From: an uncultured Bacilli bacterium
GTDB taxonomy: Bacteria > Bacillota_I > Bacilli_A > RFN20 > CAG-826
Assembly: GCA_944369075.1 (NCBI GenBank)
Contig: CALVXK010000006.1
Span: 11,380-75,379, forward strand
Length of the DNA: 64,000 nt
Direction: 5' to 3'
Shown: positions 1 through 64,000 of the stretch, piece after piece
Numbering within the stretch: position 1 is the stretch's first letter
Layout: every line of letters begins with the position of its first letter
Made by a program: the position numbers and the translations under genes
Notes under the pieces: generated by a model
The model's input: the letters and a program-made list of their open reading frames with translations, nothing else
What the model was told of the DNA's origin: nothing
Databases searched by the model: none

Positions 1-512
1 GCTCCAGTTGGTTCGTCTGCTAAAATAATATCTGGATCATTAATCAAAGCACGAGCAATAGACACTCTTTGTTGTTGGCCACCAGACATTTCTGTTGGAT
101 ACTTGTGTCCTTGTCCACTTAATCCAACTTTTGCAAGAACTTCATCACACTTAGCTCTTCTTTTACTTCTTTCATAACCATCAATTTTTAAAGCTATTTC
201 AAGGTTTTCATAAACTGTTAAATGGTTAACTAAATTATAGTGTTGAAAGACAAAGCCAATCTTTTTAGATCTATAATTATCCCAGTCATTACTTTTAAAC
301 TCTTTTGTTGAGACTCCATCGATAATTAAGTCTCCTTCAGTATATCTATCAAGACCACCAATAATATTAAGTAGAGTTGATTTACCAGAACCAGATGGCC
401 CTAAAATACAGCAAAATTGAGAATCAGGAAAAGACACATTTATGTTCTTTAAAGCATAAAATTTTGTTTCTTTTTCACCATATACTTTTGAAATATTCTT
501 AAGTTCGAGCAT
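1..512 (-). CDS. ABC transporter ATP-binding protein, MacB/FtsE/LolD-like (C-terminus runs off the window)
   Basis: My own minus-strand translation from the ATG (complement of 510-512) gives MLELKNISKVYGEKETKFYALKNINVSFPDSQFCCILGPSGSGKSTLLNIIGGLD...EMSGGQQQRVSIARALINDPDIILADEPTG. It shows Walker A, the Q-loop region, the signature motif and the start of Walker B. It is absent from the ORF track because no stop codon lies inside the window. Confidence 0.85.
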   Translation of the reverse strand, partial: MLELKNISKVYGEKETKFYALKNINVSFPDSQFCCILGPSGSGKSTLLNIIGGLDRYTEGDLIIDGVSTKEFKSNDWDNYRSKKIGFVFQHYNLVNHLTVYENLEIALKIDGYERSKRRAKCDEVLAKVGLSGQGHKYPTEMSGGQQQRVSIARALINDPDIILADEPTG

Positions 513-633
513 ACTAATATTATGATTACATTTTATAAAAAATAAAAGAAATATTTTTCAACACGATGTAAAATTTTTTGACATTGTTAAATAAAAATTG
601 TCAATATAAGATAATTATCGAATAAATGTGTTT

Positions 634-1086
634 TTAAAATCTTTTGGTTTTAAAGAATTCTTTTAGAATATTAGAGCACTCTTTTTCTTTTACACCATCT
701 ATTAATTCAATCTTATTTTCAAACAGTAAATCTTTAAACATTCTAAAGTCAAAACCACTATCATCATCGTAAGTTCCGATAACTAGTTTATTAATTCTAG
801 AAGAAATTATCGCCCCAAGGCACATTAAACAAGGAGATAATGTCACAACCATAGTACACTTATCTAATCTCCGATTTTTTCTTAACTTAGAAGCCTCTTT
901 TATTGCGATTATTTCAGCATGTAAAGTAACATCTTGTTCTTTTTCTTTCTGATTATATCCTCTAGAAATTATATTGTTATTTTCATCTAAAATCACGCAC
1001 CCTACAGGCACATCATTATTATTAAAGGCTTTTTTAGCTTCTTCTAAAGCTAAATCCATATATTTTTCGTAATCTTTTTTCATCAT
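634..1086 (-). CDS. tadA: tRNA-specific adenosine deaminase
   Basis: 150 aa with zinc deaminase motifs HAEIIAI and SPCLMCLGAI. It sits next to the SRP RNA gene, as tadA and scr do in Bacillus. Confidence 0.9.
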   Translation of the reverse strand: MMKKDYEKYMDLALEEAKKAFNNNDVPVGCVILDENNNIISRGYNQKEKEQDVTLHAEIIAIKEASKLRKNRRLDKCTMVVTLSPCLMCLGAIISSRINKLVIGTYDDDSGFDFRMFKDLLFENKIELIDGVKEKECSNILKEFFKTKRF

Positions 1087-1102
1087 AACTTAAATAAAAA
1101 AA

Positions 1103-1181
1103 CCGTCGCACATTCAATGGATCTACTTATGGCTGCTATGTTCCCATCCTGACCAGGTTCGTAGTATTGAATCGCAACGGC
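1103..1181 (-). ncRNA. ffs: small (4.5S-type) signal recognition particle RNA
   Basis: The minus strand reads CCGTTGCGATTCAATACTACGAACCTGGTCAGGATGGGAACATAGCAGCCATAAGTAGATCCATTGAATGTGCGACGG followed by TTTTTTT. The 5' and 3' ends pair (GCGATTCAAT / ATTGAATGTGC). The centre carries the conserved domain IV signature GAACCUGGUCAGG..GGAA..AGCAGCCAUAAG. A TATAAT lies just upstream on the minus strand (complement of about 1187-1192). Confidence 0.85.
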
Positions 1182-1193
1182 TTAAATATTATA

Positions 1194-2474
1194 TTACTTT
1201 TTAATTGGTTTTAAAACAGTTAATCCACCCATAAATGGTCTAAGTACTTCTGGGATAGTAACTGAACCATCTTCATTTTGATATTGCTCTAAAATAGCAG
1301 GGAAAATTCTTGAAGTTGCAAGTCCACTACCATTAAGAGTATGCATATAATGGACTTTACCTTCTTTATCTTTATATCTCATCATGCCTCTTCTTGCTTG
1401 ATAACTTCTAGCATTTGAAACTGAGGAAACTTCTTTATATATATCAAGAGATGGTAAGTAAACTTCAATATCATATGTTCTTGCCATAGAGTGAGAACAA
1501 TCTCCTGCAGCAAGCTTAGAAATTCTAAAGTGTAAACCAAGTTTTTCGACTAAAGTTTTTGCTTTATTAACTAATTCTTCAAATGCTCTATCGGAGTCAT
1601 TATCAGCAGTATATTCAACCATTTCAACTTTATTAAATTGATAACCTCTAATCATTCCTCTTTCTTCAACTCTATTTGTTCCAGCTTCTTTTCTATAGCA
1701 AGGAGTATAAGCAAAGAATTTCTTTGGAAGTTCTTCTTCCTTTAAAATTTCACCTCTATAATAATTTACTAAGGCTGTTTCAGCTGTAGGAAGCATAAAT
1801 TTAAATTGTTCTGGTAAATCAAGTTTAAAAATATCATTTTCAAATTTAGGGAATTGTCCAGCAGTAAATCCACTTTCATAATTTAAGATATGTGGAGGTA
1901 ACATAAAGGTAAAACCGTCTTTTAAATGCTCAGAAATAAAGAAATTTAAAATAGCCCATTCAAGTTGTGCACCTAAGCCAGTATAAAACCATGTACCAGC
2001 TCCAGAAACCTTAGCGCCTCTTTCATAATCAATTAAACCAAGAGATTCTTCTAATGTAACATGATCTTTTAATTTAAATGAAAAAGTTGGTTTTTCTTTA
2101 TAATAATATATAGGTTTATTGTTTTCTTTTTCACCAGGTAAAAGATCTTTATCTGGTAAATTTGGTAGAGCAACTAAAACATCGTAAATTTCTTTTTCTA
2201 AAACAGCTAATTTATCTTCATTTGCCTTGTTTTCAGCAGCTAATTCTTTAACTTTTGCAAAAATCGCATTAACATCTCCGCCTTCTTTTTTTACTTGTGG
2301 AACGGATTTAGAAAGTTTATTTTGTTCAGCTTTGTTTAATTCAACACTTCTTTGAATAGCTCTTTTTTGAAGCAATTGTTCACATAATGTATCAATATCA
2401 GCTTCGTAACCTTTATTTTTAAGTAAGGTTTTAACTTCTTCTTTATTCTCTAATATATAATTAATATCTAACAT
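1194..2474 (-). CDS. serS: seryl-tRNA synthetase
   Basis: 426 aa with an N-terminal coiled-coil arm and a class II core (e.g. FFAYTPCYRKEAG, TLNGSGLATSR). Confidence 0.95.
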   Translation of the reverse strand: MLDINYILENKEEVKTLLKNKGYEADIDTLCEQLLQKRAIQRSVELNKAEQNKLSKSVPQVKKEGGDVNAIFAKVKELAAENKANEDKLAVLEKEIYDVLVALPNLPDKDLLPGEKENNKPIYYYKEKPTFSFKLKDHVTLEESLGLIDYERGAKVSGAGTWFYTGLGAQLEWAILNFFISEHLKDGFTFMLPPHILNYESGFTAGQFPKFENDIFKLDLPEQFKFMLPTAETALVNYYRGEILKEEELPKKFFAYTPCYRKEAGTNRVEERGMIRGYQFNKVEMVEYTADNDSDRAFEELVNKAKTLVEKLGLHFRISKLAAGDCSHSMARTYDIEVYLPSLDIYKEVSSVSNARSYQARRGMMRYKDKEGKVHYMHTLNGSGLATSRIFPAILEQYQNEDGSVTIPEVLRPFMGGLTVLKPIKK

Positions 2475-3512
2475 TTAGTTTTCCTCCAAGACTTCTTTAT
2501 ATATTTTTAATAATTTTTCACTTTGTTCTTTAAAGTTAATATCTTTTGAAAATTTAATTCCACCATCGATTGTTGAAGGTAATAATCCATTAAAATATTG
2601 ATTAAGACCTTTTTTTAAATCAGCAAAATTATTATAGGTATAACAATTCTCTTTATCAATCGCAATATCACTAAAAGACGAAGAATTTAGCGTTAAAATT
2701 TGAGTTTTCGAAAACATTGCATCAATTAACTCTTGATCATTTCCATATGTTGTAGATAAGTTTATAAAAACTTTAGCATTATAAAATAAAGAAGCATAAA
2801 TATCGTCATCAATAATATTTGTTAATCGGATATTTGTTAATTTTTCATCAAATATTTTTTTAGCTTTTATAAAGAAATTTTTATTAATATCTTTTGTTGT
2901 TAATAAAACAAACTTTAACATAGGAAAAGATAAAGCGAGATTATTAACATAATTTAAAGCTATATAATCTTCATAAGATAAGGATAAAACAACTATATAA
3001 GAATCTTCATTAATACCTAAATATCTAAAAATAGCTTTATTTAAAACATTGTTTTTTAAATCATATTTAATAGACCTAACTGGATTAAAAAAAGTATATA
3101 TTTCAGTTGTTATTCCGTTTGCAAGTAAAAATTCCTTAGCTTTTAAAGATGGTACTAATACTCCATCAGCTCTATTAATTTCTTCAACATCACTTTTTTC
3201 AATAAAATAAATTACTTCATTTTCATTATTTTCTTTTTTACCCTTAATTATTCTTAAATTGGGGTCCTCTTCACAAGAAAGTAAAGAAATTACTTTCTTA
3301 ACACTCTTTTTTATTTCTTTAGAATAATGGGAAAAATCGTTTACTGAAAAGAAATGAATTAGATCAAAAGTTTCATCAGAAAAAGATATTGTATAGTTTA
3401 CATTTTGTAAATCTAAACATTGTTCGATACAATTTTTAATCTTTAAAAGTTCAAAACTATCACTATAAAATTTATTTTCAAAAACTAAAGGATACATTCT
3501 ATAAATCTTCAC
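2475..3512 (-). CDS. GT-B fold (GT4-like) glycosyltransferase homologue with a degenerate EX7E motif
   Basis: 345 aa. The layout matches GT4 enzymes (ADGVLVPSLKAKEFLLANGI..., LGINEDSYIVVLSL, KFVLLT, DIYASLFYNAKVFINLSTTYGNDQELIDAMFSKTQIL), but both glutamates of EX7E appear to be replaced. It is tightly packed between gyrA (14-nt overlap) and serS (0-nt gap). Confidence 0.4.
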   Translation of the reverse strand: MKIYRMYPLVFENKFYSDSFELLKIKNCIEQCLDLQNVNYTISFSDETFDLIHFFSVNDFSHYSKEIKKSVKKVISLLSCEEDPNLRIIKGKKENNENEVIYFIEKSDVEEINRADGVLVPSLKAKEFLLANGITTEIYTFFNPVRSIKYDLKNNVLNKAIFRYLGINEDSYIVVLSLSYEDYIALNYVNNLALSFPMLKFVLLTTKDINKNFFIKAKKIFDEKLTNIRLTNIIDDDIYASLFYNAKVFINLSTTYGNDQELIDAMFSKTQILTLNSSSFSDIAIDKENCYTYNNFADLKKGLNQYFNGLLPSTIDGGIKFSKDINFKEQSEKLLKIYKEVLEEN

Positions 3513-6036
3513 CTACATCTTCATAAGATGTTTCTTCACTTTCGTTCATTGATAAATCATCATCGTTTTCATTAACAACTTCTTCATCTTCTTCATGAGG
3601 AACAATAGTGATTGAAATTACTTTATCATTATCGTTTTTAAAGTTAACCATCTTTACGCCTTGAGAATTTCTACCACAAATTCTAACATCACTTAAAGCT
3701 GCTCTAACAACTAAGCCATCTTTTGTAATAGTAACATAATCTTCATCACCATTAACTACTTTCATAGCACATAAATCACCAGTTTTTTCAGTAATTTTGA
3801 TTGTTTTTACACCTTTAGAATTACGTTTTGTTTCACGATAATCATCAATAGGAGAAAGTTTACCTAAACCGTTTTCACTTGTTACTAGAACTAAGTTACC
3901 TTCATTTGATGTTGCAAGCGAAATAAGATTAGCTCCTTCAAGTTTCATACCGAAAACACCATGAGATGTTCTTCCACTAACTCTAATTTGTTCTTCTTTG
4001 AACATACAAAGTTGTCCATTACTTGCAGCAAGAAGAATTTTTGCATTACCATCAGTGACTTTTACATCTAATAAGGTATCATCTTCATTAAATTTGATAG
4101 CATATTTACCATTTGAATTAATTTTAATAAATTCTTCTAATTTAGTTCTTTTAACAAGTCCTTTTTTAGTTGCAAAGAATAAATATTTATTTTCATATTC
4201 ACTAGCAGGAACAATCGAAATAATATTTTCACCTTTATCTAAATTTAAAATATTAACTAAATTAACTCCTTTTGAAGTTCTACTTCCTTCAGGAATTGAA
4301 TAGCCCTTGATTCTATAAACTTTACCAAAATTAGAGAAAAGTAAAATATCAGTATGAGTATTGGAATAGATTATTTTATTAACTTCATCGTCCTCATAAG
4401 AAGTTAAGCCTTTAACACCTTTGCCACCTCTTCTTTGTCTTTTAAAATCAGAAATTGGCATTCTTTTAATGTAACCTTTATTCGTTAAAGTGAAGACTAC
4501 ATCTTCTTCAGGAATTAAATCTTCATCATCAATTGAAACAATTTGATTAGAGATTTCACTCTTCCTATCATCACCATATTTTTCTTTAATATCTAATAAT
4601 TCCTTTTCCATTACATCTAAAATGTTTTCACGTGATTCAAGAATATGATGATAAGATTCGATATTTTTCTCAAGTTGTGTTTTTTCATCAATAAGTTTTG
4701 TAGCTTCAAGATGAGTTAATCTACCAAGTTGTAAAACAAAGATTGCTTCAGCTTGAGCAGTTGAGAAATGGAACTCAGATTCAGTTGCTCTTTTAATGAA
4801 ATCTTCTTTATTTTCACTAGCTTTAACCATTGCAACAACTTCATCAATATTATCTCTGCAAATTAATAAACCTTCTAAAATATGCTTTCTTTTTTCATCA
4901 CGATCTAAAAGGAAAATAGTTCTTTTTTCAATTATTTCAGCTTGGAAATCAATATAGTTTTGGAGTAATTCTTTTAAAGATAAGACTTTAGGAACTCCAT
5001 TTACAATTGCTAAATTTATAATTCCATAAGAAATTTCAAGTTGGGTATTTTTGAATAATTGATTAAGTATAAGTGTTGGTATAGCATCTTTTTTACATTC
5101 AATCTCAATATCAACATCAGCTTTTGAGAAATCTTTAATCGAAGTTATACCTTCAATCTTTTTATCTCTATAAAGTTCACCAATATGTTTTACAATAGAT
5201 GATTTAATTACTTGATAAGGAATTTCGCGAATAATAATTGTGCTTCTTCCATCTTTCTTTTCAACTATTTCTGTTTTTGCTCTAAGTCTAAAAGTTCCTT
5301 TACCAGTTGCATAAGCTTCTCTAATTCCGTTTAAGCCATAAATAATACCACCAGTAGGAAAATCTGGACCCTTAATATATTTCATTAATTCTTCGACACT
5401 TATATCAGGATTTTTTCTATAAGCAATAATTCCATCAACAACTTCTCTTAAATTGTGTGGAGGCATTTTAGTTGCCATACCAACAGCAATTCCATCACTT
5501 CCATTGACAAGTAAATTAGGGAAGTGAGTAGGTAAAACTGTAGGCTCAATTTCAGTACCATCATAGTTTGGGGAAAAATCTACCGTATTGTATTTAATAT
5601 CCCTAACCATTTCTAGAGATAATTTCTTTAATCTAGCTTCGGTATATCTTTCTGCAGCAGCTTCATCTCCATCCATTGTACCAAAGTTACCATGTCCATC
5701 AATAAGAGGGTATCTCATTGAAAAATATTGGGCTAATCTAACTAATGCTGTATAAATTGATGAATTACCATGTGGGTGATATTTACCCATGACTTCACCA
5801 GTGATTTTAGCTGATTTAACATAAGGTTTATCAGGTGTATAACCACTTTCATTCATTGAATATATAATTCTTCTATTAACAGGTTTTAAGCCATCTCTTA
5901 CATCAGGAAGAGCTCTTGAAACAATAACACTCATTGCGTAGTCTAGAAATGAGTTTTTAACTTGTTCAGTAATTTCTTCATCTTTTAAAGATGGTGTAAT
6001 ACCACTTTCTATAACGTCTTTTACTTCTTCTGACAT
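3499..6036 (-). CDS. gyrA: DNA gyrase subunit A
   Basis: 845 aa with the AMSVIVSRALPDVRDGLKPVNRR and YHPHG motifs, the active-site region AAERYTEARL, C-terminal beta-pinwheel repeats and an acidic tail. Confidence 0.97.
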   Translation of the reverse strand: MSEEVKDVIESGITPSLKDEEITEQVKNSFLDYAMSVIVSRALPDVRDGLKPVNRRIIYSMNESGYTPDKPYVKSAKITGEVMGKYHPHGNSSIYTALVRLAQYFSMRYPLIDGHGNFGTMDGDEAAAERYTEARLKKLSLEMVRDIKYNTVDFSPNYDGTEIEPTVLPTHFPNLLVNGSDGIAVGMATKMPPHNLREVVDGIIAYRKNPDISVEELMKYIKGPDFPTGGIIYGLNGIREAYATGKGTFRLRAKTEIVEKKDGRSTIIIREIPYQVIKSSIVKHIGELYRDKKIEGITSIKDFSKADVDIEIECKKDAIPTLILNQLFKNTQLEISYGIINLAIVNGVPKVLSLKELLQNYIDFQAEIIEKRTIFLLDRDEKRKHILEGLLICRDNIDEVVAMVKASENKEDFIKRATESEFHFSTAQAEAIFVLQLGRLTHLEATKLIDEKTQLEKNIESYHHILESRENILDVMEKELLDIKEKYGDDRKSEISNQIVSIDDEDLIPEEDVVFTLTNKGYIKRMPISDFKRQRRGGKGVKGLTSYEDDEVNKIIYSNTHTDILLFSNFGKVYRIKGYSIPEGSRTSKGVNLVNILNLDKGENIISIVPASEYENKYLFFATKKGLVKRTKLEEFIKINSNGKYAIKFNEDDTLLDVKVTDGNAKILLAASNGQLCMFKEEQIRVSGRTSHGVFGMKLEGANLISLATSNEGNLVLVTSENGLGKLSPIDDYRETKRNSKGVKTIKITEKTGDLCAMKVVNGDEDYVTITKDGLVVRAALSDVRICGRNSQGVKMVNFKNDNDKVISITIVPHEEDEEVVNENDDDLSMNESEETSYEDVGEDL

Positions 6037-6058
6037 ATTAAACTCCTTTTTCTAAACA

Positions 6059-8167
6059 TTAAATGTCAAGATTTTTAACAAATTGAGCATTTTCACGGAT
6101 AAATTCTCTACGTGGTTCAACTTCTTCACCCATAAGTTCATCAAATATTGAATCAGCTGTAATAGCATCATCAACTGTTACTCTTAACATTTTTCTTACT
6201 CCTGGTTTCATGGTTGTTTCTTCAAGTTGATCAGGATCCATTTCACCAAGACCTTTATATCTTTGCATTGGATAGTTATCTTTTAAATTTAAATCTTTTC
6301 TAATTTTAAGTAATTCTTCTTCTCTATATGCATAGTAATCTTTTCCTTTATATTGAACTTTATATAAAGGTGGTTGAGCAATATAGACAAAGCCTTTTTC
6401 AATTAATGGTTTCATAAAGCGGTTAAAGAATGTTAAAAGCAAAATTCTAATATGAGAACCATCAACATCAGCATCTGTCATAATGATTATTTTGTGATAT
6501 CTAATTTTACTTACATCAAAACTATCACCATAACCACCGCCTATTGCAGTAATCATGTTACCAATTTCAGCATTTTCTAAAATTTTATGATCTTGTGCTT
6601 TTTGAACATTTAAAATTTTACCTCTTAAAGGAAGAATAGCTTGAATTTTAGGATCTCTACCTAGCTTTGCACTACCACCAGCAGAATTACCCTCAACGAT
6701 AAATAATTCACATTCTCTAGGATCATTACTTGAACAATCAGCAAGTTTTCCTGGTAAAGTTGTAATTTCTAATCCTGTTTTCTTCTTTAATTGGCTTGAA
6801 TAAGCAGCCATTTTAAGTCTGTAATCATAATTTGTTCTAATTTTAGTAAGAATTACAGTAGAAATTTGCTTATTTTCGTTTAAATATCTTTCTAAAGCCT
6901 CACCAACGACATTAGAAACAATTTTCTTAACTTCGACGTTACCAAGTTTACCTTTGGTTTGGCCTTCGTATTGTGGGTTAGGATGCTTAACTGAAATTAT
7001 TGCAGTTAAACCTTTTCTACAATCTTCAGCAACTATCTTTTCCTTATCATTTTTCTTTAAAAAATTATTATTTCTTGCGTAGTTATTAAATACTCTAGCA
7101 ATAGCAAGATTAAAACCTTCAACGTGTGTACCACCATTTCCAGTTGCAACGTTATTGCAGAAAGAATAAATGTTAATATTATCTTGATTACAATATTGCA
7201 TTGCTACTTCAACAATAATTTCATATTTATTACTTTCATCTTTAAAAATTTGTGCGTTATGACAATAAAAAACACTATCGACTAATTTTTCTGATTTTCT
7301 ATCTAAGTAGTCTACATATTCGATGATTCCGCCTTTATAACAGAATTCTTCGTGTTTATTTGGTTCAACTCTTTTATCGGTTAAAGTAATGGTAATTCCT
7401 TTATTTAAGAAAGCCATTTGTCTTAATCTAGTTAAAATTGTATCGTAATTAAATTCAGTAGTTTCAGTAAAAATAGTTGGATCAGGTTTAAAAGTAACTT
7501 TAGTTCCGTGTAAGGAAGAATCTCCAACACGACGTAAATGTTCAACTATATGGCCGCCATTTTCAAAACGAATGTAATATTCTCCACCATCTCTATAAAC
7601 AGTTACTTCACACCAAGAAGATAAGCCATTAACTACAGATGCACCGACACCATGTAAACCACCAGAAAATTTATAACCATCGTTATAACCAAATTTTCCA
7701 CCAGCATGAAGAACAGTATAAACAGTTTCAACGCCAGAAAGACCAGTTTTTTCAACCGTATCAACTGGAATACCACGTCCATTATCAACTACAGTAATAG
7801 AATTATCTTGATTAATAGTAACATCAATTCTATCACAATAACCTGCTAATGCTTCATCAATACCATTATCAACAATTTCCCAAACAAGGTGATGTAAACC
7901 TGTTACGGAAGTTGTTCCAATATACATACCTGGTCTCATTCTAACAGCTTCAAGACCATCAAGAACAGTTAAATCTGATGAATCATAATTTGCACTACCT
8001 TTTTCTAAAGCAGTTTCATCATTAATTTCAATGATATTATTACTAATTTTTCTATCTAATTCTTTTTCTGTATCAGAAAAACCTTCATCTTCAGAAATTT
8101 TTAAATCTTCTTCATTAAGTTCGTCTTCGTTTTCAACTATGTTTTCTTCCTTTTTCTTGTCTTCCAT
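6059..8167 (-). CDS. gyrB: DNA gyrase subunit B (with an acidic N-terminal extension of about 60 aa)
   Basis: 702 aa with LEAVRMRPGMYIG, a GHKL ATPase domain, Toprim EGNSAGGSA, the PLRGKILNV motif and IMTDADVDGSHI. Confidence 0.97.
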   Translation of the reverse strand: MEDKKKEENIVENEDELNEEDLKISEDEGFSDTEKELDRKISNNIIEINDETALEKGSANYDSSDLTVLDGLEAVRMRPGMYIGTTSVTGLHHLVWEIVDNGIDEALAGYCDRIDVTINQDNSITVVDNGRGIPVDTVEKTGLSGVETVYTVLHAGGKFGYNDGYKFSGGLHGVGASVVNGLSSWCEVTVYRDGGEYYIRFENGGHIVEHLRRVGDSSLHGTKVTFKPDPTIFTETTEFNYDTILTRLRQMAFLNKGITITLTDKRVEPNKHEEFCYKGGIIEYVDYLDRKSEKLVDSVFYCHNAQIFKDESNKYEIIVEVAMQYCNQDNINIYSFCNNVATGNGGTHVEGFNLAIARVFNNYARNNNFLKKNDKEKIVAEDCRKGLTAIISVKHPNPQYEGQTKGKLGNVEVKKIVSNVVGEALERYLNENKQISTVILTKIRTNYDYRLKMAAYSSQLKKKTGLEITTLPGKLADCSSNDPRECELFIVEGNSAGGSAKLGRDPKIQAILPLRGKILNVQKAQDHKILENAEIGNMITAIGGGYGDSFDVSKIRYHKIIIMTDADVDGSHIRILLLTFFNRFMKPLIEKGFVYIAQPPLYKVQYKGKDYYAYREEELLKIRKDLNLKDNYPMQRYKGLGEMDPDQLEETTMKPGVRKMLRVTVDDAITADSIFDELMGEEVEPRREFIRENAQFVKNLDI

Positions 8168-8176
8168 AGAAACCCC

Positions 8177-9247
8177 CTAATTTATACTTACTCCCTTATC
8201 ACTAATTAGATAATAAGTTAGATTTGAATCGTTAATTTTATTTGTAGATGTAATAAAAACTTGTTTAAAATCCTTTAAAAAACCTATAAATTTAAGTTTT
8301 CTGGCGCTATCTAATTCGCTTAAAACATCATCTAGAATGATAATAGGTTTTTTATTTTCATCTTCAATTAAGAAATATGGTGTTAATTTTAAAGCTAATA
8401 TAGCTGTTCTATTTTCGCCTTGAGATCCAAAATAAGATAGATTTTTATCATTTAAAGTAAGATAAATATCTTCTAAATGAATTCCTTCAGTTGTTCGTTG
8501 ATATTTCTTATCATTTTCTAGATTGGATGAGTACTTTTCCTTAAAAACTGATAAATAATTTTCACTTTCATTAATGTAAGGAACATAATGAAGAGTAACT
8601 TTTTCATTATTGCCACTAATTTTTGTGTAGATTTTAGAAAGATGATTATTTAACTTCAAAATATATTTCTTTCGAATTTTATATATATAGAACGAAAATG
8701 TAGCCATTTGCTCATCATAGATTTTTAATAAATTGTCATCAAAATTTTCTTGTTTAAGTAAATCATTTCGTTCTTTCAAAACTTTTTCATAATTTTGTAA
8801 GTTAAAGAGATAATCTTTATCAAATTTTGAGATAGATAAGTCTAGAAAGGATCTTCGCGCTTTTGGACTTTCTTTGAATAAATTTACTTCTTTTGGAATA
8901 AAATAAATAATATTAATTAAATTACTAAGTTCTGAGATTTTCGTAATATTTTTATTATTAACTAATATTATTTTTCCGTTTTTTGATATTTGAATATCGA
9001 TTTTATATTTCATTAATCCTTCATTAAATATTCCATTAATCACAGAAAATTCATTATTAAACTTAATTAATTGAGAATAATTACTTGTTCGAAAACTTTT
9101 TGTTAGATAGAAAAAATAGATTGCTTCAACAATATTTGTTTTACCACTTCCATTTTTTCCATACAAAAAATTTATTCCTTTGTTAAAACGAATATTTAAT
9201 GTTTCAAAATTTCTAAAATTATTCAGTTTTAAAGATTCTATTATCAT
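8177..9247 (-). CDS. recF: DNA replication/repair protein RecF
   Basis: 356 aa with Walker A GKNGSGKTN, a C-terminal signature/Walker B region (LILDDVLSELD), and the canonical position between yaaA and gyrB. Confidence 0.93.
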   Translation of the reverse strand: MIIESLKLNNFRNFETLNIRFNKGINFLYGKNGSGKTNIVEAIYFFYLTKSFRTSNYSQLIKFNNEFSVINGIFNEGLMKYKIDIQISKNGKIILVNNKNITKISELSNLINIIYFIPKEVNLFKESPKARRSFLDLSISKFDKDYLFNLQNYEKVLKERNDLLKQENFDDNLLKIYDEQMATFSFYIYKIRKKYILKLNNHLSKIYTKISGNNEKVTLHYVPYINESENYLSVFKEKYSSNLENDKKYQRTTEGIHLEDIYLTLNDKNLSYFGSQGENRTAILALKLTPYFLIEDENKKPIIILDDVLSELDSARKLKFIGFLKDFKQVFITSTNKINDSNLTYYLISDKGVSIN

Positions 9248-9462
9248 TTAGTTATTTCAAAGAACATGGAGTCATCAATTATCACCTTCATACCAAGGTA
9301 AATCTTTTTACCTCTTTGCTTTGTATCAACTCCATCAATTAAAATTGTATGTTCTAAAATATATGATTTTGCTTCTCCACCAAAATCAATGACATCAGCA
9401 AATTTTAAAAGTTGACCTAAGGTTATAAATTCAGTATTAATTTTAACTTTCTTAAAATCCAT
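9244..9462 (-). CDS. yaaA: S4-like RNA-binding protein YaaA
   Basis: 72 aa with an S4-like sequence (ITLGQLLKFADVIDFGGEAKSYI...VDTKQRGKKI). The dnaN-yaaA-recF position matches Bacillus, and the ATGA overlap with recF indicates coupling. Confidence 0.75.
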   Translation of the reverse strand: MDFKKVKINTEFITLGQLLKFADVIDFGGEAKSYILEHTILIDGVDTKQRGKKIYLGMKVIIDDSMFFEITK

Positions 9463-9577
9463 AAAAAACTCCTTTAATATTATATATTAAAGGAAGTTAA
9501 AAATCTATCGATATTTATCAATTTATCAATATTGATTTTTTGAAGAATTTATTTAATTAAAAAGTTTTCACGTGGAA

Positions 9578-10693
9578 TTAATATGTTCTAACAGGGGTAA
9601 TTAATTGAACACAATTTTCATCATTTTTATTAGTTACTGTAAATGGTTTCATTTCCCCAAGGAAAGAAAGTAAAATATCTTGGCATTTAAGAGCTTTTAT
9701 AGCTTGAGAAACATAATTGACGTTAAATGAAATCTCAAGTCTTCCACCATTATATTTGAAAAGTTGAAGTACTTCTTTAGCATCACCGATTTCTTGAGAT
9801 TTTGATGATAAAACAACTTCATCTTCAGTCATTGTAAGTTTTACAATATTTTCTCTATCTATAGAAAGTAAAACTATTCTATCTAACGCTTTTAAAAATT
9901 CATCTGAATTAACTTCTAAACGAAAATCAAAATTATGAGGAATGATATTTCTTGTGTTTGGATATTCGCCTGTTGTAATTGTGGAAATAATTACACAATT
10001 GATCATTTTGAATAATACTTTTCTATCAGAAATAAACATATCAATTGTTTCATCATCTTCGCTTAAAGTATGTACTACTTCATTGATATTTTTTTGATTT
10101 ATATTGACGATAAAACGTTCTTCGCTTTGATATGGTACAACTTTCTTTGCTAGTCTAGATCCATCAGTTGCAACAAAGGTAATTTTCTCTTCGTCATTTT
10201 CAATATTAACGCATTGTAAAATAGCTCTAGCTTTTATAGAACATGCAAATGATGTTTGGTTTATAGCGTCAACAAAATCGTTTTTATTTAAAGCAATATG
10301 GACTCCTTCTTCTGAGAAATCTAATTCACGATATTCTTCTGCACGAGTTACATTTAAGTTAAACATAGATTTTGTATTCCGAATCTTAGCTATTGAATTA
10401 TCTTCAATAGAAATCGAAACTTCGTTATCATCCATTCTACGAATAACTTCAGTAAACATTTTTGCATTAAGTAAAATAGAGCCAGGTAAAACATCCCTAA
10501 ATAAAGCTCTATCATTTTTATAACGAGGAACTATTGTTTTAATAGTTAATTCTCCATTAGAACCAGTAACTTCTAATTTATCTTCGAAAAGATCAAGCTT
10601 TAAATTATTAAGTACTTGATCTGTACCTCTTGCTACTTTAGAAGAATTGAGTAATGCCTTAAGTAATTCATTTCTATCAATTGTTAATTTCAT
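9578..10693 (-). CDS. dnaN: DNA polymerase III beta sliding clamp
   Basis: 371 aa. The sequence is recognisable as a clamp (MKLTIDRNELLKAL..., three-domain length) and lies directly downstream of dnaA. Confidence 0.93.
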   Translation of the reverse strand: MKLTIDRNELLKALLNSSKVARGTDQVLNNLKLDLFEDKLEVTGSNGELTIKTIVPRYKNDRALFRDVLPGSILLNAKMFTEVIRRMDDNEVSISIEDNSIAKIRNTKSMFNLNVTRAEEYRELDFSEEGVHIALNKNDFVDAINQTSFACSIKARAILQCVNIENDEEKITFVATDGSRLAKKVVPYQSEERFIVNINQKNINEVVHTLSEDDETIDMFISDRKVLFKMINCVIISTITTGEYPNTRNIIPHNFDFRLEVNSDEFLKALDRIVLLSIDRENIVKLTMTEDEVVLSSKSQEIGDAKEVLQLFKYNGGRLEISFNVNYVSQAIKALKCQDILLSFLGEMKPFTVTNKNDENCVQLITPVRTY

Positions 10694-10708
10694 AATATTA
10701 ATTACCTC

Positions 10709-10770
10709 TTTTTTATATTTATTTATATATTAATAATAATGTTTGTGGAAAGTGTGTATTTTGTGGATAA
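10709..10770. promoter_or_regulatory. oriC part 2 (dnaA-dnaN spacer): DnaA boxes, a TAA-trio run and an AT-rich putative unwinding element
   Basis: TGTGGATAA at 10762-10770 is the reverse complement of a perfect TTATCCACA box. TGTGGAAAG at 10744-10752 matches 7 of 9 positions. TAATAATAAT at 10731-10740 directly abuts the boxes. A run of almost pure A/T spans 10709-10740. Confidence 0.6.
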
Positions 10771-10811
10771 CTTTTTTATCAAGAAATATTCTACTATAAT
10801 TTTTTCGATAT

Positions 10812-12182
10812 TTATCCATTTATTTTTGTTCTAAGAGAAGAAATAACATTTCCTAACTGTGTATCAGTTTTCAACATATTATCCACTTTAGCAATAGAGT
10901 GCATAACAGTAGTGTGATCTCTATTAGAGAAAATTTTACCTATTTCCATTAACGGAGTATCAAGAATTGTTCTAATTAGATACATTGCAATCTGTCTAGC
11001 TACAGCAACTTGATTCTTTCTTGAACTTCCTTTAATTTGTTCTATCGAAATTGAATAATAATCTGATACAGCATGAAGAATCCTGTTGGAATCAACTTGA
11101 ATATTTTTGTCAATTCTAATATTAGTTAGACCTAAAGCTTCAGTTAGATAATTTAAATCAATAATACCTTTATAATCATTGATTGTAGTATAGAAAGTTA
11201 GTCGAGTTAATATACCTTCAAGTTGTCTAATAGAAGAAGAATAGTTTTCAGAAATATAATCTAAAGCTTCATCAGAAAAATCAGATGTCTTCATTGATGA
11301 AAACTCGATTTTCTTCAATAAAATTTCTTTACACGTGGCAAAATTTGGTTTAGAAATTACAACAGATAACCCTGAAAGAAAACGCGTAATTAAACGATTA
11401 GGAATACCATCTAATTCGTTTTGAGGCCTATCTGAAGTAAGAACAACTTGCTTATTATTTCTTATAAAATAAGAATAAACTTCAAAGAAATAATCTAGAG
11501 TTTTTTCTTTACCACGTAATTGTTGAATATCGTCAATTAATAAAACGTCTATATTTTTTAAATAATCGGTTAAATTTAAATTATTTGATACATTTTTAGT
11601 AAAAGCTATATATTCATCAAAAAAAGATTGAGAAGTAGTATATAGAATTTTCTTTTCGGGATAAGATTCCTTTATTTGATGAGCTATAGCGTGTAGTAAA
11701 TGAGTTTTTCCAAGTCCAGAATCACCCTGAATGTATAAAGGGTTATACATAGTTCCTGGATTAGAAGCAACCATTAATGAAGCTTTTCTAGCTTCTTTGT
11801 TAGAAGGTCCTTCGATGAATTTTTCAAACGTAAATGAAGGATCTAGTTTTGATGATTTAAAATAAACCGGGTCTGATTCTTTGATGATTTGTTCTTTAGT
11901 TTTAACTTTAAGTTCACTTAAAGGTACAAAAACAAGATCAAAATCTGTTCCAGTGATTTTAGCAAGATTTGCTAAAAATAAATCTTTGAAATTGTTTTTT
12001 AAAATATTAGTACCAGCAGCAGATTCACACCCCACAATAATTTTGTTTCCTTCAACAGATGAGATAAATGTTTTTTTAAAGTAAGCGTTAAATAACTGAT
12101 TCGAAACTTTATTTGAATCTTTGATAGAGTTCAAAACTTTATCCCATATGTTTCTTTGTGTATTTGCATCGCCAATTTTCAT
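10812..12182 (-). CDS. dnaA: chromosomal replication initiator DnaA
   Basis: 456 aa with AAA+ Walker A GDSGLGKTHLLHA, Walker B LLIDDIQ and the C-terminal DNA-binding signature (RDHTTVMHS). Confidence 0.97.
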   Translation of the reverse strand: MKIGDANTQRNIWDKVLNSIKDSNKVSNQLFNAYFKKTFISSVEGNKIIVGCESAAGTNILKNNFKDLFLANLAKITGTDFDLVFVPLSELKVKTKEQIIKESDPVYFKSSKLDPSFTFEKFIEGPSNKEARKASLMVASNPGTMYNPLYIQGDSGLGKTHLLHAIAHQIKESYPEKKILYTTSQSFFDEYIAFTKNVSNNLNLTDYLKNIDVLLIDDIQQLRGKEKTLDYFFEVYSYFIRNNKQVVLTSDRPQNELDGIPNRLITRFLSGLSVVISKPNFATCKEILLKKIEFSSMKTSDFSDEALDYISENYSSSIRQLEGILTRLTFYTTINDYKGIIDLNYLTEALGLTNIRIDKNIQVDSNRILHAVSDYYSISIEQIKGSSRKNQVAVARQIAMYLIRTILDTPLMEIGKIFSNRDHTTVMHSIAKVDNMLKTDTQLGNVISSLRTKING

Positions 12183-12262
12183 AAGTTACTAAATCCTAAA
12201 ATTTAAATAATATTTTATCAAAAAAATGATTTATTAAAAGTTAAAAATAATCTCAAAATTTG

Positions 12263-12459
12263 TTTTCCACAATAAATTAGCCTAAAAGATAGAATATTGT
12301 CCTATTTTTAGGGTTTTCAACAACTTTTAATGTGGAAAACTTGTGTAAAACTTTCTTCTAACAAGTTATACACAATTAAAATTAATAAAAATTATACACA
12401 TTTTTAGTTTATCCACATCGAATTTTAAGATAATAATCGCAATATTTGAATTATGCACA
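12263..12459. promoter_or_regulatory. oriC part 1 (dnaA-rpmH spacer): cluster of seven DnaA boxes
   Basis: The boxes are TTTTCCACA 12263-12271, TGTGGAAAA 12331-12339 (reverse complement), TGTGTAAAA 12342-12350 (reverse complement), TTATACACA 12366-12374, TTATACACA 12392-12400, perfect TTATCCACA 12409-12417 and TTATGCACA 12451-12459. Gene strand polarity switches here. Confidence 0.8.
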
Positions 12460-12616
12460 ATAAATGCAAAACATATTTATAAAATTAAATATAAAAAAAG
12501 GCCTACTAAAAATAAACTAATACTTTTAAAATAACCTTTGTTTTATCGACAAAATTAAACTATAATATCAAAACCCATAAGAGAGGTTTATAATCTTTTT
12601 TTGTGGCTTTATTAGT

Positions 12617-12646
12617 TTGACATATATGTATAAATACATATATAAT
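12617..12646 (+). promoter_or_regulatory. sigma-A type promoter of the rpmH-rnpA-yidC-jag operon
   Basis: TTGACA (12617-12622), an 18-nt spacer, then TATAAT (12641-12646). It lies 30 nt upstream of the rpmH ATG, which has a GAGGAG Shine-Dalgarno site. Confidence 0.6.
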
Positions 12647-12675
12647 TTCAAAGAAACGAGAGGAGAAACTATTTT

Positions 12676-12816
12676 ATGAAAAGAACATACCAACCAAGTA
12701 AATTACACAAGATGAGAACACACGGCTTTAGAGCAAGAATGTCCACTCCAAATGGTAGAAAAGTTTTAGCTAGAAGAAGAGCTAAAGGAAGAAAACAATT
12801 AACTGTTTCTTTATAA
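12676..12816 (+). CDS. rpmH: 50S ribosomal protein L34
   Basis: My own translation gives [46 protein letters not shown] (46 aa). It is below the ORF-track size cutoff. The TAATG overlap links it to rnpA. Confidence 0.95.
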
Positions 12817-13160
12817 TGAAAAAAATAAACGTAATAAAAAAATATAGAGAATATAAAGAACTATTTAATTTAAGAAAATTTAAAAGAAATAACTTATTTA
12901 CTATCTATTTTAGAAAAAATAACTATAACATAACACGAGTTGGTTTATCGGTTAGTAAGAAAAACGGTAACGCCGTTACAAGAAATAAAATTAAAAGACA
13001 AGTTAGAAATATTCTTGATAAAAAGTTAACTTATAAAGAAAACTACGATTTAGTAATTGTTATTTCTTATAAATACAATATTAACGAATATTCAAAAAAC
13101 GAAGATTCATTAATTAAATTATTAAATACATTATTTAGTTTAGGTGCAAATAATGAATAA
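12816..13160 (+). CDS. rnpA: ribonuclease P protein component
   Basis: 114 aa, basic, with the RNase P motif region (VGLSVSKKNGNAVTRNKIKRQVR). It follows rpmH. Confidence 0.9.
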   Translation: MKKINVIKKYREYKELFNLRKFKRNNLFTIYFRKNNYNITRVGLSVSKKNGNAVTRNKIKRQVRNILDKKLTYKENYDLVIVISYKYNINEYSKNEDSLIKLLNTLFSLGANNE

Positions 13161-14964
13161 AAAACTTAAAAATACATTAGTAGTGGTAGGAGGAGTAGTT
13201 ACAACATTTATCTTAGCATCATGTAACTCCTTTTGTAGTGCTTCAGATACTTCTAATTTTAGATATATTTATGATCCTATCAACACTACCTTCTATACCT
13301 CTAAAGAAGATGCTTATAACGATATTTTATTAGATTTTAGAAACGCAACTGGTTTAAGTGAAGATGTTGTAAATTTAGACACCATCTCTTTTGTTTATGG
13401 TGAAAAAGAAGATGACGTTATTAAATATAGTGAAAATCAAACTGAATTCGAAGAAAAACTATTTACAACATATAACGACAATTTAATTTCTGTTAATCCA
13501 GGTAAAATTGAAGTTGAAACAAAAGTTAATGAAGATGATTTAGAACTTACAACATATTCAGGTTTTGTTGGTTTAAACGAATTAAATGTTACATTAATTA
13601 ATAATGCAACAACCGGAAATTATGTTATCCCAAGTTATGATTTCTTTAAGGAACTTGATAGATTAACATTAACTAAGATTGTTGAAACAGCAAATAGCGA
13701 TAACACTATTGTTGATCAAGTTATTAACGCAGATTTTTCAAATCTTACTTTTGATACATTATATGGATATAGTGCAGAAGAACTAAGAACATATAATTCT
13801 TTAGAAAATGGTGATGAAAAGAATGAATTACTTGAAACCATGCAAACGGAAAGAGAAGAAAAATCTATTTTAGCAAACTATGGTTATGTTAAACATTATT
13901 CTGTTACAACTGACGAAAATGGAAATGAAACAGTCGATTATTATAAAAATATTAATGACTGGAATAACGAAATTGCTAATAATTTAGGTTCAAATACCGG
14001 AATGTCAGTTAATTTCTTTAATGCTTATAAATCTCAACTTGATGCAAGAGTTGCTAATGTTAGAACATGTATTACAGTTAATGATGGATTCTATGGTAAT
14101 TTGACTACAGATCCACTTAATAATACCGTTAAAATTGAAGGAAAAGCTGAAGATTTCTATCAAGGATGGGGTGATGCTTTTACTCAACACGGATTCCTGG
14201 AAGGTTTATTAGTATATCCAATTGCAGTCGGGGTTGAAAATCTGGCTCATGCTTTAGGTATGAATGGTTGGGGACAAGTTGGTGCTGTCTTAATTATGAC
14301 TATTTTAGTTAGAGCATTATTTATGCTTGTTACTTTACCATCAACTATTTCTCAACAAAAAATGACATATTTACAACCTGAGCTTGCAAAGTTGCAACAA
14401 AAATATCCAAATGCACAAACAAATCAATACGATAAAGAACGTTTAACACAAGCTCAAATGGCTTTATATAAGAAGAATAAAGTCCATCCTTTCTCAATGT
14501 TTATAGTAATGATTATTCAATTCCCACTTTTCATTTGTGTTTGGAATGCCTTACAAGGAAGTGCTTCGCTTTCAACTGATGCGGTTTTAGGGTTAAATCT
14601 TTCTGACTCAATTTGGTCCACGTTAACTAACTTTAATGGATGGCCAGGATTTGCTGGATGGTGGACTGCCTTAGGATTAATTATTTTAATGAGTGCTGCA
14701 CAAATTGTATCAATGTTACTTCCTAATATTTTAAGTAAGATTAGAACAAAAAATATTGCTAAAACAGTTAAATCAGAGACTGCTGAAAAATCTCAAAAGA
14801 CTCAAAAATGGGTCCAATGGGGTATGACTATTTTCATTATTATTATGGGCTTTAGCTTACCAGCAGCTATGGGTGTTTACTGGTTTGCCGGTGCAATATT
14901 CTCTGTTATTCAAACTTTAATTATTCACTTTGTATTTATGCATAAAAAAGGAGTAAAACACTAG
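13153..14964 (+). CDS. yidC: YidC/SpoIIIJ-family membrane insertase, lipoprotein form with a long N-terminal extracytoplasmic domain
   Basis: The signal peptide and lipobox read FILASC. The conserved core runs from about aa 376 (ILVRALFMLVTLPSTISQQKM...LQPELAKLQQKY...HPFSM). I prefer the ATG at 13153 (MNKKLKN) over the track's GTG at 13144. Confidence 0.88.
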   Translation: MNKKLKNTLVVVGGVVTTFILASCNSFCSASDTSNFRYIYDPINTTFYTSKEDAYNDILLDFRNATGLSEDVVNLDTISFVYGEKEDDVIKYSENQTEFEEKLFTTYNDNLISVNPGKIEVETKVNEDDLELTTYSGFVGLNELNVTLINNATTGNYVIPSYDFFKELDRLTLTKIVETANSDNTIVDQVINADFSNLTFDTLYGYSAEELRTYNSLENGDEKNELLETMQTEREEKSILANYGYVKHYSVTTDENGNETVDYYKNINDWNNEIANNLGSNTGMSVNFFNAYKSQLDARVANVRTCITVNDGFYGNLTTDPLNNTVKIEGKAEDFYQGWGDAFTQHGFLEGLLVYPIAVGVENLAHALGMNGWGQVGAVLIMTILVRALFMLVTLPSTISQQKMTYLQPELAKLQQKYPNAQTNQYDKERLTQAQMALYKKNKVHPFSMFIVMIIQFPLFICVWNALQGSASLSTDAVLGLNLSDSIWSTLTNFNGWPGFAGWWTALGLIILMSAAQIVSMLLPNILSKIRTKNIAKTVKSETAEKSQKTQKWVQWGMTIFIIIMGFSLPAAMGVYWFAGAIFSVIQTLIIHFVFMHKKGVKH

Positions 14965-14967
14965 TTT

Positions 14968-15639
14968 ATGAAAACAATTACAGCTAAAACTTTGGAACTT
15001 GCTATTGATCAAGCTTCTGAAGAACTCGGCGTTGCCAAAGAAGAACTCTTATATGAAGTTTTAGAAGAAAAGAAAGGTCTATTTTCAAAAAAAGTAGTCG
15101 TTGCTTTCTATGATACTGCTGATGTTATTGAATTTGCTCAAAAATATATTTCAAACATCATTCATGAAGGTTTAGGACTAGATGTATCTTTAAAAGCTTT
15201 CTATAGAAATGGTTTAATTAAAATTTTAATTGAAACTGATCATAACTCCCTTTTAATTGGCAGAAATGGTCAAACATTACAAGCTTTAAATGAATTAGTA
15301 AAACTTGCAATATCTTCTAAATTTAAGAGAAAATTCAGAATTTTATTAGATATTGGTGATTATAAAGATAAAAAATACAATCGTGTAATTGCTGTTGCAA
15401 AACGTGCTGCTTCACAAGTATTAAAAACTCATCTTGATATTAAACTTGAAGCTATGACACCAGATGAAAGAAAAAAGGTTCATACTGCCTTAGCCTCATG
15501 GAAAAATATTAAAACTGAATCTGTTGGTGATGGAAAAGATAGAGCAATTGTTGTTAAATACGTAGGAACTAATACTCCTAATACTAACATTCCACCGCAA
15601 AAAGAAACACAAGTAGAAGGACAAGTTGAAGGAGAATAA
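14968..15639 (+). CDS. khpB: Jag/KhpB RNA-binding protein (Jag_N, KH and R3H domains)
   Basis: 223 aa with a KH-like region (LLIGRNGQTLQALNELV) and an R3H region (MTPDERKKVHTAL). It occupies the canonical yidC-jag position. Confidence 0.85.
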   Translation: MKTITAKTLELAIDQASEELGVAKEELLYEVLEEKKGLFSKKVVVAFYDTADVIEFAQKYISNIIHEGLGLDVSLKAFYRNGLIKILIETDHNSLLIGRNGQTLQALNELVKLAISSKFKRKFRILLDIGDYKDKKYNRVIAVAKRAASQVLKTHLDIKLEAMTPDERKKVHTALASWKNIKTESVGDGKDRAIVVKYVGTNTPNTNIPPQKETQVEGQVEGE

Positions 15640-15652
15640 TTCTCCTTCTTTT
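15628..15652 (+). terminator. intrinsic terminator after jag
   Basis: GAAGGAGAA-taa-TTCTCCTTC (a 9-bp stem with the jag stop codon in the loop) followed by TTTT. Confidence 0.5.
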
Positions 15653-15663
15653 GTTATTTAAAT

Positions 15664-16986
15664 ATGTTAGAAACCATTGTTGCTCTTGCTACGCCTCCAA
15701 TTAGAAGTGCTCTTGCAATTGTTCGTTTTTCAGGAGAAGATTGTTTTAAAATTGTTTCAAAATTCTTTTCTAAACAAATTGATGTTACAAAGTCTACCAT
15801 CATGCATGGTTTTGTAATGGATGGAAATACAAAAATCGATGAAGTAGTCTTACTTGCTTATAAAGGACCAAGAAGTTTTACCGGCGAAGATAGTGTTGAA
15901 ATTATTTGCCATGGAAGTCCTGTTATTTTTAATCAAATAATAGAATTAGCTTTAAAAAACGGTGCTCGTCTTGCTACTGGAGGCGAATATACGTCTAGAG
16001 CTTTTATGAATAATAAGCTTGATTTAATTCAAGCTGAATCGATTAACGATTTAATTAATGCGGAAACAAAAGAGGCTAAAAATATAGCCTTAATGTCTTT
16101 AGACGGTTCAACTTCAAAATTAATTTCACCTATTAAAGAAGACATAGGATATCTTTTATCTTTGATTGAAGTAAATATTGATTACCCCGAATATGAAGAT
16201 TTAGAAGAAGCAAATATTGAAAAAATTAAAGATATAATGAAGAAAAATATTAAATATATAGAATCTTTAATTTCAGATGGAAATAAAGGAAGAATTATTA
16301 GAGATGGCATCAATATTGCAATCGTTGGTAAACCAAACGTTGGAAAATCTTCAATTTTAAATGCCTTATTAAATGAGGATAAAGCAATTGTTTCTTCTTA
16401 TAAAGGTACAACAAGAGATGTTGTTGAGGGAAAATTTATATTAAATGGCGTTTTAATTAATTTATTTGACACTGCAGGAATTAGAGAAAGTGATGACTAT
16501 GTTGAAGGAATTGGTATTACTAAATCAATTGATAAATTAAATAAAGCCGATATTGTTATCGCTGTATTTGATTCTATGGACTTAGATGAAGAAGATAAAA
16601 AGATTTTAGATTTAATTAAAAATAAAGATACAATCATTGTATATAATAAATCTGATATTAATGAATATAATAATCATGATTGCATCGTTACAAGTGCTAT
16701 AAATAAAGATGTTGAATCATTAAAACAAGCTATTTTAAAAAAGCTTAATTTAAGTAATGAAAATTACGTTAATCCTTCTATCTCTAGTACTAGAGAACTA
16801 GGAATATTAAAAAATATTAAAGAAATGATGACAAAAGTTTTTAATGACGCTAGTAATGGAATCTCAATTGATCTTCTTAGTGCTGATATAAAGGATATTT
16901 ATTTGTCTATTTTATCATTAACAGGAGAGGATCATGATTTTGACATTGCTAAAGAAATTTTCTCTAGATTTTGTGTAGGTAAATAA
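15664..16986 (+). CDS. mnmE: tRNA modification GTPase MnmE
   Basis: 440 aa with G-domain motifs GKPNVGKSS, DTAGIR and NKSD, and the C-terminal FCVGK motif. Confidence 0.95.
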   Translation: MLETIVALATPPIRSALAIVRFSGEDCFKIVSKFFSKQIDVTKSTIMHGFVMDGNTKIDEVVLLAYKGPRSFTGEDSVEIICHGSPVIFNQIIELALKNGARLATGGEYTSRAFMNNKLDLIQAESINDLINAETKEAKNIALMSLDGSTSKLISPIKEDIGYLLSLIEVNIDYPEYEDLEEANIEKIKDIMKKNIKYIESLISDGNKGRIIRDGINIAIVGKPNVGKSSILNALLNEDKAIVSSYKGTTRDVVEGKFILNGVLINLFDTAGIRESDDYVEGIGITKSIDKLNKADIVIAVFDSMDLDEEDKKILDLIKNKDTIIVYNKSDINEYNNHDCIVTSAINKDVESLKQAILKKLNLSNENYVNPSISSTRELGILKNIKEMMTKVFNDASNGISIDLLSADIKDIYLSILSLTGEDHDFDIAKEIFSRFCVGK

Positions 16987-16987
16987 T

Positions 16988-17773
16988 ATGATTTTTGATA
17001 CTCACATTCATTTAAATGATGAAAAAATATATGAAAAATTAGATTTTTATTTAACTGAAGCAGAAGAAGTTGGAGTCAAAAGTTTTCTTTGTGTTGGCTA
17101 CGATCTAGAATCGTCGATAAAAGCCATCGAAATAGCTAATAAATATAATAATGTTTATGCAGCTATCGGTTTTATTCCAACTGAGTGGAAGAAATGGACA
17201 CCAAATTCAATTTTATATTTAGAGGAATTAATCAAAAAATCTTCTAAAATTGTTGCTATTGGTGAAATTGGTTTAGATTATTATTGGGAGAAAGAAGAAA
17301 ATATTATACAAATTCAAAAAGAAATGTTTATTTCTCAAATAAATTTAGCAAATAAATATGATTTACCAATATCTATTCATTCAAGAGATTCAATTCAAGA
17401 TACTTTTAACATTTTAAAGAATAATCCATGTAATAATAGAGGTATTATGCATTGTTATTCTGGAAGCTTAGAGATGTCAAAAGAATTTACTAAACTAGGA
17501 TATAAAATAGCATTTGGTGGAGTTTTGACTTTTAAAAATACTATTGAAATTAAAAGAGTTTTAAAACATATTGATTTAAAAGATGTTGTTTTAGAAACGG
17601 ATGCTCCATATCTTTCTCCAGTTCCACATAGAGGAAAAATGAATGAACCAAAATTTATAGTAGATACAGCTAAATTTGCTGCTAATCTTCTGGAGATGAA
17701 TTTAGATGATTTTGAAAAAATAACATATCAAAATTCCTTAGATATTTTAAAATTGAATAAACATGAAAACTAA
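16988..17773 (+). CDS. tatD: TatD-family metal-dependent DNase/hydrolase
   Basis: 261 aa with the FDTHIHL, GEIGLDY, IHSRD, HCYSG and ETDAPYL motifs. Confidence 0.92.
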   Translation: MIFDTHIHLNDEKIYEKLDFYLTEAEEVGVKSFLCVGYDLESSIKAIEIANKYNNVYAAIGFIPTEWKKWTPNSILYLEELIKKSSKIVAIGEIGLDYYWEKEENIIQIQKEMFISQINLANKYDLPISIHSRDSIQDTFNILKNNPCNNRGIMHCYSGSLEMSKEFTKLGYKIAFGGVLTFKNTIEIKRVLKHIDLKDVVLETDAPYLSPVPHRGKMNEPKFIVDTAKFAANLLEMNLDDFEKITYQNSLDILKLNKHEN

Positions 17774-18308
17774 GATAGATGCTTTAATTGTTGTAGAAGG
17801 TAAGACTGATATTGATTTTTTATCTTCTTTTATAGACTCAAAGTTTTATAAAGTTAATGGCTCAGCCGTTAATAAAGAAGATTTTGATTTTATAAATGAA
17901 GTTTTAAAAAGCACTAGTGTGATAGTTCTAACTGATCCTGATTATCCTGGTATACAAATAAGAAATAAAATTAAAGAACATTGTCCAGGGGTCTTAGATG
18001 CTTTTGTAAGAAAAGAAGTGTCTATTAAAAAAGGTAAGGTTGGTGTGGCTGAATCAAATAAAAATGAAGTAATTTTAGCTTTAAAAAATGTTAAAAATTT
18101 TAATAAAAAAGAGAATTTATCATCAAATTTAACCTATCTTGATTTATTAGATTTAAATTTAGTTGGATTAAAATCAACAAAAAACAGGAATTTAATTACT
18201 AATTATTATCATATTGGTTATTCTAATGGCAAAAATTTGTTAAAAAAACTACAATTAATTGGTATAAATAAAGATGATTTGTTAAAGGTGCTTAAAAATG
18301 TTAAATAA
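17763..18308 (+). CDS. rnmV: ribonuclease M5 (Toprim domain)
   Basis: 181 aa with VVEGKTDIDFL and LTDPDYPG Toprim motifs. It lies upstream of rsmA, as in Bacillus. Confidence 0.88.
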   Translation: MKTKIDALIVVEGKTDIDFLSSFIDSKFYKVNGSAVNKEDFDFINEVLKSTSVIVLTDPDYPGIQIRNKIKEHCPGVLDAFVRKEVSIKKGKVGVAESNKNEVILALKNVKNFNKKENLSSNLTYLDLLDLNLVGLKSTKNRNLITNYYHIGYSNGKNLLKKLQLIGINKDDLLKVLKNVK

Positions 18309-19122
18309 AGATCAAATTAAAGATTTTTTTGCTTTAGAAAATTCACATGCAAAAAAAGAGTTAGGTCAAAACTTTCTTATAGATTTAGAAACAATTGATA
18401 ATATTGTTAACTCTTTAAATGTAATAAAAGGAGAACGAGTTTTAGAAATTGGTCCTGGTTTAGGCGCTTTAACTAATGAGTTAATTAAAAAAGATATTAA
18501 TTTAACTTGTGTAGAATATGATCAGAAATTTGTTAATTTTTTAAATAAATCGTATGAAAATTGTAAAAATTTAACAATCATTAAGAATAACATTTTACAC
18601 TTTAAAGATTTTTCTTTTAAAAAAGTTATTGGAAATCTTCCCTATTATATAACAACAGATATTCTTGAGTATATTTTTAAGAATTTTGAAAATCTTGAAG
18701 AAGCCGTCTTTATGGTTCAAAATGAGGCTCTCAATCGAATCTTAGCTCTTAGTGGAAAGGATTTTAATGCTATCAACGTTTTAATTGCTTATCGATACGA
18801 AATTGAAAAGTTATTTATAGTATCAAAAAATAATTTCTTCCCTATTCCTAATGTTGATAGTATTGTTTTTAGAATTAAAATTAAAGAAAATAGCGATTTT
18901 GATTTCTCATTGGCACTTTTAAAAGTCTCAAAAATATTATTTAAATTTAGAAGAAAAACAATCTATAATAATTTGAAAGTTATTGTAAATAACTCAAATG
19001 AACTGACATTACTTCTTGAAAAATGTGGATTATCTCCAAATTCAAGACCAGAACAACTAAAGATTGATGATTTTATAAAAATAACAAACGAATTAGTAGA
19101 AAATAAATTTATTAAGGATTAA
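18298..19122 (+). CDS. rsmA: 16S rRNA (adenine1518/1519-N6)-dimethyltransferase
   Basis: 274 aa with LGQNFLID, the SAM motif VLEIGPGLGALT, and NLPYYITT. Confidence 0.93.
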   Translation: MLNKDQIKDFFALENSHAKKELGQNFLIDLETIDNIVNSLNVIKGERVLEIGPGLGALTNELIKKDINLTCVEYDQKFVNFLNKSYENCKNLTIIKNNILHFKDFSFKKVIGNLPYYITTDILEYIFKNFENLEEAVFMVQNEALNRILALSGKDFNAINVLIAYRYEIEKLFIVSKNNFFPIPNVDSIVFRIKIKENSDFDFSLALLKVSKILFKFRRKTIYNNLKVIVNNSNELTLLLEKCGLSPNSRPEQLKIDDFIKITNELVENKFIKD

Positions 19123-19127
19123 CGACT

Positions 19128-19979
19128 ATGGTAGAAAAGGCTTATTCAAAAATTAATATTACTCTTGATGTAAAAGATTTAAGAGACGATGGTTATCATA
19201 ATATCGAAAGCGTAATTTTGCCTTTAGAATTTCACGATTCTTTAGAAGTTTCAATCTTACCTAAGTCTACACCAGATGATTTTGTGGTTTGTGATGATTT
19301 TTCTTTAAGAATTTCAAAATATAATTTAGTTCACAAAACAATAGATCTTTGCCGTGCTAAATGGGGCTTTAAAGAAAGATTAAATGTAAATATTCATAAA
19401 AATATTTATTTACAAGCAGGTCTTGGTGGAGGAAGTGCTGATGCAGCCGCTATTTTAAGAACTATTATTAGAATGTTTAAATTAACTCCAACAGAAGAAG
19501 AAATTAAAGAAATTTGTTTAAAAGCAGGAAGTGATGTTTATTATCAATATTATAATAAACCCGCTCTTGTATCTGGAAAGGGCGATAAACTTGAATTTTT
19601 TGATTGCCCTTTAGATTTCTATGTTTTATTAGTTAAACCATTACTTGGTAATTCGACCGAGGCCGTTTTTACTGAAGCCGATCAACATGATTTAATTCAT
19701 GGAGATTCAAGAAAAACAATCGAAGCTTTAAAAACAAAAGACTTAAAAGAAATACAAAAAACTATGTTCAATTCATTATTTGAACCTGCAAAAATTCTAT
19801 GTAGTGAAATAGAAGAAGTTTATAATGAACTAAAATCACTTGATTTTGATGCTTATGGAATGACTGGAAGTGGTTCTTGTTTATTCGCTCTAAGTTATGA
19901 TAAAAAGAAACTTGAAAAAGCAGAAAAACATTTCTTCTTGAGAGGTTATCAAAGTGATTTAACTAAAATTCATAATTAA
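19128..19979 (+). CDS. ispE: 4-diphosphocytidyl-2-C-methyl-D-erythritol kinase-like GHMP kinase
   Basis: 283 aa with KINITLDV, the GHMP motif AGLGGGSADAAA and GMTGSGSCLFAL. Confidence 0.85.
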   Translation: MVEKAYSKINITLDVKDLRDDGYHNIESVILPLEFHDSLEVSILPKSTPDDFVVCDDFSLRISKYNLVHKTIDLCRAKWGFKERLNVNIHKNIYLQAGLGGGSADAAAILRTIIRMFKLTPTEEEIKEICLKAGSDVYYQYYNKPALVSGKGDKLEFFDCPLDFYVLLVKPLLGNSTEAVFTEADQHDLIHGDSRKTIEALKTKDLKEIQKTMFNSLFEPAKILCSEIEEVYNELKSLDFDAYGMTGSGSCLFALSYDKKKLEKAEKHFFLRGYQSDLTKIHN

Positions 19980-19995
19980 TTAAATATGAATATAT

Positions 19996-20023
19996 AGACT
20001 AGTTATTATGCTAGTCTTTTTTT
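19996..20023 (+). terminator. intrinsic terminator after ispE
   Basis: AGACTAG-ttattatg-CTAGTCT followed by a T run. Confidence 0.6.
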
Positions 20024-20025
20024 AA

Positions 20026-20058
20026 TAAAAAAACAGATGGTTTTTGGCCATCTGTTTT
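20026..20058. terminator. bidirectional intrinsic terminator (serves ppdK on the minus strand)
   Basis: An A run, then ACAGATGG-tttttgg-CCATCTGT, then TTTT. Confidence 0.65.
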
Positions 20059-20078
20059 AAGAAAGGAGGTTAGAACTA

Positions 20079-22736
20079 TTATTTACCTTCTCTTTGTAAT
20101 TTAATTTCTGCTTGAGCAGCTGCGAGTCTTGCGATTGGGACTCTGAATGGAGAACATGAGACGTAATCTAAGCCAACTTTATTGAAGAATTCGATTGATC
20201 TTGGATCACCACCGTGTTCACCACAGACACCACATAATAATGTAGGTCTTGTTTCTCTACCATCTTTAACAGCCATCTTAATTAATTTACCAACACCTTT
20301 TTGGTCGACTGTTTGGAATGGATCATCTTCTAAGATCTTATTCTTGTAGTAATCTGGTAAGAATTTAGAAGCATCATCTCTTGAGAAACCGAATGTCATT
20401 TGTGTTAAGTCGTTTGTACCAAATGAATAGAATTCAGCTTCACTAGCAATTTCACTTGATAATAAAGCAGCACGTGGAATTTCAATCATTGTACCGACAT
20501 GGTATTTGAGTGTGAAATTGTTTTCTGCTAAGACTTTTTCAACTTCATTAACGATAATTGATTTAACGAATTTGAATTCTTTAAGATCAAGTGTTAATGG
20601 AATCATAATTTCTGGTTCAATTGATCTGTTTAAATCTTTAGATGCTTTAATTGCAGCTTCAATAATAGCTCTTGTTTGCATTCTACCGATTTCTGGATAA
20701 GAAACGTCTAATCTACATCCTCTGTGACCCATCATTGGGTTGAATTCGTGTAAGTAAGCGATTCTATCTTTGATTTCTTGAACAGTCTTGTGTAATGCAA
20801 CTGCTAATTCTTCAATCTTATCTTCTTCTTGAGGTAAGAATTCGTGGAGAGGTGGATCTAATAATCTGATGTTAACATTGATTTCTTTTAAATCCTTCAT
20901 GGACATATATAATCCATAGAAGTCATCTCTTTGATATGGAAGGAGTTCAGCTAATGCTGCTTCTCTTTCTTCGACTGTATCAGAGAGAATCATCTTTCTC
21001 ATGTGGAAGATTCTATCTTTATCGAAGAACATGTGTTCTGTTCTACAAAGACCGATACCTTCAGCACCGAATTTTGCAGCTTGGATAGCATCACGTGGAG
21101 TATCTGCGTTAGTTCTAATAGTTAATCTCTTATATTTATCTGCAAGAGCCATTAATCTACCGAAATTACCACTTGATGTATCTGGTTCTACGAGTTTAAT
21201 TGCACCTTCATAGACGTCACCGGTTGAACCGTTTAATGAAATAACATCGCCTTCACCATATGTTTTACCATTGATAGTGACTGTTTTTGCTTCTTCATCA
21301 ACGATAGCAGCGCTACAGCCAGTGATACAGCATTTACCCATACCTCTAGCAACAACAGCAGCGTGAGAAGTCATACCGCCTCTCATTGTTAAGATACCTT
21401 CAGCAGCGACCATACCTTCGATATCTTCTGGAGATGTTTCAGCTCTGACTAAGACAACTTTTTCACCATTAGCGTGTCTTTCTTCTGCTGATTTAGCATC
21501 GAATGCACATTTACCGACACCTGCACCTGGAGATGCTGGGTTACCAGAAGCGATTGGTTTATGATGAGCTAAATCATCTTTATCGAATGTTGGGTGTAAT
21601 AAAGAGTCTAATAATTGTGGTTCAACTCTTAAAACAGCTGTTTGTTCATCAATAACACCTTCATCTAATAAGTCAAAAGCAATTTGTAATGAAGCTTGAG
21701 CAGTTCTTTTACCATTTCTTGTTTGTAAGAAATATAATTTACCATTTTCAATGGTATATTCCATATCTTGCATGTCTTTGTAGTGAGCTTCCATTTCTTT
21801 AATGGTTTTGCTAAATTCTTCATAGACTTCTGGCATTCTATTCTTTAATTCATCGATATGGAGAGGAGTTCTAATACCTGCGACAACGTCTTCACCTTGA
21901 GCACATGGTAAGTATTCGGCGTAAATTTGTTTTTTACCTGTAGATGGGTCTCTTGAGAAAGCGACACCAGTACCGGAATTTTCGTTTAAGTTACCGAAAA
22001 CCATGGATTGAACGTTAACTGCTGTACCCCATTCATATGGAATACCATTCATTTTACGGTAAACGTTAGCTCTTGGGTTATCCCATGATCTGAAGACAGC
22101 TTCAACAGCTTCGTGTAATTGAACATATGGATCAGATGGGAATTCTTCACCAAATGTTTTCTTATAATATTCTTTATAGGACTTAACTAATTCTTTTAAG
22201 TCTTCTGCAGGAACATCACTATCTAATTTGTAGCCTTTTTGAGCTTTTAATTCTTCTAACATGTGATCCATGTCAGTTCTTGGATGTCCTTTTGCAATGT
22301 TTGTAAACATTAAGATAAATCTACGATATGAGTCGTAAGCGAATCTTTCATTATTTGCAGCTTTTGCAAGTTCTTGGACGGATGTGTCGTTTAAACCTAA
22401 GTTCAAAATTGTGTCCATCATACCTGGCATAGAGACTCTAGCGCCAGAACGAACAGAAACTAAAAGAGGCATCTTTGTTGGGTCGACACCGCCGAAGGAC
22501 TTTCCAGTTTCTTTTTCGACTTCTTTAATGCCTTCATCTACTTGAGCAACTAAGTAGCTTGGCATTGATTTATTATTTTCATAATAAAGAGTGCATGCTT
22601 CGGTTGTGATTGTGAAACCTTGAGGAATATTAATACCGATATGAGTCATTTCTGCTAAACCGGCACCTTTACCACCTAAGAGTTCTTTTCCTAATCCGTA
22701 AGCATTTTTGAAAAGGTAAACATATTGTTTTGCCAT
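20079..22736 (-). CDS. ppdK: pyruvate, phosphate dikinase
   Basis: It has GGKGAGLAEM, the phosphohistidine region GGMTSHAAVVARG and the C-terminal PEP-utilising domain (FSFGTNDLTQ, CGEHGGDP). I prefer the start at M21 (MAKQYVY, 22736), which is preceded by AGGAGG. The track's longer N-terminus has no support. Confidence 0.95.
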   Translation of the reverse strand: MAKQYVYLFKNAYGLGKELLGGKGAGLAEMTHIGINIPQGFTITTEACTLYYENNKSMPSYLVAQVDEGIKEVEKETGKSFGGVDPTKMPLLVSVRSGARVSMPGMMDTILNLGLNDTSVQELAKAANNERFAYDSYRRFILMFTNIAKGHPRTDMDHMLEELKAQKGYKLDSDVPAEDLKELVKSYKEYYKKTFGEEFPSDPYVQLHEAVEAVFRSWDNPRANVYRKMNGIPYEWGTAVNVQSMVFGNLNENSGTGVAFSRDPSTGKKQIYAEYLPCAQGEDVVAGIRTPLHIDELKNRMPEVYEEFSKTIKEMEAHYKDMQDMEYTIENGKLYFLQTRNGKRTAQASLQIAFDLLDEGVIDEQTAVLRVEPQLLDSLLHPTFDKDDLAHHKPIASGNPASPGAGVGKCAFDAKSAEERHANGEKVVLVRAETSPEDIEGMVAAEGILTMRGGMTSHAAVVARGMGKCCITGCSAAIVDEEAKTVTINGKTYGEGDVISLNGSTGDVYEGAIKLVEPDTSSGNFGRLMALADKYKRLTIRTNADTPRDAIQAAKFGAEGIGLCRTEHMFFDKDRIFHMRKMILSDTVEEREAALAELLPYQRDDFYGLYMSMKDLKEINVNIRLLDPPLHEFLPQEEDKIEELAVALHKTVQEIKDRIAYLHEFNPMMGHRGCRLDVSYPEIGRMQTRAIIEAAIKASKDLNRSIEPEIMIPLTLDLKEFKFVKSIIVNEVEKVLAENNFTLKYHVGTMIEIPRAALLSSEIASEAEFYSFGTNDLTQMTFGFSRDDASKFLPDYYKNKILEDDPFQTVDQKGVGKLIKMAVKDGRETRPTLLCGVCGEHGGDPRSIEFFNKVGLDYVSCSPFRVPIARLAAAQAEIKLQREGK

Positions 22737-22808
22737 TTGTTTATATTTCCTCCTAAAAATGTATGGCTTTTCACCAGCGGTTTTATTATAACACATTTCT
22801 TTTAAGGT

Positions 22809-22836
22809 TTGATATAAATATCAAAAGTAATATAAT
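22809..22836 (+). promoter_or_regulatory. promoter abutting the kinase start codon (candidate leaderless mRNA)
   Basis: TTGATA (22809-22814), a 16-nt spacer, TATAAT (22831-22836), then 7 nt to the ATG at 22844. There is no SD sequence. Confidence 0.4.
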
Positions 22837-22843
22837 TTTTGAT

Positions 22844-24406
22844 ATGAGTTGTGTAATTGCTATAGATTATGGAACCCAATCGGTGAGAGTTTCAGTTGTA
22901 AATGATAAAGGTGAGTTTCTAGCTTTCGAACAAGAAAAATACGAACAGCCTTATTTTTCTTTAAAACCAGGCTATTGTGAACAAAATCCTGATTATTATT
23001 ATGATAAAATGTGTATTGCTGCAAAAAGATTAACAGCAAAAAATAAAGATTTAGTATCTAAGTGTTCTTCGATTTCTTCAACTTGCTTTAGGGATACTTG
23101 TGTATTACTTGATAAAGATAAAAAAGTAGTAAGACCTTCTATTATTTGGTTAGACCAAAGACAGGCTAAATTAATAAAGAAATTACCTTTTTTATATGAT
23201 GCTGCTTTTACTATTGTAGGAATGGCAGAAACTGTAAGTGTAAACAGAAAAAGAACTCCAGCAATCTGGATTCAAGAAAACGAACCAGAAAACTGGGCTA
23301 AAACAAAATATTATGTTCCATTAAATACATACTTAAATTATCGACTTTTAGGTGAATTAAAAGATAGTGCTTCTAATTATATTGGCCATTTCCCTCTTAA
23401 TTTTAAAAAAGGAAATCTGTATAGTAAAAATGCAATCAAAGGGTGTATATATGGTATTGATCCAAGCATGATGATTGAACCATTTAGACCTGGAGAAGTT
23501 TTAGGTAAAATAACAAAAAATTGCCACGTGGAAACTGGATTTCCCGAAGGTCTTCAATATATTGCAACCGGTAATGATAAGTCATGCGAAGCTTTAGGGG
23601 CTGGGGCAATTGAAGAATATGCTGCTCACGCAAGTTTTGGTACTGCATCATCTATTGCGATGATTTCAAAAAAATATTTTGAACCAGTTCATTTTTTACC
23701 ATCTTATTGTACGGCTTTTGAAGGATATTATTCAGGTGAAGTACAAATTTATAGAGGGTATTGGATGCTTTCATGGTTTTTAAAAGAGTTTGCTCACGAA
23801 GAACTTGATACTGCTCAAATTGAAAAAATTGTTCCAGAAGAATTATTAAATAAAAAGATTATGGATATTCAACCTGGAAGTAATGGCTTAATTGTTCAAC
23901 CTTTCTGGGGTCCTCAACTTGATAAACCTTATGGTAAAGGATCTATTATTGGTTTCTATGATGTTCACACAAAATATCATGTTTATAGAGCAATTATTGA
24001 AGGAATAGATTATGCCTTAAAAGAAGGGTTAGAATCTATTCAAAAAAGAAGTCACCAAAAATGTACCTATATAACTGTTGCTGGTGGCGGAAGTAAAAGT
24101 GATGCAATATGTCAAATTACTGCTGATATTTTTAATCTTCCAGTATATAAATCTTCTACTTATGAAACATCTTCTTTAGGTTGTGCGATGGCTCAATTTG
24201 TAGCTTTAAATCAATTTAAAGATATATTTGAAGCTAAAGAAGAAATGGTTACTTATGATAAAATCTTCTATCCACATAAAGAAGCAGTAGAAAAATACGA
24301 TTATTTATATAATAAAGTTTATAAAAAAATTTATCCTAGATTAAAGAAAAACTATAAATATTTGAATCAATATCTTCAAGAAAATAACGAAGGAAGAGTT
24401 GAATAA
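22844..24406 (+). CDS. FGGY-family carbohydrate kinase
   Basis: The N-terminus VIAIDYGTQSVRVSVV is typical of FGGY kinases, and the C-terminal domain carries VAGGGSKSD. I prefer the start at 22844 because the track's 27-aa extension overlaps the ppdK leader. Confidence 0.88.
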   Translation: MSCVIAIDYGTQSVRVSVVNDKGEFLAFEQEKYEQPYFSLKPGYCEQNPDYYYDKMCIAAKRLTAKNKDLVSKCSSISSTCFRDTCVLLDKDKKVVRPSIIWLDQRQAKLIKKLPFLYDAAFTIVGMAETVSVNRKRTPAIWIQENEPENWAKTKYYVPLNTYLNYRLLGELKDSASNYIGHFPLNFKKGNLYSKNAIKGCIYGIDPSMMIEPFRPGEVLGKITKNCHVETGFPEGLQYIATGNDKSCEALGAGAIEEYAAHASFGTASSIAMISKKYFEPVHFLPSYCTAFEGYYSGEVQIYRGYWMLSWFLKEFAHEELDTAQIEKIVPEELLNKKIMDIQPGSNGLIVQPFWGPQLDKPYGKGSIIGFYDVHTKYHVYRAIIEGIDYALKEGLESIQKRSHQKCTYITVAGGGSKSDAICQITADIFNLPVYKSSTYETSSLGCAMAQFVALNQFKDIFEAKEEMVTYDKIFYPHKEAVEKYDYLYNKVYKKIYPRLKKNYKYLNQYLQENNEGRVE

Positions 24407-24430
24407 TTAAATTTTGTAAATTAGATATTA

Positions 24431-24480
24431 AAAAAAGCTGTTTAGTCTCAATAATTATGAGTTTCTAAACAGCTTTTTTG
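24431..24480. terminator. bidirectional intrinsic terminator
   Basis: An A run, then AGCTGTTTAG (24437-24446), an 18-nt loop, CTAAACAGCT (24465-24474), then TTTTT. Confidence 0.65.
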
Positions 24481-24498
24481 TAATTAAATTAGACTTAA

Positions 24499-26331
24499 TT
24501 ATGAATCAACAACAGTGTTTTCACTATTTTTATTCATTGGATTTAATCCAGAGAATTGAGCATTATATAAGTCGGCATAGAATCCACCTTTTGCAAGAAG
24601 TTCTTGGTGATTTCCAGTTTCAACTATATGGCCTTTTTTCATGACGATAATGTTTTTAGCATTTTTAATTGTTGAAAGTCTATGAGCAATAACGAAAGAT
24701 GTTCTACCTTTCATAATTGAGTCTAATGCATCTTGAATTTGTTGCTCAGTACGAGTATCAACACTTGAGGTTGCTTCATCAAGAATTAAGATTTTAGGTT
24801 TTGAAATAATAGCTCTAGCAATAGTTAAAAGTTGTCTTTGACCTTGTGATATATTACTACCATCTTCTGTAAGTTGATAGTTATATCCTCCTGGAAGAGT
24901 TTCAATAAAGTGATGAATACGAGCTTCTTTACAAGCATTTATAATATCTTCATCAGTTGCGTTTTGATTACCATAAAGTAAGTTTTCTTTAATGCTTCCT
25001 TTAAATAACCAAGTATCTTGAAGGACCATACCTATTGCTCCTCTTAGAGTATTTCTAGCAAAGTCCTTTGTAGAAATTCCATCGAGTTTAATAGTTCCAC
25101 CATTAATCTCGTAGAATCTCATAATTAAGTTAACTAATGTTGTTTTACCAGCACCAGTAGGACCAACAATTGCTATCATATCACCTGCATTAACATGAAG
25201 ATTCATATTTTCAATTAATGGTTTATCAGGGGTATATGAGAAAGAAACATTTTCGAAATCAAATGATCCGACAATGTTATCTTCCGTAGTAATTGAATTT
25301 TCTTTATCAGGTTCTTCTTCTTTTTGGTCTAATAAGTTATAAATTCTTTCTCCAGAAGCAACAACAGATTGAATAATATTGAAGATTTGACCAATTTGTT
25401 GAATAGGAGAAGTAAATGAATTTAGGTACATGAAGAAGACAACCATAGTTGGAACGTCAGCAACAATTCCTGCAACAACAGCAATACCAACATAACAAAG
25501 GTTATTAACAAAGAACGTTGTTGGGAAAATTAAACCAGATAAGTATTGAGAAAGTTGGTCACTTTTCTCCATTTTTTTATTAGTTACATTGAATCTTTCT
25601 TCAACGTCTGCTTCTTTATTAAATAATTTAATGATTTTATAACCAGCATAAGTTTCTTCAATTTGTCCATTAAGTTCACCTAAATTGTTACGATAACGAA
25701 CGAATTGTTTTCCTGAGAATTTAGAAATAACAAAGACAAAGGCTAAAGAAAGAGGGACTGAAACTAAAGCTACTAAAGCAAGTTGCCAGTTAATAACAAG
25801 CATTGCAATTAAAGCACCAAAGAACAATGTGACTGCTCTAAATGTTTGAGTAATAATTGATTGTAGGTTTCTTGAGATGTTATCAACATCGTTTGTACCG
25901 ATTGATAATGTATCACCATAAGGAACTCTATCAAAATAAGAAAGAGGAATTCTATCAATTTTTTCTTGGAGTTTATTTCTAATTTCATAAGAGTATCTTG
26001 CTGAAACGCTAACTGCAGCAAATTCACTTAACCAAGAGAATAAAGCAGCTAAAGCATATAAGCCTAAAATTACCCCAAATTTATAAATAAATACATCCCA
26101 GTGAATATTAATAGAACCAGTAATTGTATCAATGAATATTAAATCTTGTTGAGCACTATTTAACAAATCTCTAAGAAGTGAAGGTGTAATAATTGATAAA
26201 ATAGCACTACCTATAGCAAGTATAATGATAAAAACCATTAATACCGCTTGAGATTTAAAATCTTTAATCATTCTAGAGAAGGTTTTTCCAAAATTTTTAG
26301 CTTTTCCTTCCATAACTTTACGTGGTGGCAT
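24499..26331 (-). CDS. ABC exporter, fused permease/ATPase (half of a heterodimer)
   Basis: 610 aa with a six-helix transmembrane domain, Walker A GPTGAGKTT, signature ISQGQRQ and Walker B ILILDEATS. A TAATG overlap couples it to the upstream half-transporter. Confidence 0.92.
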   Translation of the reverse strand: MPPRKVMEGKAKNFGKTFSRMIKDFKSQAVLMVFIIILAIGSAILSIITPSLLRDLLNSAQQDLIFIDTITGSINIHWDVFIYKFGVILGLYALAALFSWLSEFAAVSVSARYSYEIRNKLQEKIDRIPLSYFDRVPYGDTLSIGTNDVDNISRNLQSIITQTFRAVTLFFGALIAMLVINWQLALVALVSVPLSLAFVFVISKFSGKQFVRYRNNLGELNGQIEETYAGYKIIKLFNKEADVEERFNVTNKKMEKSDQLSQYLSGLIFPTTFFVNNLCYVGIAVVAGIVADVPTMVVFFMYLNSFTSPIQQIGQIFNIIQSVVASGERIYNLLDQKEEEPDKENSITTEDNIVGSFDFENVSFSYTPDKPLIENMNLHVNAGDMIAIVGPTGAGKTTLVNLIMRFYEINGGTIKLDGISTKDFARNTLRGAIGMVLQDTWLFKGSIKENLLYGNQNATDEDIINACKEARIHHFIETLPGGYNYQLTEDGSNISQGQRQLLTIARAIISKPKILILDEATSSVDTRTEQQIQDALDSIMKGRTSFVIAHRLSTIKNAKNIIVMKKGHIVETGNHQELLAKGGFYADLYNAQFSGLNPMNKNSENTVVDS

Positions 26332-28493
26332 TAGTTATTACCTCCTTCCGTAACATATTGTTTAGCAAGTTGAATGGTCTTTTCAACTTCTTCAGGATCA
26401 AGTTGAGATCTAACAATATCTTGATAAACCTTACATGAAGCAAGAAGTTCTCTATGAGTACCTTGTCCAACACACTTACCTTCATTTAAGACAATAATAT
26501 TATCGGCATCTAAAATTGAAGAAACTCTTTGAGCAACAACAATTGTAGAAGCATCTTTTGTATATTTTTTAAGTCCAGCTCTAAGCATTGCATCAGTCTT
26601 GAAGTCTAAAGCTGAGAAAGAATCATCAAAAATATAAATTTCAGGTTTTCTTACTAATGCTCTTGCAATACAAAGTCTTTGTTTTTGACCACCTGAGAAG
26701 TTTTTACCACCTTGAGAGACATATGTATCAAGTTTTTCAGGAAGTTTATTAACAAAGTTACCTGCCTGAGCAACATTTAATGCAGTATTAATTTGATCAT
26801 CGGTTGCTTCTTTATCACCAAATTTCATATTATCTCTAATACTACCCGAGAATAATACAGCTTGTTGTGGAACAAAACCGACGTGATCACGTAATACTTT
26901 TTGAGGGAGATTTTTAACATTTACTCCATCAAATAATATTTCACCCTCTGTTGCATCATAGAAACGTGGAATAAGATTGATTAAGGTTGACTTACCGCTA
27001 CCTGTAGAGCCAATGATTGCAGTAGTAGTACCAGGTTTTGTTTTGAACGAAATATTCATAATAGTTGGAGTATTTGCGTCAGGGTAAGTAAAGGAAACAT
27101 TCTTAAATTCAATAACACCATGATCTGTAAAGTCATGGAAATATTTCTCAATAACTCTTATATATTCGTCACTAGTGTTATCGTTTAATTTTTCAATAAT
27201 CTCTTCTCTATTTTTTCTAATATTAACGTAATCTAAATAATCTTTATATTGAGGATCTTTAGCTTTTTCCTCTTCGTTCATTTTAGAGAATTTATCTTTT
27301 AATAAAGAGAATGAGAAGACGCTTCCATCATGAGTATTCTTATAGTTTTCTTTAAATCTATATTCAAGTCTAGTTAAATGAGCTTCATATGCTTTTTTAG
27401 CAAATTCTCTTGCATGAGAGTCATCAATAATAGATTTTGTTTGGAAAACCTCATCAATTCTTTTGTAAGAAGCAATTGCTTGAGGAATCATAATTAAGAT
27501 CATTGCAAACATTAAGAATGAGTTCATGATTTGCATTGAATATTGAGCAACAATAGAAATAACTTTAATTTGTTCTGCTAAAGCTGCGTTAACATCTTTT
27601 CCGCTGATTTCTGTTAATAAATAGAAACCAAAAGCGTAAATAATAATAAATGTGAAGTTAAAAATAACTTGGATAGCTGGGTTAGCTACAGACATAATTC
27701 TGCCAGATCTCTTTTGAATTTTTCTTAAGGCACCATTAACGTCTTTAAATTTCTTATTTTCTGTTTCTTGTTGGTCATAAGCTCTAATAACTCTTACGCC
27801 AGTTAAACCTTCTCTTAAAACAACAGTAACGTCATCTAATCTATATTGCATAAGTTTGAAAAGTGGAACGACAAATGCAAATATAATGACCATTAAAGCT
27901 ATAATTAATGGTATAGCGAATACTAAAACTAATGAAAGTTTTGGTCCTGGATCAGGTAAAGTTACAGTTTTAATAACTGCGATAATCATGTATGTAGGAG
28001 ACATAACCATGATTCTTAAAGCCATAACAACATAGTTTTTAATTTGTTCTATATCGTTTGTGGTTCTTGTAATTAAAGTAGCTGTTCCGAATTTGTTGTA
28101 ATCAGATAAAGATAAGGTATTTACTTTTTGATACATGTATCTTCTTAATTCTTTTCCTATATAAGCACCAGTAGATGATGCACCATAGAATTGAATGAAG
28201 GCACAACATAAAATAACTGCACAGCAAAGTATCATCCATCCACCCTGATTTAAGATTCTACTTATCATATCTCCTTGTGATAGGGTGTCGAAAATTTGAA
28301 GAACTTCGCCAGTTAGTGGGTTGGTGTAAGAAACCGCTTCAACAACAGGCATTTTACTATACATAATGATAGTTTGAATGTTTCCCATGAAATCAGGAAG
28401 ATTTAATTGGAACCAAACTTGGCAAATGATAGCAAGAGCAGTTATTAAAATTAAATACCATCTTTTCGCAAAAATTCTAAAAAGTTTAATCAT
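26331..28493 (-). CDS. ABC exporter, fused permease/ATPase with a ~100-aa TMD-NBD linker insertion
   Basis: 720 aa with Walker A GSTGSGKST, signature FSGGQKQR and Walker B IYIFDDSFS. Confidence 0.92.
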   Translation of the reverse strand: MIKLFRIFAKRWYLILITALAIICQVWFQLNLPDFMGNIQTIIMYSKMPVVEAVSYTNPLTGEVLQIFDTLSQGDMISRILNQGGWMILCCAVILCCAFIQFYGASSTGAYIGKELRRYMYQKVNTLSLSDYNKFGTATLITRTTNDIEQIKNYVVMALRIMVMSPTYMIIAVIKTVTLPDPGPKLSLVLVFAIPLIIALMVIIFAFVVPLFKLMQYRLDDVTVVLREGLTGVRVIRAYDQQETENKKFKDVNGALRKIQKRSGRIMSVANPAIQVIFNFTFIIIYAFGFYLLTEISGKDVNAALAEQIKVISIVAQYSMQIMNSFLMFAMILIMIPQAIASYKRIDEVFQTKSIIDDSHAREFAKKAYEAHLTRLEYRFKENYKNTHDGSVFSFSLLKDKFSKMNEEEKAKDPQYKDYLDYVNIRKNREEIIEKLNDNTSDEYIRVIEKYFHDFTDHGVIEFKNVSFTYPDANTPTIMNISFKTKPGTTTAIIGSTGSGKSTLINLIPRFYDATEGEILFDGVNVKNLPQKVLRDHVGFVPQQAVLFSGSIRDNMKFGDKEATDDQINTALNVAQAGNFVNKLPEKLDTYVSQGGKNFSGGQKQRLCIARALVRKPEIYIFDDSFSALDFKTDAMLRAGLKKYTKDASTIVVAQRVSSILDADNIIVLNEGKCVGQGTHRELLASCKVYQDIVRSQLDPEEVEKTIQLAKQYVTEGGNN

Positions 28494-28498
28494 TTAAT

Positions 28499-29089
28499 TT
28501 AATCACTCCTTTTTAAAACATTCATAATAACGTTTAAAGGTGGAACGATATTTCTCCCATTAGAAAGTATGGAACCATAAACTATCGCATATATTAAATA
28601 AAGATAGCAAAGTATATAATCTCTAGCGTTTCCAGGAGCAAATTTGCCTTCTTTTTGACCTTCAACAAAGTTTTCTTCTAATTGTTTAAAGTGATCCAAG
28701 TTCTCAAAGGATGGTCTAGAATTTGAACCAATTTTAAAAGATAAGATTAAAGCAAGGTAATAAGAATAATCTGTACCTAAAGAAATAGTGGAGATAATAA
28801 AGTTAGTGAGATATTCAAAAAAGTCATAGCCTTTTTTTTCTCTCATTTCATCAATTTCAAAAATAGCGTTAAATTTTTGTTTAGCTTCCTCGATTAAAGC
28901 TTTTAAAATATCGCTTTTTTGAGAAAAATAATGATAGATTAAACCATGAGAAATATGTGCTTCTTTAGCAATTCGATCCATCGGAACTTTTTCATATTCT
29001 TCAAGGCAAAATAATCGTAAAGCAACTTGCAAAATTTGCTTAGCTCTTTTATCACGAATTAATTTATTTGCTTCAGCTGTTCTTGGCAT
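28499..29089 (-). CDS. TetR-family transcriptional regulator
   Basis: 196 aa with an N-terminal HTH (ILQVALRLFCLEEYEKVPMDRIAKEAHISHGLIYHYF). It is the first gene of the exporter operon. Confidence 0.88.
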   Translation of the reverse strand: MPRTAEANKLIRDKRAKQILQVALRLFCLEEYEKVPMDRIAKEAHISHGLIYHYFSQKSDILKALIEEAKQKFNAIFEIDEMREKKGYDFFEYLTNFIISTISLGTDYSYYLALILSFKIGSNSRPSFENLDHFKQLEENFVEGQKEGKFAPGNARDYILCYLYLIYAIVYGSILSNGRNIVPPLNVIMNVLKRSD

Positions 29090-29113
29090 ATCTTTCTCCT
29101 TTAATGTTTAAAA

Positions 29114-29142
29114 AGTATAGTATGTGTTGACTATATTGTCAA
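29114..29142 (-). promoter_or_regulatory. promoter with an overlapping palindromic operator for the TetR/ABC operon
   Basis: On the minus strand: TTGACA (complement of 29137-29142), 17 nt, then TATACT (complement of 29114-29119). The inverted repeat TTGAC-tatatt-GTCAA (29127-29142) covers the -35 element. Confidence 0.55.
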
Positions 29143-29372
29143 TTAAATAAATAAAAAATTTTATAAGCAAATTTTGTAAATAAATTTTCTTAAAATTTTT
29201 AACAATTTTTTATAAATTTAAAACTTGTATAAATTGCAAATTTAAATCTATTTATTAACAATTTCTTTCTTTTTTACCTATTTTCATTAATTTTAGATTA
29301 TTATGATTTTACTAAAAATTTAGGCATATTTATCTTAATAATTAGAGAAATTATGATATAATTTTTGGCGTT

Positions 29373-29933
29373 ATGAAACTAATTATTGGACTTGGAAATT
29401 TTGGAAAAGAATATGAACATACTCGTCATAACATGGGTTTTGATGTAGTAGATAAATTTGCTACTTCTTTAGGAGAAGATATTGATAAAAAAGGCTTTTC
29501 GTCTTTATATTTAAAAACTAAATATTGGGATGAAGATATTATTTTATTAAAGCCTCAAACTTATATGAATAATTCTGGTATAGCTGTAAGGCAAGTTATG
29601 GATTATTTTAAAATTGATATAAGTGATATTGTTGTTATTTATGATGATATGGATATAGAGGTTGGCCATCTTAAGCTTAAAGAAAATGGAAGTAGTGCCG
29701 GCCATAATGGGATTAAATCAATCATCTCTAATTTAGGTAATAGACAAGATTTTAAAAGAATTAGGGTAGGAATTGGCGCACCAAGTTATGACAAAATTAA
29801 TTTTGTTTTAGGCAAACCTTCAAAAGAAGAACAAGATAAAATTGATGAAGCACAAGATAATGCCGTAAAAGCATTAAAAGTTTATATTAAAGAAGGCTCT
29901 TTTAATAAAGCTATGTCTTTATATAACCATTAG
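29373..29933 (+). CDS. pth: peptidyl-tRNA hydrolase
   Basis: 186 aa with the LIIGLGNFGKEYEHTRHNMGF, YMNNSG and GHNGIKS motifs. Confidence 0.95.
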   Translation: MKLIIGLGNFGKEYEHTRHNMGFDVVDKFATSLGEDIDKKGFSSLYLKTKYWDEDIILLKPQTYMNNSGIAVRQVMDYFKIDISDIVVIYDDMDIEVGHLKLKENGSSAGHNGIKSIISNLGNRQDFKRIRVGIGAPSYDKINFVLGKPSKEEQDKIDEAQDNAVKALKVYIKEGSFNKAMSLYNH

Positions 29934-29973
29934 TTTACACGTGGAAACTATTTTATTTGATTAAAAGGAGATT

Positions 29974-32900
29974 TTGTTTATATTAAACTATATTAAAGAT
30001 CTTTTTAACTTATTTGATGAATCTAGCTTAGATTCAAATAAAAATTCCTACTACATGGTGGACGAAATTGTTGGTGGGGCTTTTTTAGCATATAAAAAAT
30101 ACCTTGAATGCTTAGAAAATAATAAGAACCTAGTTATTCTTATTTCATCAACTTATAAGGCCAATAAACTTTATGCTTCTTTGGCTAATCTTGTAAAAAA
30201 TAAAGAAGATATTATTTTGTTTTTAGAAAACGAAATGATAAGAGTTGAATATATCTCTGAAGGAAAAGATATTTTAGCTAATAGAGTATATTCTCTTTCT
30301 TCAATGATTAATGCTAAACATAAAATTTTTATTTTGACCCCATCATCTTTTTATAGATTTTATCCATCAAAAGAAGAATTTTTAGAATCTTCAATTAGAT
30401 TAAAAGTAGGTGAAACTTTTTCTTTAGAAGACTTAATTTCTAAATTAGCTAAAATTGGCTATTATAAAGTTTCAAAAATAGATCAATCCTTGCAATTTGC
30501 AACTAGAGGTGATGTAGTCGATGTATTTTCTATTAATTACGATAAGCCTTTAAGAATAGAATTTTTTGATGATGAAATCGAGTCAATAAGATTCTTTGAT
30601 ATAGAAAATCAACTTTCTTCTCAAAAAGTAGATGAAGTTTCTATTCTTCCTGCAACAACTCTTCTTTTTAATGAAGAAGAAAAATCTCAAATTAAAAACA
30701 AAATAGAAAATAGATTAGAACTAGATTTACCACACGTTAGAGATGATTTGAAAGATATTTTAAAACTTCAAGTTTCAGAAGATATCATGGATTTAGAAAC
30801 AAATAACTATTCTTCTCGTTTATATAAATATTATGGTTTTTTAAAGCAAAAAAGGCATCCAATTACCTCTTATTTATCGAATTTTGAGACTATAGTTTTA
30901 GAAAAAGATGATTTTTTAGATACAAAAGAAATTTTGTATAAAGAATCACTTGAACTTTTAACGGACTTAGCTGAAAGCGGAAAATCTATTTCTCACTTAG
31001 AATATTTTGATAAATCCATAGAGTTAATTGATCCTCATAGTGAAAAAAATTATTATCTTACAAATTTTTCTTCTGATTATAAAAAATATAAAAAGATTGA
31101 ACTTTCAACACCTTTATTTGAAGCAAAAAAAGGGAGCGAATATACAAAAGTTGTTGATATGTATTTATCTGAATACAAACAACTTGTGTTTGTCGTTAAA
31201 AACAAGGCCGAATTCACTACACTTTTAAATTATTTTAAATTTTTACATAGAGACGTAAATATTTTAAATGATTTGAATGATAAGTTAGGCGAAGAGATAA
31301 ACTTAGTTTTATCTGATTTTAATATATCACTGGAAAATAAAGATAATTCATTCGTTTTAGTTACTTCAAAACTTTTATTTAATGTTAGACACATTAATAC
31401 AGCTTATTCTTCAAAATTTAGAGAAGGGGTAATTATAGGAAGTTATGAAGAACTTGAAAAAGATGATTTTGTTGTCCATGAAAAGTATGGTATAGGACAA
31501 TATAAAGGTGTTAAACAAATTAAATTAGCTAACAAAACTGAAGACTATTTAGAAATAATGTTTGCTAATAATGACGAACTTTTTGTTCCTTTATATTCTT
31601 TTAACTTAATTAGAAAATACGCTGGTCAAGAAGGCAAAATCCCTAAATTATCGTCTTTACATAGTGACACGTGGAAAAAAACTAAAAAGAAAATTAAAGA
31701 TAAAGTAAATGATTTAGCTGATAAACTTTTAGTTTTATATAAAGATCGTGCGACAGTAAAAGGATATAAGTTCCCTTTAGATGATTATTTACAAGAAGAG
31801 TTTGAAAATGAATTTCCATATGAACTTACTCCAGACCAAAAAATATCTTTAGAAGAAATTAAAAAAGATATGGAAAGTGATGTTCCAATGGACCGTCTTT
31901 TATGTGGTGATGTTGGTTTTGGAAAGACTGAAATAGCTTTTAGAGCTGCCTTTAAAGCAATTTTAGGCAATAAACAAGTTTTAATTATTGCTCCAACAAC
32001 GTTGCTTGCAAAGCAACACTATGAAGTTGCTTTAGATCGTTTTAGAAAATTTGATCTAAATATAAGATTATTAACAAGAAATCAGTCAACTAAAGAAGTT
32101 AAGTTAATTTTTGAAGAAGTAAAAGATGGAAAAATCAATATTTTAATTGGAACTCACAAGGCTTTAAATTCGAAACTTGAATTTGCAAATCTTGGATTAT
32201 TAATTATTGATGAAGAGCAACGTTTTGGGGTTGAACAAAAAGAAAAGATTAAAATTAAGAAAGAAAATATTGATGTTTTAACATTAAGTGCTACCCCAAT
32301 TCCTAGAACTTTACAATCATCTTTAGTTGGCCTGAAATCAATTTCCACTATTCAAACACCACCTAAAGAAAGACTTCCTATCCAACTTTATGTAATTCAA
32401 AAAGATTATAAAGTTTTAAAAGAAGTTATATCTAGAGAACTAGCTCGAAATGGACAAATTTATTTTGTTCACAATAATATTTTTGATATCTATGAAGTTG
32501 GTGAAAAATTACATGAATTGATTCCAGATATGAAGTTAGGAATTATCCACGGGAAAATGAATAAAGACGATATTGATCAAGTTATGACTTCATTTTATGT
32601 AAATGAAACCGACTTGCTTTTAGCAACTACTATCATTGAAAACGGGATTGATGTTCGTAATGCGAATTTAATTATAGTTGATGAAGCAGATAAATATGGT
32701 TTAGCCCAACTTTATCAAATTAAAGGAAGAGTTGGAAGAAGCGACAAAATGGCCTATTGCTATCTTTTAATTAATAAAAATAAGAAATTAAATGATGATG
32801 CTAAAAAACGTTTAAAAGCTATTCAAGATTTTACTGAACTTGGAAGTGGATATAAAATTGCTCAAAGAGATTTATTAATTAGAGGTGCAGGAGAAATTTT

Positions 32901-33495
32901 AGGAAGAGAACAAGCTGGTTTTATTGATGATGTTGGAATAGATCTTTATTTAAAACTTTTGAATGAAGCTTTAAAAGAAAGAGAAAATGGCCAATTTGCA
33001 ATTGAAAGCGAGAATAAAGAGCAAAATCGTAAAATATTACTTAATAAAGATGCTTATATTCCTGAAACTTTTGCTTCTAATAATGAAAAAATTGAGCTAT
33101 ATCAAAAAATTAATGAAGCTGATACTTTTGATAAATTAAATAATTTAAGAAAGTATATAAAGGATAATTATGGTGTAGAAATTCCTGAGTCTCTTTCAAA
33201 TTTATTAGAGCAAAGAGAAATAGATATTTATTTATCTTTCAAAGAATTTGAAAAACTTGATGATAATCCTAATTTTTTAAATTTAACATTATCGAAAGAG
33301 GTATGTAAAATAGAAGGTATAGGTACTGATTTATTTATGACATTAATCAACTATGCTTCAAAAGTAAAAATGACTTATTTAAATAAAACTTTAAATTTAA
33401 TTATTGATAAAACTAAAAATCAAAACTATATTGATACTTTATTAAATGTATTAAAAATTATTCATAAAGAGGCCTTAAAACATGAGATTAGATAA
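29974..33495 (+). CDS. mfd: transcription-repair coupling factor
   Basis: 1173 aa with an RNAP-interaction (CarD-like) region HEKYGIGQY, helicase motifs GDVGFGKTE and DEEQRFG, and a TRG motif region. The TTG start follows AAGGAG. Confidence 0.95.
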   Translation: MFILNYIKDLFNLFDESSLDSNKNSYYMVDEIVGGAFLAYKKYLECLENNKNLVILISSTYKANKLYASLANLVKNKEDIILFLENEMIRVEYISEGKDILANRVYSLSSMINAKHKIFILTPSSFYRFYPSKEEFLESSIRLKVGETFSLEDLISKLAKIGYYKVSKIDQSLQFATRGDVVDVFSINYDKPLRIEFFDDEIESIRFFDIENQLSSQKVDEVSILPATTLLFNEEEKSQIKNKIENRLELDLPHVRDDLKDILKLQVSEDIMDLETNNYSSRLYKYYGFLKQKRHPITSYLSNFETIVLEKDDFLDTKEILYKESLELLTDLAESGKSISHLEYFDKSIELIDPHSEKNYYLTNFSSDYKKYKKIELSTPLFEAKKGSEYTKVVDMYLSEYKQLVFVVKNKAEFTTLLNYFKFLHRDVNILNDLNDKLGEEINLVLSDFNISLENKDNSFVLVTSKLLFNVRHINTAYSSKFREGVIIGSYEELEKDDFVVHEKYGIGQYKGVKQIKLANKTEDYLEIMFANNDELFVPLYSFNLIRKYAGQEGKIPKLSSLHSDTWKKTKKKIKDKVNDLADKLLVLYKDRATVKGYKFPLDDYLQEEFENEFPYELTPDQKISLEEIKKDMESDVPMDRLLCGDVGFGKTEIAFRAAFKAILGNKQVLIIAPTTLLAKQHYEVALDRFRKFDLNIRLLTRNQSTKEVKLIFEEVKDGKINILIGTHKALNSKLEFANLGLLIIDEEQRFGVEQKEKIKIKKENIDVLTLSATPIPRTLQSSLVGLKSISTIQTPPKERLPIQLYVIQKDYKVLKEVISRELARNGQIYFVHNNIFDIYEVGEKLHELIPDMKLGIIHGKMNKDDIDQVMTSFYVNETDLLLATTIIENGIDVRNANLIIVDEADKYGLAQLYQIKGRVGRSDKMAYCYLLINKNKKLNDDAKKRLKAIQDFTELGSGYKIAQRDLLIRGAGEILGREQAGFIDDVGIDLYLKLLNEALKERENGQFAIESENKEQNRKILLNKDAYIPETFASNNEKIELYQKINEADTFDKLNNLRKYIKDNYGVEIPESLSNLLEQREIDIYLSFKEFEKLDDNPNFLNLTLSKEVCKIEGIGTDLFMTLINYASKVKMTYLNKTLNLIIDKTKNQNYIDTLLNVLKIIHKEALKHEIR

Positions 33496-33751
33496 ATATT
33501 TAAAAGTTTCTAGATTAATTAAAAGAAGAAGTGTAGCTAAAGAACTAGCATCTAGAGATATATTTTTGTTAAATAATAAGCCTTGTAAACCATCCAGTGA
33601 AATTAAAGAAGGCGATATTTTAGATTTAACACTTGGGAGACATCATCTTGTAGTTAAAATTAATTTCGTAAAAGACCATATATTAAAAGAAGAAGCTAAC
33701 AAGATGTATGATGTAATTAAAGATGAAATTATCGAAGATCAAGAAAGATAA
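33482..33751 (+). CDS. yabO: S4-domain RNA-binding protein (YabO/RqcP-like)
   Basis: 89 aa with the S4 motif MRLDKYLKVSRLIKRRSVAKEL. It lies downstream of mfd, as in Bacillus. Confidence 0.8.
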   Translation: MRLDKYLKVSRLIKRRSVAKELASRDIFLLNNKPCKPSSEIKEGDILDLTLGRHHLVVKINFVKDHILKEEANKMYDVIKDEIIEDQER

Positions 33752-35099
33752 AAAATATCTTTTAGCCTGTTCTTTTGGACCAGACTCAATGGCATTATAT
33801 GCCTTACTTTTAAAATCAAACATTGATTTTGATGTTGCTTTTATTAACTATCACCTTAGAGTAGAAAGTGATGAAGAAGAAAAGAAGATTAAAGCATTTT
33901 CTTTTTTAAATTCCAAAAATTTATTTATTAAAGAGGTCTATTACGATAAAGAAAAAGATAAAAACATTGAAAAGTGGGCTAGAGATGTTCGTTACTCTTA
34001 TTTTGATGAATTAAATAAAGAACATAAGTATGAGGCTGTATTAATTGCCCATAATCTTGATGATTTAATAGAAACTTATATTATTCAGACTAAAAGAAGC
34101 AATTTTGTATCTTATTATGGCTTAAAATCTATCTTTTATAGAGGTAATACAAAATACATTCGTCCACTATTAAAATATCGTAAACTAGATTTATTAAATT
34201 ACAATATTCGTCATTTTATCCCTTATTTAATAGATAAATCTAATTTTGATAACTCATATTTGCGTAACGACATAAGAAATAATTATGTTTCCAAATTAAC
34301 AAGGAGTGAAATTAATAAATATTTAAAAGAGATAAATGAGAAAAATAAAGCAAAAAAAGAAGAATCTAAGTTATATTTAAAATTAGTAAATAAAGATAAT
34401 ACTATTAAAATTAGTGATATTTTTAAGTTATATGAAATAAATAAAGAAATAAAAATTAAGGATATAATAGAAAACAAAGAGGAAATTGATCGAATTAATG
34501 AACAAGAATTTATTAATTTCTTTTATTATTACATTTCTAAATTTTTATATTTAAAGGATATTTCAAAAAAAGAAATAATCGATATTTATCATAAAATTAA
34601 ACTTAATAAAAACATGATTATTCCATTATCAAATACCCCTTATTTTATATTTATAGAATATGGATATTTTAAAATTGACTATATCTATGAATCTAAATAT
34701 GAATTTATGTTAAATCAAGACGGAAATAAGTATATTAAGTTTTTAAATAATAAAAATGTTGAAAATCTTTTTAAAAACTTTGAAAAAGTTCTTATTAAAC
34801 CTATCTCAAAAGATGAATATTATACTTATATTAATAAAGAAGGAACAAAATCATCTAAAAGAGTCTCTCATATATTTATCGATATGAAACTTCCAAGTGA
34901 ATATCGTAAGATTTATCCTGGAATTTATAATCCTAAAACTAATGAATTAATCTATGTTCCTAGATATATGAAAAAGGTAAAAGTAACTTCTAAATCTATT
35001 TTTAAATTTAATCTTTTAGAACTAGCTAAACTCGATGATAGAGTTAAGAATTTAGACGAAACAAACGATGAATCTATTAATATTGATACTTTGATGTAA
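33723..35099 (+). CDS. tilS: tRNA(Ile)-lysidine synthetase
   Basis: 458 aa with the PP-loop variant LLACSFGPDSMAL and HNLDDLIET. It lies upstream of ftsH. Confidence 0.85.
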   Translation: MKLSKIKKDKKYLLACSFGPDSMALYALLLKSNIDFDVAFINYHLRVESDEEEKKIKAFSFLNSKNLFIKEVYYDKEKDKNIEKWARDVRYSYFDELNKEHKYEAVLIAHNLDDLIETYIIQTKRSNFVSYYGLKSIFYRGNTKYIRPLLKYRKLDLLNYNIRHFIPYLIDKSNFDNSYLRNDIRNNYVSKLTRSEINKYLKEINEKNKAKKEESKLYLKLVNKDNTIKISDIFKLYEINKEIKIKDIIENKEEIDRINEQEFINFFYYYISKFLYLKDISKKEIIDIYHKIKLNKNMIIPLSNTPYFIFIEYGYFKIDYIYESKYEFMLNQDGNKYIKFLNNKNVENLFKNFEKVLIKPISKDEYYTYINKEGTKSSKRVSHIFIDMKLPSEYRKIYPGIYNPKTNELIYVPRYMKKVKVTSKSIFKFNLLELAKLDDRVKNLDETNDESINIDTLM

Positions 35100-35260
35100 A
35101 CTTAAGTCTTTTTAATACATAAAAAAAGAATTATATGTTATGATTTATAAGGTTTATCAACTAGATAAATATTCCTAAATATTTTTGATTAACTATATTG
35201 TAAATTAAACTTTAAAAAAATAAAAACGTGTTATAAAATATTGAATTCATAGGAGGAATT

Positions 35261-37342
35261 ATGGATAAGAAAAAACATTCTTGGTTTAATATCATAATCT
35301 ATATTATTTTATTAGCCTTCTTAGGACTTATGATTTACTTCCTCATTGGTTTTAACTCTTCTCCTTATAGAAGTGTTTCAACTAGAGAAGGTATTACATT
35401 AATTACGAATGATACTGATGAATTTACAGTTACCGATGCTGCTACTTATCAAGATGGAGACAATATGCAAATTGAATTTGCTCTTGATAAACCTTACCAA
35501 GGCAGCCAATATTTTACATTTACGATGTCAGTAGAATCTTACTATAACGGTATTTTTACTACTGATGCAATTACCGATGAATCTCAAAGAGGCTTAGAAG
35601 TGGTTTTAGCTTCTCAAATTAAAGCCGTTAATCCTGGCAATAGCGTTACTTCAACTATTGTTCAAGAGAACTGGTTCTTAAGCTGGTTACCAACAATTAT
35701 TTCAGTTGTTGTAATGATTGGTATTGCTTATTTCTTCTTCAAGATTTTAATGTCAAGTGCTGGAAGTAATTCTCAAGCAATGAATTTCAATAAATCTAGA
35801 GCAAGAAGAGTAGATGATTCAAAGGTTAAATTTGATGATGTCGCTGGATGCGATGCTGAAAAAGCTGAATTAGTCGAAGTTGTCGATTATTTAAAAGAAC
35901 CTAAGAAATATACTAAATATGGTGCAAAATTACCAAAAGGGATTCTTTTAGTTGGCCCTCCAGGAACAGGTAAAACATTACTTGCAAAGGCTGTTGCTGG
36001 TGAAGCAGGCGTTCCATTCTACTCAATTTCTGGTTCCGACTTCGTTGAAATGTTTGTTGGTGTTGGTGCTGGTAGAGTTAGAGACTTATTTAAAACTGCA
36101 AAACAAAATGCTCCTTGTGTCGTATTTATTGATGAAATCGATGCAGTTGGTAGACAAAGAGGTGCAGGTCTTGGTGGTGGAAACGATGAAAGAGAACAAA
36201 CACTTAACCAATTATTAGTTGAACTCGATGGTTTCGAAGAAAATAGTGGTATTATTGTTATCGCTGCAACTAATAGAGACGATGTTCTTGACCCTGCATT
36301 ATTAAGAGCAGGAAGATTTGATAGACAAGTCACTGTTTCACTTCCTGATAAAGCAGGAAGAGAAGCTATATTTAAAGTTCATGCTAAAAATAAAAAACTT
36401 GATCCAAATATTGATTTTGGTTTCTTAGCAAAAAGAACTGTTGGTTTCTCTGGTGCAGATATTGCTTCTATCTTAAATGATGCTGCAATTCTTGCAATTA
36501 GAGCAAAAAGAGAATTCATTACTTTAGCTGATATTGATGAAGCAATCGATAGAAGAATTGCTGGTCCAGCTAGAGCAAGTAAAGGTTTAACTGAAAAAGA
36601 AAGAATTAGAGTTGCTCACCATGAATCTGGTCACGCAATTATTGGTTTAACTCTTCCTGATGCTGATAAGGTAAGAAAAATTACTATTATCCCAAGAGGA
36701 AGAACTGGTGGACATGTCTTAATGAGTCCTGATGAAGATAGATTCTTAATGACAAAGAAAGAACTTGAAGCTGAAATTTGTGGCCTTCTTGGTGGTAGAA
36801 CAGCAGAAGAAGTCTTCTTTAATGATGTATCTACTGGTGCAAGTAATGATATTGAAAGAGCAACTTTGATTGCTAGAAGTATGGTTGTTGAATATGGCAT
36901 GTCTTCTTTAGGACCTATCCAATATGAAAAACCTTCAGGAAACGTCTTCTTAGGAAGAGATTACACAAACACAACTAAAAACTTCTCAGGCGATGTTGCT
37001 AATAAGATTGATGCAGAAGTAAAGAAAATTGTTGAAGATGCACATGAATTAGCAAGAAAAATTATTATCGAAAGAAAAGATGATGTTGAATTAATTGCTA
37101 AAACCCTTCTTGAAAACGAAACTATTACTGAAGAACAAATTAACTATCTTTTAGAACACAGAGAACTTCCAAAAGATATTAATGAGTTAAATAAATTAGC
37201 TAACCAAGAAGAAAAACCTTCTCCAATCGAAGATAAAAAACTTGAAGATACTTTAGTTCAAGATGATGAAAATAAGATAAAAGAAGAAAATAAAGAAGCT
37301 TCTGAAAGCGAACAAAAAACAGAGAAAAAAGACGAAAATTAA
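35261..37342 (+). CDS. ftsH: ATP-dependent zinc metalloprotease FtsH
   Basis: 693 aa with two transmembrane helices, AAA+ motifs GPPGTGKTLLAKA and IDEIDA, the SRH region and zinc site HESGHA. Confidence 0.97.
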   Translation: MDKKKHSWFNIIIYIILLAFLGLMIYFLIGFNSSPYRSVSTREGITLITNDTDEFTVTDAATYQDGDNMQIEFALDKPYQGSQYFTFTMSVESYYNGIFTTDAITDESQRGLEVVLASQIKAVNPGNSVTSTIVQENWFLSWLPTIISVVVMIGIAYFFFKILMSSAGSNSQAMNFNKSRARRVDDSKVKFDDVAGCDAEKAELVEVVDYLKEPKKYTKYGAKLPKGILLVGPPGTGKTLLAKAVAGEAGVPFYSISGSDFVEMFVGVGAGRVRDLFKTAKQNAPCVVFIDEIDAVGRQRGAGLGGGNDEREQTLNQLLVELDGFEENSGIIVIAATNRDDVLDPALLRAGRFDRQVTVSLPDKAGREAIFKVHAKNKKLDPNIDFGFLAKRTVGFSGADIASILNDAAILAIRAKREFITLADIDEAIDRRIAGPARASKGLTEKERIRVAHHESGHAIIGLTLPDADKVRKITIIPRGRTGGHVLMSPDEDRFLMTKKELEAEICGLLGGRTAEEVFFNDVSTGASNDIERATLIARSMVVEYGMSSLGPIQYEKPSGNVFLGRDYTNTTKNFSGDVANKIDAEVKKIVEDAHELARKIIIERKDDVELIAKTLLENETITEEQINYLLEHRELPKDINELNKLANQEEKPSPIEDKKLEDTLVQDDENKIKEENKEASESEQKTEKKDEN

Positions 37343-38322
37343 TGGCTTATCAATTTAAAATTAAAGATATAACTATTAAAGGAAAAGTTATCTTAGCCCC
37401 AATGGCTGGGATAACTTCTTTTTCTTATAGAAAATTTTTCAAAAATTTCGGAGTTGGTCTAACTTTTTCAGAAATGATTTCTGATTGTGGACTTATTTAT
37501 AATAATAAGAAAACATTAGATATGTGTTATTCTGATGGAAGTGATGCTCCTTTAGCTATACAGCTTTTTGGAGGCAGTAAAGAAAGTTTATTAAAAGGTT
37601 TAGAAATTTTAGAAAATTCGAATTTAAGATATGATATTTTAGATTTAAATTTAGCTTGCCCTGTTCCAAAAGTCACAAAAAATAATGGTGGTTCAAGTTG
37701 GCTTAAAGATCTAGATACAATGGAAGATGCTGTTAGTGCATTGGTAAAAGCTTCAAAAAAACCTGTCACTGCAAAAATAAGGCTTGGTTGGGAAGAGAAT
37801 AACGTTGAAAATATTGCTAAAACTTTAGAAAGAGCTGGAGTTTCTTTCTTATCTATTCATTGTAGAACAAAAAAAGAAGGCTATACTGGAGAAGCTCATT
37901 ATGAAGCGTTAGCCAATATGAAAAACATTATCTCTATACCTTTTGGAGTAAGCGGAAATATATTTTCATTAGAAGATGCTATAAAAGCTGATAAAATCAC
38001 ACATGCTGATGCAATTTTAGTTGCTCGTGGTGGCATTGGTAATCCATTACTAGTAAAAAATATTAATAACTATTTTGATGGAATAGACGATATAAAAACT
38101 CCTAACATTGAAGATCAAACAAGATATCTATTTGAATATGTTGATTTACTCGTTAAAGAAATTGGAGAAAAAAGAGCAGTTTCTGTTTTAAAAGGTATTG
38201 CACCAAAATTTTATTCTCACTTTTCTTTTGCAAAAAACATAAGAAGAGAAATTACAGGTAATATAAATTCAATCGAAGATTTAAAAAATATTGTAGCAAC
38301 GATAACAAAAAATAACGTTTAA
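37342..38322 (+). CDS. dusB: tRNA-dihydrouridine synthase
   Basis: 326 aa with LAPMAGITS, LNLACPV, the catalytic cysteine region and IHCRT. A TAATG overlap links it to ftsH. Confidence 0.9.
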   Translation: MAYQFKIKDITIKGKVILAPMAGITSFSYRKFFKNFGVGLTFSEMISDCGLIYNNKKTLDMCYSDGSDAPLAIQLFGGSKESLLKGLEILENSNLRYDILDLNLACPVPKVTKNNGGSSWLKDLDTMEDAVSALVKASKKPVTAKIRLGWEENNVENIAKTLERAGVSFLSIHCRTKKEGYTGEAHYEALANMKNIISIPFGVSGNIFSLEDAIKADKITHADAILVARGGIGNPLLVKNINNYFDGIDDIKTPNIEDQTRYLFEYVDLLVKEIGEKRAVSVLKGIAPKFYSHFSFAKNIRREITGNINSIEDLKNIVATITKNNV

Positions 38323-38393
38323 TATCGTATTTTCTTTAAATTTGTTTATTATTCTATTAAAATAACATGGTAAAAACGAAAGGATAAAAGTTT

Positions 38394-39878
38394 ATGGAAG
38401 AAAAACTTACTGATCAAGAAAAATCAAGAAGAGAAAAGTTAGCAAAATTAGAAGAACACGGAATTTCTCCATGGGGTCAAAGATTTGATAGAACCGACAA
38501 TTCCAAAACATGTAAAGAAAAAGCAGAAGGAAAAAGCGAAGAAGATTTAGAAGCTAATAGAATTGATGTTAAAATTGCAGGCCGTATAATGCTTTTAAGA
38601 AAAATGGGTAAGGCTTCATTTTTAACTCTTCAAGATAAAGAAGGCAAAATCCAAGTATATATTTCTGTAGAAACAGTAGGAGAAGAATCTTATTCAATTT
38701 TTAAGTTAACTGACGTCGGTGATATTGTTGGTATCAAAGGTCATTTAATGAGAACTAGAACAGGAGAATTAACTGTTAAAGCTGATGAATTCACATTCTT
38801 AACTAAAGCTTTAAAACCACTTCCAGAAAAATTCCATGGTTTAACCGATGTTGAAGAAAGATATAGACATAGATATGTTGATTTAATCATGAACGAGGAA
38901 GCTAAAAAGGTAGCTTTGGGAAGGCCAAAAATTATTAGAGCTATGCAAAAATACTTCGACGATAGAGGATTTGTTGAAGTTGAAACTAGTGTTCTTTCAC
39001 CAATTTTAGGCGGAGCTAACGCAAGACCATTTATTACTCATCATAATGCTTTAAATAAAGATTTCTATCTTAGAATTGCTACAGAATTACCTTTAAAGAA
39101 ATTAATTGTTGGTGGATTAGAAAAAGTTTATGAATTTGGCCGTTTATTTAGAAACGAAGGAATGGACACAAGACATAATCCTGAATTTACAACTGTCGAG
39201 CTTTATGAAGCTTACGGTGATTTACAATCCATGAGAGAAATCTGCGAAGGTGTTATTCGTTATGTTTTAGCTAACGTTTTACATACAGATAACCTTGAAT
39301 ATCAAGGAAAGACTATTGATTTCAAAGATGAATTTAGATGGGTTGAAATGAGCGAACTTGTTAAAGAAAAAACAGGTGTTGATTTCAAAGATGATATTTC
39401 ATTAGAACAAGCAAAAGAATTATGTGAAAAATATAAAATTAAGGTTGAAAAGCACTGGACTTCAACCGGCTATTACTTAAACGCTTTATTTGAAGAACTT
39501 TGCGAAGACGAATTAATTCAACCTACATTTGTTTATCATCATCCAATTGAAGTTTCGCCATTAACTAAAAAATCTCTAGATCCAAGATTTACAGAAAGAT
39601 TTGAACTTTATATCAATGGTTGGGAATTTGCTAATGCATATTCAGAATTAAACGATCCATTTGATCAAAAAGAAAGATTTGAAGCTCAACTTAAAGCAAA
39701 GGAACTTGGCGACGATGAAGCTAACGAAATGGATCTTAACTTCCTTGATGCTATGAATTATGGTTTACCTCCAACTGGTGGTATTGGAATTGGTATTGAT
39801 AGATTAGTTATGTTACTTTTAAATCAACCATCAATTAGAGAAGTTATTTTATTCCCTACAATGAAGGACGAAAAATAA
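38394..39878 (+). CDS. lysS: lysyl-tRNA synthetase (class II)
   Basis: 494 aa with an OB anticodon-binding domain, RYVDL, FRNEG and GIGIDRLVM. Confidence 0.96.
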   Translation: MEEKLTDQEKSRREKLAKLEEHGISPWGQRFDRTDNSKTCKEKAEGKSEEDLEANRIDVKIAGRIMLLRKMGKASFLTLQDKEGKIQVYISVETVGEESYSIFKLTDVGDIVGIKGHLMRTRTGELTVKADEFTFLTKALKPLPEKFHGLTDVEERYRHRYVDLIMNEEAKKVALGRPKIIRAMQKYFDDRGFVEVETSVLSPILGGANARPFITHHNALNKDFYLRIATELPLKKLIVGGLEKVYEFGRLFRNEGMDTRHNPEFTTVELYEAYGDLQSMREICEGVIRYVLANVLHTDNLEYQGKTIDFKDEFRWVEMSELVKEKTGVDFKDDISLEQAKELCEKYKIKVEKHWTSTGYYLNALFEELCEDELIQPTFVYHHPIEVSPLTKKSLDPRFTERFELYINGWEFANAYSELNDPFDQKERFEAQLKAKELGDDEANEMDLNFLDAMNYGLPPTGGIGIGIDRLVMLLLNQPSIREVILFPTMKDEK

Positions 39879-39905
39879 TTACTTAATTAATATATAAATT
39901 AATCA

Positions 39906-39944
39906 AACAAAAATCCGATTGAGAAGATTCAATCGGATTTTTAT
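39906..39944. terminator. bidirectional intrinsic terminator between lysS and pepO
   Basis: An A run, then AAATCCGATTG (39911-39921), a loop, CAATCGGATTT (39930-39940), then a T run. Confidence 0.7.
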
Positions 39945-39958
39945 GTACTTAAGATCAA

Positions 39959-41869
39959 TTACCAAATGATGACTCTTTGTTCTTTTGGAAGGAACATCTT
40001 GTCTCCTTCCTTAATATTAAATGCTTCATAGAATTCATCAAAGTTTCTAACTTGCATATTTGCCCTATAATAAGCTGGACCATGAACATCTACTGTAAGA
40101 AGGAGTTTTTCATATTCAGGTCTTTGTTTAACGCACCAAATACGTGCATAATTGATAAAGAATAACTTTAAATCAGCATCAGGCTTAACTCTATGTAGAG
40201 ATTCTAAAGAAGAAGTTACTCCACCATTATCAGCAATATTTTCACTTACTGTTAATTTACCATTTACTTTATTTCCATTTAAATCAAGACCATCGAATTC
40301 TTTAATCATAAGTTCGGTTTTTTCTTGGAAATGATCGTAATCTTCTTTAGTCCACCAGTTATTGATATTACCTTTTTCATCCATTTGAGCACCATTATTA
40401 TCAAAAGCGTGGGAAATTTCGTGTCCAATTACGCATCCAATTCCACCATAATTCTCTTCAACACTTTGTTTTAAAGAATAGAATGGAGCTTGCAAAATAG
40501 CTGCTGGGAAAGTTATATCATTAAATGATGGGTTGTAACATGCATTAACCGTGTTTCCAGACATAACCCATTGAGAATGATCAACTTCTTTAAAAAGTAG
40601 TGAATCTGAATATTGAGATCTAATTTTTAATAATTCTTCAATTATTTCATATAAAGATTTATCTTCACTGAATACTAAATGTTTATATGAATCTTCTACT
40701 TTATCAGGGTAGCCAATTTTAATAATCATTGTATCAAGTTTTAAAATTGCTTTTTTAATTGTTTCTTTAGATAACCAAGTGTTATTTGATAAACGGTGTT
40801 TATAAGATTCAATTAAATTATGAACTATTGAAATAACGTCTTTTTTAGCTTCTTCTCCAAAGTATTTTTTACCATAATAAATACCAATAACTTCAGAATA
40901 GAATCTATTTGTTAATCTATATGCGTATTTATTAATATTTGTAATTGCTTTAGCTCCGCTTAAAGCATTTGAATAAACGGAGGAAAGTTCTCTAAATTCC
41001 TCACTAATATAGCCAATATTTGAATATAAAGTTAAAACTTTGGACCAGGCACTAAATTCTTCATAATGTCCTTCCATTAATTCTTTGTAGTTATCTAAGA
41101 ATCTAGGGTCAGCAACAATTATTTGTTCCGGTAATCTTCCAAATCTAGCATAGATAAAATCTTTTAAATTCCAATCAAGTAAGGAACAAGCTTTAGAAAT
41201 ATCATAAGGATTATATGATTTAATATAATCAGCCCATTCTTCATTAGATTTAACGATTTTAGATAATCTTTCATCAAAACTTATAGTTTTTGCAATTAAA
41301 TCATCGCTATCTTTGATTCCAACTTTATCTAAAATAGTTTTAATCATTGATTTATATATACCAAGTAAAGCATTTCCGCCATCTGTACCATACATTGTAG
41401 TATCAGGTAAAATTAAACTTGGTGAAGAAATTGTTAAACAATATTTCGTAGCGTCTTTACTATCAATTGATGTACCAAAAGAAAATGGTAATACATAATT
41501 ATTATCGTATAAATAATATAAATGTGATCTAAAATATGCGTTATCTTTAATATCGTCTAATAACGAAATCTTATCAAGCAATGCACTTAAGCCTTTCTTT
41601 CTATCTTCATCATCTAAAACTTTTTTATATAATTTTACCGCTCTAGATAATAATTCATCGTCAATTTTATTTTGTTTTGATAAATTATCAAATTCATCAA
41701 TCATTAATTTTTCAACACCATCTGATAAATCAATAAATCCACCAGTACATGGTAAATCATCAGGAATTACAGCACTTTCAATCCATTTACCATTAACGTA
41801 AGAATATAAGTCATCTTCTAATCTTACTTTATCGTTAAATTTGTGTTTAACACTATTATTTTCACTCAT
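39959..41869 (-). CDS. pepO: M13-family zinc metalloendopeptidase (PepO-like)
   Basis: It has HEISHAFD (HExxH) and ENIADNGG. I prefer the start at MSENNS (41869), which is preceded by GGAGGG. Confidence 0.9.
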   Translation of the reverse strand: MSENNSVKHKFNDKVRLEDDLYSYVNGKWIESAVIPDDLPCTGGFIDLSDGVEKLMIDEFDNLSKQNKIDDELLSRAVKLYKKVLDDEDRKKGLSALLDKISLLDDIKDNAYFRSHLYYLYDNNYVLPFSFGTSIDSKDATKYCLTISSPSLILPDTTMYGTDGGNALLGIYKSMIKTILDKVGIKDSDDLIAKTISFDERLSKIVKSNEEWADYIKSYNPYDISKACSLLDWNLKDFIYARFGRLPEQIIVADPRFLDNYKELMEGHYEEFSAWSKVLTLYSNIGYISEEFRELSSVYSNALSGAKAITNINKYAYRLTNRFYSEVIGIYYGKKYFGEEAKKDVISIVHNLIESYKHRLSNNTWLSKETIKKAILKLDTMIIKIGYPDKVEDSYKHLVFSEDKSLYEIIEELLKIRSQYSDSLLFKEVDHSQWVMSGNTVNACYNPSFNDITFPAAILQAPFYSLKQSVEENYGGIGCVIGHEISHAFDNNGAQMDEKGNINNWWTKEDYDHFQEKTELMIKEFDGLDLNGNKVNGKLTVSENIADNGGVTSSLESLHRVKPDADLKLFFINYARIWCVKQRPEYEKLLLTVDVHGPAYYRANMQVRNFDEFYEAFNIKEGDKMFLPKEQRVIIW

Positions 41870-41922
41870 TAAATAGCCCTCCAATAACCTTATAATTCAT
41901 TATACTATTTAAAAAATTTTAG

Positions 41923-41954
41923 TAAAAAAATAAGATGAGTTATCTCATCTTATT
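41923..41954 (-). terminator. intrinsic terminator after trxB
   Basis: On the minus-strand RNA: AATAAGATGAG-auaa-CTCATCTTATT followed by a U run. The trxB stop codon sits in the loop. Confidence 0.6.
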
Positions 41955-42842
41955 TTGAATTGTATGAATTACATTTGCTCCATCACTTTCAGCAGTAACA
42001 ATTTGTCTAAGTTCTTTTTCAATTACATCACCGATAGCAAAAAGATTTGGAATTTTAGTTTCAAAATGTTTATCAACTTCAATATATCCTTTAGGATTTA
42101 AAATATCCATGTAATTTAAGAATTTAAGTTCAGGTTTAGAGCCAATATAGACAAATAATCCATCTGTTTTTATTACATTTTCTTTATTTCCTTGAGTTAA
42201 TACTTTAACTGCTTCAAGATGATCTTTTCCAATTACTTCAGTAATTACTGTATTTGGAAGATAAGAAACATTAGTATAAGATTGTAATTTTTTAATATTA
42301 TTTACTTCGCCTCTAAGTTCATGACGAGAGATTATCGTTAAATGTTTAACAATTTGAGCAAGGAATGTCGCTTCGGTAATTGCACTATCTCCCCCACCAT
42401 AAACAACAACTTCTTTATCTTTAAAGAAAGCACCATCACATGTTGCACAAAAAGAAATTCCTCTACCTTTTAAAGCTTCTTCGTTAGGTAAATTTAAATC
42501 ATTTTCTTTAGTGCCTGTAGCAATAATTACATATTTAGCTTGATATCTTTCTTTATTTGTATTGATGTAGAAAGTATCGTCCATCTTATCAATTAAAGTT
42601 ACTTCCTCTTTCTTTAAGTTAATATTTAAATCTTTAATTTGTTTTCTAAAATTTAAAGCAAGCATTGCTCCTTCGATTTTAGAAAAACCAGGATAGTTTT
42701 CGATTTCATAAGCATTAATAACTTTACCGCCAATAGGTCCTTTTTCGATTAAGCAATAATTTAATCCAGCTCGAGAAGCATATATCGCACTTGTAATTCC
42801 AGCAGGTCCTGCCCCAATAATAACAATATCGTAAGTTTCCAT
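41940..42842 (-). CDS. trxB: thioredoxin-disulfide reductase
   Basis: 300 aa with FAD motif IIGAGPAG, redox-active CATCDG and NADPH motif VYGGGDSA. Confidence 0.93.
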   Translation of the reverse strand: METYDIVIIGAGPAGITSAIYASRAGLNYCLIEKGPIGGKVINAYEIENYPGFSKIEGAMLALNFRKQIKDLNINLKKEEVTLIDKMDDTFYINTNKERYQAKYVIIATGTKENDLNLPNEEALKGRGISFCATCDGAFFKDKEVVVYGGGDSAITEATFLAQIVKHLTIISRHELRGEVNNIKKLQSYTNVSYLPNTVITEVIGKDHLEAVKVLTQGNKENVIKTDGLFVYIGSKPELKFLNYMDILNPKGYIEVDKHFETKIPNLFAIGDVIEKELRQIVTAESDGANVIHTIQNKMR

Positions 42843-42948
42843 CTTTTTTCTCCAATAAGTAATATAATTATTTAATAAAATTAAATTCTTTTCAATTAAA
42901 TTGCTCTTAGTTATTGTATAATATTTAAGGTTTTTGAGGTAAGAAATT

Positions 42949-43491
42949 ATGGATTTAAAAGAAAAGAAAATTAATGATGAAATAGTTTTTAAAGGACATT
43001 TACTCGAAGTACATAAAGACGAAGTTCTTTGCCCTAATGGTCATAAATCAACAAGAGAATTCATTAATAAAGGAAAAGCAGCTTGTGTTATTGCTTTAAC
43101 AAATGATGGTAAATTCATTTTAGAAAGACAATTTAGATATCCTTATGATGATGTAATTATTGAATTTCCTGCCGGAAAAAGCGATCCTAATGAAGATGGC
43201 AAAGTAACTGCTTTTAGAGAATTAAAAGAAGAAACAGGCTATGAAGCTAGTACTTTAATTTATCTTGGTTCAACTTATCCTAGTGTTGCTTACACCAATG
43301 AAGTTATTGATTTATATTTTGCAAAAGATTTAAAAATGACTGAAACACATTTAGATGAGAACGAATTTGTTGAAGTTTTCTATAAAAGCGAAGACGAAAT
43401 TAAGGATATGATTGCTAAAGGCGAAATTAAAGACGCTAAAACAACACATGCTTTCTTACTCTATCTTCTAAATAAAGACAAATTAAACTAG
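42949..43491 (+). CDS. nudF: NUDIX hydrolase (ADP-ribose pyrophosphatase-like)
   Basis: 180 aa with Nudix box GKSDPNEDGKVTAFRELKEETGY. Confidence 0.85.
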   Translation: MDLKEKKINDEIVFKGHLLEVHKDEVLCPNGHKSTREFINKGKAACVIALTNDGKFILERQFRYPYDDVIIEFPAGKSDPNEDGKVTAFRELKEETGYEASTLIYLGSTYPSVAYTNEVIDLYFAKDLKMTETHLDENEFVEVFYKSEDEIKDMIAKGEIKDAKTTHAFLLYLLNKDKLN

Positions 43492-43551
43492 GTTAACTAA
43501 AATCTCTTTATGATGTATAATTAGTTTAGTTTGTTTTTAGGAAAAATATTG

Positions 43552-44154
43552 ATGGGACTATTTAATCATACTTATAAAGAAAAGATGGCTATTAAAATTT
43601 ATAATTTTCTTTATACAAAAGAAAACATAATTTTAAATTACGCATTGAATGATAAAACTAAGTGTGATCTAATAATTGTCTCAAAAGTTGGTATTTTCGT
43701 TATCAATATTTATGATGCTAAAGGTGTATTATCTTTAAATAGTGAAGAAGATCCTCTTTGGTTTGTAATGCCGGTAAAAGAAGAAAAGAAGTCATTTTTT
43801 AAATCTAATAAATCTAAAAATAATGTTTTAAGTAAATCTAAAGATGCTAAAGCTAATACAATACCTATCGATAATCAAATAGATAAAGCTTCTTTACCTA
43901 ATCCTTTTGAAACACTAAATAAGATTAAAGATTCAATTATTTCTTTGCTTAAAAAAGAAGATGATACATTTAATGAAAATGTATTTCCTGTTAAATCAAT
44001 AGCGCTATTTGATAATATTAAAAATATTTCTAATTATCATATATATAATCTAGAAACTTTTAAGAGTTATCTTAAAAGTTTAAAGAAACAATCTTTAAGA
44101 AATGGCAAGATTAATGAATATAGTGAATTAATTAAAAATAATGGAGTTCATTAA
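43552..44154 (+). CDS. NERD (nuclease-related) domain-like protein
   Basis: The core CDLIIVSKVGIFVINIYDAKGVL resembles the NERD motif (D-hlvi..Gifv-E-K..G). I prefer the ATG at 43552 over the track's TTG. Confidence 0.5.
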   Translation: MGLFNHTYKEKMAIKIYNFLYTKENIILNYALNDKTKCDLIIVSKVGIFVINIYDAKGVLSLNSEEDPLWFVMPVKEEKKSFFKSNKSKNNVLSKSKDAKANTIPIDNQIDKASLPNPFETLNKIKDSIISLLKKEDDTFNENVFPVKSIALFDNIKNISNYHIYNLETFKSYLKSLKKQSLRNGKINEYSELIKNNGVH

Positions 44155-44156
44155 TT

Positions 44157-44708
44157 ATGAATATATTAAATACAATTAAGATTATTGCACCAGGTATTAG
44201 ATATGATTTATCAAAACCTCTTTTAAAGATGTTTGATGAATCTATTAAAGGTGATACTTTATATTTAAATTATTCTTATTTATATGATGTAGATAAGGAT
44301 TTTTTTGATAAAGAAGAGGCATTTAAGTATTCTTTAAATAAAATTAAAGAAGTAGATTTAAGTAAGTATAATGAGATTATATTTATTGGTAAATCGATAG
44401 GAAGTTATATAAGTGGTCGATTAATTGCTACATTAAATCTTCCACGTGCAAAGTTTATATGTATAACACCTTTAGATATTACATTACCTTATCTTAGACA
44501 AACAGATTATATTGTTTATGGAACTAAGGATAAATATTTAAGTGATAAAGGTAGAGAATTTCTTAAATATCGATTCGTTAATTTATCAGTAATTGATGAT
44601 GCTAATCATCGTTTAGAAGTAGGAGATGAAGCAAAAAACAAGAAAGTATTAGATCAAATTAAAATAGAAGGTTTAACCTATCTAGAATGTTCTAACTATA
44701 TGGAGTAA
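44157..44708 (+). CDS. small alpha/beta-fold hydrolase
   Basis: 183 aa with a nucleophile elbow GKSIGS and a C-terminal DDANH. Only a 2-nt gap separates it from each flanking gene. Confidence 0.55.
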   Translation: MNILNTIKIIAPGIRYDLSKPLLKMFDESIKGDTLYLNYSYLYDVDKDFFDKEEAFKYSLNKIKEVDLSKYNEIIFIGKSIGSYISGRLIATLNLPRAKFICITPLDITLPYLRQTDYIVYGTKDKYLSDKGREFLKYRFVNLSVIDDANHRLEVGDEAKNKKVLDQIKIEGLTYLECSNYME

Positions 44709-44710
44709 TT

Positions 44711-45559
44711 ATGAGTGTAATCGAGATTAAAAACGTCACTAAAAAATATAAAAAGTTCACTCTAAACAATGTTTCATTTAATATTGAAGAAGGTGAAATT
44801 TGTGGTTTTATTGGTGAAAATGGCGCTGGAAAATCAACAACATTAAAAATACTAGCTGGAATTAGTTCTTTTGATGAGGGCGAAGTTAAAATTAAAAATC
44901 AATATATCGATAAATTATCTAAGCTTGAAAGAGAAGATATTTCTTTTATATTAGATGAACTTAACTTTCCTGAAAATTTAAAACTTAAAAACATTGAACT
45001 TATTTTAAGAAATATTTTTACTAACTGGGAGAAAGATACTTATTATTCTTTATTAAAAGAATATGGATTAGATGTCGATAAGAAGTGTAAAGAACTTTCT
45101 AAAGGTATGAAAGTTAAATTAAATATTGCTATTTCTTTATCGCATAAAGCAAAAATCTTTATTTTGGATGAGCCAACAAACGGCTTAGATCCTGTAGCTA
45201 GAGATGAAATCTTAGAAAAATTAGTCCAAATAGCTAATAATGGTGGAACTATTTTAATTTCTTCACATCTTGTGGAAGATTTAGAAAGAATATCTTCAAG
45301 AATTATTTTTATTCATCAAGGAAACATTATTATAAATGAAAAGAAAGATGAATTAATTAATTCCTATGACTTATATGAAATCAAAAAAGATATTTTCGAT
45401 ACTTTAGATAAAAATAAAGTTATTAAGTATAAAGAAAATTTGGATGGTAGCATTTCTTTAATTACTAAAAAAGATTCTTTACCTAGCGAAATTGAAGGTA
45501 AACTTCCTTTTGATTTAACTAAGTTTATGATTTTATTTGTTAGAGGTAGCAATTTATGA
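44711..45559 (+). CDS. ABC-2 type transporter ATP-binding protein
   Basis: 282 aa with GENGAGKST, LSKGMKVK and ILDEPTNGLD. It ends in a TGA that overlaps the next ATG. Confidence 0.9.
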   Translation: MSVIEIKNVTKKYKKFTLNNVSFNIEEGEICGFIGENGAGKSTTLKILAGISSFDEGEVKIKNQYIDKLSKLEREDISFILDELNFPENLKLKNIELILRNIFTNWEKDTYYSLLKEYGLDVDKKCKELSKGMKVKLNIAISLSHKAKIFILDEPTNGLDPVARDEILEKLVQIANNGGTILISSHLVEDLERISSRIIFIHQGNIIINEKKDELINSYDLYEIKKDIFDTLDKNKVIKYKENLDGSISLITKKDSLPSEIEGKLPFDLTKFMILFVRGSNL

Positions 45560-46251
45560 GAGGCTTATTACTTAAAGAACTAATGAACTTGAAAACATCA
45601 TTTTTTCTTATTTTAATTTATGTTGTTATAATTGTCTTGCTTGTAATTCCTAGTGGTATTGCCGAAAGTGGAGATGTTGGAACTACTGATCCAATTACAC
45701 CTATGCAAGAAGCTTTAATGGTTTTTGGAGTTGCTGCACCATCTTTATTTATTGCTTCTTTTTATCCTAATACTATTTTAAATAGTTCTTATCAAATAGA
45801 TGAAAAATCTAATTGGACTCCATTTATTATTTCAGTAGGAGTTAGAAAATCGACCATTATTTCTTCTAAAGCCGCACTTTCTTTAATACTTGATGTTGTT
45901 TTTATTGGAATTTTTATTATAGCTCTTTTTGCTTTTGGTGATGTTCCTTTTACTATTTCAAGTTTTATTTTCTATCTCGGTATTTCTTTAGGAAGTGCTT
46001 TTTTCTCACAAGCTTTAACAATATTAATTTGTTCTTTATGGGGTTCAAACAAAGCAACAGTTTTAAGTATTTTCTTAAGTTTTTTAACAACAACTCTACC
46101 TTTAGTTGTTGCTCTTATTCCTTTCTTTGTAGAGCCTTTGTTTAGTTTGTTATGGCTTTTTGGTTTAATTGATTTATTGGTTTTTGGAATTATACTTGCT
46201 GGTTTGGTTTTATTTATAACTTATCATTTCTATAAAAAAAGAGATTTCTAA
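45556..46251 (+). CDS. ABC-2 type transporter permease
   Basis: 231 aa with about six hydrophobic helices, translationally coupled to the ATPase. Confidence 0.75.
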   Translation: MRGLLLKELMNLKTSFFLILIYVVIIVLLVIPSGIAESGDVGTTDPITPMQEALMVFGVAAPSLFIASFYPNTILNSSYQIDEKSNWTPFIISVGVRKSTIISSKAALSLILDVVFIGIFIIALFAFGDVPFTISSFIFYLGISLGSAFFSQALTILICSLWGSNKATVLSIFLSFLTTTLPLVVALIPFFVEPLFSLLWLFGLIDLLVFGIILAGLVLFITYHFYKKRDF

Positions 46252-46252
46252 T

Positions 46253-46284
46253 AAAAAATAAGTGGAATTTACCACTTATTTTTT
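46253..46284. terminator. bidirectional intrinsic terminator
   Basis: An A run, then AATAAGTGG (46257-46265), a loop, CCACTTATT (46272-46280), then a T run. It overlaps the stop codon of the minus-strand ORF. Confidence 0.6.
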
Positions 46285-47297
46285 ACTTTCTCAATAAATC
46301 CATATGCATCACGGATGAAGTAAGTTTTTTCACCAACTTTAAATGTTCCATTATATTTTCCAAATATTTGATGTTGGTAAGTTGATGCAATAGGAGTAAT
46401 AGTATTTTCATTACGATCAACTATTGGTGTAAATACTAAATTAATATCATTTGATTCACTATACATTTTGATATCACCACTATAATCGATATCTTTTTTT
46501 CTTCTACCTTGTTTAAAATAGAATTTTACATCGTTAAATTTATAAGCGTTTTCGTTAACAAAGAGCATATTTTCACTAGCTTTCGATGTATCACCAAAAC
46601 CATAACCAAGATTAAAACCAACATAGTTACCCATTTCGTCTTTAGAAGAACAAGAAGCCCAATACCATGTTACTTTATGCGGCCATACTCCTCTTCCCCA
46701 ATCTAAAACTCCCATATTATCTTTAATAGAGTGAAGTTTATTGCCAATTTTAAAGTAACCATTTGCAATAAGGTTATTAATTTTTTGGTTATAATAAAAT
46801 TGACCTTTTTTAGAGAACGGAGTAACAATAACCATTGAATTCATTGAAGTTTCGGAAAGAATAATATCAAAATCTAAGTCTTTAGTATTATAAAAATTTG
46901 TAATATATCCTTTTATTTCTCTTTTATTTCCGTCATTTAAAAATTTTAGTTTAAAGTCTTTTGATTCAAAAGAAACATCTCCATTATCTGAAGATGGTGG
47001 TAAATTAAGTTTACCACGTGTAAACATTTTTACTTTTGATAAAGTTTTAAATCTTTTCTTAACAAGGTCAATTACTGAAACAGAGACTAGTCCAAATAAA
47101 GTTAAATCAGAAATAGTAAAAGCAATCGCATAATTTTCATTCATTATTGCGTAATAGTCCCATTCTTTTATTTTATTTTTTCTAAAAACAATATCTTTTC
47201 TACGATATTTTTTTACTAAAGAATAAGCAAAGCCAACTTCATTTAAATTACCTTCATAACTTAATAATCTGCCTTCTTTTAATTCGTGTTGTTCCAT
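46269..47297 (-). CDS. conserved hypothetical beta-rich protein (possibly DUF2804-like)
   Basis: 342 aa, soluble, rich in aromatic and glycine residues (WDYY, WGRGVWPHKVTWYWA). The family assignment is from memory only. Confidence 0.35.
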   Translation of the reverse strand: MEQHELKEGRLLSYEGNLNEVGFAYSLVKKYRRKDIVFRKNKIKEWDYYAIMNENYAIAFTISDLTLFGLVSVSVIDLVKKRFKTLSKVKMFTRGKLNLPPSSDNGDVSFESKDFKLKFLNDGNKREIKGYITNFYNTKDLDFDIILSETSMNSMVIVTPFSKKGQFYYNQKINNLIANGYFKIGNKLHSIKDNMGVLDWGRGVWPHKVTWYWASCSSKDEMGNYVGFNLGYGFGDTSKASENMLFVNENAYKFNDVKFYFKQGRRKKDIDYSGDIKMYSESNDINLVFTPIVDRNENTITPIASTYQHQIFGKYNGTFKVGEKTYFIRDAYGFIEKVKNKW

Positions 47298-47309
47298 TAG
47301 CTCTACCTC

Positions 47310-49010
47310 CTATTTTGCTTTAATATTGATATACATCATTATAAATTCATCTAAGGAATAATATATAGGTGTTCCATAAAATATTCCTGCTTCACTTTTA
47401 GCATGTACTGCCATATATTTTATATCATCTGGTTTAATTTCTTTAATAATTTTAGTTATTTCTAAATATTTATTTATTTTTTCTAGGAATAATATTAGAT
47501 CATCAGGTGTTGAACCTAGGTCTAAATATTTAGCTAGATATGACATTTTTTTAAACCCTCTTTTATTATATTTATATGTTCTTAAAACGTGAGGAGTTAA
47601 AGTAGCATTGGTTTTAGCGTGTCCTAAATTATATTTAAATGATAAAGGATGAGATAAAGCATGGATTATTCCGACTCCTTTATAAGAAAAAGCAATACCT
47701 GCTAAATAGGAAGCTAAAATAAAGTTTTTTCTTATTTTAGAAATATTATTTTGATCACTTAAATCAACATTATTATCTAATATGTCTTTAAAAGAAGAAG
47801 TAATTAACTTCATAGCTTCTAAAGCATACTTATCAAATCTATTAATCGAATATACATTTAAATAAGCTTCTAAGGCATGAGTAAAGGCATCAAGTATATG
47901 AGTTTCTAATACTTTTAAATCAAGTTTAGATATAAAGTTTTCGCCAAAAAATGTGTAATTTGGTACAAGTTTGAAAGATGTTATAGCGTATTTTCCTTCA
48001 TCAAAGGAAATAACACTTGAAGAAGTAGTTTCACTTCCACTACCTAAAATTGTTGGAATAGTAACTAAAAATGGTAGTTTCTTTTTAACTTTAAATTTAC
48101 CTGCATACTTACTTAAATTTTTATTTTTAGATGTGATTAATATTCCTAAAGCTTTTGTTAAATCGATAATTGATCCTCCACCAATTGCAAGAAGAGAATC
48201 CATTTTTGAATTTAAATACATTTTATAAACTTTATTAACTTCTTCAATACTTGGATTAACTATCGAAACATTATAAATATAGTAAGAAATGTTATTAGAT
48301 TCTAAATGTGATATTAATTCATGATGATAGTTAGATTTAAAAACTGTGTTAGATATAACAATAAATACTTTAGTTATCTTATTTTTCTTATAAACATCAA
48401 TTAATTCATCATAAGTTTTAAATGGTTTAGATTTATATATTTTCATTAATCTTAAAGTTAGATTAATGAAAATCTCAATAAACCTTTTAATAAATTTTAA
48501 AAATTTAGGTTCTTTATCAATTAAGTAATTTTTATTTACAATATTATTATTTATTAAATTATAAAGTTCTTTAGCTTGTTTAATGTGTCTAACTGTAACG
48601 ATATTACCGTTATTTAAATATATTAATACTTTAGAATTACTTGTTTGATAAGAATAGGCTGAAGAATACACCGCAAATATATCTTTAAAATATATTTTTA
48701 TTCTTCTAAAAGATTTATAAACAATAATATATCGATCATTAAAATCTAAATCTTTAGATATATCATATTTAACTAAATAAGAAGGTATAAGTAGATATAA
48801 GATAAAAAATATTAATAAGATTAATAAAACTAAAGATGATAATGTTAATATAATAACGTTAGTTAAATTATATGTAATCGTTAAGATATAACTAGAAAGT
48901 ATAATTAAAATTAATAAGAGGATAATTACTATTGAGTAAGGAATAATTACACTATAAGATTTTTTAATATTATATGTTAATTCTTTATTTGATATTTCTT
49001 TCTTTTCCAT
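47310..49010 (-). CDS. membrane-anchored fusion: two TM helices, a PH-like (bPH_2/DUF304-like) module and an iron-containing alcohol dehydrogenase domain
   Basis: Fe-ADH motifs are LLAIGGGSIIDL, TIPTILGSGSETT, LDAFTHALEAY and GIIHALSHPL. About 195 extra N-terminal residues carry two long hydrophobic helices. I prefer the ATG at 49010 (MEKKEIS) over the track's TTG at 49052. Confidence 0.75.
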   Translation of the reverse strand: MEKKEISNKELTYNIKKSYSVIIPYSIVIILLLILIILSSYILTITYNLTNVIILTLSSLVLLILLIFFILYLLIPSYLVKYDISKDLDFNDRYIIVYKSFRRIKIYFKDIFAVYSSAYSYQTSNSKVLIYLNNGNIVTVRHIKQAKELYNLINNNIVNKNYLIDKEPKFLKFIKRFIEIFINLTLRLMKIYKSKPFKTYDELIDVYKKNKITKVFIVISNTVFKSNYHHELISHLESNNISYYIYNVSIVNPSIEEVNKVYKMYLNSKMDSLLAIGGGSIIDLTKALGILITSKNKNLSKYAGKFKVKKKLPFLVTIPTILGSGSETTSSSVISFDEGKYAITSFKLVPNYTFFGENFISKLDLKVLETHILDAFTHALEAYLNVYSINRFDKYALEAMKLITSSFKDILDNNVDLSDQNNISKIRKNFILASYLAGIAFSYKGVGIIHALSHPLSFKYNLGHAKTNATLTPHVLRTYKYNKRGFKKMSYLAKYLDLGSTPDDLILFLEKINKYLEITKIIKEIKPDDIKYMAVHAKSEAGIFYGTPIYYSLDEFIMMYINIKAK

Positions 49011-49044
49011 ATTAAGTATAATTATAGAAAATATCTTACAAACT

Positions 49045-49560
49045 ATGAACAAATTATTTAAATTTATTACACTTTCCTTATCTATTTTATTATTATGTAA
49101 TATATCTTCTTGTTCTTCTAAAGTAGATTTACCTCATTTTAATCTAGATGAAAGTATTGATTATGTTACTTTTAAAGAATATGAATTAGATAATATTAAA
49201 AATATGTATAATCAAAAAGAAAATACCTACTATGTTTATTTGTATCGAATTGATTGCCCTACATGTAATACATGTAAAAACTCATTATTAGGTTATTTAG
49301 ATTTATATTCTAAAGGGGAAGTAGATACTAAATTATATTTATATAATACTGTAAATTTAAAAAATGATTATCCTTCATTTAATAATGGATCTAATTTTGA
49401 AGATGAAGAAGAAGTTAAAAATTATATGTTAAGTAATAACATTAATAAAATAGAAGATACTATTATTAAAGTAGTACCTTCCTTATATGTTATTAGTAAT
49501 AATTATTTAAGTGATTATTATTATGGCTATGATGTAATTTCTTATATATTTAATCTTTAG
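49045..49560 (+). CDS. thioredoxin-fold lipoprotein (CxxC)
   Basis: The signal peptide and lipobox read LLLCNISSCSS, and YLYRIDCPTCNTC carries the CxxC motif. Confidence 0.55.
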   Translation: MNKLFKFITLSLSILLLCNISSCSSKVDLPHFNLDESIDYVTFKEYELDNIKNMYNQKENTYYVYLYRIDCPTCNTCKNSLLGYLDLYSKGEVDTKLYLYNTVNLKNDYPSFNNGSNFEDEEEVKNYMLSNNINKIEDTIIKVVPSLYVISNNYLSDYYYGYDVISYIFNL

Positions 49561-50488
49561 TTATATATTTAGAAAAAAAGGAAGTCATTTTATTATTAAA
49601 ATCGATTGAATCATCTAAATCAGGATAAAGTACATTAAATACATGTATTGCTTTTTCATTATCTAAATCAACAAATTTATGTTCAATATTTAGTTTATTT
49701 AAATCATTATCAAGTAATTTAGATTGATATGAAAAAGATTTATCTCCTTTAGAAGTTAAAATAAGAATAGGAGAAATAGTAGAATCTTCTTTTAAAACTT
49801 CTTGAGGTTCACATTTATTATATAAATTAGATTTAATATAGTTTTTACCTAAAAGAGTTCTTTTTATGCCATCCATACATACTTCACTAAAATATTTTTC
49901 GTTAGGGATTCTACCTAAATCTTTAATGTAACAAGTAGCATGGTTTAAACATATTGCTTTAATATTTTTGTTATATTCTTTTTTAGAAAGATGATAAGTA
50001 TCGTATAAATCTTCATTATTTATTACCGCATTATATAAAAATATTAACTCTCCTCCAGCACTATCTCCAACCATAAATATATTGTTCATATCTAAATAAT
50101 ATTTATCTTTATTAGCATAAAGATAGTTTAAATAATCATCGATTTCATGAAGTTGATCGATTAATTTTGCTTTAAAAGCAAGAGTATAAGATAAAGTAGA
50201 CACATTAAAATTATATTTAGTTAAATGATAAGCAAAATTATCATCCATATCTTTATTTCCATATGCCCAACCTCCTCCATGGATATGGATTATTAATGGT
50301 CTAACTTCTTTAGTAGTATCATAATATAAATTAAATTCTAGGTTTTTCTTTGAATAAGTTGAATAAAATGAAGAAGATTCTTTAATTACATCTAAAGGGA
50401 GTGTTTCTTTAGCGTGTAATTTAGCATCTCCTATTGCAGCTTCTTTCCATATCTTTTTGTAGATATATTTAAATAATAAGTATTTCAT
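49550..50488 (-). CDS. alpha/beta hydrolase fold-3 esterase/lipase (HSL-like)
   Basis: 312 aa with oxyanion motif HIHGGGWAYG and nucleophile motif GDSAGG. Confidence 0.8.
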   Translation of the reverse strand: MKYLLFKYIYKKIWKEAAIGDAKLHAKETLPLDVIKESSSFYSTYSKKNLEFNLYYDTTKEVRPLIIHIHGGGWAYGNKDMDDNFAYHLTKYNFNVSTLSYTLAFKAKLIDQLHEIDDYLNYLYANKDKYYLDMNNIFMVGDSAGGELIFLYNAVINNEDLYDTYHLSKKEYNKNIKAICLNHATCYIKDLGRIPNEKYFSEVCMDGIKRTLLGKNYIKSNLYNKCEPQEVLKEDSTISPILILTSKGDKSFSYQSKLLDNDLNKLNIEHKFVDLDNEKAIHVFNVLYPDLDDSIDFNNKMTSFFSKYITKD

Positions 50489-50689
50489 ACGACGTATATT
50501 TTAATACAAAGTGTTGATAATTGCTTTAAAAATATTAGTAATATTTGATGGGAAGATTAAAATAAAGTTCCACGTGAGCATAATATAAAAATTAAAGGTA
50601 TTTTTGCATTGAAATTTAAAGTAATTGTTAGTGATTGTTAGTAAAATATAAATACCTATTATATAAGGTGAAAAAAGTGGTGTTTTTCG

Positions 50690-50705
50690 GTTTTCACGTG
50701 AAAAA
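50690..50705. promoter_or_regulatory. near-perfect 16-bp palindrome GTTTTCACGTGAAAAA (candidate operator)
   Basis: 15 of 16 positions are self-complementary around CACGTG. It is the best copy of the window-wide CACGTG-RAAAC motif and sits in the 588-nt esterase/SIR2 divergent spacer. Two further copies have CACGTG cores at 50571-50576 and 50795-50800. Confidence 0.5.
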
Positions 50706-51076
50706 TCGGGACATATTTTCAATGAAAAATGGAATGTAAATATAGTGTTTATATCTTTAATAAAAATTCGACAATAATGGTAATATTTTCTTATCACGTG
50801 GAAACTTTTTATTTGAATAATAAAAAGTAGATTTTTAAAATTACTAATTTTCTCCTAATGTAGTCATTTTCGATAAATATTACGCTGAATTAGCCATTGA
50901 ATTTGGCTTCTTAGGGTATTGCAAAATTCAATTTTATGGATTTAAGTTTCTATAGTAATAAGGATTACCTTGTATTTTTAAATTAAAATAAATTTAGAAA
51001 ATATTTATGTAATAATGTTTACTTAATTTAATGCTTTCGTGTTAGAATTTTTAATGGTAAGGAAACATTATTATTT

Positions 51077-52408
51077 ATGAAAAAAATAGAAAGAGAAGAT
51101 TATATATTTCAAAAGAAATGTTACTTAATATTACTTTATTTATTCTATTTAAATGGAGTTAGTTATAAATCGATTATTTCTAGATCATTTGGTTTCCATT
51201 TTGATCCTAAATGTAATTTTAAAGTAGTTGTTTTTTCAAATCATGAACATATTCATAAATATGTTATCCATATTTTTAATTCGTTATGGAAAGCAAATTT
51301 AGAAGAAATTGACGTTATGGGTAATGTCAATTTCTTTAAAGTTAAAAATGTAGATTATTTAGATCCATATATTCCCCAATCATCTTTGAATGTATATTTT
51401 GATGAATATAACTTTAGAGCGATAGGATTTATGGAAGGAAAAAAGATTGATTATCTATTAAAAGATAAGAATAATCCTAAATTTAAGAAAGATGAAGCTA
51501 AAGGGAATATCTTTAAAGATGATATATTATATTTATTAAATTTAGATAAAAATGTTGATAATGAAGAATCTTTTATACATTTCTTACTTAAACTATTTAC
51601 ATATAGAATAGATGTAGATTTAGTTTTAGGTAGTGGAATAAATGCAGATTATGGAGCAAAAGATTGGAAATCATTAACTCATAGTTTAAATGAAAAGTTT
51701 TATGAAGGTAGTATAGATCGAATTAAAGAAATACAACATTATGTTGGTGATGAACTATTTGTTTCTTCAAAGATATTAAAAGCTAATGGATTTGATACAT
51801 ATAAAGAATTAAATAAAGAATTATATTTATTTAAACCAGATATTGATTTTTTCTCTAATAAACAAACAACCTTGTATATAATTACTGATTATATTGCTAG
51901 ACACGATAAAACTACGGTAATTACATATAACTACGATACTAATTTAGAATATATTTTAAAGAAAAGAGGAATATTATATAACACTACTTATGATGATAAT
52001 TCTTTCTTAAATAAAGAAGCTAAAGTATCAATCTTCCATGTTCATGGATTACTTCCTTTTGATCGATATAATGAATATAAATTTACTGACTCATTAATTT
52101 TTAATGAGTCAGAATATTACTACTTATATAACAATCCTTATTCATGGAATATTGCTAAACAACTACATGATTTTATATTTAATACATCTATTTTTATTGG
52201 TATATCATTAACTGATCCAAATATGAAAAGATTATTAGAGTTGGCATCAAATCATTTGAAGTTTAATTTTATATTTATGAAAAGAGAAGAAGGGTTTGAT
52301 GCTAAAACATATAAAGATGTAACTAATTATTTCTTTACTTATGATTTAATTACTATTTGGATAAATGATTATAAAGAGATTAATGATTGGTTAAAAATAA
52401 TTGATTAA
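51077..52408 (+). CDS. SIR2_2-family (ThsA-type SIR2-like) putative NAD+ hydrolase with an uncharacterised N-terminal domain
   Basis: 443 aa. Residues from about 178 to the end carry LVLGSGINADYGAKDWKSL, VITYNYDTNLE (Asn285), IFHVHGLLPF (His323) and IFIGISLTDPNMKRLLE. The N-terminal ~175 aa belong to no family I recognise. Confidence 0.7.
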   Translation: MKKIEREDYIFQKKCYLILLYLFYLNGVSYKSIISRSFGFHFDPKCNFKVVVFSNHEHIHKYVIHIFNSLWKANLEEIDVMGNVNFFKVKNVDYLDPYIPQSSLNVYFDEYNFRAIGFMEGKKIDYLLKDKNNPKFKKDEAKGNIFKDDILYLLNLDKNVDNEESFIHFLLKLFTYRIDVDLVLGSGINADYGAKDWKSLTHSLNEKFYEGSIDRIKEIQHYVGDELFVSSKILKANGFDTYKELNKELYLFKPDIDFFSNKQTTLYIITDYIARHDKTTVITYNYDTNLEYILKKRGILYNTTYDDNSFLNKEAKVSIFHVHGLLPFDRYNEYKFTDSLIFNESEYYYLYNNPYSWNIAKQLHDFIFNTSIFIGISLTDPNMKRLLELASNHLKFNFIFMKREEGFDAKTYKDVTNYFFTYDLITIWINDYKEINDWLKIID

Positions 52409-52413
52409 TATTA

Positions 52414-53604
52414 ATGAAAATAAAAGTTAATGAATTAAATAAAGATTATTCTAATAATTTAGTAACTAAAAGAAGTAGAAGGTTTTTAATTTATCTAGCT
52501 TCTATTTTTTCTTTGCTTATTCTAGTATGTTTTATTCAAGGGTTAATTATTAAACCTTTAGGAGATTTAACTAGTATTTCTAAAAATCTTATTAGTAATA
52601 ATGTATCTATTAGAAATAATTTATATAACGAAGCTTTATCTTCTTCTTTACTAGAATATGAAGAAAAAAGTAATAATAAAGTATTATTAGATGTAGATGA
52701 AGTTATTTATAAAGAAATAAGAAGAGAATTAAAAACTTATATAGTTAATAATAATATTGATGTTAGAGGAGAATTAGTATCTACCTACCAAGAATTTAAT
52801 AATCTAAGTAAAGAAGAGAATATAAATTATTATTTATTTACATATCGAGCTAACTATTTAAAGATCAATGATATTCAAAATAAGGAATTTATTAATTCTT
52901 TATTTAATAAATATTTATCTAATTATTATAAAAATAACTATTTAGATAACTCTTATTTTGAATATCAAGATGATGTAGCATTAAGTTTAATTAAATATGT
53001 TTTTGAAGAAGATTATTCTTCTAAATATAAAGAACTATATGATGAATATTTAAGTAACTATACCTTATTTTATAATGAATTAATTCAAGATTTTGAAAGT
53101 ACTAACAATATATATAAAGATAATTTAATTAAACTTGATGAAAATACTAACAAATATAGTTTACTTTTATTAGTAGAAATATTTATTTCTTATTTTATTT
53201 CTTTTCTATTACTAGAGTTACTTCCTAGATTAATCTTTAAATCTGATGCTAATTTTATGTTTAAGTTATTTAAAGTTATTGGAATAAATAAAAAAACTAA
53301 TAAAAGTAAACTAAAGTTATACCAATATTTAATCTCCTTAGTTTTAAGCTTTATATTTAATATTTATATCTTATTCTTTGTATATCTATTCTTTTATTCT
53401 TCTTTTAACTTATTAAATGTATCTTTCTTTAATATATCATTCTTAGTAATTATTATCTTTACTTTACTTTTATCAATCTTAAATGCGATATATTCTTACT
53501 TTAATAAAAATAAACAAACAATGATTAACTATTTAAGTAAGATAATAATTAAAGATAAAGAAGAATATAATATTAGTACTAATAACAATGGAACAAGTAA
53601 GTAA
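52414..53604 (+). CDS. multi-pass membrane protein, RDD-like type A paralogue 1
   Basis: 396 aa with TKRSRRFLIYLASIF followed by TM1, a ~190-aa N/Y/E/K-rich loop domain and a C-terminal cluster of TM helices. It is clearly paralogous to 55488-56609 and lies 5 nt after the SIR2 gene. Confidence 0.6.
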   Translation: MKIKVNELNKDYSNNLVTKRSRRFLIYLASIFSLLILVCFIQGLIIKPLGDLTSISKNLISNNVSIRNNLYNEALSSSLLEYEEKSNNKVLLDVDEVIYKEIRRELKTYIVNNNIDVRGELVSTYQEFNNLSKEENINYYLFTYRANYLKINDIQNKEFINSLFNKYLSNYYKNNYLDNSYFEYQDDVALSLIKYVFEEDYSSKYKELYDEYLSNYTLFYNELIQDFESTNNIYKDNLIKLDENTNKYSLLLLVEIFISYFISFLLLELLPRLIFKSDANFMFKLFKVIGINKKTNKSKLKLYQYLISLVLSFIFNIYILFFVYLFFYSSFNLLNVSFFNISFLVIIIFTLLLSILNAIYSYFNKNKQTMINYLSKIIIKDKEEYNISTNNNGTSK

Positions 53605-54520
53605 TAAAAAAGTAGAACTACATTATGATGAAGCAAAAGTATCTAAAAGAATTATTTCTAGTATTTTAGATCTTATATTTTTACTTTTACTTTCATTAAT
53701 TTTATATTCTTCTTATTTTTTAATCTTACATAATTCTAGTTATTATAAAAATGAACTAAATACGATAAACAATGTCTTATTAGAATCTAAATTATATGTT
53801 AAAGATGGTGATAAAATATTAAGAATTGATGAATATTTAGATTCAAATAAAGATTATACTTATGAATATAAAATTAATGAAATAGATAATAGACTAAATT
53901 ATTTCTATATCGATTTAAATATTTATAGTAAGAACTCAAATATTGGTAAAGAAACTTTAGAAAAATATAAACATGATAATCCTGAGATATTTATTTATGA
54001 TGAAGAAAGTAAAGAATATGAAATTAATACTAATGCATCTTATTCATCTATTTATAGTTTCTATGTAAAGGTATTAGACGAATCAAGCGGGTACTTTTTA
54101 AATAACGAAACATATCGTTTAACTTCTTCTAATCTTACTAATTTAGAGATTGTTGGAATAGTATCTTCTTATATTATCTCTTATCTTATACTTTACCTTA
54201 TTGTTCCTATTTTTATCTTTCCACGTGGTAATTTAACTCTTGCTAAATTAATATTTAAATATGGTAGTTTAGGCGTTAATGGAATGTGTTTATCTAAAAG
54301 AAGATATTTAGTTAAATTTTTAATTAGTTTCTTTATCGAAAATTTATTATCTTTAGTAACTTTCTTTATCCCTTTAATCGTTTCCTTTGGTATGATGGTT
54401 TTATCTAAAACGCATCAAAATTTTAATGAATATATTACTAATACTTACTCTTTATCTTATGAAAATAAGAAGTTTTATAAGGATTATAACGAGTTCATTT
54501 ACGAGATTTATAAAAATTAG
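53588..54520 (+). CDS. RDD-family-like membrane protein, type B paralogue 1
   Basis: 310 aa with SKRIISSILDLIFLLL (R..D), FPRGNLTLAKLIFKYG and SKTHQNFNEYITNT. It is paralogous to 56599-57600 and overlaps the preceding gene by 17 nt. Confidence 0.6.
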   Translation: MEQVSNKKVELHYDEAKVSKRIISSILDLIFLLLLSLILYSSYFLILHNSSYYKNELNTINNVLLESKLYVKDGDKILRIDEYLDSNKDYTYEYKINEIDNRLNYFYIDLNIYSKNSNIGKETLEKYKHDNPEIFIYDEESKEYEINTNASYSSIYSFYVKVLDESSGYFLNNETYRLTSSNLTNLEIVGIVSSYIISYLILYLIVPIFIFPRGNLTLAKLIFKYGSLGVNGMCLSKRRYLVKFLISFFIENLLSLVTFFIPLIVSFGMMVLSKTHQNFNEYITNTYSLSYENKKFYKDYNEFIYEIYKN

Positions 54521-54554
54521 TATAATGGGAATTAACAAATGTAGGAGGAAAAAG

Positions 54555-54653
54555 ATGAAAATTAAGTCTTTTTTGAACTTGGTTTTAATCTTCCTTTCTC
54601 TTTGCTCATTTAAAAATTTAGAAAACAGTTTTATGTTCGTTCCTGGAAATTAG
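54555..54653 (+). CDS. small ORF (32 aa) with a signal/lipobox-like N-terminus
   Basis: AGGAGG lies 6 nt upstream of the ATG. The product is MKIKSFLNLVLIFLSLCSFKNLENSFMFVPGN. Only these last 32 codons of the track ORF 54426-54653 are plausible. Confidence 0.35.
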   Translation: MKIKSFLNLVLIFLSLCSFKNLENSFMFVPGN

Positions 54654-54827
54654 CTAGGAAGAATGGACAAGCTGAATATGAGAATAATTATCAAAGATAT
54701 AGAAATTAAGAAGAATTTGTGTCTATGGAAGCAATAGAAGTAGAAGCTGAAACGGGCTAAAAGATATAATTTATATAGGAAATAAGCACGCGATTGAAGG
54801 AAGCAAAAAAGTTTATTGGAGGTAAAT

Positions 54828-55427
54828 ATGGTATTAGAATTTAAAATTTTGGATAAAATTAATGAAAGAAAGCTTGATTCGGATGTCTTAAAATCAGATT
54901 TATCTTTAACTGATAAAGAAATAAAACAAATTAAAAAATATAATTTTTCCCCGTCTTTTGAAAAATTATTAAGAATAACAAATTATTTTGAGTTTAGTGA
55001 TAAAGACAAAGACGAAATAATGGCTGAATATAAGGACAAACAATGTTCAAGATCTAATAAATTCACTAAAATAAATTTTTTCAATTTATTATCTATTATT
55101 TCTTCTATATTTTTATTAGTATTAATTCTGACAATTTATAACTTAAACAAAGTAGATACCTCTAGACGCTACCTTACTGATATATGGACTATATTTTTTC
55201 TCGTATCAGCATTATTGTTTTTGTGTATTAGTTTATTTTCAATTGCCTATGTATTTTCAGCTTTGGTTTTTTATGGAAATGCGCTAATGATTGATAGAAT
55301 TAAATATATTGTATCTCTGATTTTGATGGTTTTATCCTTTGCTATACTTTTATCAGCATTATTATTATTATCTTCAAATTTTGTGGAAATTATTTTATAT
55401 TTAAGCCGTAGATATATTATAGATTAG
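54828..55427 (+). CDS. membrane-anchored XRE-type HTH protein
   Basis: The N-terminal ~70 aa have the HTH_XRE layout (ILDKINERKLDSDVLKSDLSLTDKEIKQIKKYNFSPSFEKLLRITNYFEFS), followed by about four TM helices. The ATG at 54828 follows GGAGG. Confidence 0.6.
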   Translation: MVLEFKILDKINERKLDSDVLKSDLSLTDKEIKQIKKYNFSPSFEKLLRITNYFEFSDKDKDEIMAEYKDKQCSRSNKFTKINFFNLLSIISSIFLLVLILTIYNLNKVDTSRRYLTDIWTIFFLVSALLFLCISLFSIAYVFSALVFYGNALMIDRIKYIVSLILMVLSFAILLSALLLLSSNFVEIILYLSRRYIID

Positions 55428-55487
55428 TAAGTAAGCTACATAAATTCTTTATTGTTAATTCCTCTTTTATAATGTTTAATATTTAAG

Positions 55488-56609
55488 ATGGAATTTAAAG
55501 AAGAGAATAAAAAACACATAGATATATATCCAACAAAGGTAGGAAGAAGAATCTTAGTATTCTTGGGAGAAATATTTTTAACTTTAATAATTTCAACTAT
55601 TCTTTTCGAATTAGTAATCTTTCAAATTTCTAGACCAATAATAAAATACGATCAAATAACCGAAAATATTTCATCTTCTCAAGAAAAAATATTTAGACTG
55701 CTTTATGAAAGAGAATTACTTTTTTATGAAGATAACACTAATGTTTATAACATTAACGATAGTCTAGAATATACCAATTCGTTATTACTAAAATATTATG
55801 TTTTCGAAGATAAAGAAGATGAAAATAAAGAAATTTTTGTAAATTATGTTGTTAACTATAAAGAAGATAAAGCTGATAGAATTAACGAACTTTATCTTCT
55901 TTATGGTAAAGAATATTTTGATACCTCATCTTTTACTTCTTTAGGTACTTATAAACTAAAAGAACAGTATAAAGAAGCTTTCTCGCATAATTATCTTGAA
56001 GGGGATGAGATGTCAACTGAAGCTTATGAAGATTTTAACAATTTTCGAGATAATGTATTTGTTAAACTTTTTGGTGCTTTAACTGATGATATTGCTCTTA
56101 ATGATTTAAAATCGCTCGATGGAACTTACTCTTATTTATCGCTTAGAAATGATATAGAAGATAACGAAAATGTTTTACAAAACGATTATATAATCTGTTC
56201 TTATATTTCATTTGTTATTACATGTGTCATTTTATATTTTGTTATTCCTTTAACAAATAATAAAAGACAAACTTTAATTGAAAAAATATTAAAAGTTGAA
56301 AGAATAAATAAAAATGATATGTCTTATTTAAAAAGAAATATGGTTATTAGTGTATCGTTATTTAAAGTAATTGATGCAATGGTTTTAATGTTTTTAATTC
56401 CTTTTCTAAGAGTAGGTTTATCTTATTTATTTTCATTACCTATTTTATATTTACCTTCATTAATTGCATTAATTATTGTTATTATCAATTTATTTATTAC
56501 AATATTTACAACATTTAATACTTCTTTAAAAGAAATCACTACTAATTCAATAGTAGTAGATGAATCAAGTTTAAATCAATATTACGAAGAATTAGGCTAT
56601 GGAAAATAA
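55488..56609 (+). CDS. multi-pass membrane protein, RDD-like type A paralogue 2
   Basis: 373 aa with TKVGRRILVFLGEIF followed by TM1, a loop domain and a C-terminal TM cluster. It aligns by eye with 52414-53604. Confidence 0.6.
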   Translation: MEFKEENKKHIDIYPTKVGRRILVFLGEIFLTLIISTILFELVIFQISRPIIKYDQITENISSSQEKIFRLLYERELLFYEDNTNVYNINDSLEYTNSLLLKYYVFEDKEDENKEIFVNYVVNYKEDKADRINELYLLYGKEYFDTSSFTSLGTYKLKEQYKEAFSHNYLEGDEMSTEAYEDFNNFRDNVFVKLFGALTDDIALNDLKSLDGTYSYLSLRNDIEDNENVLQNDYIICSYISFVITCVILYFVIPLTNNKRQTLIEKILKVERINKNDMSYLKRNMVISVSLFKVIDAMVLMFLIPFLRVGLSYLFSLPILYLPSLIALIIVIINLFITIFTTFNTSLKEITTNSIVVDESSLNQYYEELGYGK

Positions 56610-57600
56610 TCACGTGGAAACAAAAAAGAAAATAGACTTAACTTATTATCGCGCGAGATTCTCACAAAAGTTTGGAGCGATGATTATTGACTTCGTCGTT
56701 TTTGCTATTTTAGGTTTGCTTCTTTTTATGGGAGCAAAAGGAATAGTAGAAGCTACTCCAAAATTTTATGAAATCAATCATAATTTAGAAGTCGCTCAAG
56801 TAAATTCATCTTTATATATTTATTCAAGTGATAGAGACCGTGTCGAAGATGTTGTTACTTATATCAACTATAGAAAAGATATGTCTTCAGCTGAGATCGA
56901 AACATTTTTAACTACAAGAATATATGAATTTTTTGATTCTTTACCAGAATATAAAGAAGAACTAGAAAACGAATACTTAGAATCTATATCTAGAAGCGAT
57001 CTAACTTATAATGGTAATCCTTATTTTATTAAAGATGAAAATGGAGAAGTAGTTAAAAACACTGAAGCTAATATTCCGATTGCTCAATATAATAACAACA
57101 TTTATAAACCTTATATTGATAATATTGCTTTAGCACAATTTATAATTAAAACCCCAAATGTTTTAGATTATCAAAAGTTTTTATCAAATATGTTATTTTT
57201 TGTAGAAATTCCAGTTGGAGTGATACTTTCTACAACGATAACTTTTTATATAATTCCTTTAATTTTCTTTAGAGGTAGAAAGACTTTAGGAAGACTTTCA
57301 ATGAGAATCGGGCTTTTAGATTCAAATAACTATAATGTTAATTTTTGGAAGTTTACTTTAAGATTTGTAATATTTTTATTTTTAGAAGTAATACTTTCCG
57401 TTGCTACTTTAGGAATTCCTTTAATTATTTCTTTATCAATGTCAGCTTTTTCTAAGAAAAAACAAAATTTCCATGATTATATGCTTGGAATAATAGAAGT
57501 TGATACTTATGGAACTAAAATCTATAAAGATAAATTCGAAGTCTCGAAAGAAGAAAATAGAATGAAATTAACGGATTTTAATCCTACTAGAAAGTTTTAA
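56599..57600 (+). CDS. RDD-family membrane protein, type B paralogue 2
   Basis: 333 aa and the most canonical RDD signature of the four: YYRARFSQKFGAMIIDFVVF, FFRGRKTLGRLSMRIGLLD and KKQNFHDYMLGIIEV. It overlaps the preceding gene by 11 nt. Confidence 0.65.
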   Translation: MENNHVETKKKIDLTYYRARFSQKFGAMIIDFVVFAILGLLLFMGAKGIVEATPKFYEINHNLEVAQVNSSLYIYSSDRDRVEDVVTYINYRKDMSSAEIETFLTTRIYEFFDSLPEYKEELENEYLESISRSDLTYNGNPYFIKDENGEVVKNTEANIPIAQYNNNIYKPYIDNIALAQFIIKTPNVLDYQKFLSNMLFFVEIPVGVILSTTITFYIIPLIFFRGRKTLGRLSMRIGLLDSNNYNVNFWKFTLRFVIFLFLEVILSVATLGIPLIISLSMSAFSKKKQNFHDYMLGIIEVDTYGTKIYKDKFEVSKEENRMKLTDFNPTRKF

Positions 57601-57672
57601 AGGAGATTTTTTCGACTTTTCTTTCATATGAAAGAGCTAAAACAATTTTACAGTGTAATGTTTATTTTCATG

Positions 57673-57701
57673 TTGTTATTGAAACTACTAATCGATATAA
57701 T
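57673..57701 (+). promoter_or_regulatory. promoter abutting the start codon of the surface-protein gene (candidate leaderless mRNA)
   Basis: TTGTTA (57673-57678), 17 nt, TATAAT (57696-57701), then 6 nt to the ATG at 57708. There is no SD sequence. Confidence 0.4.
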
Positions 57702-57707
57702 TAAGTC

Positions 57708-59243
57708 ATGAAGTTTAAAAAATTAGCTTTGAGTTTTCTATACCTTTTTATAGGGGTAGCTACCTGTTCATTTACTTCAAACGAATCTAATGTTTCTTCA
57801 CTTGAAACAATTTCTAAAAGTGCAGAAATTTCTGCTAATAACGGAGTTAATGGTGAACTAGGAACATTAAATACTGACTTAGAAGTCCAACTTAGATCAT
57901 ATGCTGTTACTGAATTAAGTGCATCGTTTCAAGTTTTAATTAATTTTTCTGAAACAGCAAATTTACAAAATAACTATTATGTCGGTTATTTAGGCGAGGG
58001 TGATGAATATTTACCTGCATCTTTAAGGTTTTATGTGAAACAAACTGATGGTCAAGTCGTTCAAAGAAGCGCAGCAATTAATAAGGCTCAACAAAACAAT
58101 AATTATGATGGGCTAGGTTCTTCTTTAGGTGCTAATTCTTTAAACACTTATTGTGACATTGACATAGCTTATGGCGAACAAGTCCTTTATGATATGGGTA
58201 TTGAACTCTTTAATATTTTTCCTTATAACAGCGATACAAGAACTGTAGATTTAGATAATCCAACATATTCTACATGTATAACTACATCATTAGATGCAAA
58301 TGTTTTTGCCCCAATATACAATTCCGAAGATTTTTTTAAATTAAGTTATAATGGCAGTAGCAATTTCTCTGGCTATTCTACTTTTACATTTAATGTTGAG
58401 GATAAGGGAATAGCGCTTTATGAATCGTTAAGTGCAACTACTGCTAGAGCTTTTATGGAATATGAAGATTATATTAACGATGGAAGATATTATATTAGAA
58501 GTATTCTTTCCTTTGGTGGTGACACAGAGTTTGTCTTAACACATAAAGATGGCACAATCCAAAGATTAGAATCAACCTCTATGCAATATGAAGTTACAGG
58601 CGGCGGCCAAGTTGTTTTACTTTTTGAAAACATTGATGCTGATGATATAGAAAAGGTTGAAATTTACGATTTATACTATCAATTAGGAATTTATAACCCA
58701 GATACTGGAAGAGACTTAAATAGAACAACCTTTAATCAAAGATTCGGTCGTATTTATACTGGCATGGAAGATTTAAAGGATTCTTCGGGAGTTACTATTT
58801 CAAGTGAAATTACAGGCGCATTTAATATTAATTATGATCTGATTGTTGGTTTAACATTTGGTCTATCGACGTTAATATTCTTGGGAATCGTTATTCCTTC
58901 ATATTTCTACTTAAAGAAAAAGAATAGAAACGATGAATTTAAGAGAATGAATACAAAATCTTATGTTACAACTGCTACGATGGGCTATTTAACAATTGAG
59001 TCTGTGTTGTTGTTAGTGGTTTTTATTGTAATTAGGTCGACAACATTTGCAAACTCACTCGTTGTTTATAATCCAACAGATCCTTATATTATTGTTCTTG
59101 GTGTCGCAAGTATTATCCTTGTTGGTTACTTTATTAGATACTTTGTTATTGCAGCTAAAAATAATGCTGAAAAGAGAAGAAGAGATAAACTTAAAATTAA
59201 CCAAGATGTTATTGATGACGGAACACTTATCATTCGTAAATAA
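57708..59243 (+). CDS. surface protein with a lipoprotein-type signal peptide and three C-terminal TM helices
   Basis: 511 aa. The N-terminus reads MKFKKLALSFLYLFIGVATC. A ~360-aa domain rich in beta-favouring residues follows, then three hydrophobic helices and a basic tail. Confidence 0.6.
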   Translation: MKFKKLALSFLYLFIGVATCSFTSNESNVSSLETISKSAEISANNGVNGELGTLNTDLEVQLRSYAVTELSASFQVLINFSETANLQNNYYVGYLGEGDEYLPASLRFYVKQTDGQVVQRSAAINKAQQNNNYDGLGSSLGANSLNTYCDIDIAYGEQVLYDMGIELFNIFPYNSDTRTVDLDNPTYSTCITTSLDANVFAPIYNSEDFFKLSYNGSSNFSGYSTFTFNVEDKGIALYESLSATTARAFMEYEDYINDGRYYIRSILSFGGDTEFVLTHKDGTIQRLESTSMQYEVTGGGQVVLLFENIDADDIEKVEIYDLYYQLGIYNPDTGRDLNRTTFNQRFGRIYTGMEDLKDSSGVTISSEITGAFNINYDLIVGLTFGLSTLIFLGIVIPSYFYLKKKNRNDEFKRMNTKSYVTTATMGYLTIESVLLLVVFIVIRSTTFANSLVVYNPTDPYIIVLGVASIILVGYFIRYFVIAAKNNAEKRRRDKLKINQDVIDDGTLIIRK

Positions 59244-59254
59244 AGGAGTTATAT

Positions 59255-61156
59255 ATGGAAATTAAACTTAAGGGCATAACAAAGGTTTTCCCAGGAAATC
59301 CTAAAAAACATATTAAAGACACTGTTGCAGTTGATGATTTTGATTTAACTGTTCCTGACGGTGCTTTAGTTGGCTTGCTTGGACCTTCTGGTTGTGGTAA
59401 ATCAACAACTCTATATATGATTTCTGGTTTACAAACTCCAACAAGTGGGGAAGTTTGGTTTGGTGAAGAAGAAGTTACTAATCTTTCGCCTGAAAAAAGA
59501 GGAATTGGCTTAGTTTTCCAAAATTACGCACTTTATCCTCATATGACTATTTATAAAAACGTTGAATTTCCACTTTTAAACTTAAAGGTTGAAGTTCCGC
59601 TTGTTACATTCTTTGATTTCCATATTAGCTACATTTATGACATGAAAGAAGATGACCACGTTGAAGGTATTGTCCGTTCAACAAAAACTTTACTTGGAAA
59701 AATCGGTATTTCAAAGAAAAATTATAAAATTACATCTTCTTTGAGTGGTAATAATTTGACTTTAGTTGTTGATTTATTAAATCAAAACGAAAGAGATAAG
59801 GATTTGTTCTTAGATAATTTCTCAAGAATTATTGAGCCAAAGACAACTAATGTTGAGCAAAAACAAACTAGTGACGCATTATTTGATGCAAAAATGAGAT
59901 TCTCTTATGCTTTAGATAGTTCTGAGAAAATCTGCAATGGTCAATTTATTTTTGACCTAGATGTTAAAAAAGAAGAAAGCGGAATTTTAATTTCTGATAT
60001 ATTGGATTTTATAAGATCTAAAGGATTTAAAATCGCTTATTCTCCTTCTTACGAAAATAAAGGTAAAACAGTTTTACTTGTTTCGTTGATTAGTAAATCG
60101 GAAAAAGATGCTTTAGAATGCGTTAAAGAAGTTGAAAATAACTTTAATTGCAAAGGTTCTTTGAGAATAGATAATGTTGAAACAAAAGAAATTAAAAAAG
60201 AGCTTTATCATGCATTAAAAAAATTCGCTTCACATATCAAAGAATTAAGTGCATATGATGATAAAGGAGATACTCAAATTTACTTCTTAATTAAGAAACT
60301 AAAAGAAGAAGAAGTAGATGAAGTTAGAAATATTGTTAAACAAACTTTTAATGTCAAAAAAGAAGATGTTAAAACAAGTGTTGCTTTAGCTTATAGAAAA
60401 TTAACAGCTAACGAAAGAAAAGATATTGTTCACGAAACTGCAAAACTTGTTCAAATCGAAGAATATCTCGAAAGAAAGCCAGCTCAACTCTCTGGCGGAC
60501 AACAACAAAGAGTTGCTATTGCTAGAGCTTTAGTTAAGAAACCAAAGGTTTTACTTTTAGACGAACCTCTATCAAACTTAGACGCTCGTTTAAGACTTCA
60601 AACTAGAGAAGAAATTAGAAGAATTCAACAAAATACAGGAATTACTACAGTCTTCGTTACTCATGACCAAGAAGAAGCAATGTCTATTTGTGATCAAATT
60701 GTTGTCATTAAAAATGGTATTAAGCAACAAGTTGATAGTCCGCAAAATGTTTTTAATAACCCTAAAAATTTATTCGTCGCTCAATTCTTAGGAAATCCAC
60801 CAATCAATGTTTTTAAAGGAAAAGTTAAAAACAAAGGTATTTATATTGGCGAAGATTTAATTTATCGAACAACAACAGACATTAAGGATCAAGATGTTTA
60901 TGTAGCAATTAGACCTGAAGGCTTTGCTCTTACAAACGAAGATGATCATGTCTTACATGCAAATGCTGAAATGATTCAAGTTTTAGGTAGAGATATTTCC
61001 ATCATCTCAAAAAACGATAATTGCTTATCTCCAACATTTAAAGTTATTATTCAGCACGTTGAACAAAACTTACTTGGAGAAATTAAACTTAAAGTTTTAC
61101 CTAATAAATTATTCATCTTTGATGAACATACAGAGGAAAGAATTTATATCGACTAA
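59255..61156 (+). CDS. MalK/UgpC-type ABC importer ATPase with a ~270-aa insertion in the helical subdomain
   Basis: 633 aa with Walker A GPSGCGKST, Q-loop VFQNYALYPHMT, signature LSGGQQQRVAIARA, Walker B LLLDEPLSNLDA, and a C-terminal regulatory (TOBE-like) domain. Confidence 0.9.
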   Translation: MEIKLKGITKVFPGNPKKHIKDTVAVDDFDLTVPDGALVGLLGPSGCGKSTTLYMISGLQTPTSGEVWFGEEEVTNLSPEKRGIGLVFQNYALYPHMTIYKNVEFPLLNLKVEVPLVTFFDFHISYIYDMKEDDHVEGIVRSTKTLLGKIGISKKNYKITSSLSGNNLTLVVDLLNQNERDKDLFLDNFSRIIEPKTTNVEQKQTSDALFDAKMRFSYALDSSEKICNGQFIFDLDVKKEESGILISDILDFIRSKGFKIAYSPSYENKGKTVLLVSLISKSEKDALECVKEVENNFNCKGSLRIDNVETKEIKKELYHALKKFASHIKELSAYDDKGDTQIYFLIKKLKEEEVDEVRNIVKQTFNVKKEDVKTSVALAYRKLTANERKDIVHETAKLVQIEEYLERKPAQLSGGQQQRVAIARALVKKPKVLLLDEPLSNLDARLRLQTREEIRRIQQNTGITTVFVTHDQEEAMSICDQIVVIKNGIKQQVDSPQNVFNNPKNLFVAQFLGNPPINVFKGKVKNKGIYIGEDLIYRTTTDIKDQDVYVAIRPEGFALTNEDDHVLHANAEMIQVLGRDISIISKNDNCLSPTFKVIIQHVEQNLLGEIKLKVLPNKLFIFDEHTEERIYID

Positions 61157-61161
61157 GATTT

Positions 61162-62232
61162 ATGGAAAATACAACAATTTCTAAAAATTACGATTTGACT
61201 TTATCTCGAGATCAAGTATTTGATGGAATGAAAGAAGGATATCTTTCAAAATACGATGAATCAAAGGATGTAATTGTTCACTTTGTATCTAGAAAAAAAG
61301 CAAAGGAAAAATTTAAAGTTGGCGGCGTTTTAGATAACGAGCAATCTAACAACTGGAAAGCCTGGCTTTATTTAGCCCCTGTTCTTATATTAATGGCAAT
61401 TTTCTTAATTTATCCTTTAATTAATACAATTGTCATTTCCTTCATGAGCAACTACAACTATGTTACTGGGGATTTTGACGGATTTACGCTTAATAACTTT
61501 GGAGCAATCTTAGGTTTAAGTGATATTAATGGCTATCGAGATAATAGACTTATTGATTATGGATTTGTTAACACATTTTTAATTACATTTGTAACTGTTC
61601 CATTATCACTTGTTATTGCTTTACTTATTTCGGTTTTGCTTAATTCATTAAAATGGTTAAAGAAAGTATATCAAGTTGTATTCTTCCTTCCATATGTTAC
61701 AAACACTATCGCTATTGGTATGGTTTTTAGTGTCTTATTTGATAAACAAGGTATTATTAACTACATATTTGGAAGCGATATAACTTGGATTTATGGCGCC
61801 GATAGATGGACCGCAATGGTTCCGTTATGCATTTATATTGTTTGGTCGTCATTGCCATTTAAGATTCTTATCTTATTAAGCGGTTTACAAGGAGTTGATA
61901 AACAATATTATCAAGCAGCAAAAATTGACTCTACGCCAAAATGGAGAGTTTTGCTTAGAATTACAGTTCCTGCATTATCTCCTCAGATTCTCTATTTAAT
62001 GGTTACATCATTTATCGGAGCATTTAAGGAATACAGCTCAATTGTTGCTTTATTTAACGGCCCTGGTACTTCAACTGGCAGTTATAATATGTATACAATA
62101 GTTTATTATATTTACGATAACTTAACATCGAATACGAGTTTAGCTGCCGCAGCTGCTGTTATCTTATTTATTATCATTCTTATTTTTACATTCTTACAAC
62201 TTTGGCTCTCTAAGAAGAGAGTTCACTATTAG
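61162..62232 (+). CDS. carbohydrate ABC importer permease (MalF/UgpA-like)
   Basis: 356 aa with six TM helices and the EAA-loop region QAAKIDSTPKWRVLLRITVP. Confidence 0.88.
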   Translation: MENTTISKNYDLTLSRDQVFDGMKEGYLSKYDESKDVIVHFVSRKKAKEKFKVGGVLDNEQSNNWKAWLYLAPVLILMAIFLIYPLINTIVISFMSNYNYVTGDFDGFTLNNFGAILGLSDINGYRDNRLIDYGFVNTFLITFVTVPLSLVIALLISVLLNSLKWLKKVYQVVFFLPYVTNTIAIGMVFSVLFDKQGIINYIFGSDITWIYGADRWTAMVPLCIYIVWSSLPFKILILLSGLQGVDKQYYQAAKIDSTPKWRVLLRITVPALSPQILYLMVTSFIGAFKEYSSIVALFNGPGTSTGSYNMYTIVYYIYDNLTSNTSLAAAAAVILFIIILIFTFLQLWLSKKRVHY

Positions 62233-62243
62233 GAGGAAAAGAT

Positions 62244-63221
62244 ATGGTCGCTACTAAATTAAAAGAATATATCGATTTCTCTAATGATAAAGATATTGAT
62301 GTTGATGTAACTATTACAATTAAAGAAGGTAATAGAAGTGTCGATTCAATTAAAAAAAGAGAAAAAGTTACAAGGTTTTTCTTAACAATTATTTTGTATA
62401 TTTTAGTTACATTCCTTGCTTTAATGATGATTTTCCCATTTTATTGGATGATTATTACATCGTTAAAGAACAACTCCGAAATTATTAGTGCAAACCAAAC
62501 ATTTTTCCCAACTATAGTTATGTGGTCGAATTATGTTTATGTTTTCCAACACTTTAATTTTGTTACTTATATGACTAACACTATCGTTGTTGCAATTTTC
62601 TCTACAATAGGTACATTAATTACAACAATTTTTGGTGCTTTTGCTTTTGCAAGACTTAACTTTAAAGGTAGAGAAGCCTTATTCCTAGTCTTTTTAATGA
62701 CTATGATGATTCCAGGCGAAATGATGGTTATTTCTAACTACATTACAGTTGCTGCTTTTGGCTGGATTGGCGAAAATGCAACGCTTCTTGATGCTTATCT
62801 TTCAATGATTGTTCCATTCTGGGTAAGTGTTTTCTATATTTATTTGCTTAGACAAAACTTTAAGCAAATTCCAAATGAACTATATTTAGCTGCCAAGGTT
62901 GATGGGAAGAGCGATTGGTCATTCTTACGGAAGGTCATGGTTCCTCTTGCAGCCCCAACACTAATTTCGATAACTATTCTTAAATTTATGGGAACACGGA
63001 ATTCATATGTTTGGCCAAACTTAGTTGCTAATAGAGATGAATTTAGACTTATTTCTAATGGTTTAAGAGGAAGTAGTTTCGTTGATGTTGAATCAGGTAG
63101 AGTTGAATATGGTTATCAAACAGCTGCTACGGTCTTAGTTACTGTTCCTTTATTCTTACTTTTCGTCTTATTCAGAAAGTATATTATGAGAGGCGTCGGC
63201 CGTGCAGGTATCAAAGGTTAA
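62244..63221 (+). CDS. carbohydrate ABC importer permease (MalG/UgpE-like)
   Basis: 325 aa with EAA-loop region LAAKVDGKSDWSFLRKVMVPLAAP. Confidence 0.88.
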   Translation: MVATKLKEYIDFSNDKDIDVDVTITIKEGNRSVDSIKKREKVTRFFLTIILYILVTFLALMMIFPFYWMIITSLKNNSEIISANQTFFPTIVMWSNYVYVFQHFNFVTYMTNTIVVAIFSTIGTLITTIFGAFAFARLNFKGREALFLVFLMTMMIPGEMMVISNYITVAAFGWIGENATLLDAYLSMIVPFWVSVFYIYLLRQNFKQIPNELYLAAKVDGKSDWSFLRKVMVPLAAPTLISITILKFMGTRNSYVWPNLVANRDEFRLISNGLRGSSFVDVESGRVEYGYQTAATVLVTVPLFLLFVLFRKYIMRGVGRAGIKG

Positions 63222-63242
63222 AACGGAGGTTTTATATTAAAA

Positions 63243-64000
63243 ATGAAAAAAAGATTATTAGCTTTAGCGTTTGCTGCTTTTGCTGCAATTGGTCTTAGTG
63301 CATGCGGACCAGAAGGAGCTACACCAGGTCCATCACAAGAAGGTTTTATTAAAGATCCTACAACAATTTATTTATGGACAACTTCTGGTGATTCCGGTCA
63401 AACATTATTAAACAGATGGGTCGAAGAATTCAAAGAAATCGAACCAAATGTCACTGTTGTCAATGTTAAACAAAGCGGAAGTTATAATGATTTGGAAAAT
63501 ATGGTTATTACTGGCTTTACAGCTAATAACTATCCAGATTTAGTTGCTGCTTACCCAGACCATGTTGCTGACTATATTGATTACGGAAAAGCTGTTAAAT
63601 TAGATGATTATATTGATAATGCTGAATATGGCTGGACAACTGAAGAAAAAGCTGACTTCGTCCCTGCTTACTTAGAAGAAGGCCAAGAATATACTGTTCC
63701 AGGAACTTGGTCATTACCATTCTCAAAATCAACTGAAGCAATGTTTTATAACGAAGACGTTTTAATCGGCTTAGATTTATCTAGCGTTGATTCAACAATT
63801 AATAATGGTAATCCAATTAATGCTCCTTATTTAAGTAGTTTAACTTGGGAAGAACTATTTAATAAATTATGTCCAGCATTATTAAAATATGATGCTGAAG
63901 TTAAAGATATTATTCAACCATGCGATGACGGTGTAACAAGAGTCTTCGGCTATGATTCTGATGATAACTTATTTATTACATTAGCAAAACAATATAATTT
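63243..64000 (+). CDS. ABC importer substrate-binding lipoprotein (family 1 SBP; C-terminus runs off the window)
   Basis: My own translation gives MKKRLLALAFAAFAAIGLSACGPEGA...IYLWTTSGDSGQTLLNRWVEEFKEIEPNVTV..., with lipobox LSAC and GGAGG upstream. It is open to the window end. Confidence 0.85.
   Translation, partial: MKKRLLALAFAAFAAIGLSACGPEGATPGPSQEGFIKDPTTIYLWTTSGDSGQTLLNRWVEEFKEIEPNVTVVNVKQSGSYNDLENMVITGFTANNYPDLVAAYPDHVADYIDYGKAVKLDDYIDNAEYGWTTEEKADFVPAYLEEGQEYTVPGTWSLPFSKSTEAMFYNEDVLIGLDLSSVDSTINNGNPINAPYLSSLTWEELFNKLCPALLKYDAEVKDIIQPCDDGVTRVFGYDSDDNLFITLAKQYN

Follow-up and report, generated by a model that had tools for sequence, protein, structure and literature searches.

A lineage-wide SIR2_2 gene linked to RDD-type membrane proteins and an ABC importer cluster in uncultured gut Bacilli

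Described SIR2_2 proteins and nearest relatives

Every bacterial SIR2_2 protein characterised so far is an immune effector, and the clade is regarded in the literature as an immune one. The sirim clade in general is also strongly enriched in defence neighbourhoods. The window analysed in this work (a whole stretch of 64,000 nucleotides) carries a gene for a 443-aa protein whose C-terminal half finds its best structural and profile match in ThsA of Thoeris (PDB 6lhx, 8wc0, and 8bto; Foldseek E = 1.7e-10; profile E = 2.6e-16). The catalytic motifs GxG, TxNYD, and HG are common to both proteins, as is the C-terminal element F(I/V)G(I/F)S(L/F)TDPN. However, ThsA is a SIR2-SLOG NADase, whereas the domain order is reversed here, with the SIR2 domain at the C-terminus. 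The protein lacks SLOG and Macro domains, no TIR-domain ThsB is encoded next to it, and its gene lies in a core-genome context and not in a defence island. The identity to ThsA is 15-20%, and the PADLOC match to ThsA is weak (E = 1.7e-6) and covers the SIR2 region only.

DSR2, SIR2-HerA, and KomC of Kongming have the SIR2_2 catalytic fold and the catalytic His in common with this protein. However, each depends on a part that is absent here: DSR2 on its large C-terminal sensor (~1000 aa), SIR2-HerA on the HerA helicase, and KomC on KomA/KomB. None of these parts was found in the window or in its relatives. No SLOG, TIR, HerA, pAgo, or STAND domain was found in the SIR2 protein or its neighbours, in agreement with the original prediction that the locus fits no named system.

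The outgroup consists of uncharacterised proteins of about 450 aa with an N-terminal domain followed by SIR2_2 (for example P0131, P0135 from Abiotrophia, and P0134 from Lachnospiraceae), which have the same length and architecture. Their SIR2 halves are 28-37% identical to that of the family and exhibit the same signatures, LYNxPYSW and SLTDPNxRRLL. The hhalign alignment between family and outgroup (E = 1.6e-56) covers residues 159-435 only. The outgroup N-terminal domain is unrelated in sequence; 80 of 110 outgroup proteins share an N-terminal domain of their own, and the HMM of the family domain had zero matches among the 110. The outgroup genes are sporadic and occupy variable sites, some of them conflict-related (a type I R-M operon beside a recombinase, an Rhs/YD-repeat toxin cluster, and solitary insertions), and none of them adjoins RDD or ABC-importer genes.

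Two groups outside bacterial immunity are also comparable. The SirTM enzymes, as Rack et al. 2015 are said to have described, are macrodomain-linked bacterial sirtuins that reportedly act as regulatory, operon-embedded, non-immune protein ADP-ribosyltransferases. In their operons they are joined by a macrodomain protein, GcvH-L, and LplA2, with no membrane transport proteins. They are a precedent for a non-immune, operon-embedded bacterial enzyme of the SIR2 superfamily, but they belong to another subfamily than SIR2_2. SirTM is mentioned in PMC12700824. Vertebrate FAM118A/B (SIRanc) have the SIR2_2/sirim fold and are reached by the same profile (E = 1.4e-13). They have been reported to be weak, tightly regulated NAD processors and not suicide effectors, and individual FAM118 proteins have very weak activity (PMC12700824; bioRxiv 10.1101/2024.09.18.613514). 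Like the family described here, FAM118A/B are lineage-fixed, vertically inherited, and conserved across their whole clade. In contrast, they are eukaryotic, filament-forming, and still tied to innate immunity, and they have neither a transporter association nor the N-terminal domain of this family.

Architecture of the SIR2 protein and its neighbours

The features of the locus are listed in Table 1. The original prediction had placed the SIR2, A1, and B1 genes with a 5-nt gap between the SIR2 stop codon and the A1 start and a 17-nt overlap between A1 and B1, and all of this agrees with the ORF list. The four SIR2_2 motifs it had quoted are all present in the translation. An AAGGAA Shine-Dalgarno-like element lies ~14 nt 5' of the SIR2 ATG. 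The upstream non-coding stretch has no Rfam match, and a promoter scan of this AT-rich stretch was uninformative.

Table 1. Features of the SIR2 locus and their positions in the window
Feature	Position	Strand	Basis
Non-coding stretch of ~590 nt, presumably with the SIR2 promoter	50489..51076	+	ORF list and sequence
98-aa ORF, probably spurious	50501-50797	-	ORF list
SIR2 gene, 443 aa	51077-52408	+	ORF list
Family-specific N-terminal alpha/beta domain, residues 1 to ~175 (domain ~160 residues)	51077..51600	+	AlphaFold model
SIR2_2 ('sirim'-type) NAD+-binding/cleaving domain, residues ~176-443	51601..52408	+	Pfam PF13289, Foldseek, residue alignment
A1, 396-aa membrane protein, paralogue of RDD-type B proteins	52414..53604	+	ORF list, hhalign, hydropathy
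B1, 310-aa RDD-family membrane protein	53588..54520	+	ORF list, Pfam RDD, hydropathy
203-aa protein between the two A/B pairs	54816..55427	+	Pfam, hydropathy
A2, second A-type RDD-like membrane protein, 373 aa	55488..56609	+	ORF list; A-family member in A-versus-B hhalign
B2, second RDD-family membrane protein, 333 aa	56599..57600	+	Pfam RDD (E = 1.5e-11, 45.2 bits)
M511, probable lipoprotein, 511 aa	57708..59243	+	Sequence, hydropathy
ABC importer ATPase, UgpC/MalK/PotA-like, 633 aa	59255..61156	+	NCBIfam
Permease, UgpA/MalF-like	61162-62232	+	NCBIfam
Permease, UgpE/MalG-like	62244-63221	+	NCBIfam
Start of solute-binding lipoprotein (lipobox LSAC), running past the window end	63243..64000	+	tblastn

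The SIR2 protein has no TM segment by hydropathy and is predicted to be a soluble cytoplasmic enzyme. The Pfam SIR2_2 match covers residues 280-405 (E = 2.2e-13, 50.9 bits against a cut-off of 24.5), and the top Foldseek matches of the domain are EcThsA, BcThsA, DSR2, KomC, and SIR2-HerA (E = 1e-10 to 1e-7). The motifs are GxG (G185/G187), NxD (N285/D287), and HxHG (H321/H323), and these six residues are invariant both in 22 family members and in a 41-sequence alignment of family and outgroup. A profile search of PDB sequences aligns N285 with BcThsA N112 (Ala in 8bto/8btp) and H323 with ThsA H152 and with KomC H146, the residue mutated in 9xvc. The Pfam and Foldseek matches and the residue alignment to ThsA/KomC thus support both the predicted SIR2_2 assignment and the predicted catalytic positions of Asn285 and His323. 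Cys occurs only at positions 15 and 46 and hence outside the SIR2_2 domain, so there is no Zn tetrad. Residues 324-365, which adjoin the active site, are modelled with low confidence by AlphaFold. Judged by its residues, the domain appears catalytically intact, and the protein would be expected to cleave NAD+.

The N-terminal domain is modelled with confidence as a helix (residues 3-25), seven beta strands, and three short helices (pLDDT 84, pTM 0.83). It is strongly conserved within the family (~46-68% identity), and many polar residues are invariant in the family alignment (R36, D43, C46, K49, K61, D79, N85, and N105). Structure searches found no significant neighbour in PDB (best E = 0.046, TM 0.33) or in BFVD. 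These searches and the HMM comparison with the outgroup agree with the earlier view that this region has no recognisable relatives. The winged helix that had been suggested for it is not supported by the model, which consists of one long helix and a seven-stranded beta region.

The topology of A1 and B1 was predicted from hydropathy. TM1 of A1 (28-46) is followed by an insert of ~200 aa, presumably extracytoplasmic, and three TMs at 249-359. TM1 of B1 (22-40) is followed by an insert of ~145 aa and TMs at 188-206 and 253-271. B1 passes the Pfam RDD threshold narrowly (E = 3e-5, 24.8 bits against a cut-off of 24.1), in line with its predicted RDD-like identity, and the precomputed RDD matches on A homologues are weak or faint. 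The A and B families align over their full length by hhalign (probability 99.8%, E = 1.1e-28). By this comparison, A and B are two paralogous RDD-type proteins, which probably form a heterodimer. No relatives of the B protein were detected outside this lineage. The RDD family (PF06271) includes a Na+(Li+,K+)/H+ antiporter of Halobacillus andaensis (PMC5996927); B1/B2 pass the family threshold and A1/A2 are their paralogues. The proteins described here differ from known RDD proteins in that they occur as A/B pairs, each have 145-200 aa inserted between TM1 and TM2, and lie within ABC importer clusters.

The second membrane pair downstream, which had been noted to occur without a SIR2 gene, is real, and its genes overlap by 11 nt. 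A2-type genes are the first genes of M511-ABC clusters in many species. The 203-aa protein has a weak N-terminal XRE-like HTH (Pfam HTH_19 at E = 0.0024, which misses the cut-off) and, towards its C-terminus, three TM segments; apart from the window, its closest relative (L007) is the only one of the loci compared that has this protein. M511 has a signal peptide with VATC and C-terminal TM segments, and no Pfam or NCBIfam family matched it. It is found in 21 other loci (median identity 30%), is fast-evolving, and lies directly 5' of the ATPase in 'type 2' clusters. The best NCBIfam match of the ATPase is UgpC (E = 4.7e-100) in two stretches, where the nucleotide-binding domain is split by a ~265-aa insertion (residues ~112-377) that has no Pfam match when searched alone. 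BPD_transp_1 is precomputed on homologues of the permeases. The solute-binding lipoprotein is 75% identical by tblastn to an L011 protein that matches SBP_bac_8 and SBP_bac_1. The A/B pairs are part of a larger cluster with a complete CUT1 (UgpACE/MalFGK-like) ABC importer, and the three genes first proposed as one unit are not self-contained.

Inheritance and genomic linkage of the SIR2 gene

SIR2 orthologues were identified in at least 114 species-representative genomes of uncultured gut Bacilli (Onthovivens, Enterosoma, and CAG:288), a lineage that we take to be RF39-like in GTDB. The 120 homologues listed are all full length with 54-97% identity, and clustering at 50% gives a single full-length representative for the family (574 bits). 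The next full-length relatives have at most 134 bits and match residues ~160-441 only. The family is therefore one tight orthologous group, and the gene appears, by this distribution, to be a vertically inherited core gene of the lineage. The copy is stop-free and full length in all 86 loci, except one cut by a contig end. Pairwise identity averages 63% (SIR2), 59% (ABC ATPase), and 55% (permease).

The window also holds the housekeeping genes for Mfd, TilS, FtsH, Dus, and LysS and the SRP RNA, and the flanks in relatives hold EF-Tu, ribosomal-protein, rpoA, glycolysis, or NAD-salvage genes. The search for defence systems around the gene in the window and its relatives gave only generic P-loop matches, and PADLOC found no system close to it.

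Among 79 loci, 55 have an RDD-type A/B gene directly 3' of SIR2 and five more an importer ATPase gene (76% together), whereas the gene 5' of SIR2 belongs to 25 families over 70 loci. The median gap to the next gene is 3 nt. Adjacency to A/B or importer genes is kept through at least seven arrangements, including divergent and inverted ones and those with A/B between ATPase and permease. The linkage of SIR2 to the membrane pair is evolutionarily conserved and not fortuitous, which answers the caveat raised with the original prediction. Both paralogous types of A/B-ABC cluster are found beside SIR2, and this speaks against a highly specific partnership between the proteins. Nor does the gene depend strictly on the RDD pair or importer in all species, because ~18 of ~80 species, in one part of the tree, carry SIR2 in HAD-SIR2-PsuG-PfkB or SIR2-MalQ-RimO contexts.

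Explanations for the SIR2 gene

The best explanation, on which we are about evenly poised, is that this lineage has fixed an immune-type NADase, which acts together with a membrane transport module. The SIR2 gene resembles a domesticated enzyme more than it does a mobile defence system. Judged by gene order, it appears in most carrier species to be the leading, tightly coupled gene of an operon with the RDD pair and the CUT1 importer. We infer a physical or functional coupling of the SIR2 protein to the membrane proteins and a non-immune role. A lineage-specific N-terminal domain would have replaced the one seen in the nearest relatives and may act as a gate or adaptor that binds a conserved small molecule or the membrane module on its cytoplasmic side. 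The SIR2 domain would then consume NAD+, by hydrolysis to nicotinamide and ADP-ribose or by ADP-ribose transfer, and this would couple the uptake module to the NAD/energy state of the cell, or conversely tie the NAD state to uptake. Such a regulatory or metabolic role would resemble the weak NADase activity of signalling type that has been reported for vertebrate FAM118/SIRanc. Two counterpoints are that a tightly autoinhibited suicide NADase could likewise be conserved and that the distance correlation between SIR2 and transporter genes is just moderate (Spearman 0.33-0.37).

A possible but doubtful explanation is a chromosomally fixed abortive-infection module, in which the RDD pair (with lipoprotein and importer) would sense, for example, phage adsorption, DNA injection, or membrane perturbation at the surface, and the signal would reach the cytoplasmic N-terminal domain and release the SIR2 NADase, which would then deplete NAD+. 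In favour of this, those closest folds and sequence relatives whose function is known are all anti-phage NADases, the clade is defence-enriched, the nearest outgroup is housed in a type I R-M operon, no catalytic residue is lost, and SIR2 has a conserved linkage to the membrane pair. Divergence is also much faster in the membrane partners and M511 than in SIR2 (median identity to the window protein 26% for A and 31% for B against 59%), and their dN/dS is higher (B1 0.23 and M511 0.19 against 0.047), as expected of arms-race surface proteins. However, all dN/dS values in the cluster are well below 1, and that of SIR2 is the lowest. Every species locus has an intact gene and shows no sign of loss or pseudogenisation, one locus type is inherited across at least 114 species, the putative sensor domain is itself conserved, and one part of the tree keeps SIR2 without the adjacent membrane pair. 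The defence-island context is missing in the window and in every relative compared. The 'orphan' defence or abortive-infection module of the original prediction is therefore not upheld, as the gene belongs to a single, vertically inherited, lineage-wide group under the strongest purifying selection in its neighbourhood.

An enzyme of housekeeping NAD+/ADP-ribose or ribosyl-compound metabolism, independent of the membrane proteins and adjacent to them through shared transcription or an inherited operon, is unlikely. The contexts of the ~18 species, which include ribose-phosphate/nucleoside catabolism genes (HAD-SIR2-PsuG-PfkB), are consistent with it, as are the pncB-nadD-nadE NAD-salvage genes 1-6 kb upstream of SIR2 in a 74%-identity clade, the adjacency to both cluster types, and the lack of TM segments. 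However, the turnover of neighbours is strongly asymmetric between the two sides, and proximity is kept through inversions and a divergent arrangement in which co-transcription is lost (L057, L067, L014, L018, and L019). The unlinked loci also cluster in one part of the tree, which indicates few loss events. A non-catalytic NAD-binding scaffold or sensor that reports NAD(H) to the transporter without cleaving NAD+ is very improbable: the low model confidence beside the active site and the very weak activity of single FAM118 proteins would fit it, but the invariance of GxG, NxD, and the catalytic His across more than 80 species and the outgroup is hard to explain without catalysis.

Under the preferred explanation of a fixed NADase working with a transport module, a type of NAD-cleaving enzyme that is normally a bacterial anti-phage suicide weapon would here be a lineage core gene heading an importer operon. 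FAM118/SIRanc provide the precedent for sirims that have been repurposed as weak, regulated NADases (PMC12700824; bioRxiv 10.1101/2024.09.18.613514).

SIR2 domain and N-terminal domain of the 443-aa protein

The 443-aa SIR2 protein matches SIR2_2 (PF13289) in Pfam at residues 280-405 (E=2.2e-13, 50.9 bits, gathering cut-off 24.5 bits), which bears out the original assignment to this family. PF13289 is also precomputed on all 120 listed homologues. The residues G185, G187, N285, D287, H321, H323, and G324 are invariant in the alignment of 22 family members (orthologues of the 443-aa protein). The same active-site residues are still invariant after 34 outgroup proteins (the nearest SIR2_2 proteins with a different N-terminal domain) had been added to that alignment. 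The GxG motif is G185-S-G187 and the xxNxD motif is Y-N285-Y-D287, both of which are fixed in the family and the outgroup. In the profile search of PDB sequences, N285 is paired with N112 of BcThsA, which is Ala in 8bto and 8btp. H323, the catalytic His of the HG motif, is paired with H152 of ThsA and H146 of KomC, and the KomC His is mutated in 9xvc. The Asn and His that had been proposed as catalytic are therefore correctly aligned.

The profile of family and outgroup matched ThsA (E=2.6e-16), human FAM118B (1.4e-13), and DSR2 (1.7e-9) in PDB as well as KomC and SIR2-HerA. The family-only profile gave ThsA as its sole match (E=0.26), so the outgroup sequences were needed to reach ThsA, KomC, FAM118B, and DSR2. 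The AlphaFold model of the full protein (pLDDT 71, pTM 0.76) has ThsA, DSR2, KomC, and SIR2-HerA as its top Foldseek neighbours (E=1e-10 to 1e-7), with matches that run through the C-terminal half only at TMq of about 0.4. Hydropathy gave no TM segment. The protein has only two Cys (C15 and C46), both in the N-terminal domain, so the Zn-binding Cys tetrad of classical sirtuins is absent. The published criteria for sirims, the clade of SIR2_2-type proteins that resemble ThsA, DSR2, and KomC, are a GxG NAD-binding motif, an xxNxD motif, and no Zn site (bioRxiv 10.1101/2024.09.18.613514). The SIR2 protein is a bona fide sirim by these criteria. Its residues indicate that it is catalytically equipped, and NAD+ cleavage is predicted.

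The N-terminal part of about 175 aa had been suggested to hold a winged helix. Residues 1-178 were modelled alone with AlphaFold (pLDDT 84, pTM 0.83), and the model has one long helix (residues 3-25), three short ones, and seven beta strands. Foldseek identified no significant structural relative of this helix and beta-sheet domain in PDB (best E=0.046, TM 0.33) or BFVD, so the winged helix is unsupported and a DNA-binding N-terminus was set aside. The resemblance to PD-(D/E)XK-like folds is faint (TM 0.3 or lower) and too weak for use.

An exhaustive search of representatives clustered at 50% reduced the family to one full-length representative (574 bits). The further full-length relatives score 134 bits or less with 28-37% identity and cover residues about 160-441 only. 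The HMM of the N-terminal domain gave zero matches among 110 outgroup proteins, 80 of which have a different N-terminal domain in common. The profile-profile alignment of family and outgroup (E=1.6e-56) spans residues 159-435 only. Neither the HMM nor the profile-profile comparison detected an N-terminal domain common to family and outgroup. The similarity is limited to the SIR2 half, which indicates that the SIR2 module was retained and the N-terminal domain was exchanged. The representative search shows the N-terminal domain to be specific to the 443-aa SIR2 family. The domain is well conserved within the family, with 46-68% identity to the window protein and many invariant polar residues; R36, H41, D43, C46, H60, and H65 are among the invariant ones. 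This pattern points towards a binding site with a conserved ligand or partner and away from a sensor in an arms race.

Distribution and genomic linkage of the SIR2 gene

A scan that took one genome for each species detected the SIR2 gene in 114 species. Each of the 120 listed homologues has the full length of about 435 aa, with 54-97% identity, and the few named ones are labelled Candidatus Enterosoma, Erysipelotrichaceae or Bacilli MAGs. All 86 loci (at least 80 species) have a full-length, stop-free copy, save one that is clipped at a contig end. The 80 fetched loci are all from uncultured gut or rumen Bacilli (Onthovivens, Enterosoma, CAG:288, and 'Mollicutes' UMGS). Many 'cleanbin' MAG records among the loci (L012, L014, L017, L032, L045, L048, L049, L056, L059, L066, and L086) are evidently mislabelled bins, as their titles name Bacteroides, Lachnospiraceae, Alistipes, Roseburia, Parasutterella etc. 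on a low-GC Bacilli locus.

SIR2 is more conserved than any other gene in its cluster. Its mean pairwise identity is 63%, compared with 59% (ABC ATPase) and 55% (permease), and A, B, and M511, all membrane proteins, have a median identity to the window of only 26-31%. The closest relative, L007 (97% identity), has the gene order of the window and is in essence the organism from which the window comes. The dN/dS between the window and L007 is 0.047 for SIR2, which is the lowest jointly with a DUF2804 gene. The probable lipoprotein M511 evolves fast (median 30% identity, dN/dS 0.19). The dS of window 46269-61156 against L007 varies more than 10-fold by gene (ATPase 0.06, HTH-membrane gene 0.07, SIR2 0.36, B2 0.63, and DUF2804 0.91), which suggests a recombination mosaic.

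Features of the SIR2 gene cluster and of nearby genes in the window
Feature	Position	Strand	Length	Remarks	Source
NUDIX hydrolase and NERD-domain genes	42949-44154		180 aa and 207 aa	Weak PDC-S07 match (NUDIX)	PADLOC
Iron-containing alcohol dehydrogenase homologue	47310-49052	-		Extended at the N-terminus by about 200 aa, with TM-like hydrophobic stretches	
Region upstream of SIR2	50489-51076		590 nt		
ORF upstream of SIR2	50501-50797	-	98 aa	GTG start, low-complexity hydrophobic	
SIR2 gene	51077-52408	+	443 aa		ORF map
A1, membrane protein	52414-53604		396 aa	5 nt after SIR2	ORF map
B1, RDD protein	53588-54520		310 aa	17-nt overlap with A1	ORF map
HTH-membrane protein	54816-55427		203 aa	Between two A/B pairs; weak XRE-type HTH (E=0.0024), three C-terminal TMs	
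A2, second pair	55488-56609		373 aa		ORF map
B2, second pair	56599-57600		333 aa		ORF map
M511, probable lipoprotein	57708-59243		511 aa	C-terminal TMs, no recognisable family	
ATPase, UgpC/MalK/PotA-like	59255-61156			Two matched stretches (residues about 1-112 and about 377-630)	NCBIfam
ATPase insertion	59591-60385		about 265 aa	Splits nucleotide-binding domain; no Pfam family	
SBP_bac_8 lipoprotein	starts 63243			Confirmed via L011 orthologue	

The ORF map reproduces the three closely spaced ORFs and the second membrane pair downstream that had been described. The window proteins were searched against the ORFs of all loci to survey the linkage. In most species, the SIR2 gene adjoins a CUT1 ABC importer and the A/B pair, and the commonest arrangement is SIR2>A>B>(M511)>ATPase>permease>permease. 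The A/B pair is inverted in L014, L018, and L019, and the whole importer is divergent from SIR2 in L057 and L067. The pair lies between the ATPase and the permeases in L035, L058, and L079, and SIR2 is straight before the ATPase in L064 and L072. SIR2 is 3' of the importer in L075 and L083-L086 and between two clusters in L070-L074. The gene upstream of SIR2 belongs to 25 families among 70 loci. Downstream of SIR2, 55 of 79 loci have an A/B gene of RDD type and a further 5 have the importer ATPase gene, and the median gap between SIR2 and the next gene is 3 nt. It had been cautioned that the adjacency might be fortuitous, but it persists across these arrangements, and the asymmetric turnover of neighbours and the short median gap argue against chance. 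The linkage of SIR2 to the membrane pair and importer is under selection or, at the least, highly persistent. The unit extends beyond the three genes first proposed and includes the ABC importer cluster.

The 18 unlinked loci form one contiguous part of the SIR2 tree. Their contexts are HAD-SIR2-PsuG-PfkB, an ArsR/CopZ/P-type ATPase group divergent from SIR2-MalQ-RimO, and BD-FAE/SIR2. The first context is found in one clade, with L003 (7309-11131), L045, L048-L050, L055, and L069 as members, and has a HAD phosphatase gene upstream of SIR2 and PsuG-like (Indigoidine_A) and PfkB-kinase genes 10 nt downstream. Such a setting of ribose-phosphate and nucleoside catabolism may be a hint that ADP-ribose is used metabolically.

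The distances of SIR2 and transporter genes exhibit a positive, modest 'mirror-tree' correlation (0.33-0.37) that is confounded by the two paralogous transporter types. A linkage to NAD salvage was regarded as anecdotal, as pncB-nadD-nadE are upstream in one clade only. In that 74%-identity clade (L001 2146-6096, L002, L009, and L011), pncB (NAPRTase), nadD, nadE, and a flavodoxin-like gene are inserted 1-6 kb upstream of SIR2, with P171 on one side and the BD-FAE gene on the other, and the window lacks them at this position. An FMN riboswitch (108 bits) is located about 2 kb downstream of SIR2 in L057 (13426-13537, minus strand), the 2.08-Mb contig of 'Bacilli bacterium UW_DM_BACIL1_1', and appears unrelated to the SIR2 finding.

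Upstream of SIR2, no riboswitch or leader RNA was matched by Rfam in the window and four relatives. The promoter and terminator scan, uninformative in DNA of 20-25% GC, gave fewer promoter-like sites than shuffled sequence and one terminator-like site on the opposite strand. The 98-aa minus-strand ORF in this region is probably not a gene, and the leader of SIR2 is long and non-coding.

The RDD family (PF06271, cut-off 24.1 bits) is matched by B1 (24.8 bits) and B2 (45.2 bits) in Pfam. RDD proteins are defined, besides the HMM match, by an N-terminal Arg before TM1 and an Asp in the first TM region, and the B consensus has a K-R...D motif where TM1 begins. The A and B families are homologous over their full length (hhalign 99.8%, E=1e-28) and are thus paralogues. 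Hydropathy indicates the same topology for both, consisting of TM1, an insert of 145-200 aa that is presumably extracytoplasmic, and two or three further TMs. The RDD pair and ABC module were sought outside the lineage by single sequence and by profile, starting from B2 and the B family. Candidates were picked by shared words, which limits the reach, and the proteins recovered were of the same lineage only. One RDD protein has been characterised as a cation/proton antiporter (PMC5996927), and no other characterised RDD protein was found in the literature. The window has an A/B pair without SIR2, and L056, L060, and L070-L074 likewise have such a pair as a second copy. The A/B genes are therefore primarily importer-cluster genes, with a single-copy SIR2 beside one cluster.

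The importer is of CUT1 type, with a MalK/UgpC-type ATPase, two BPD_transp_1 permeases (one UgpA/MalF-like and one UgpE/MalG-like in NCBIfam), and an SBP_bac_1/8 lipoprotein. Its best NCBIfam matches are UgpC, UgpA, and UgpE, all under the equivalog cut-offs. The ATPase insertion may serve in regulation or docking, and it is a candidate for a target or partner of SIR2. The M511 gene is always directly upstream of the ATPase gene and is found in one of the two paralogous cluster types. The HTH-membrane gene is found in the window and L007 only among the loci examined.

Chromosomal setting and comparison with defence systems

The window has a GC content of about 25% and is chromosomal, as the SRP RNA is present together with the housekeeping genes for Mfd, TilS, FtsH, Dus, and LysS. 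The 20 kb upstream of SIR2 in the window consist of housekeeping genes. The neighbourhoods fetched from the relatives are likewise core genome. GAPDH-PGK-TIM and S12-S7-EF-G-EF-Tu are directly upstream in L005, L003 has SecY to rpoA-L17, and L001 has PncB-NadD-NadE. Defence islands are generically recognised by nearby defence systems and a patchy, mobile spread, and the SIR2 gene exhibits neither. No known defence system was identified near SIR2, and the PADLOC matches in the window are generic ABC/P-loop proteins only. The neighbours in the window and the relatives hence give no support to a defence-island setting. The NUDIX and NERD genes, 7-8 kb upstream of SIR2 and not next to it, did not turn up near SIR2 in the other loci. 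The N-terminal extension of the iron-containing alcohol dehydrogenase homologue is unusual for its family.

PADLOC gave a weak ThsA1 match to the SIR2 protein (E=1.7e-6, profile positions 95-274 of 478) that is confined to the SIR2 region, and no match to the A and B proteins. In Thoeris, ThsA has a SLOG (STALD) or Macro sensor fused to SIR2, whereas Pfam and PADLOC identified neither in the 443-aa protein. Thoeris also has an adjacent TIR-domain ThsB, whereas no TIR match is present in the nine neighbouring window proteins or the Pfam tables of L001-L006. DSR1 and DSR2 have about 1000-1200 aa, with SIR2 at the N-terminus and a large sensor at the C-terminus, whereas the protein here has 443 aa and a C-terminal SIR2. 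SIR2-HerA, SPARSA (SIR2-APAZ/pAgo), AVAST-SIR2, and Kongming rely on HerA, pAgo/APAZ, a STAND NTPase, and KomA/B, respectively, as operon partners, and none of these was matched by Pfam or PADLOC among the neighbours in the window or the relatives. The absence of SLOG, TIR, HerA, pAgo/APAZ, STAND, and KomA/B upholds the view that no named system fits.

The outgroup genes differ from the SIR2 family in that they do have defence-like settings. The nearest of them, that of protein P0131 (L087 and L088, 2923-11448), is part of a type I R-M operon of hsdM, three unannotated genes, SIR2_2, and hsdR, with a serine recombinase nearby. That locus may be a SIR2-augmented type I R-M defence locus. Among the other nearest outgroup genes, one follows a YD-repeat toxin cluster and the others are solitary insertions.

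Interpretation of the SIR2 family

The family is a sirim with a novel N-terminal domain that is fixed and strongly constrained across the lineage and that persistently heads an RDD-pair/ABC-importer cluster in a housekeeping setting. The SIR2 domain is already known, and what is new is the N-terminal domain, the status as a core gene, and the association with a transporter. No description of the 443-aa SIR2 family, of a SIR2-RDD/ABC link or of a non-immune bacterial SIR2_2 protein was found in the literature.

We infer, with about an even chance of being right, that the SIR2 protein is a domesticated, regulated NAD+-consuming enzyme that works with the transport module. NAD+ would be used by hydrolysis or ADP-ribosyl transfer, and the N-terminal domain would gate the SIR2 activity. 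The proposed role resembles that of the vertebrate sirims FAM118/SIRanc, for which a weak, regulated NADase role has been reported (PMC12700824; bioRxiv 10.1101/2024.09.18.613514). A more specific version is tentative, namely that an immune-type sirim with a swapped sensor has become a fixed core component and docks on or signals with the heteromeric RDD pair and the importer, gating or reporting nutrient uptake via NAD+ cleavage or ADP-ribosylation.

A fixed abortive-infection switch with the fast-evolving surface proteins as its sensor would fit the immune pedigree of the SIR2 family and the quicker divergence of A, B, and M511. However, SIR2 is intact universally, the 'sensor' domain is conserved, any defence context is lacking, and one clade retains SIR2 without the membrane partners, and we consider this switch unlikely. 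It is improbable that the protein is a housekeeping NAD/ribosyl enzyme that is unrelated to the membrane proteins and merely has an operon in common with them. A non-catalytic NAD sensor is very improbable.

Bacterial SIR2_2/sirim proteins are now read as markers of anti-phage immunity and are flagged as such by genome-mining pipelines. As the family shows, a sirim that is fully 'armed' can be a slow-evolving core gene that is wired into a nutrient-uptake operon lineage-wide, in abundant yet uncultured gut bacteria, which challenges the equation of bacterial sirims with mobile defence. A regulatory or metabolic role would parallel the domestication of FAM118 and caution against defence calls from the domain alone. 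If the SIR2 protein is domesticated and coupled to the importer, it would be the first bacterial sirim with a non-immune role and would provide a first functional handle on RDD proteins. If it is instead a fixed abortive-infection switch coupled to a membrane sensor, it would be a new architecture of NAD-depletion immunity, in hosts that lack a wall or have reduced genomes. Under both readings, the family provides a testable context for the new N-terminal domain and for the membrane proteins of the RDD type.
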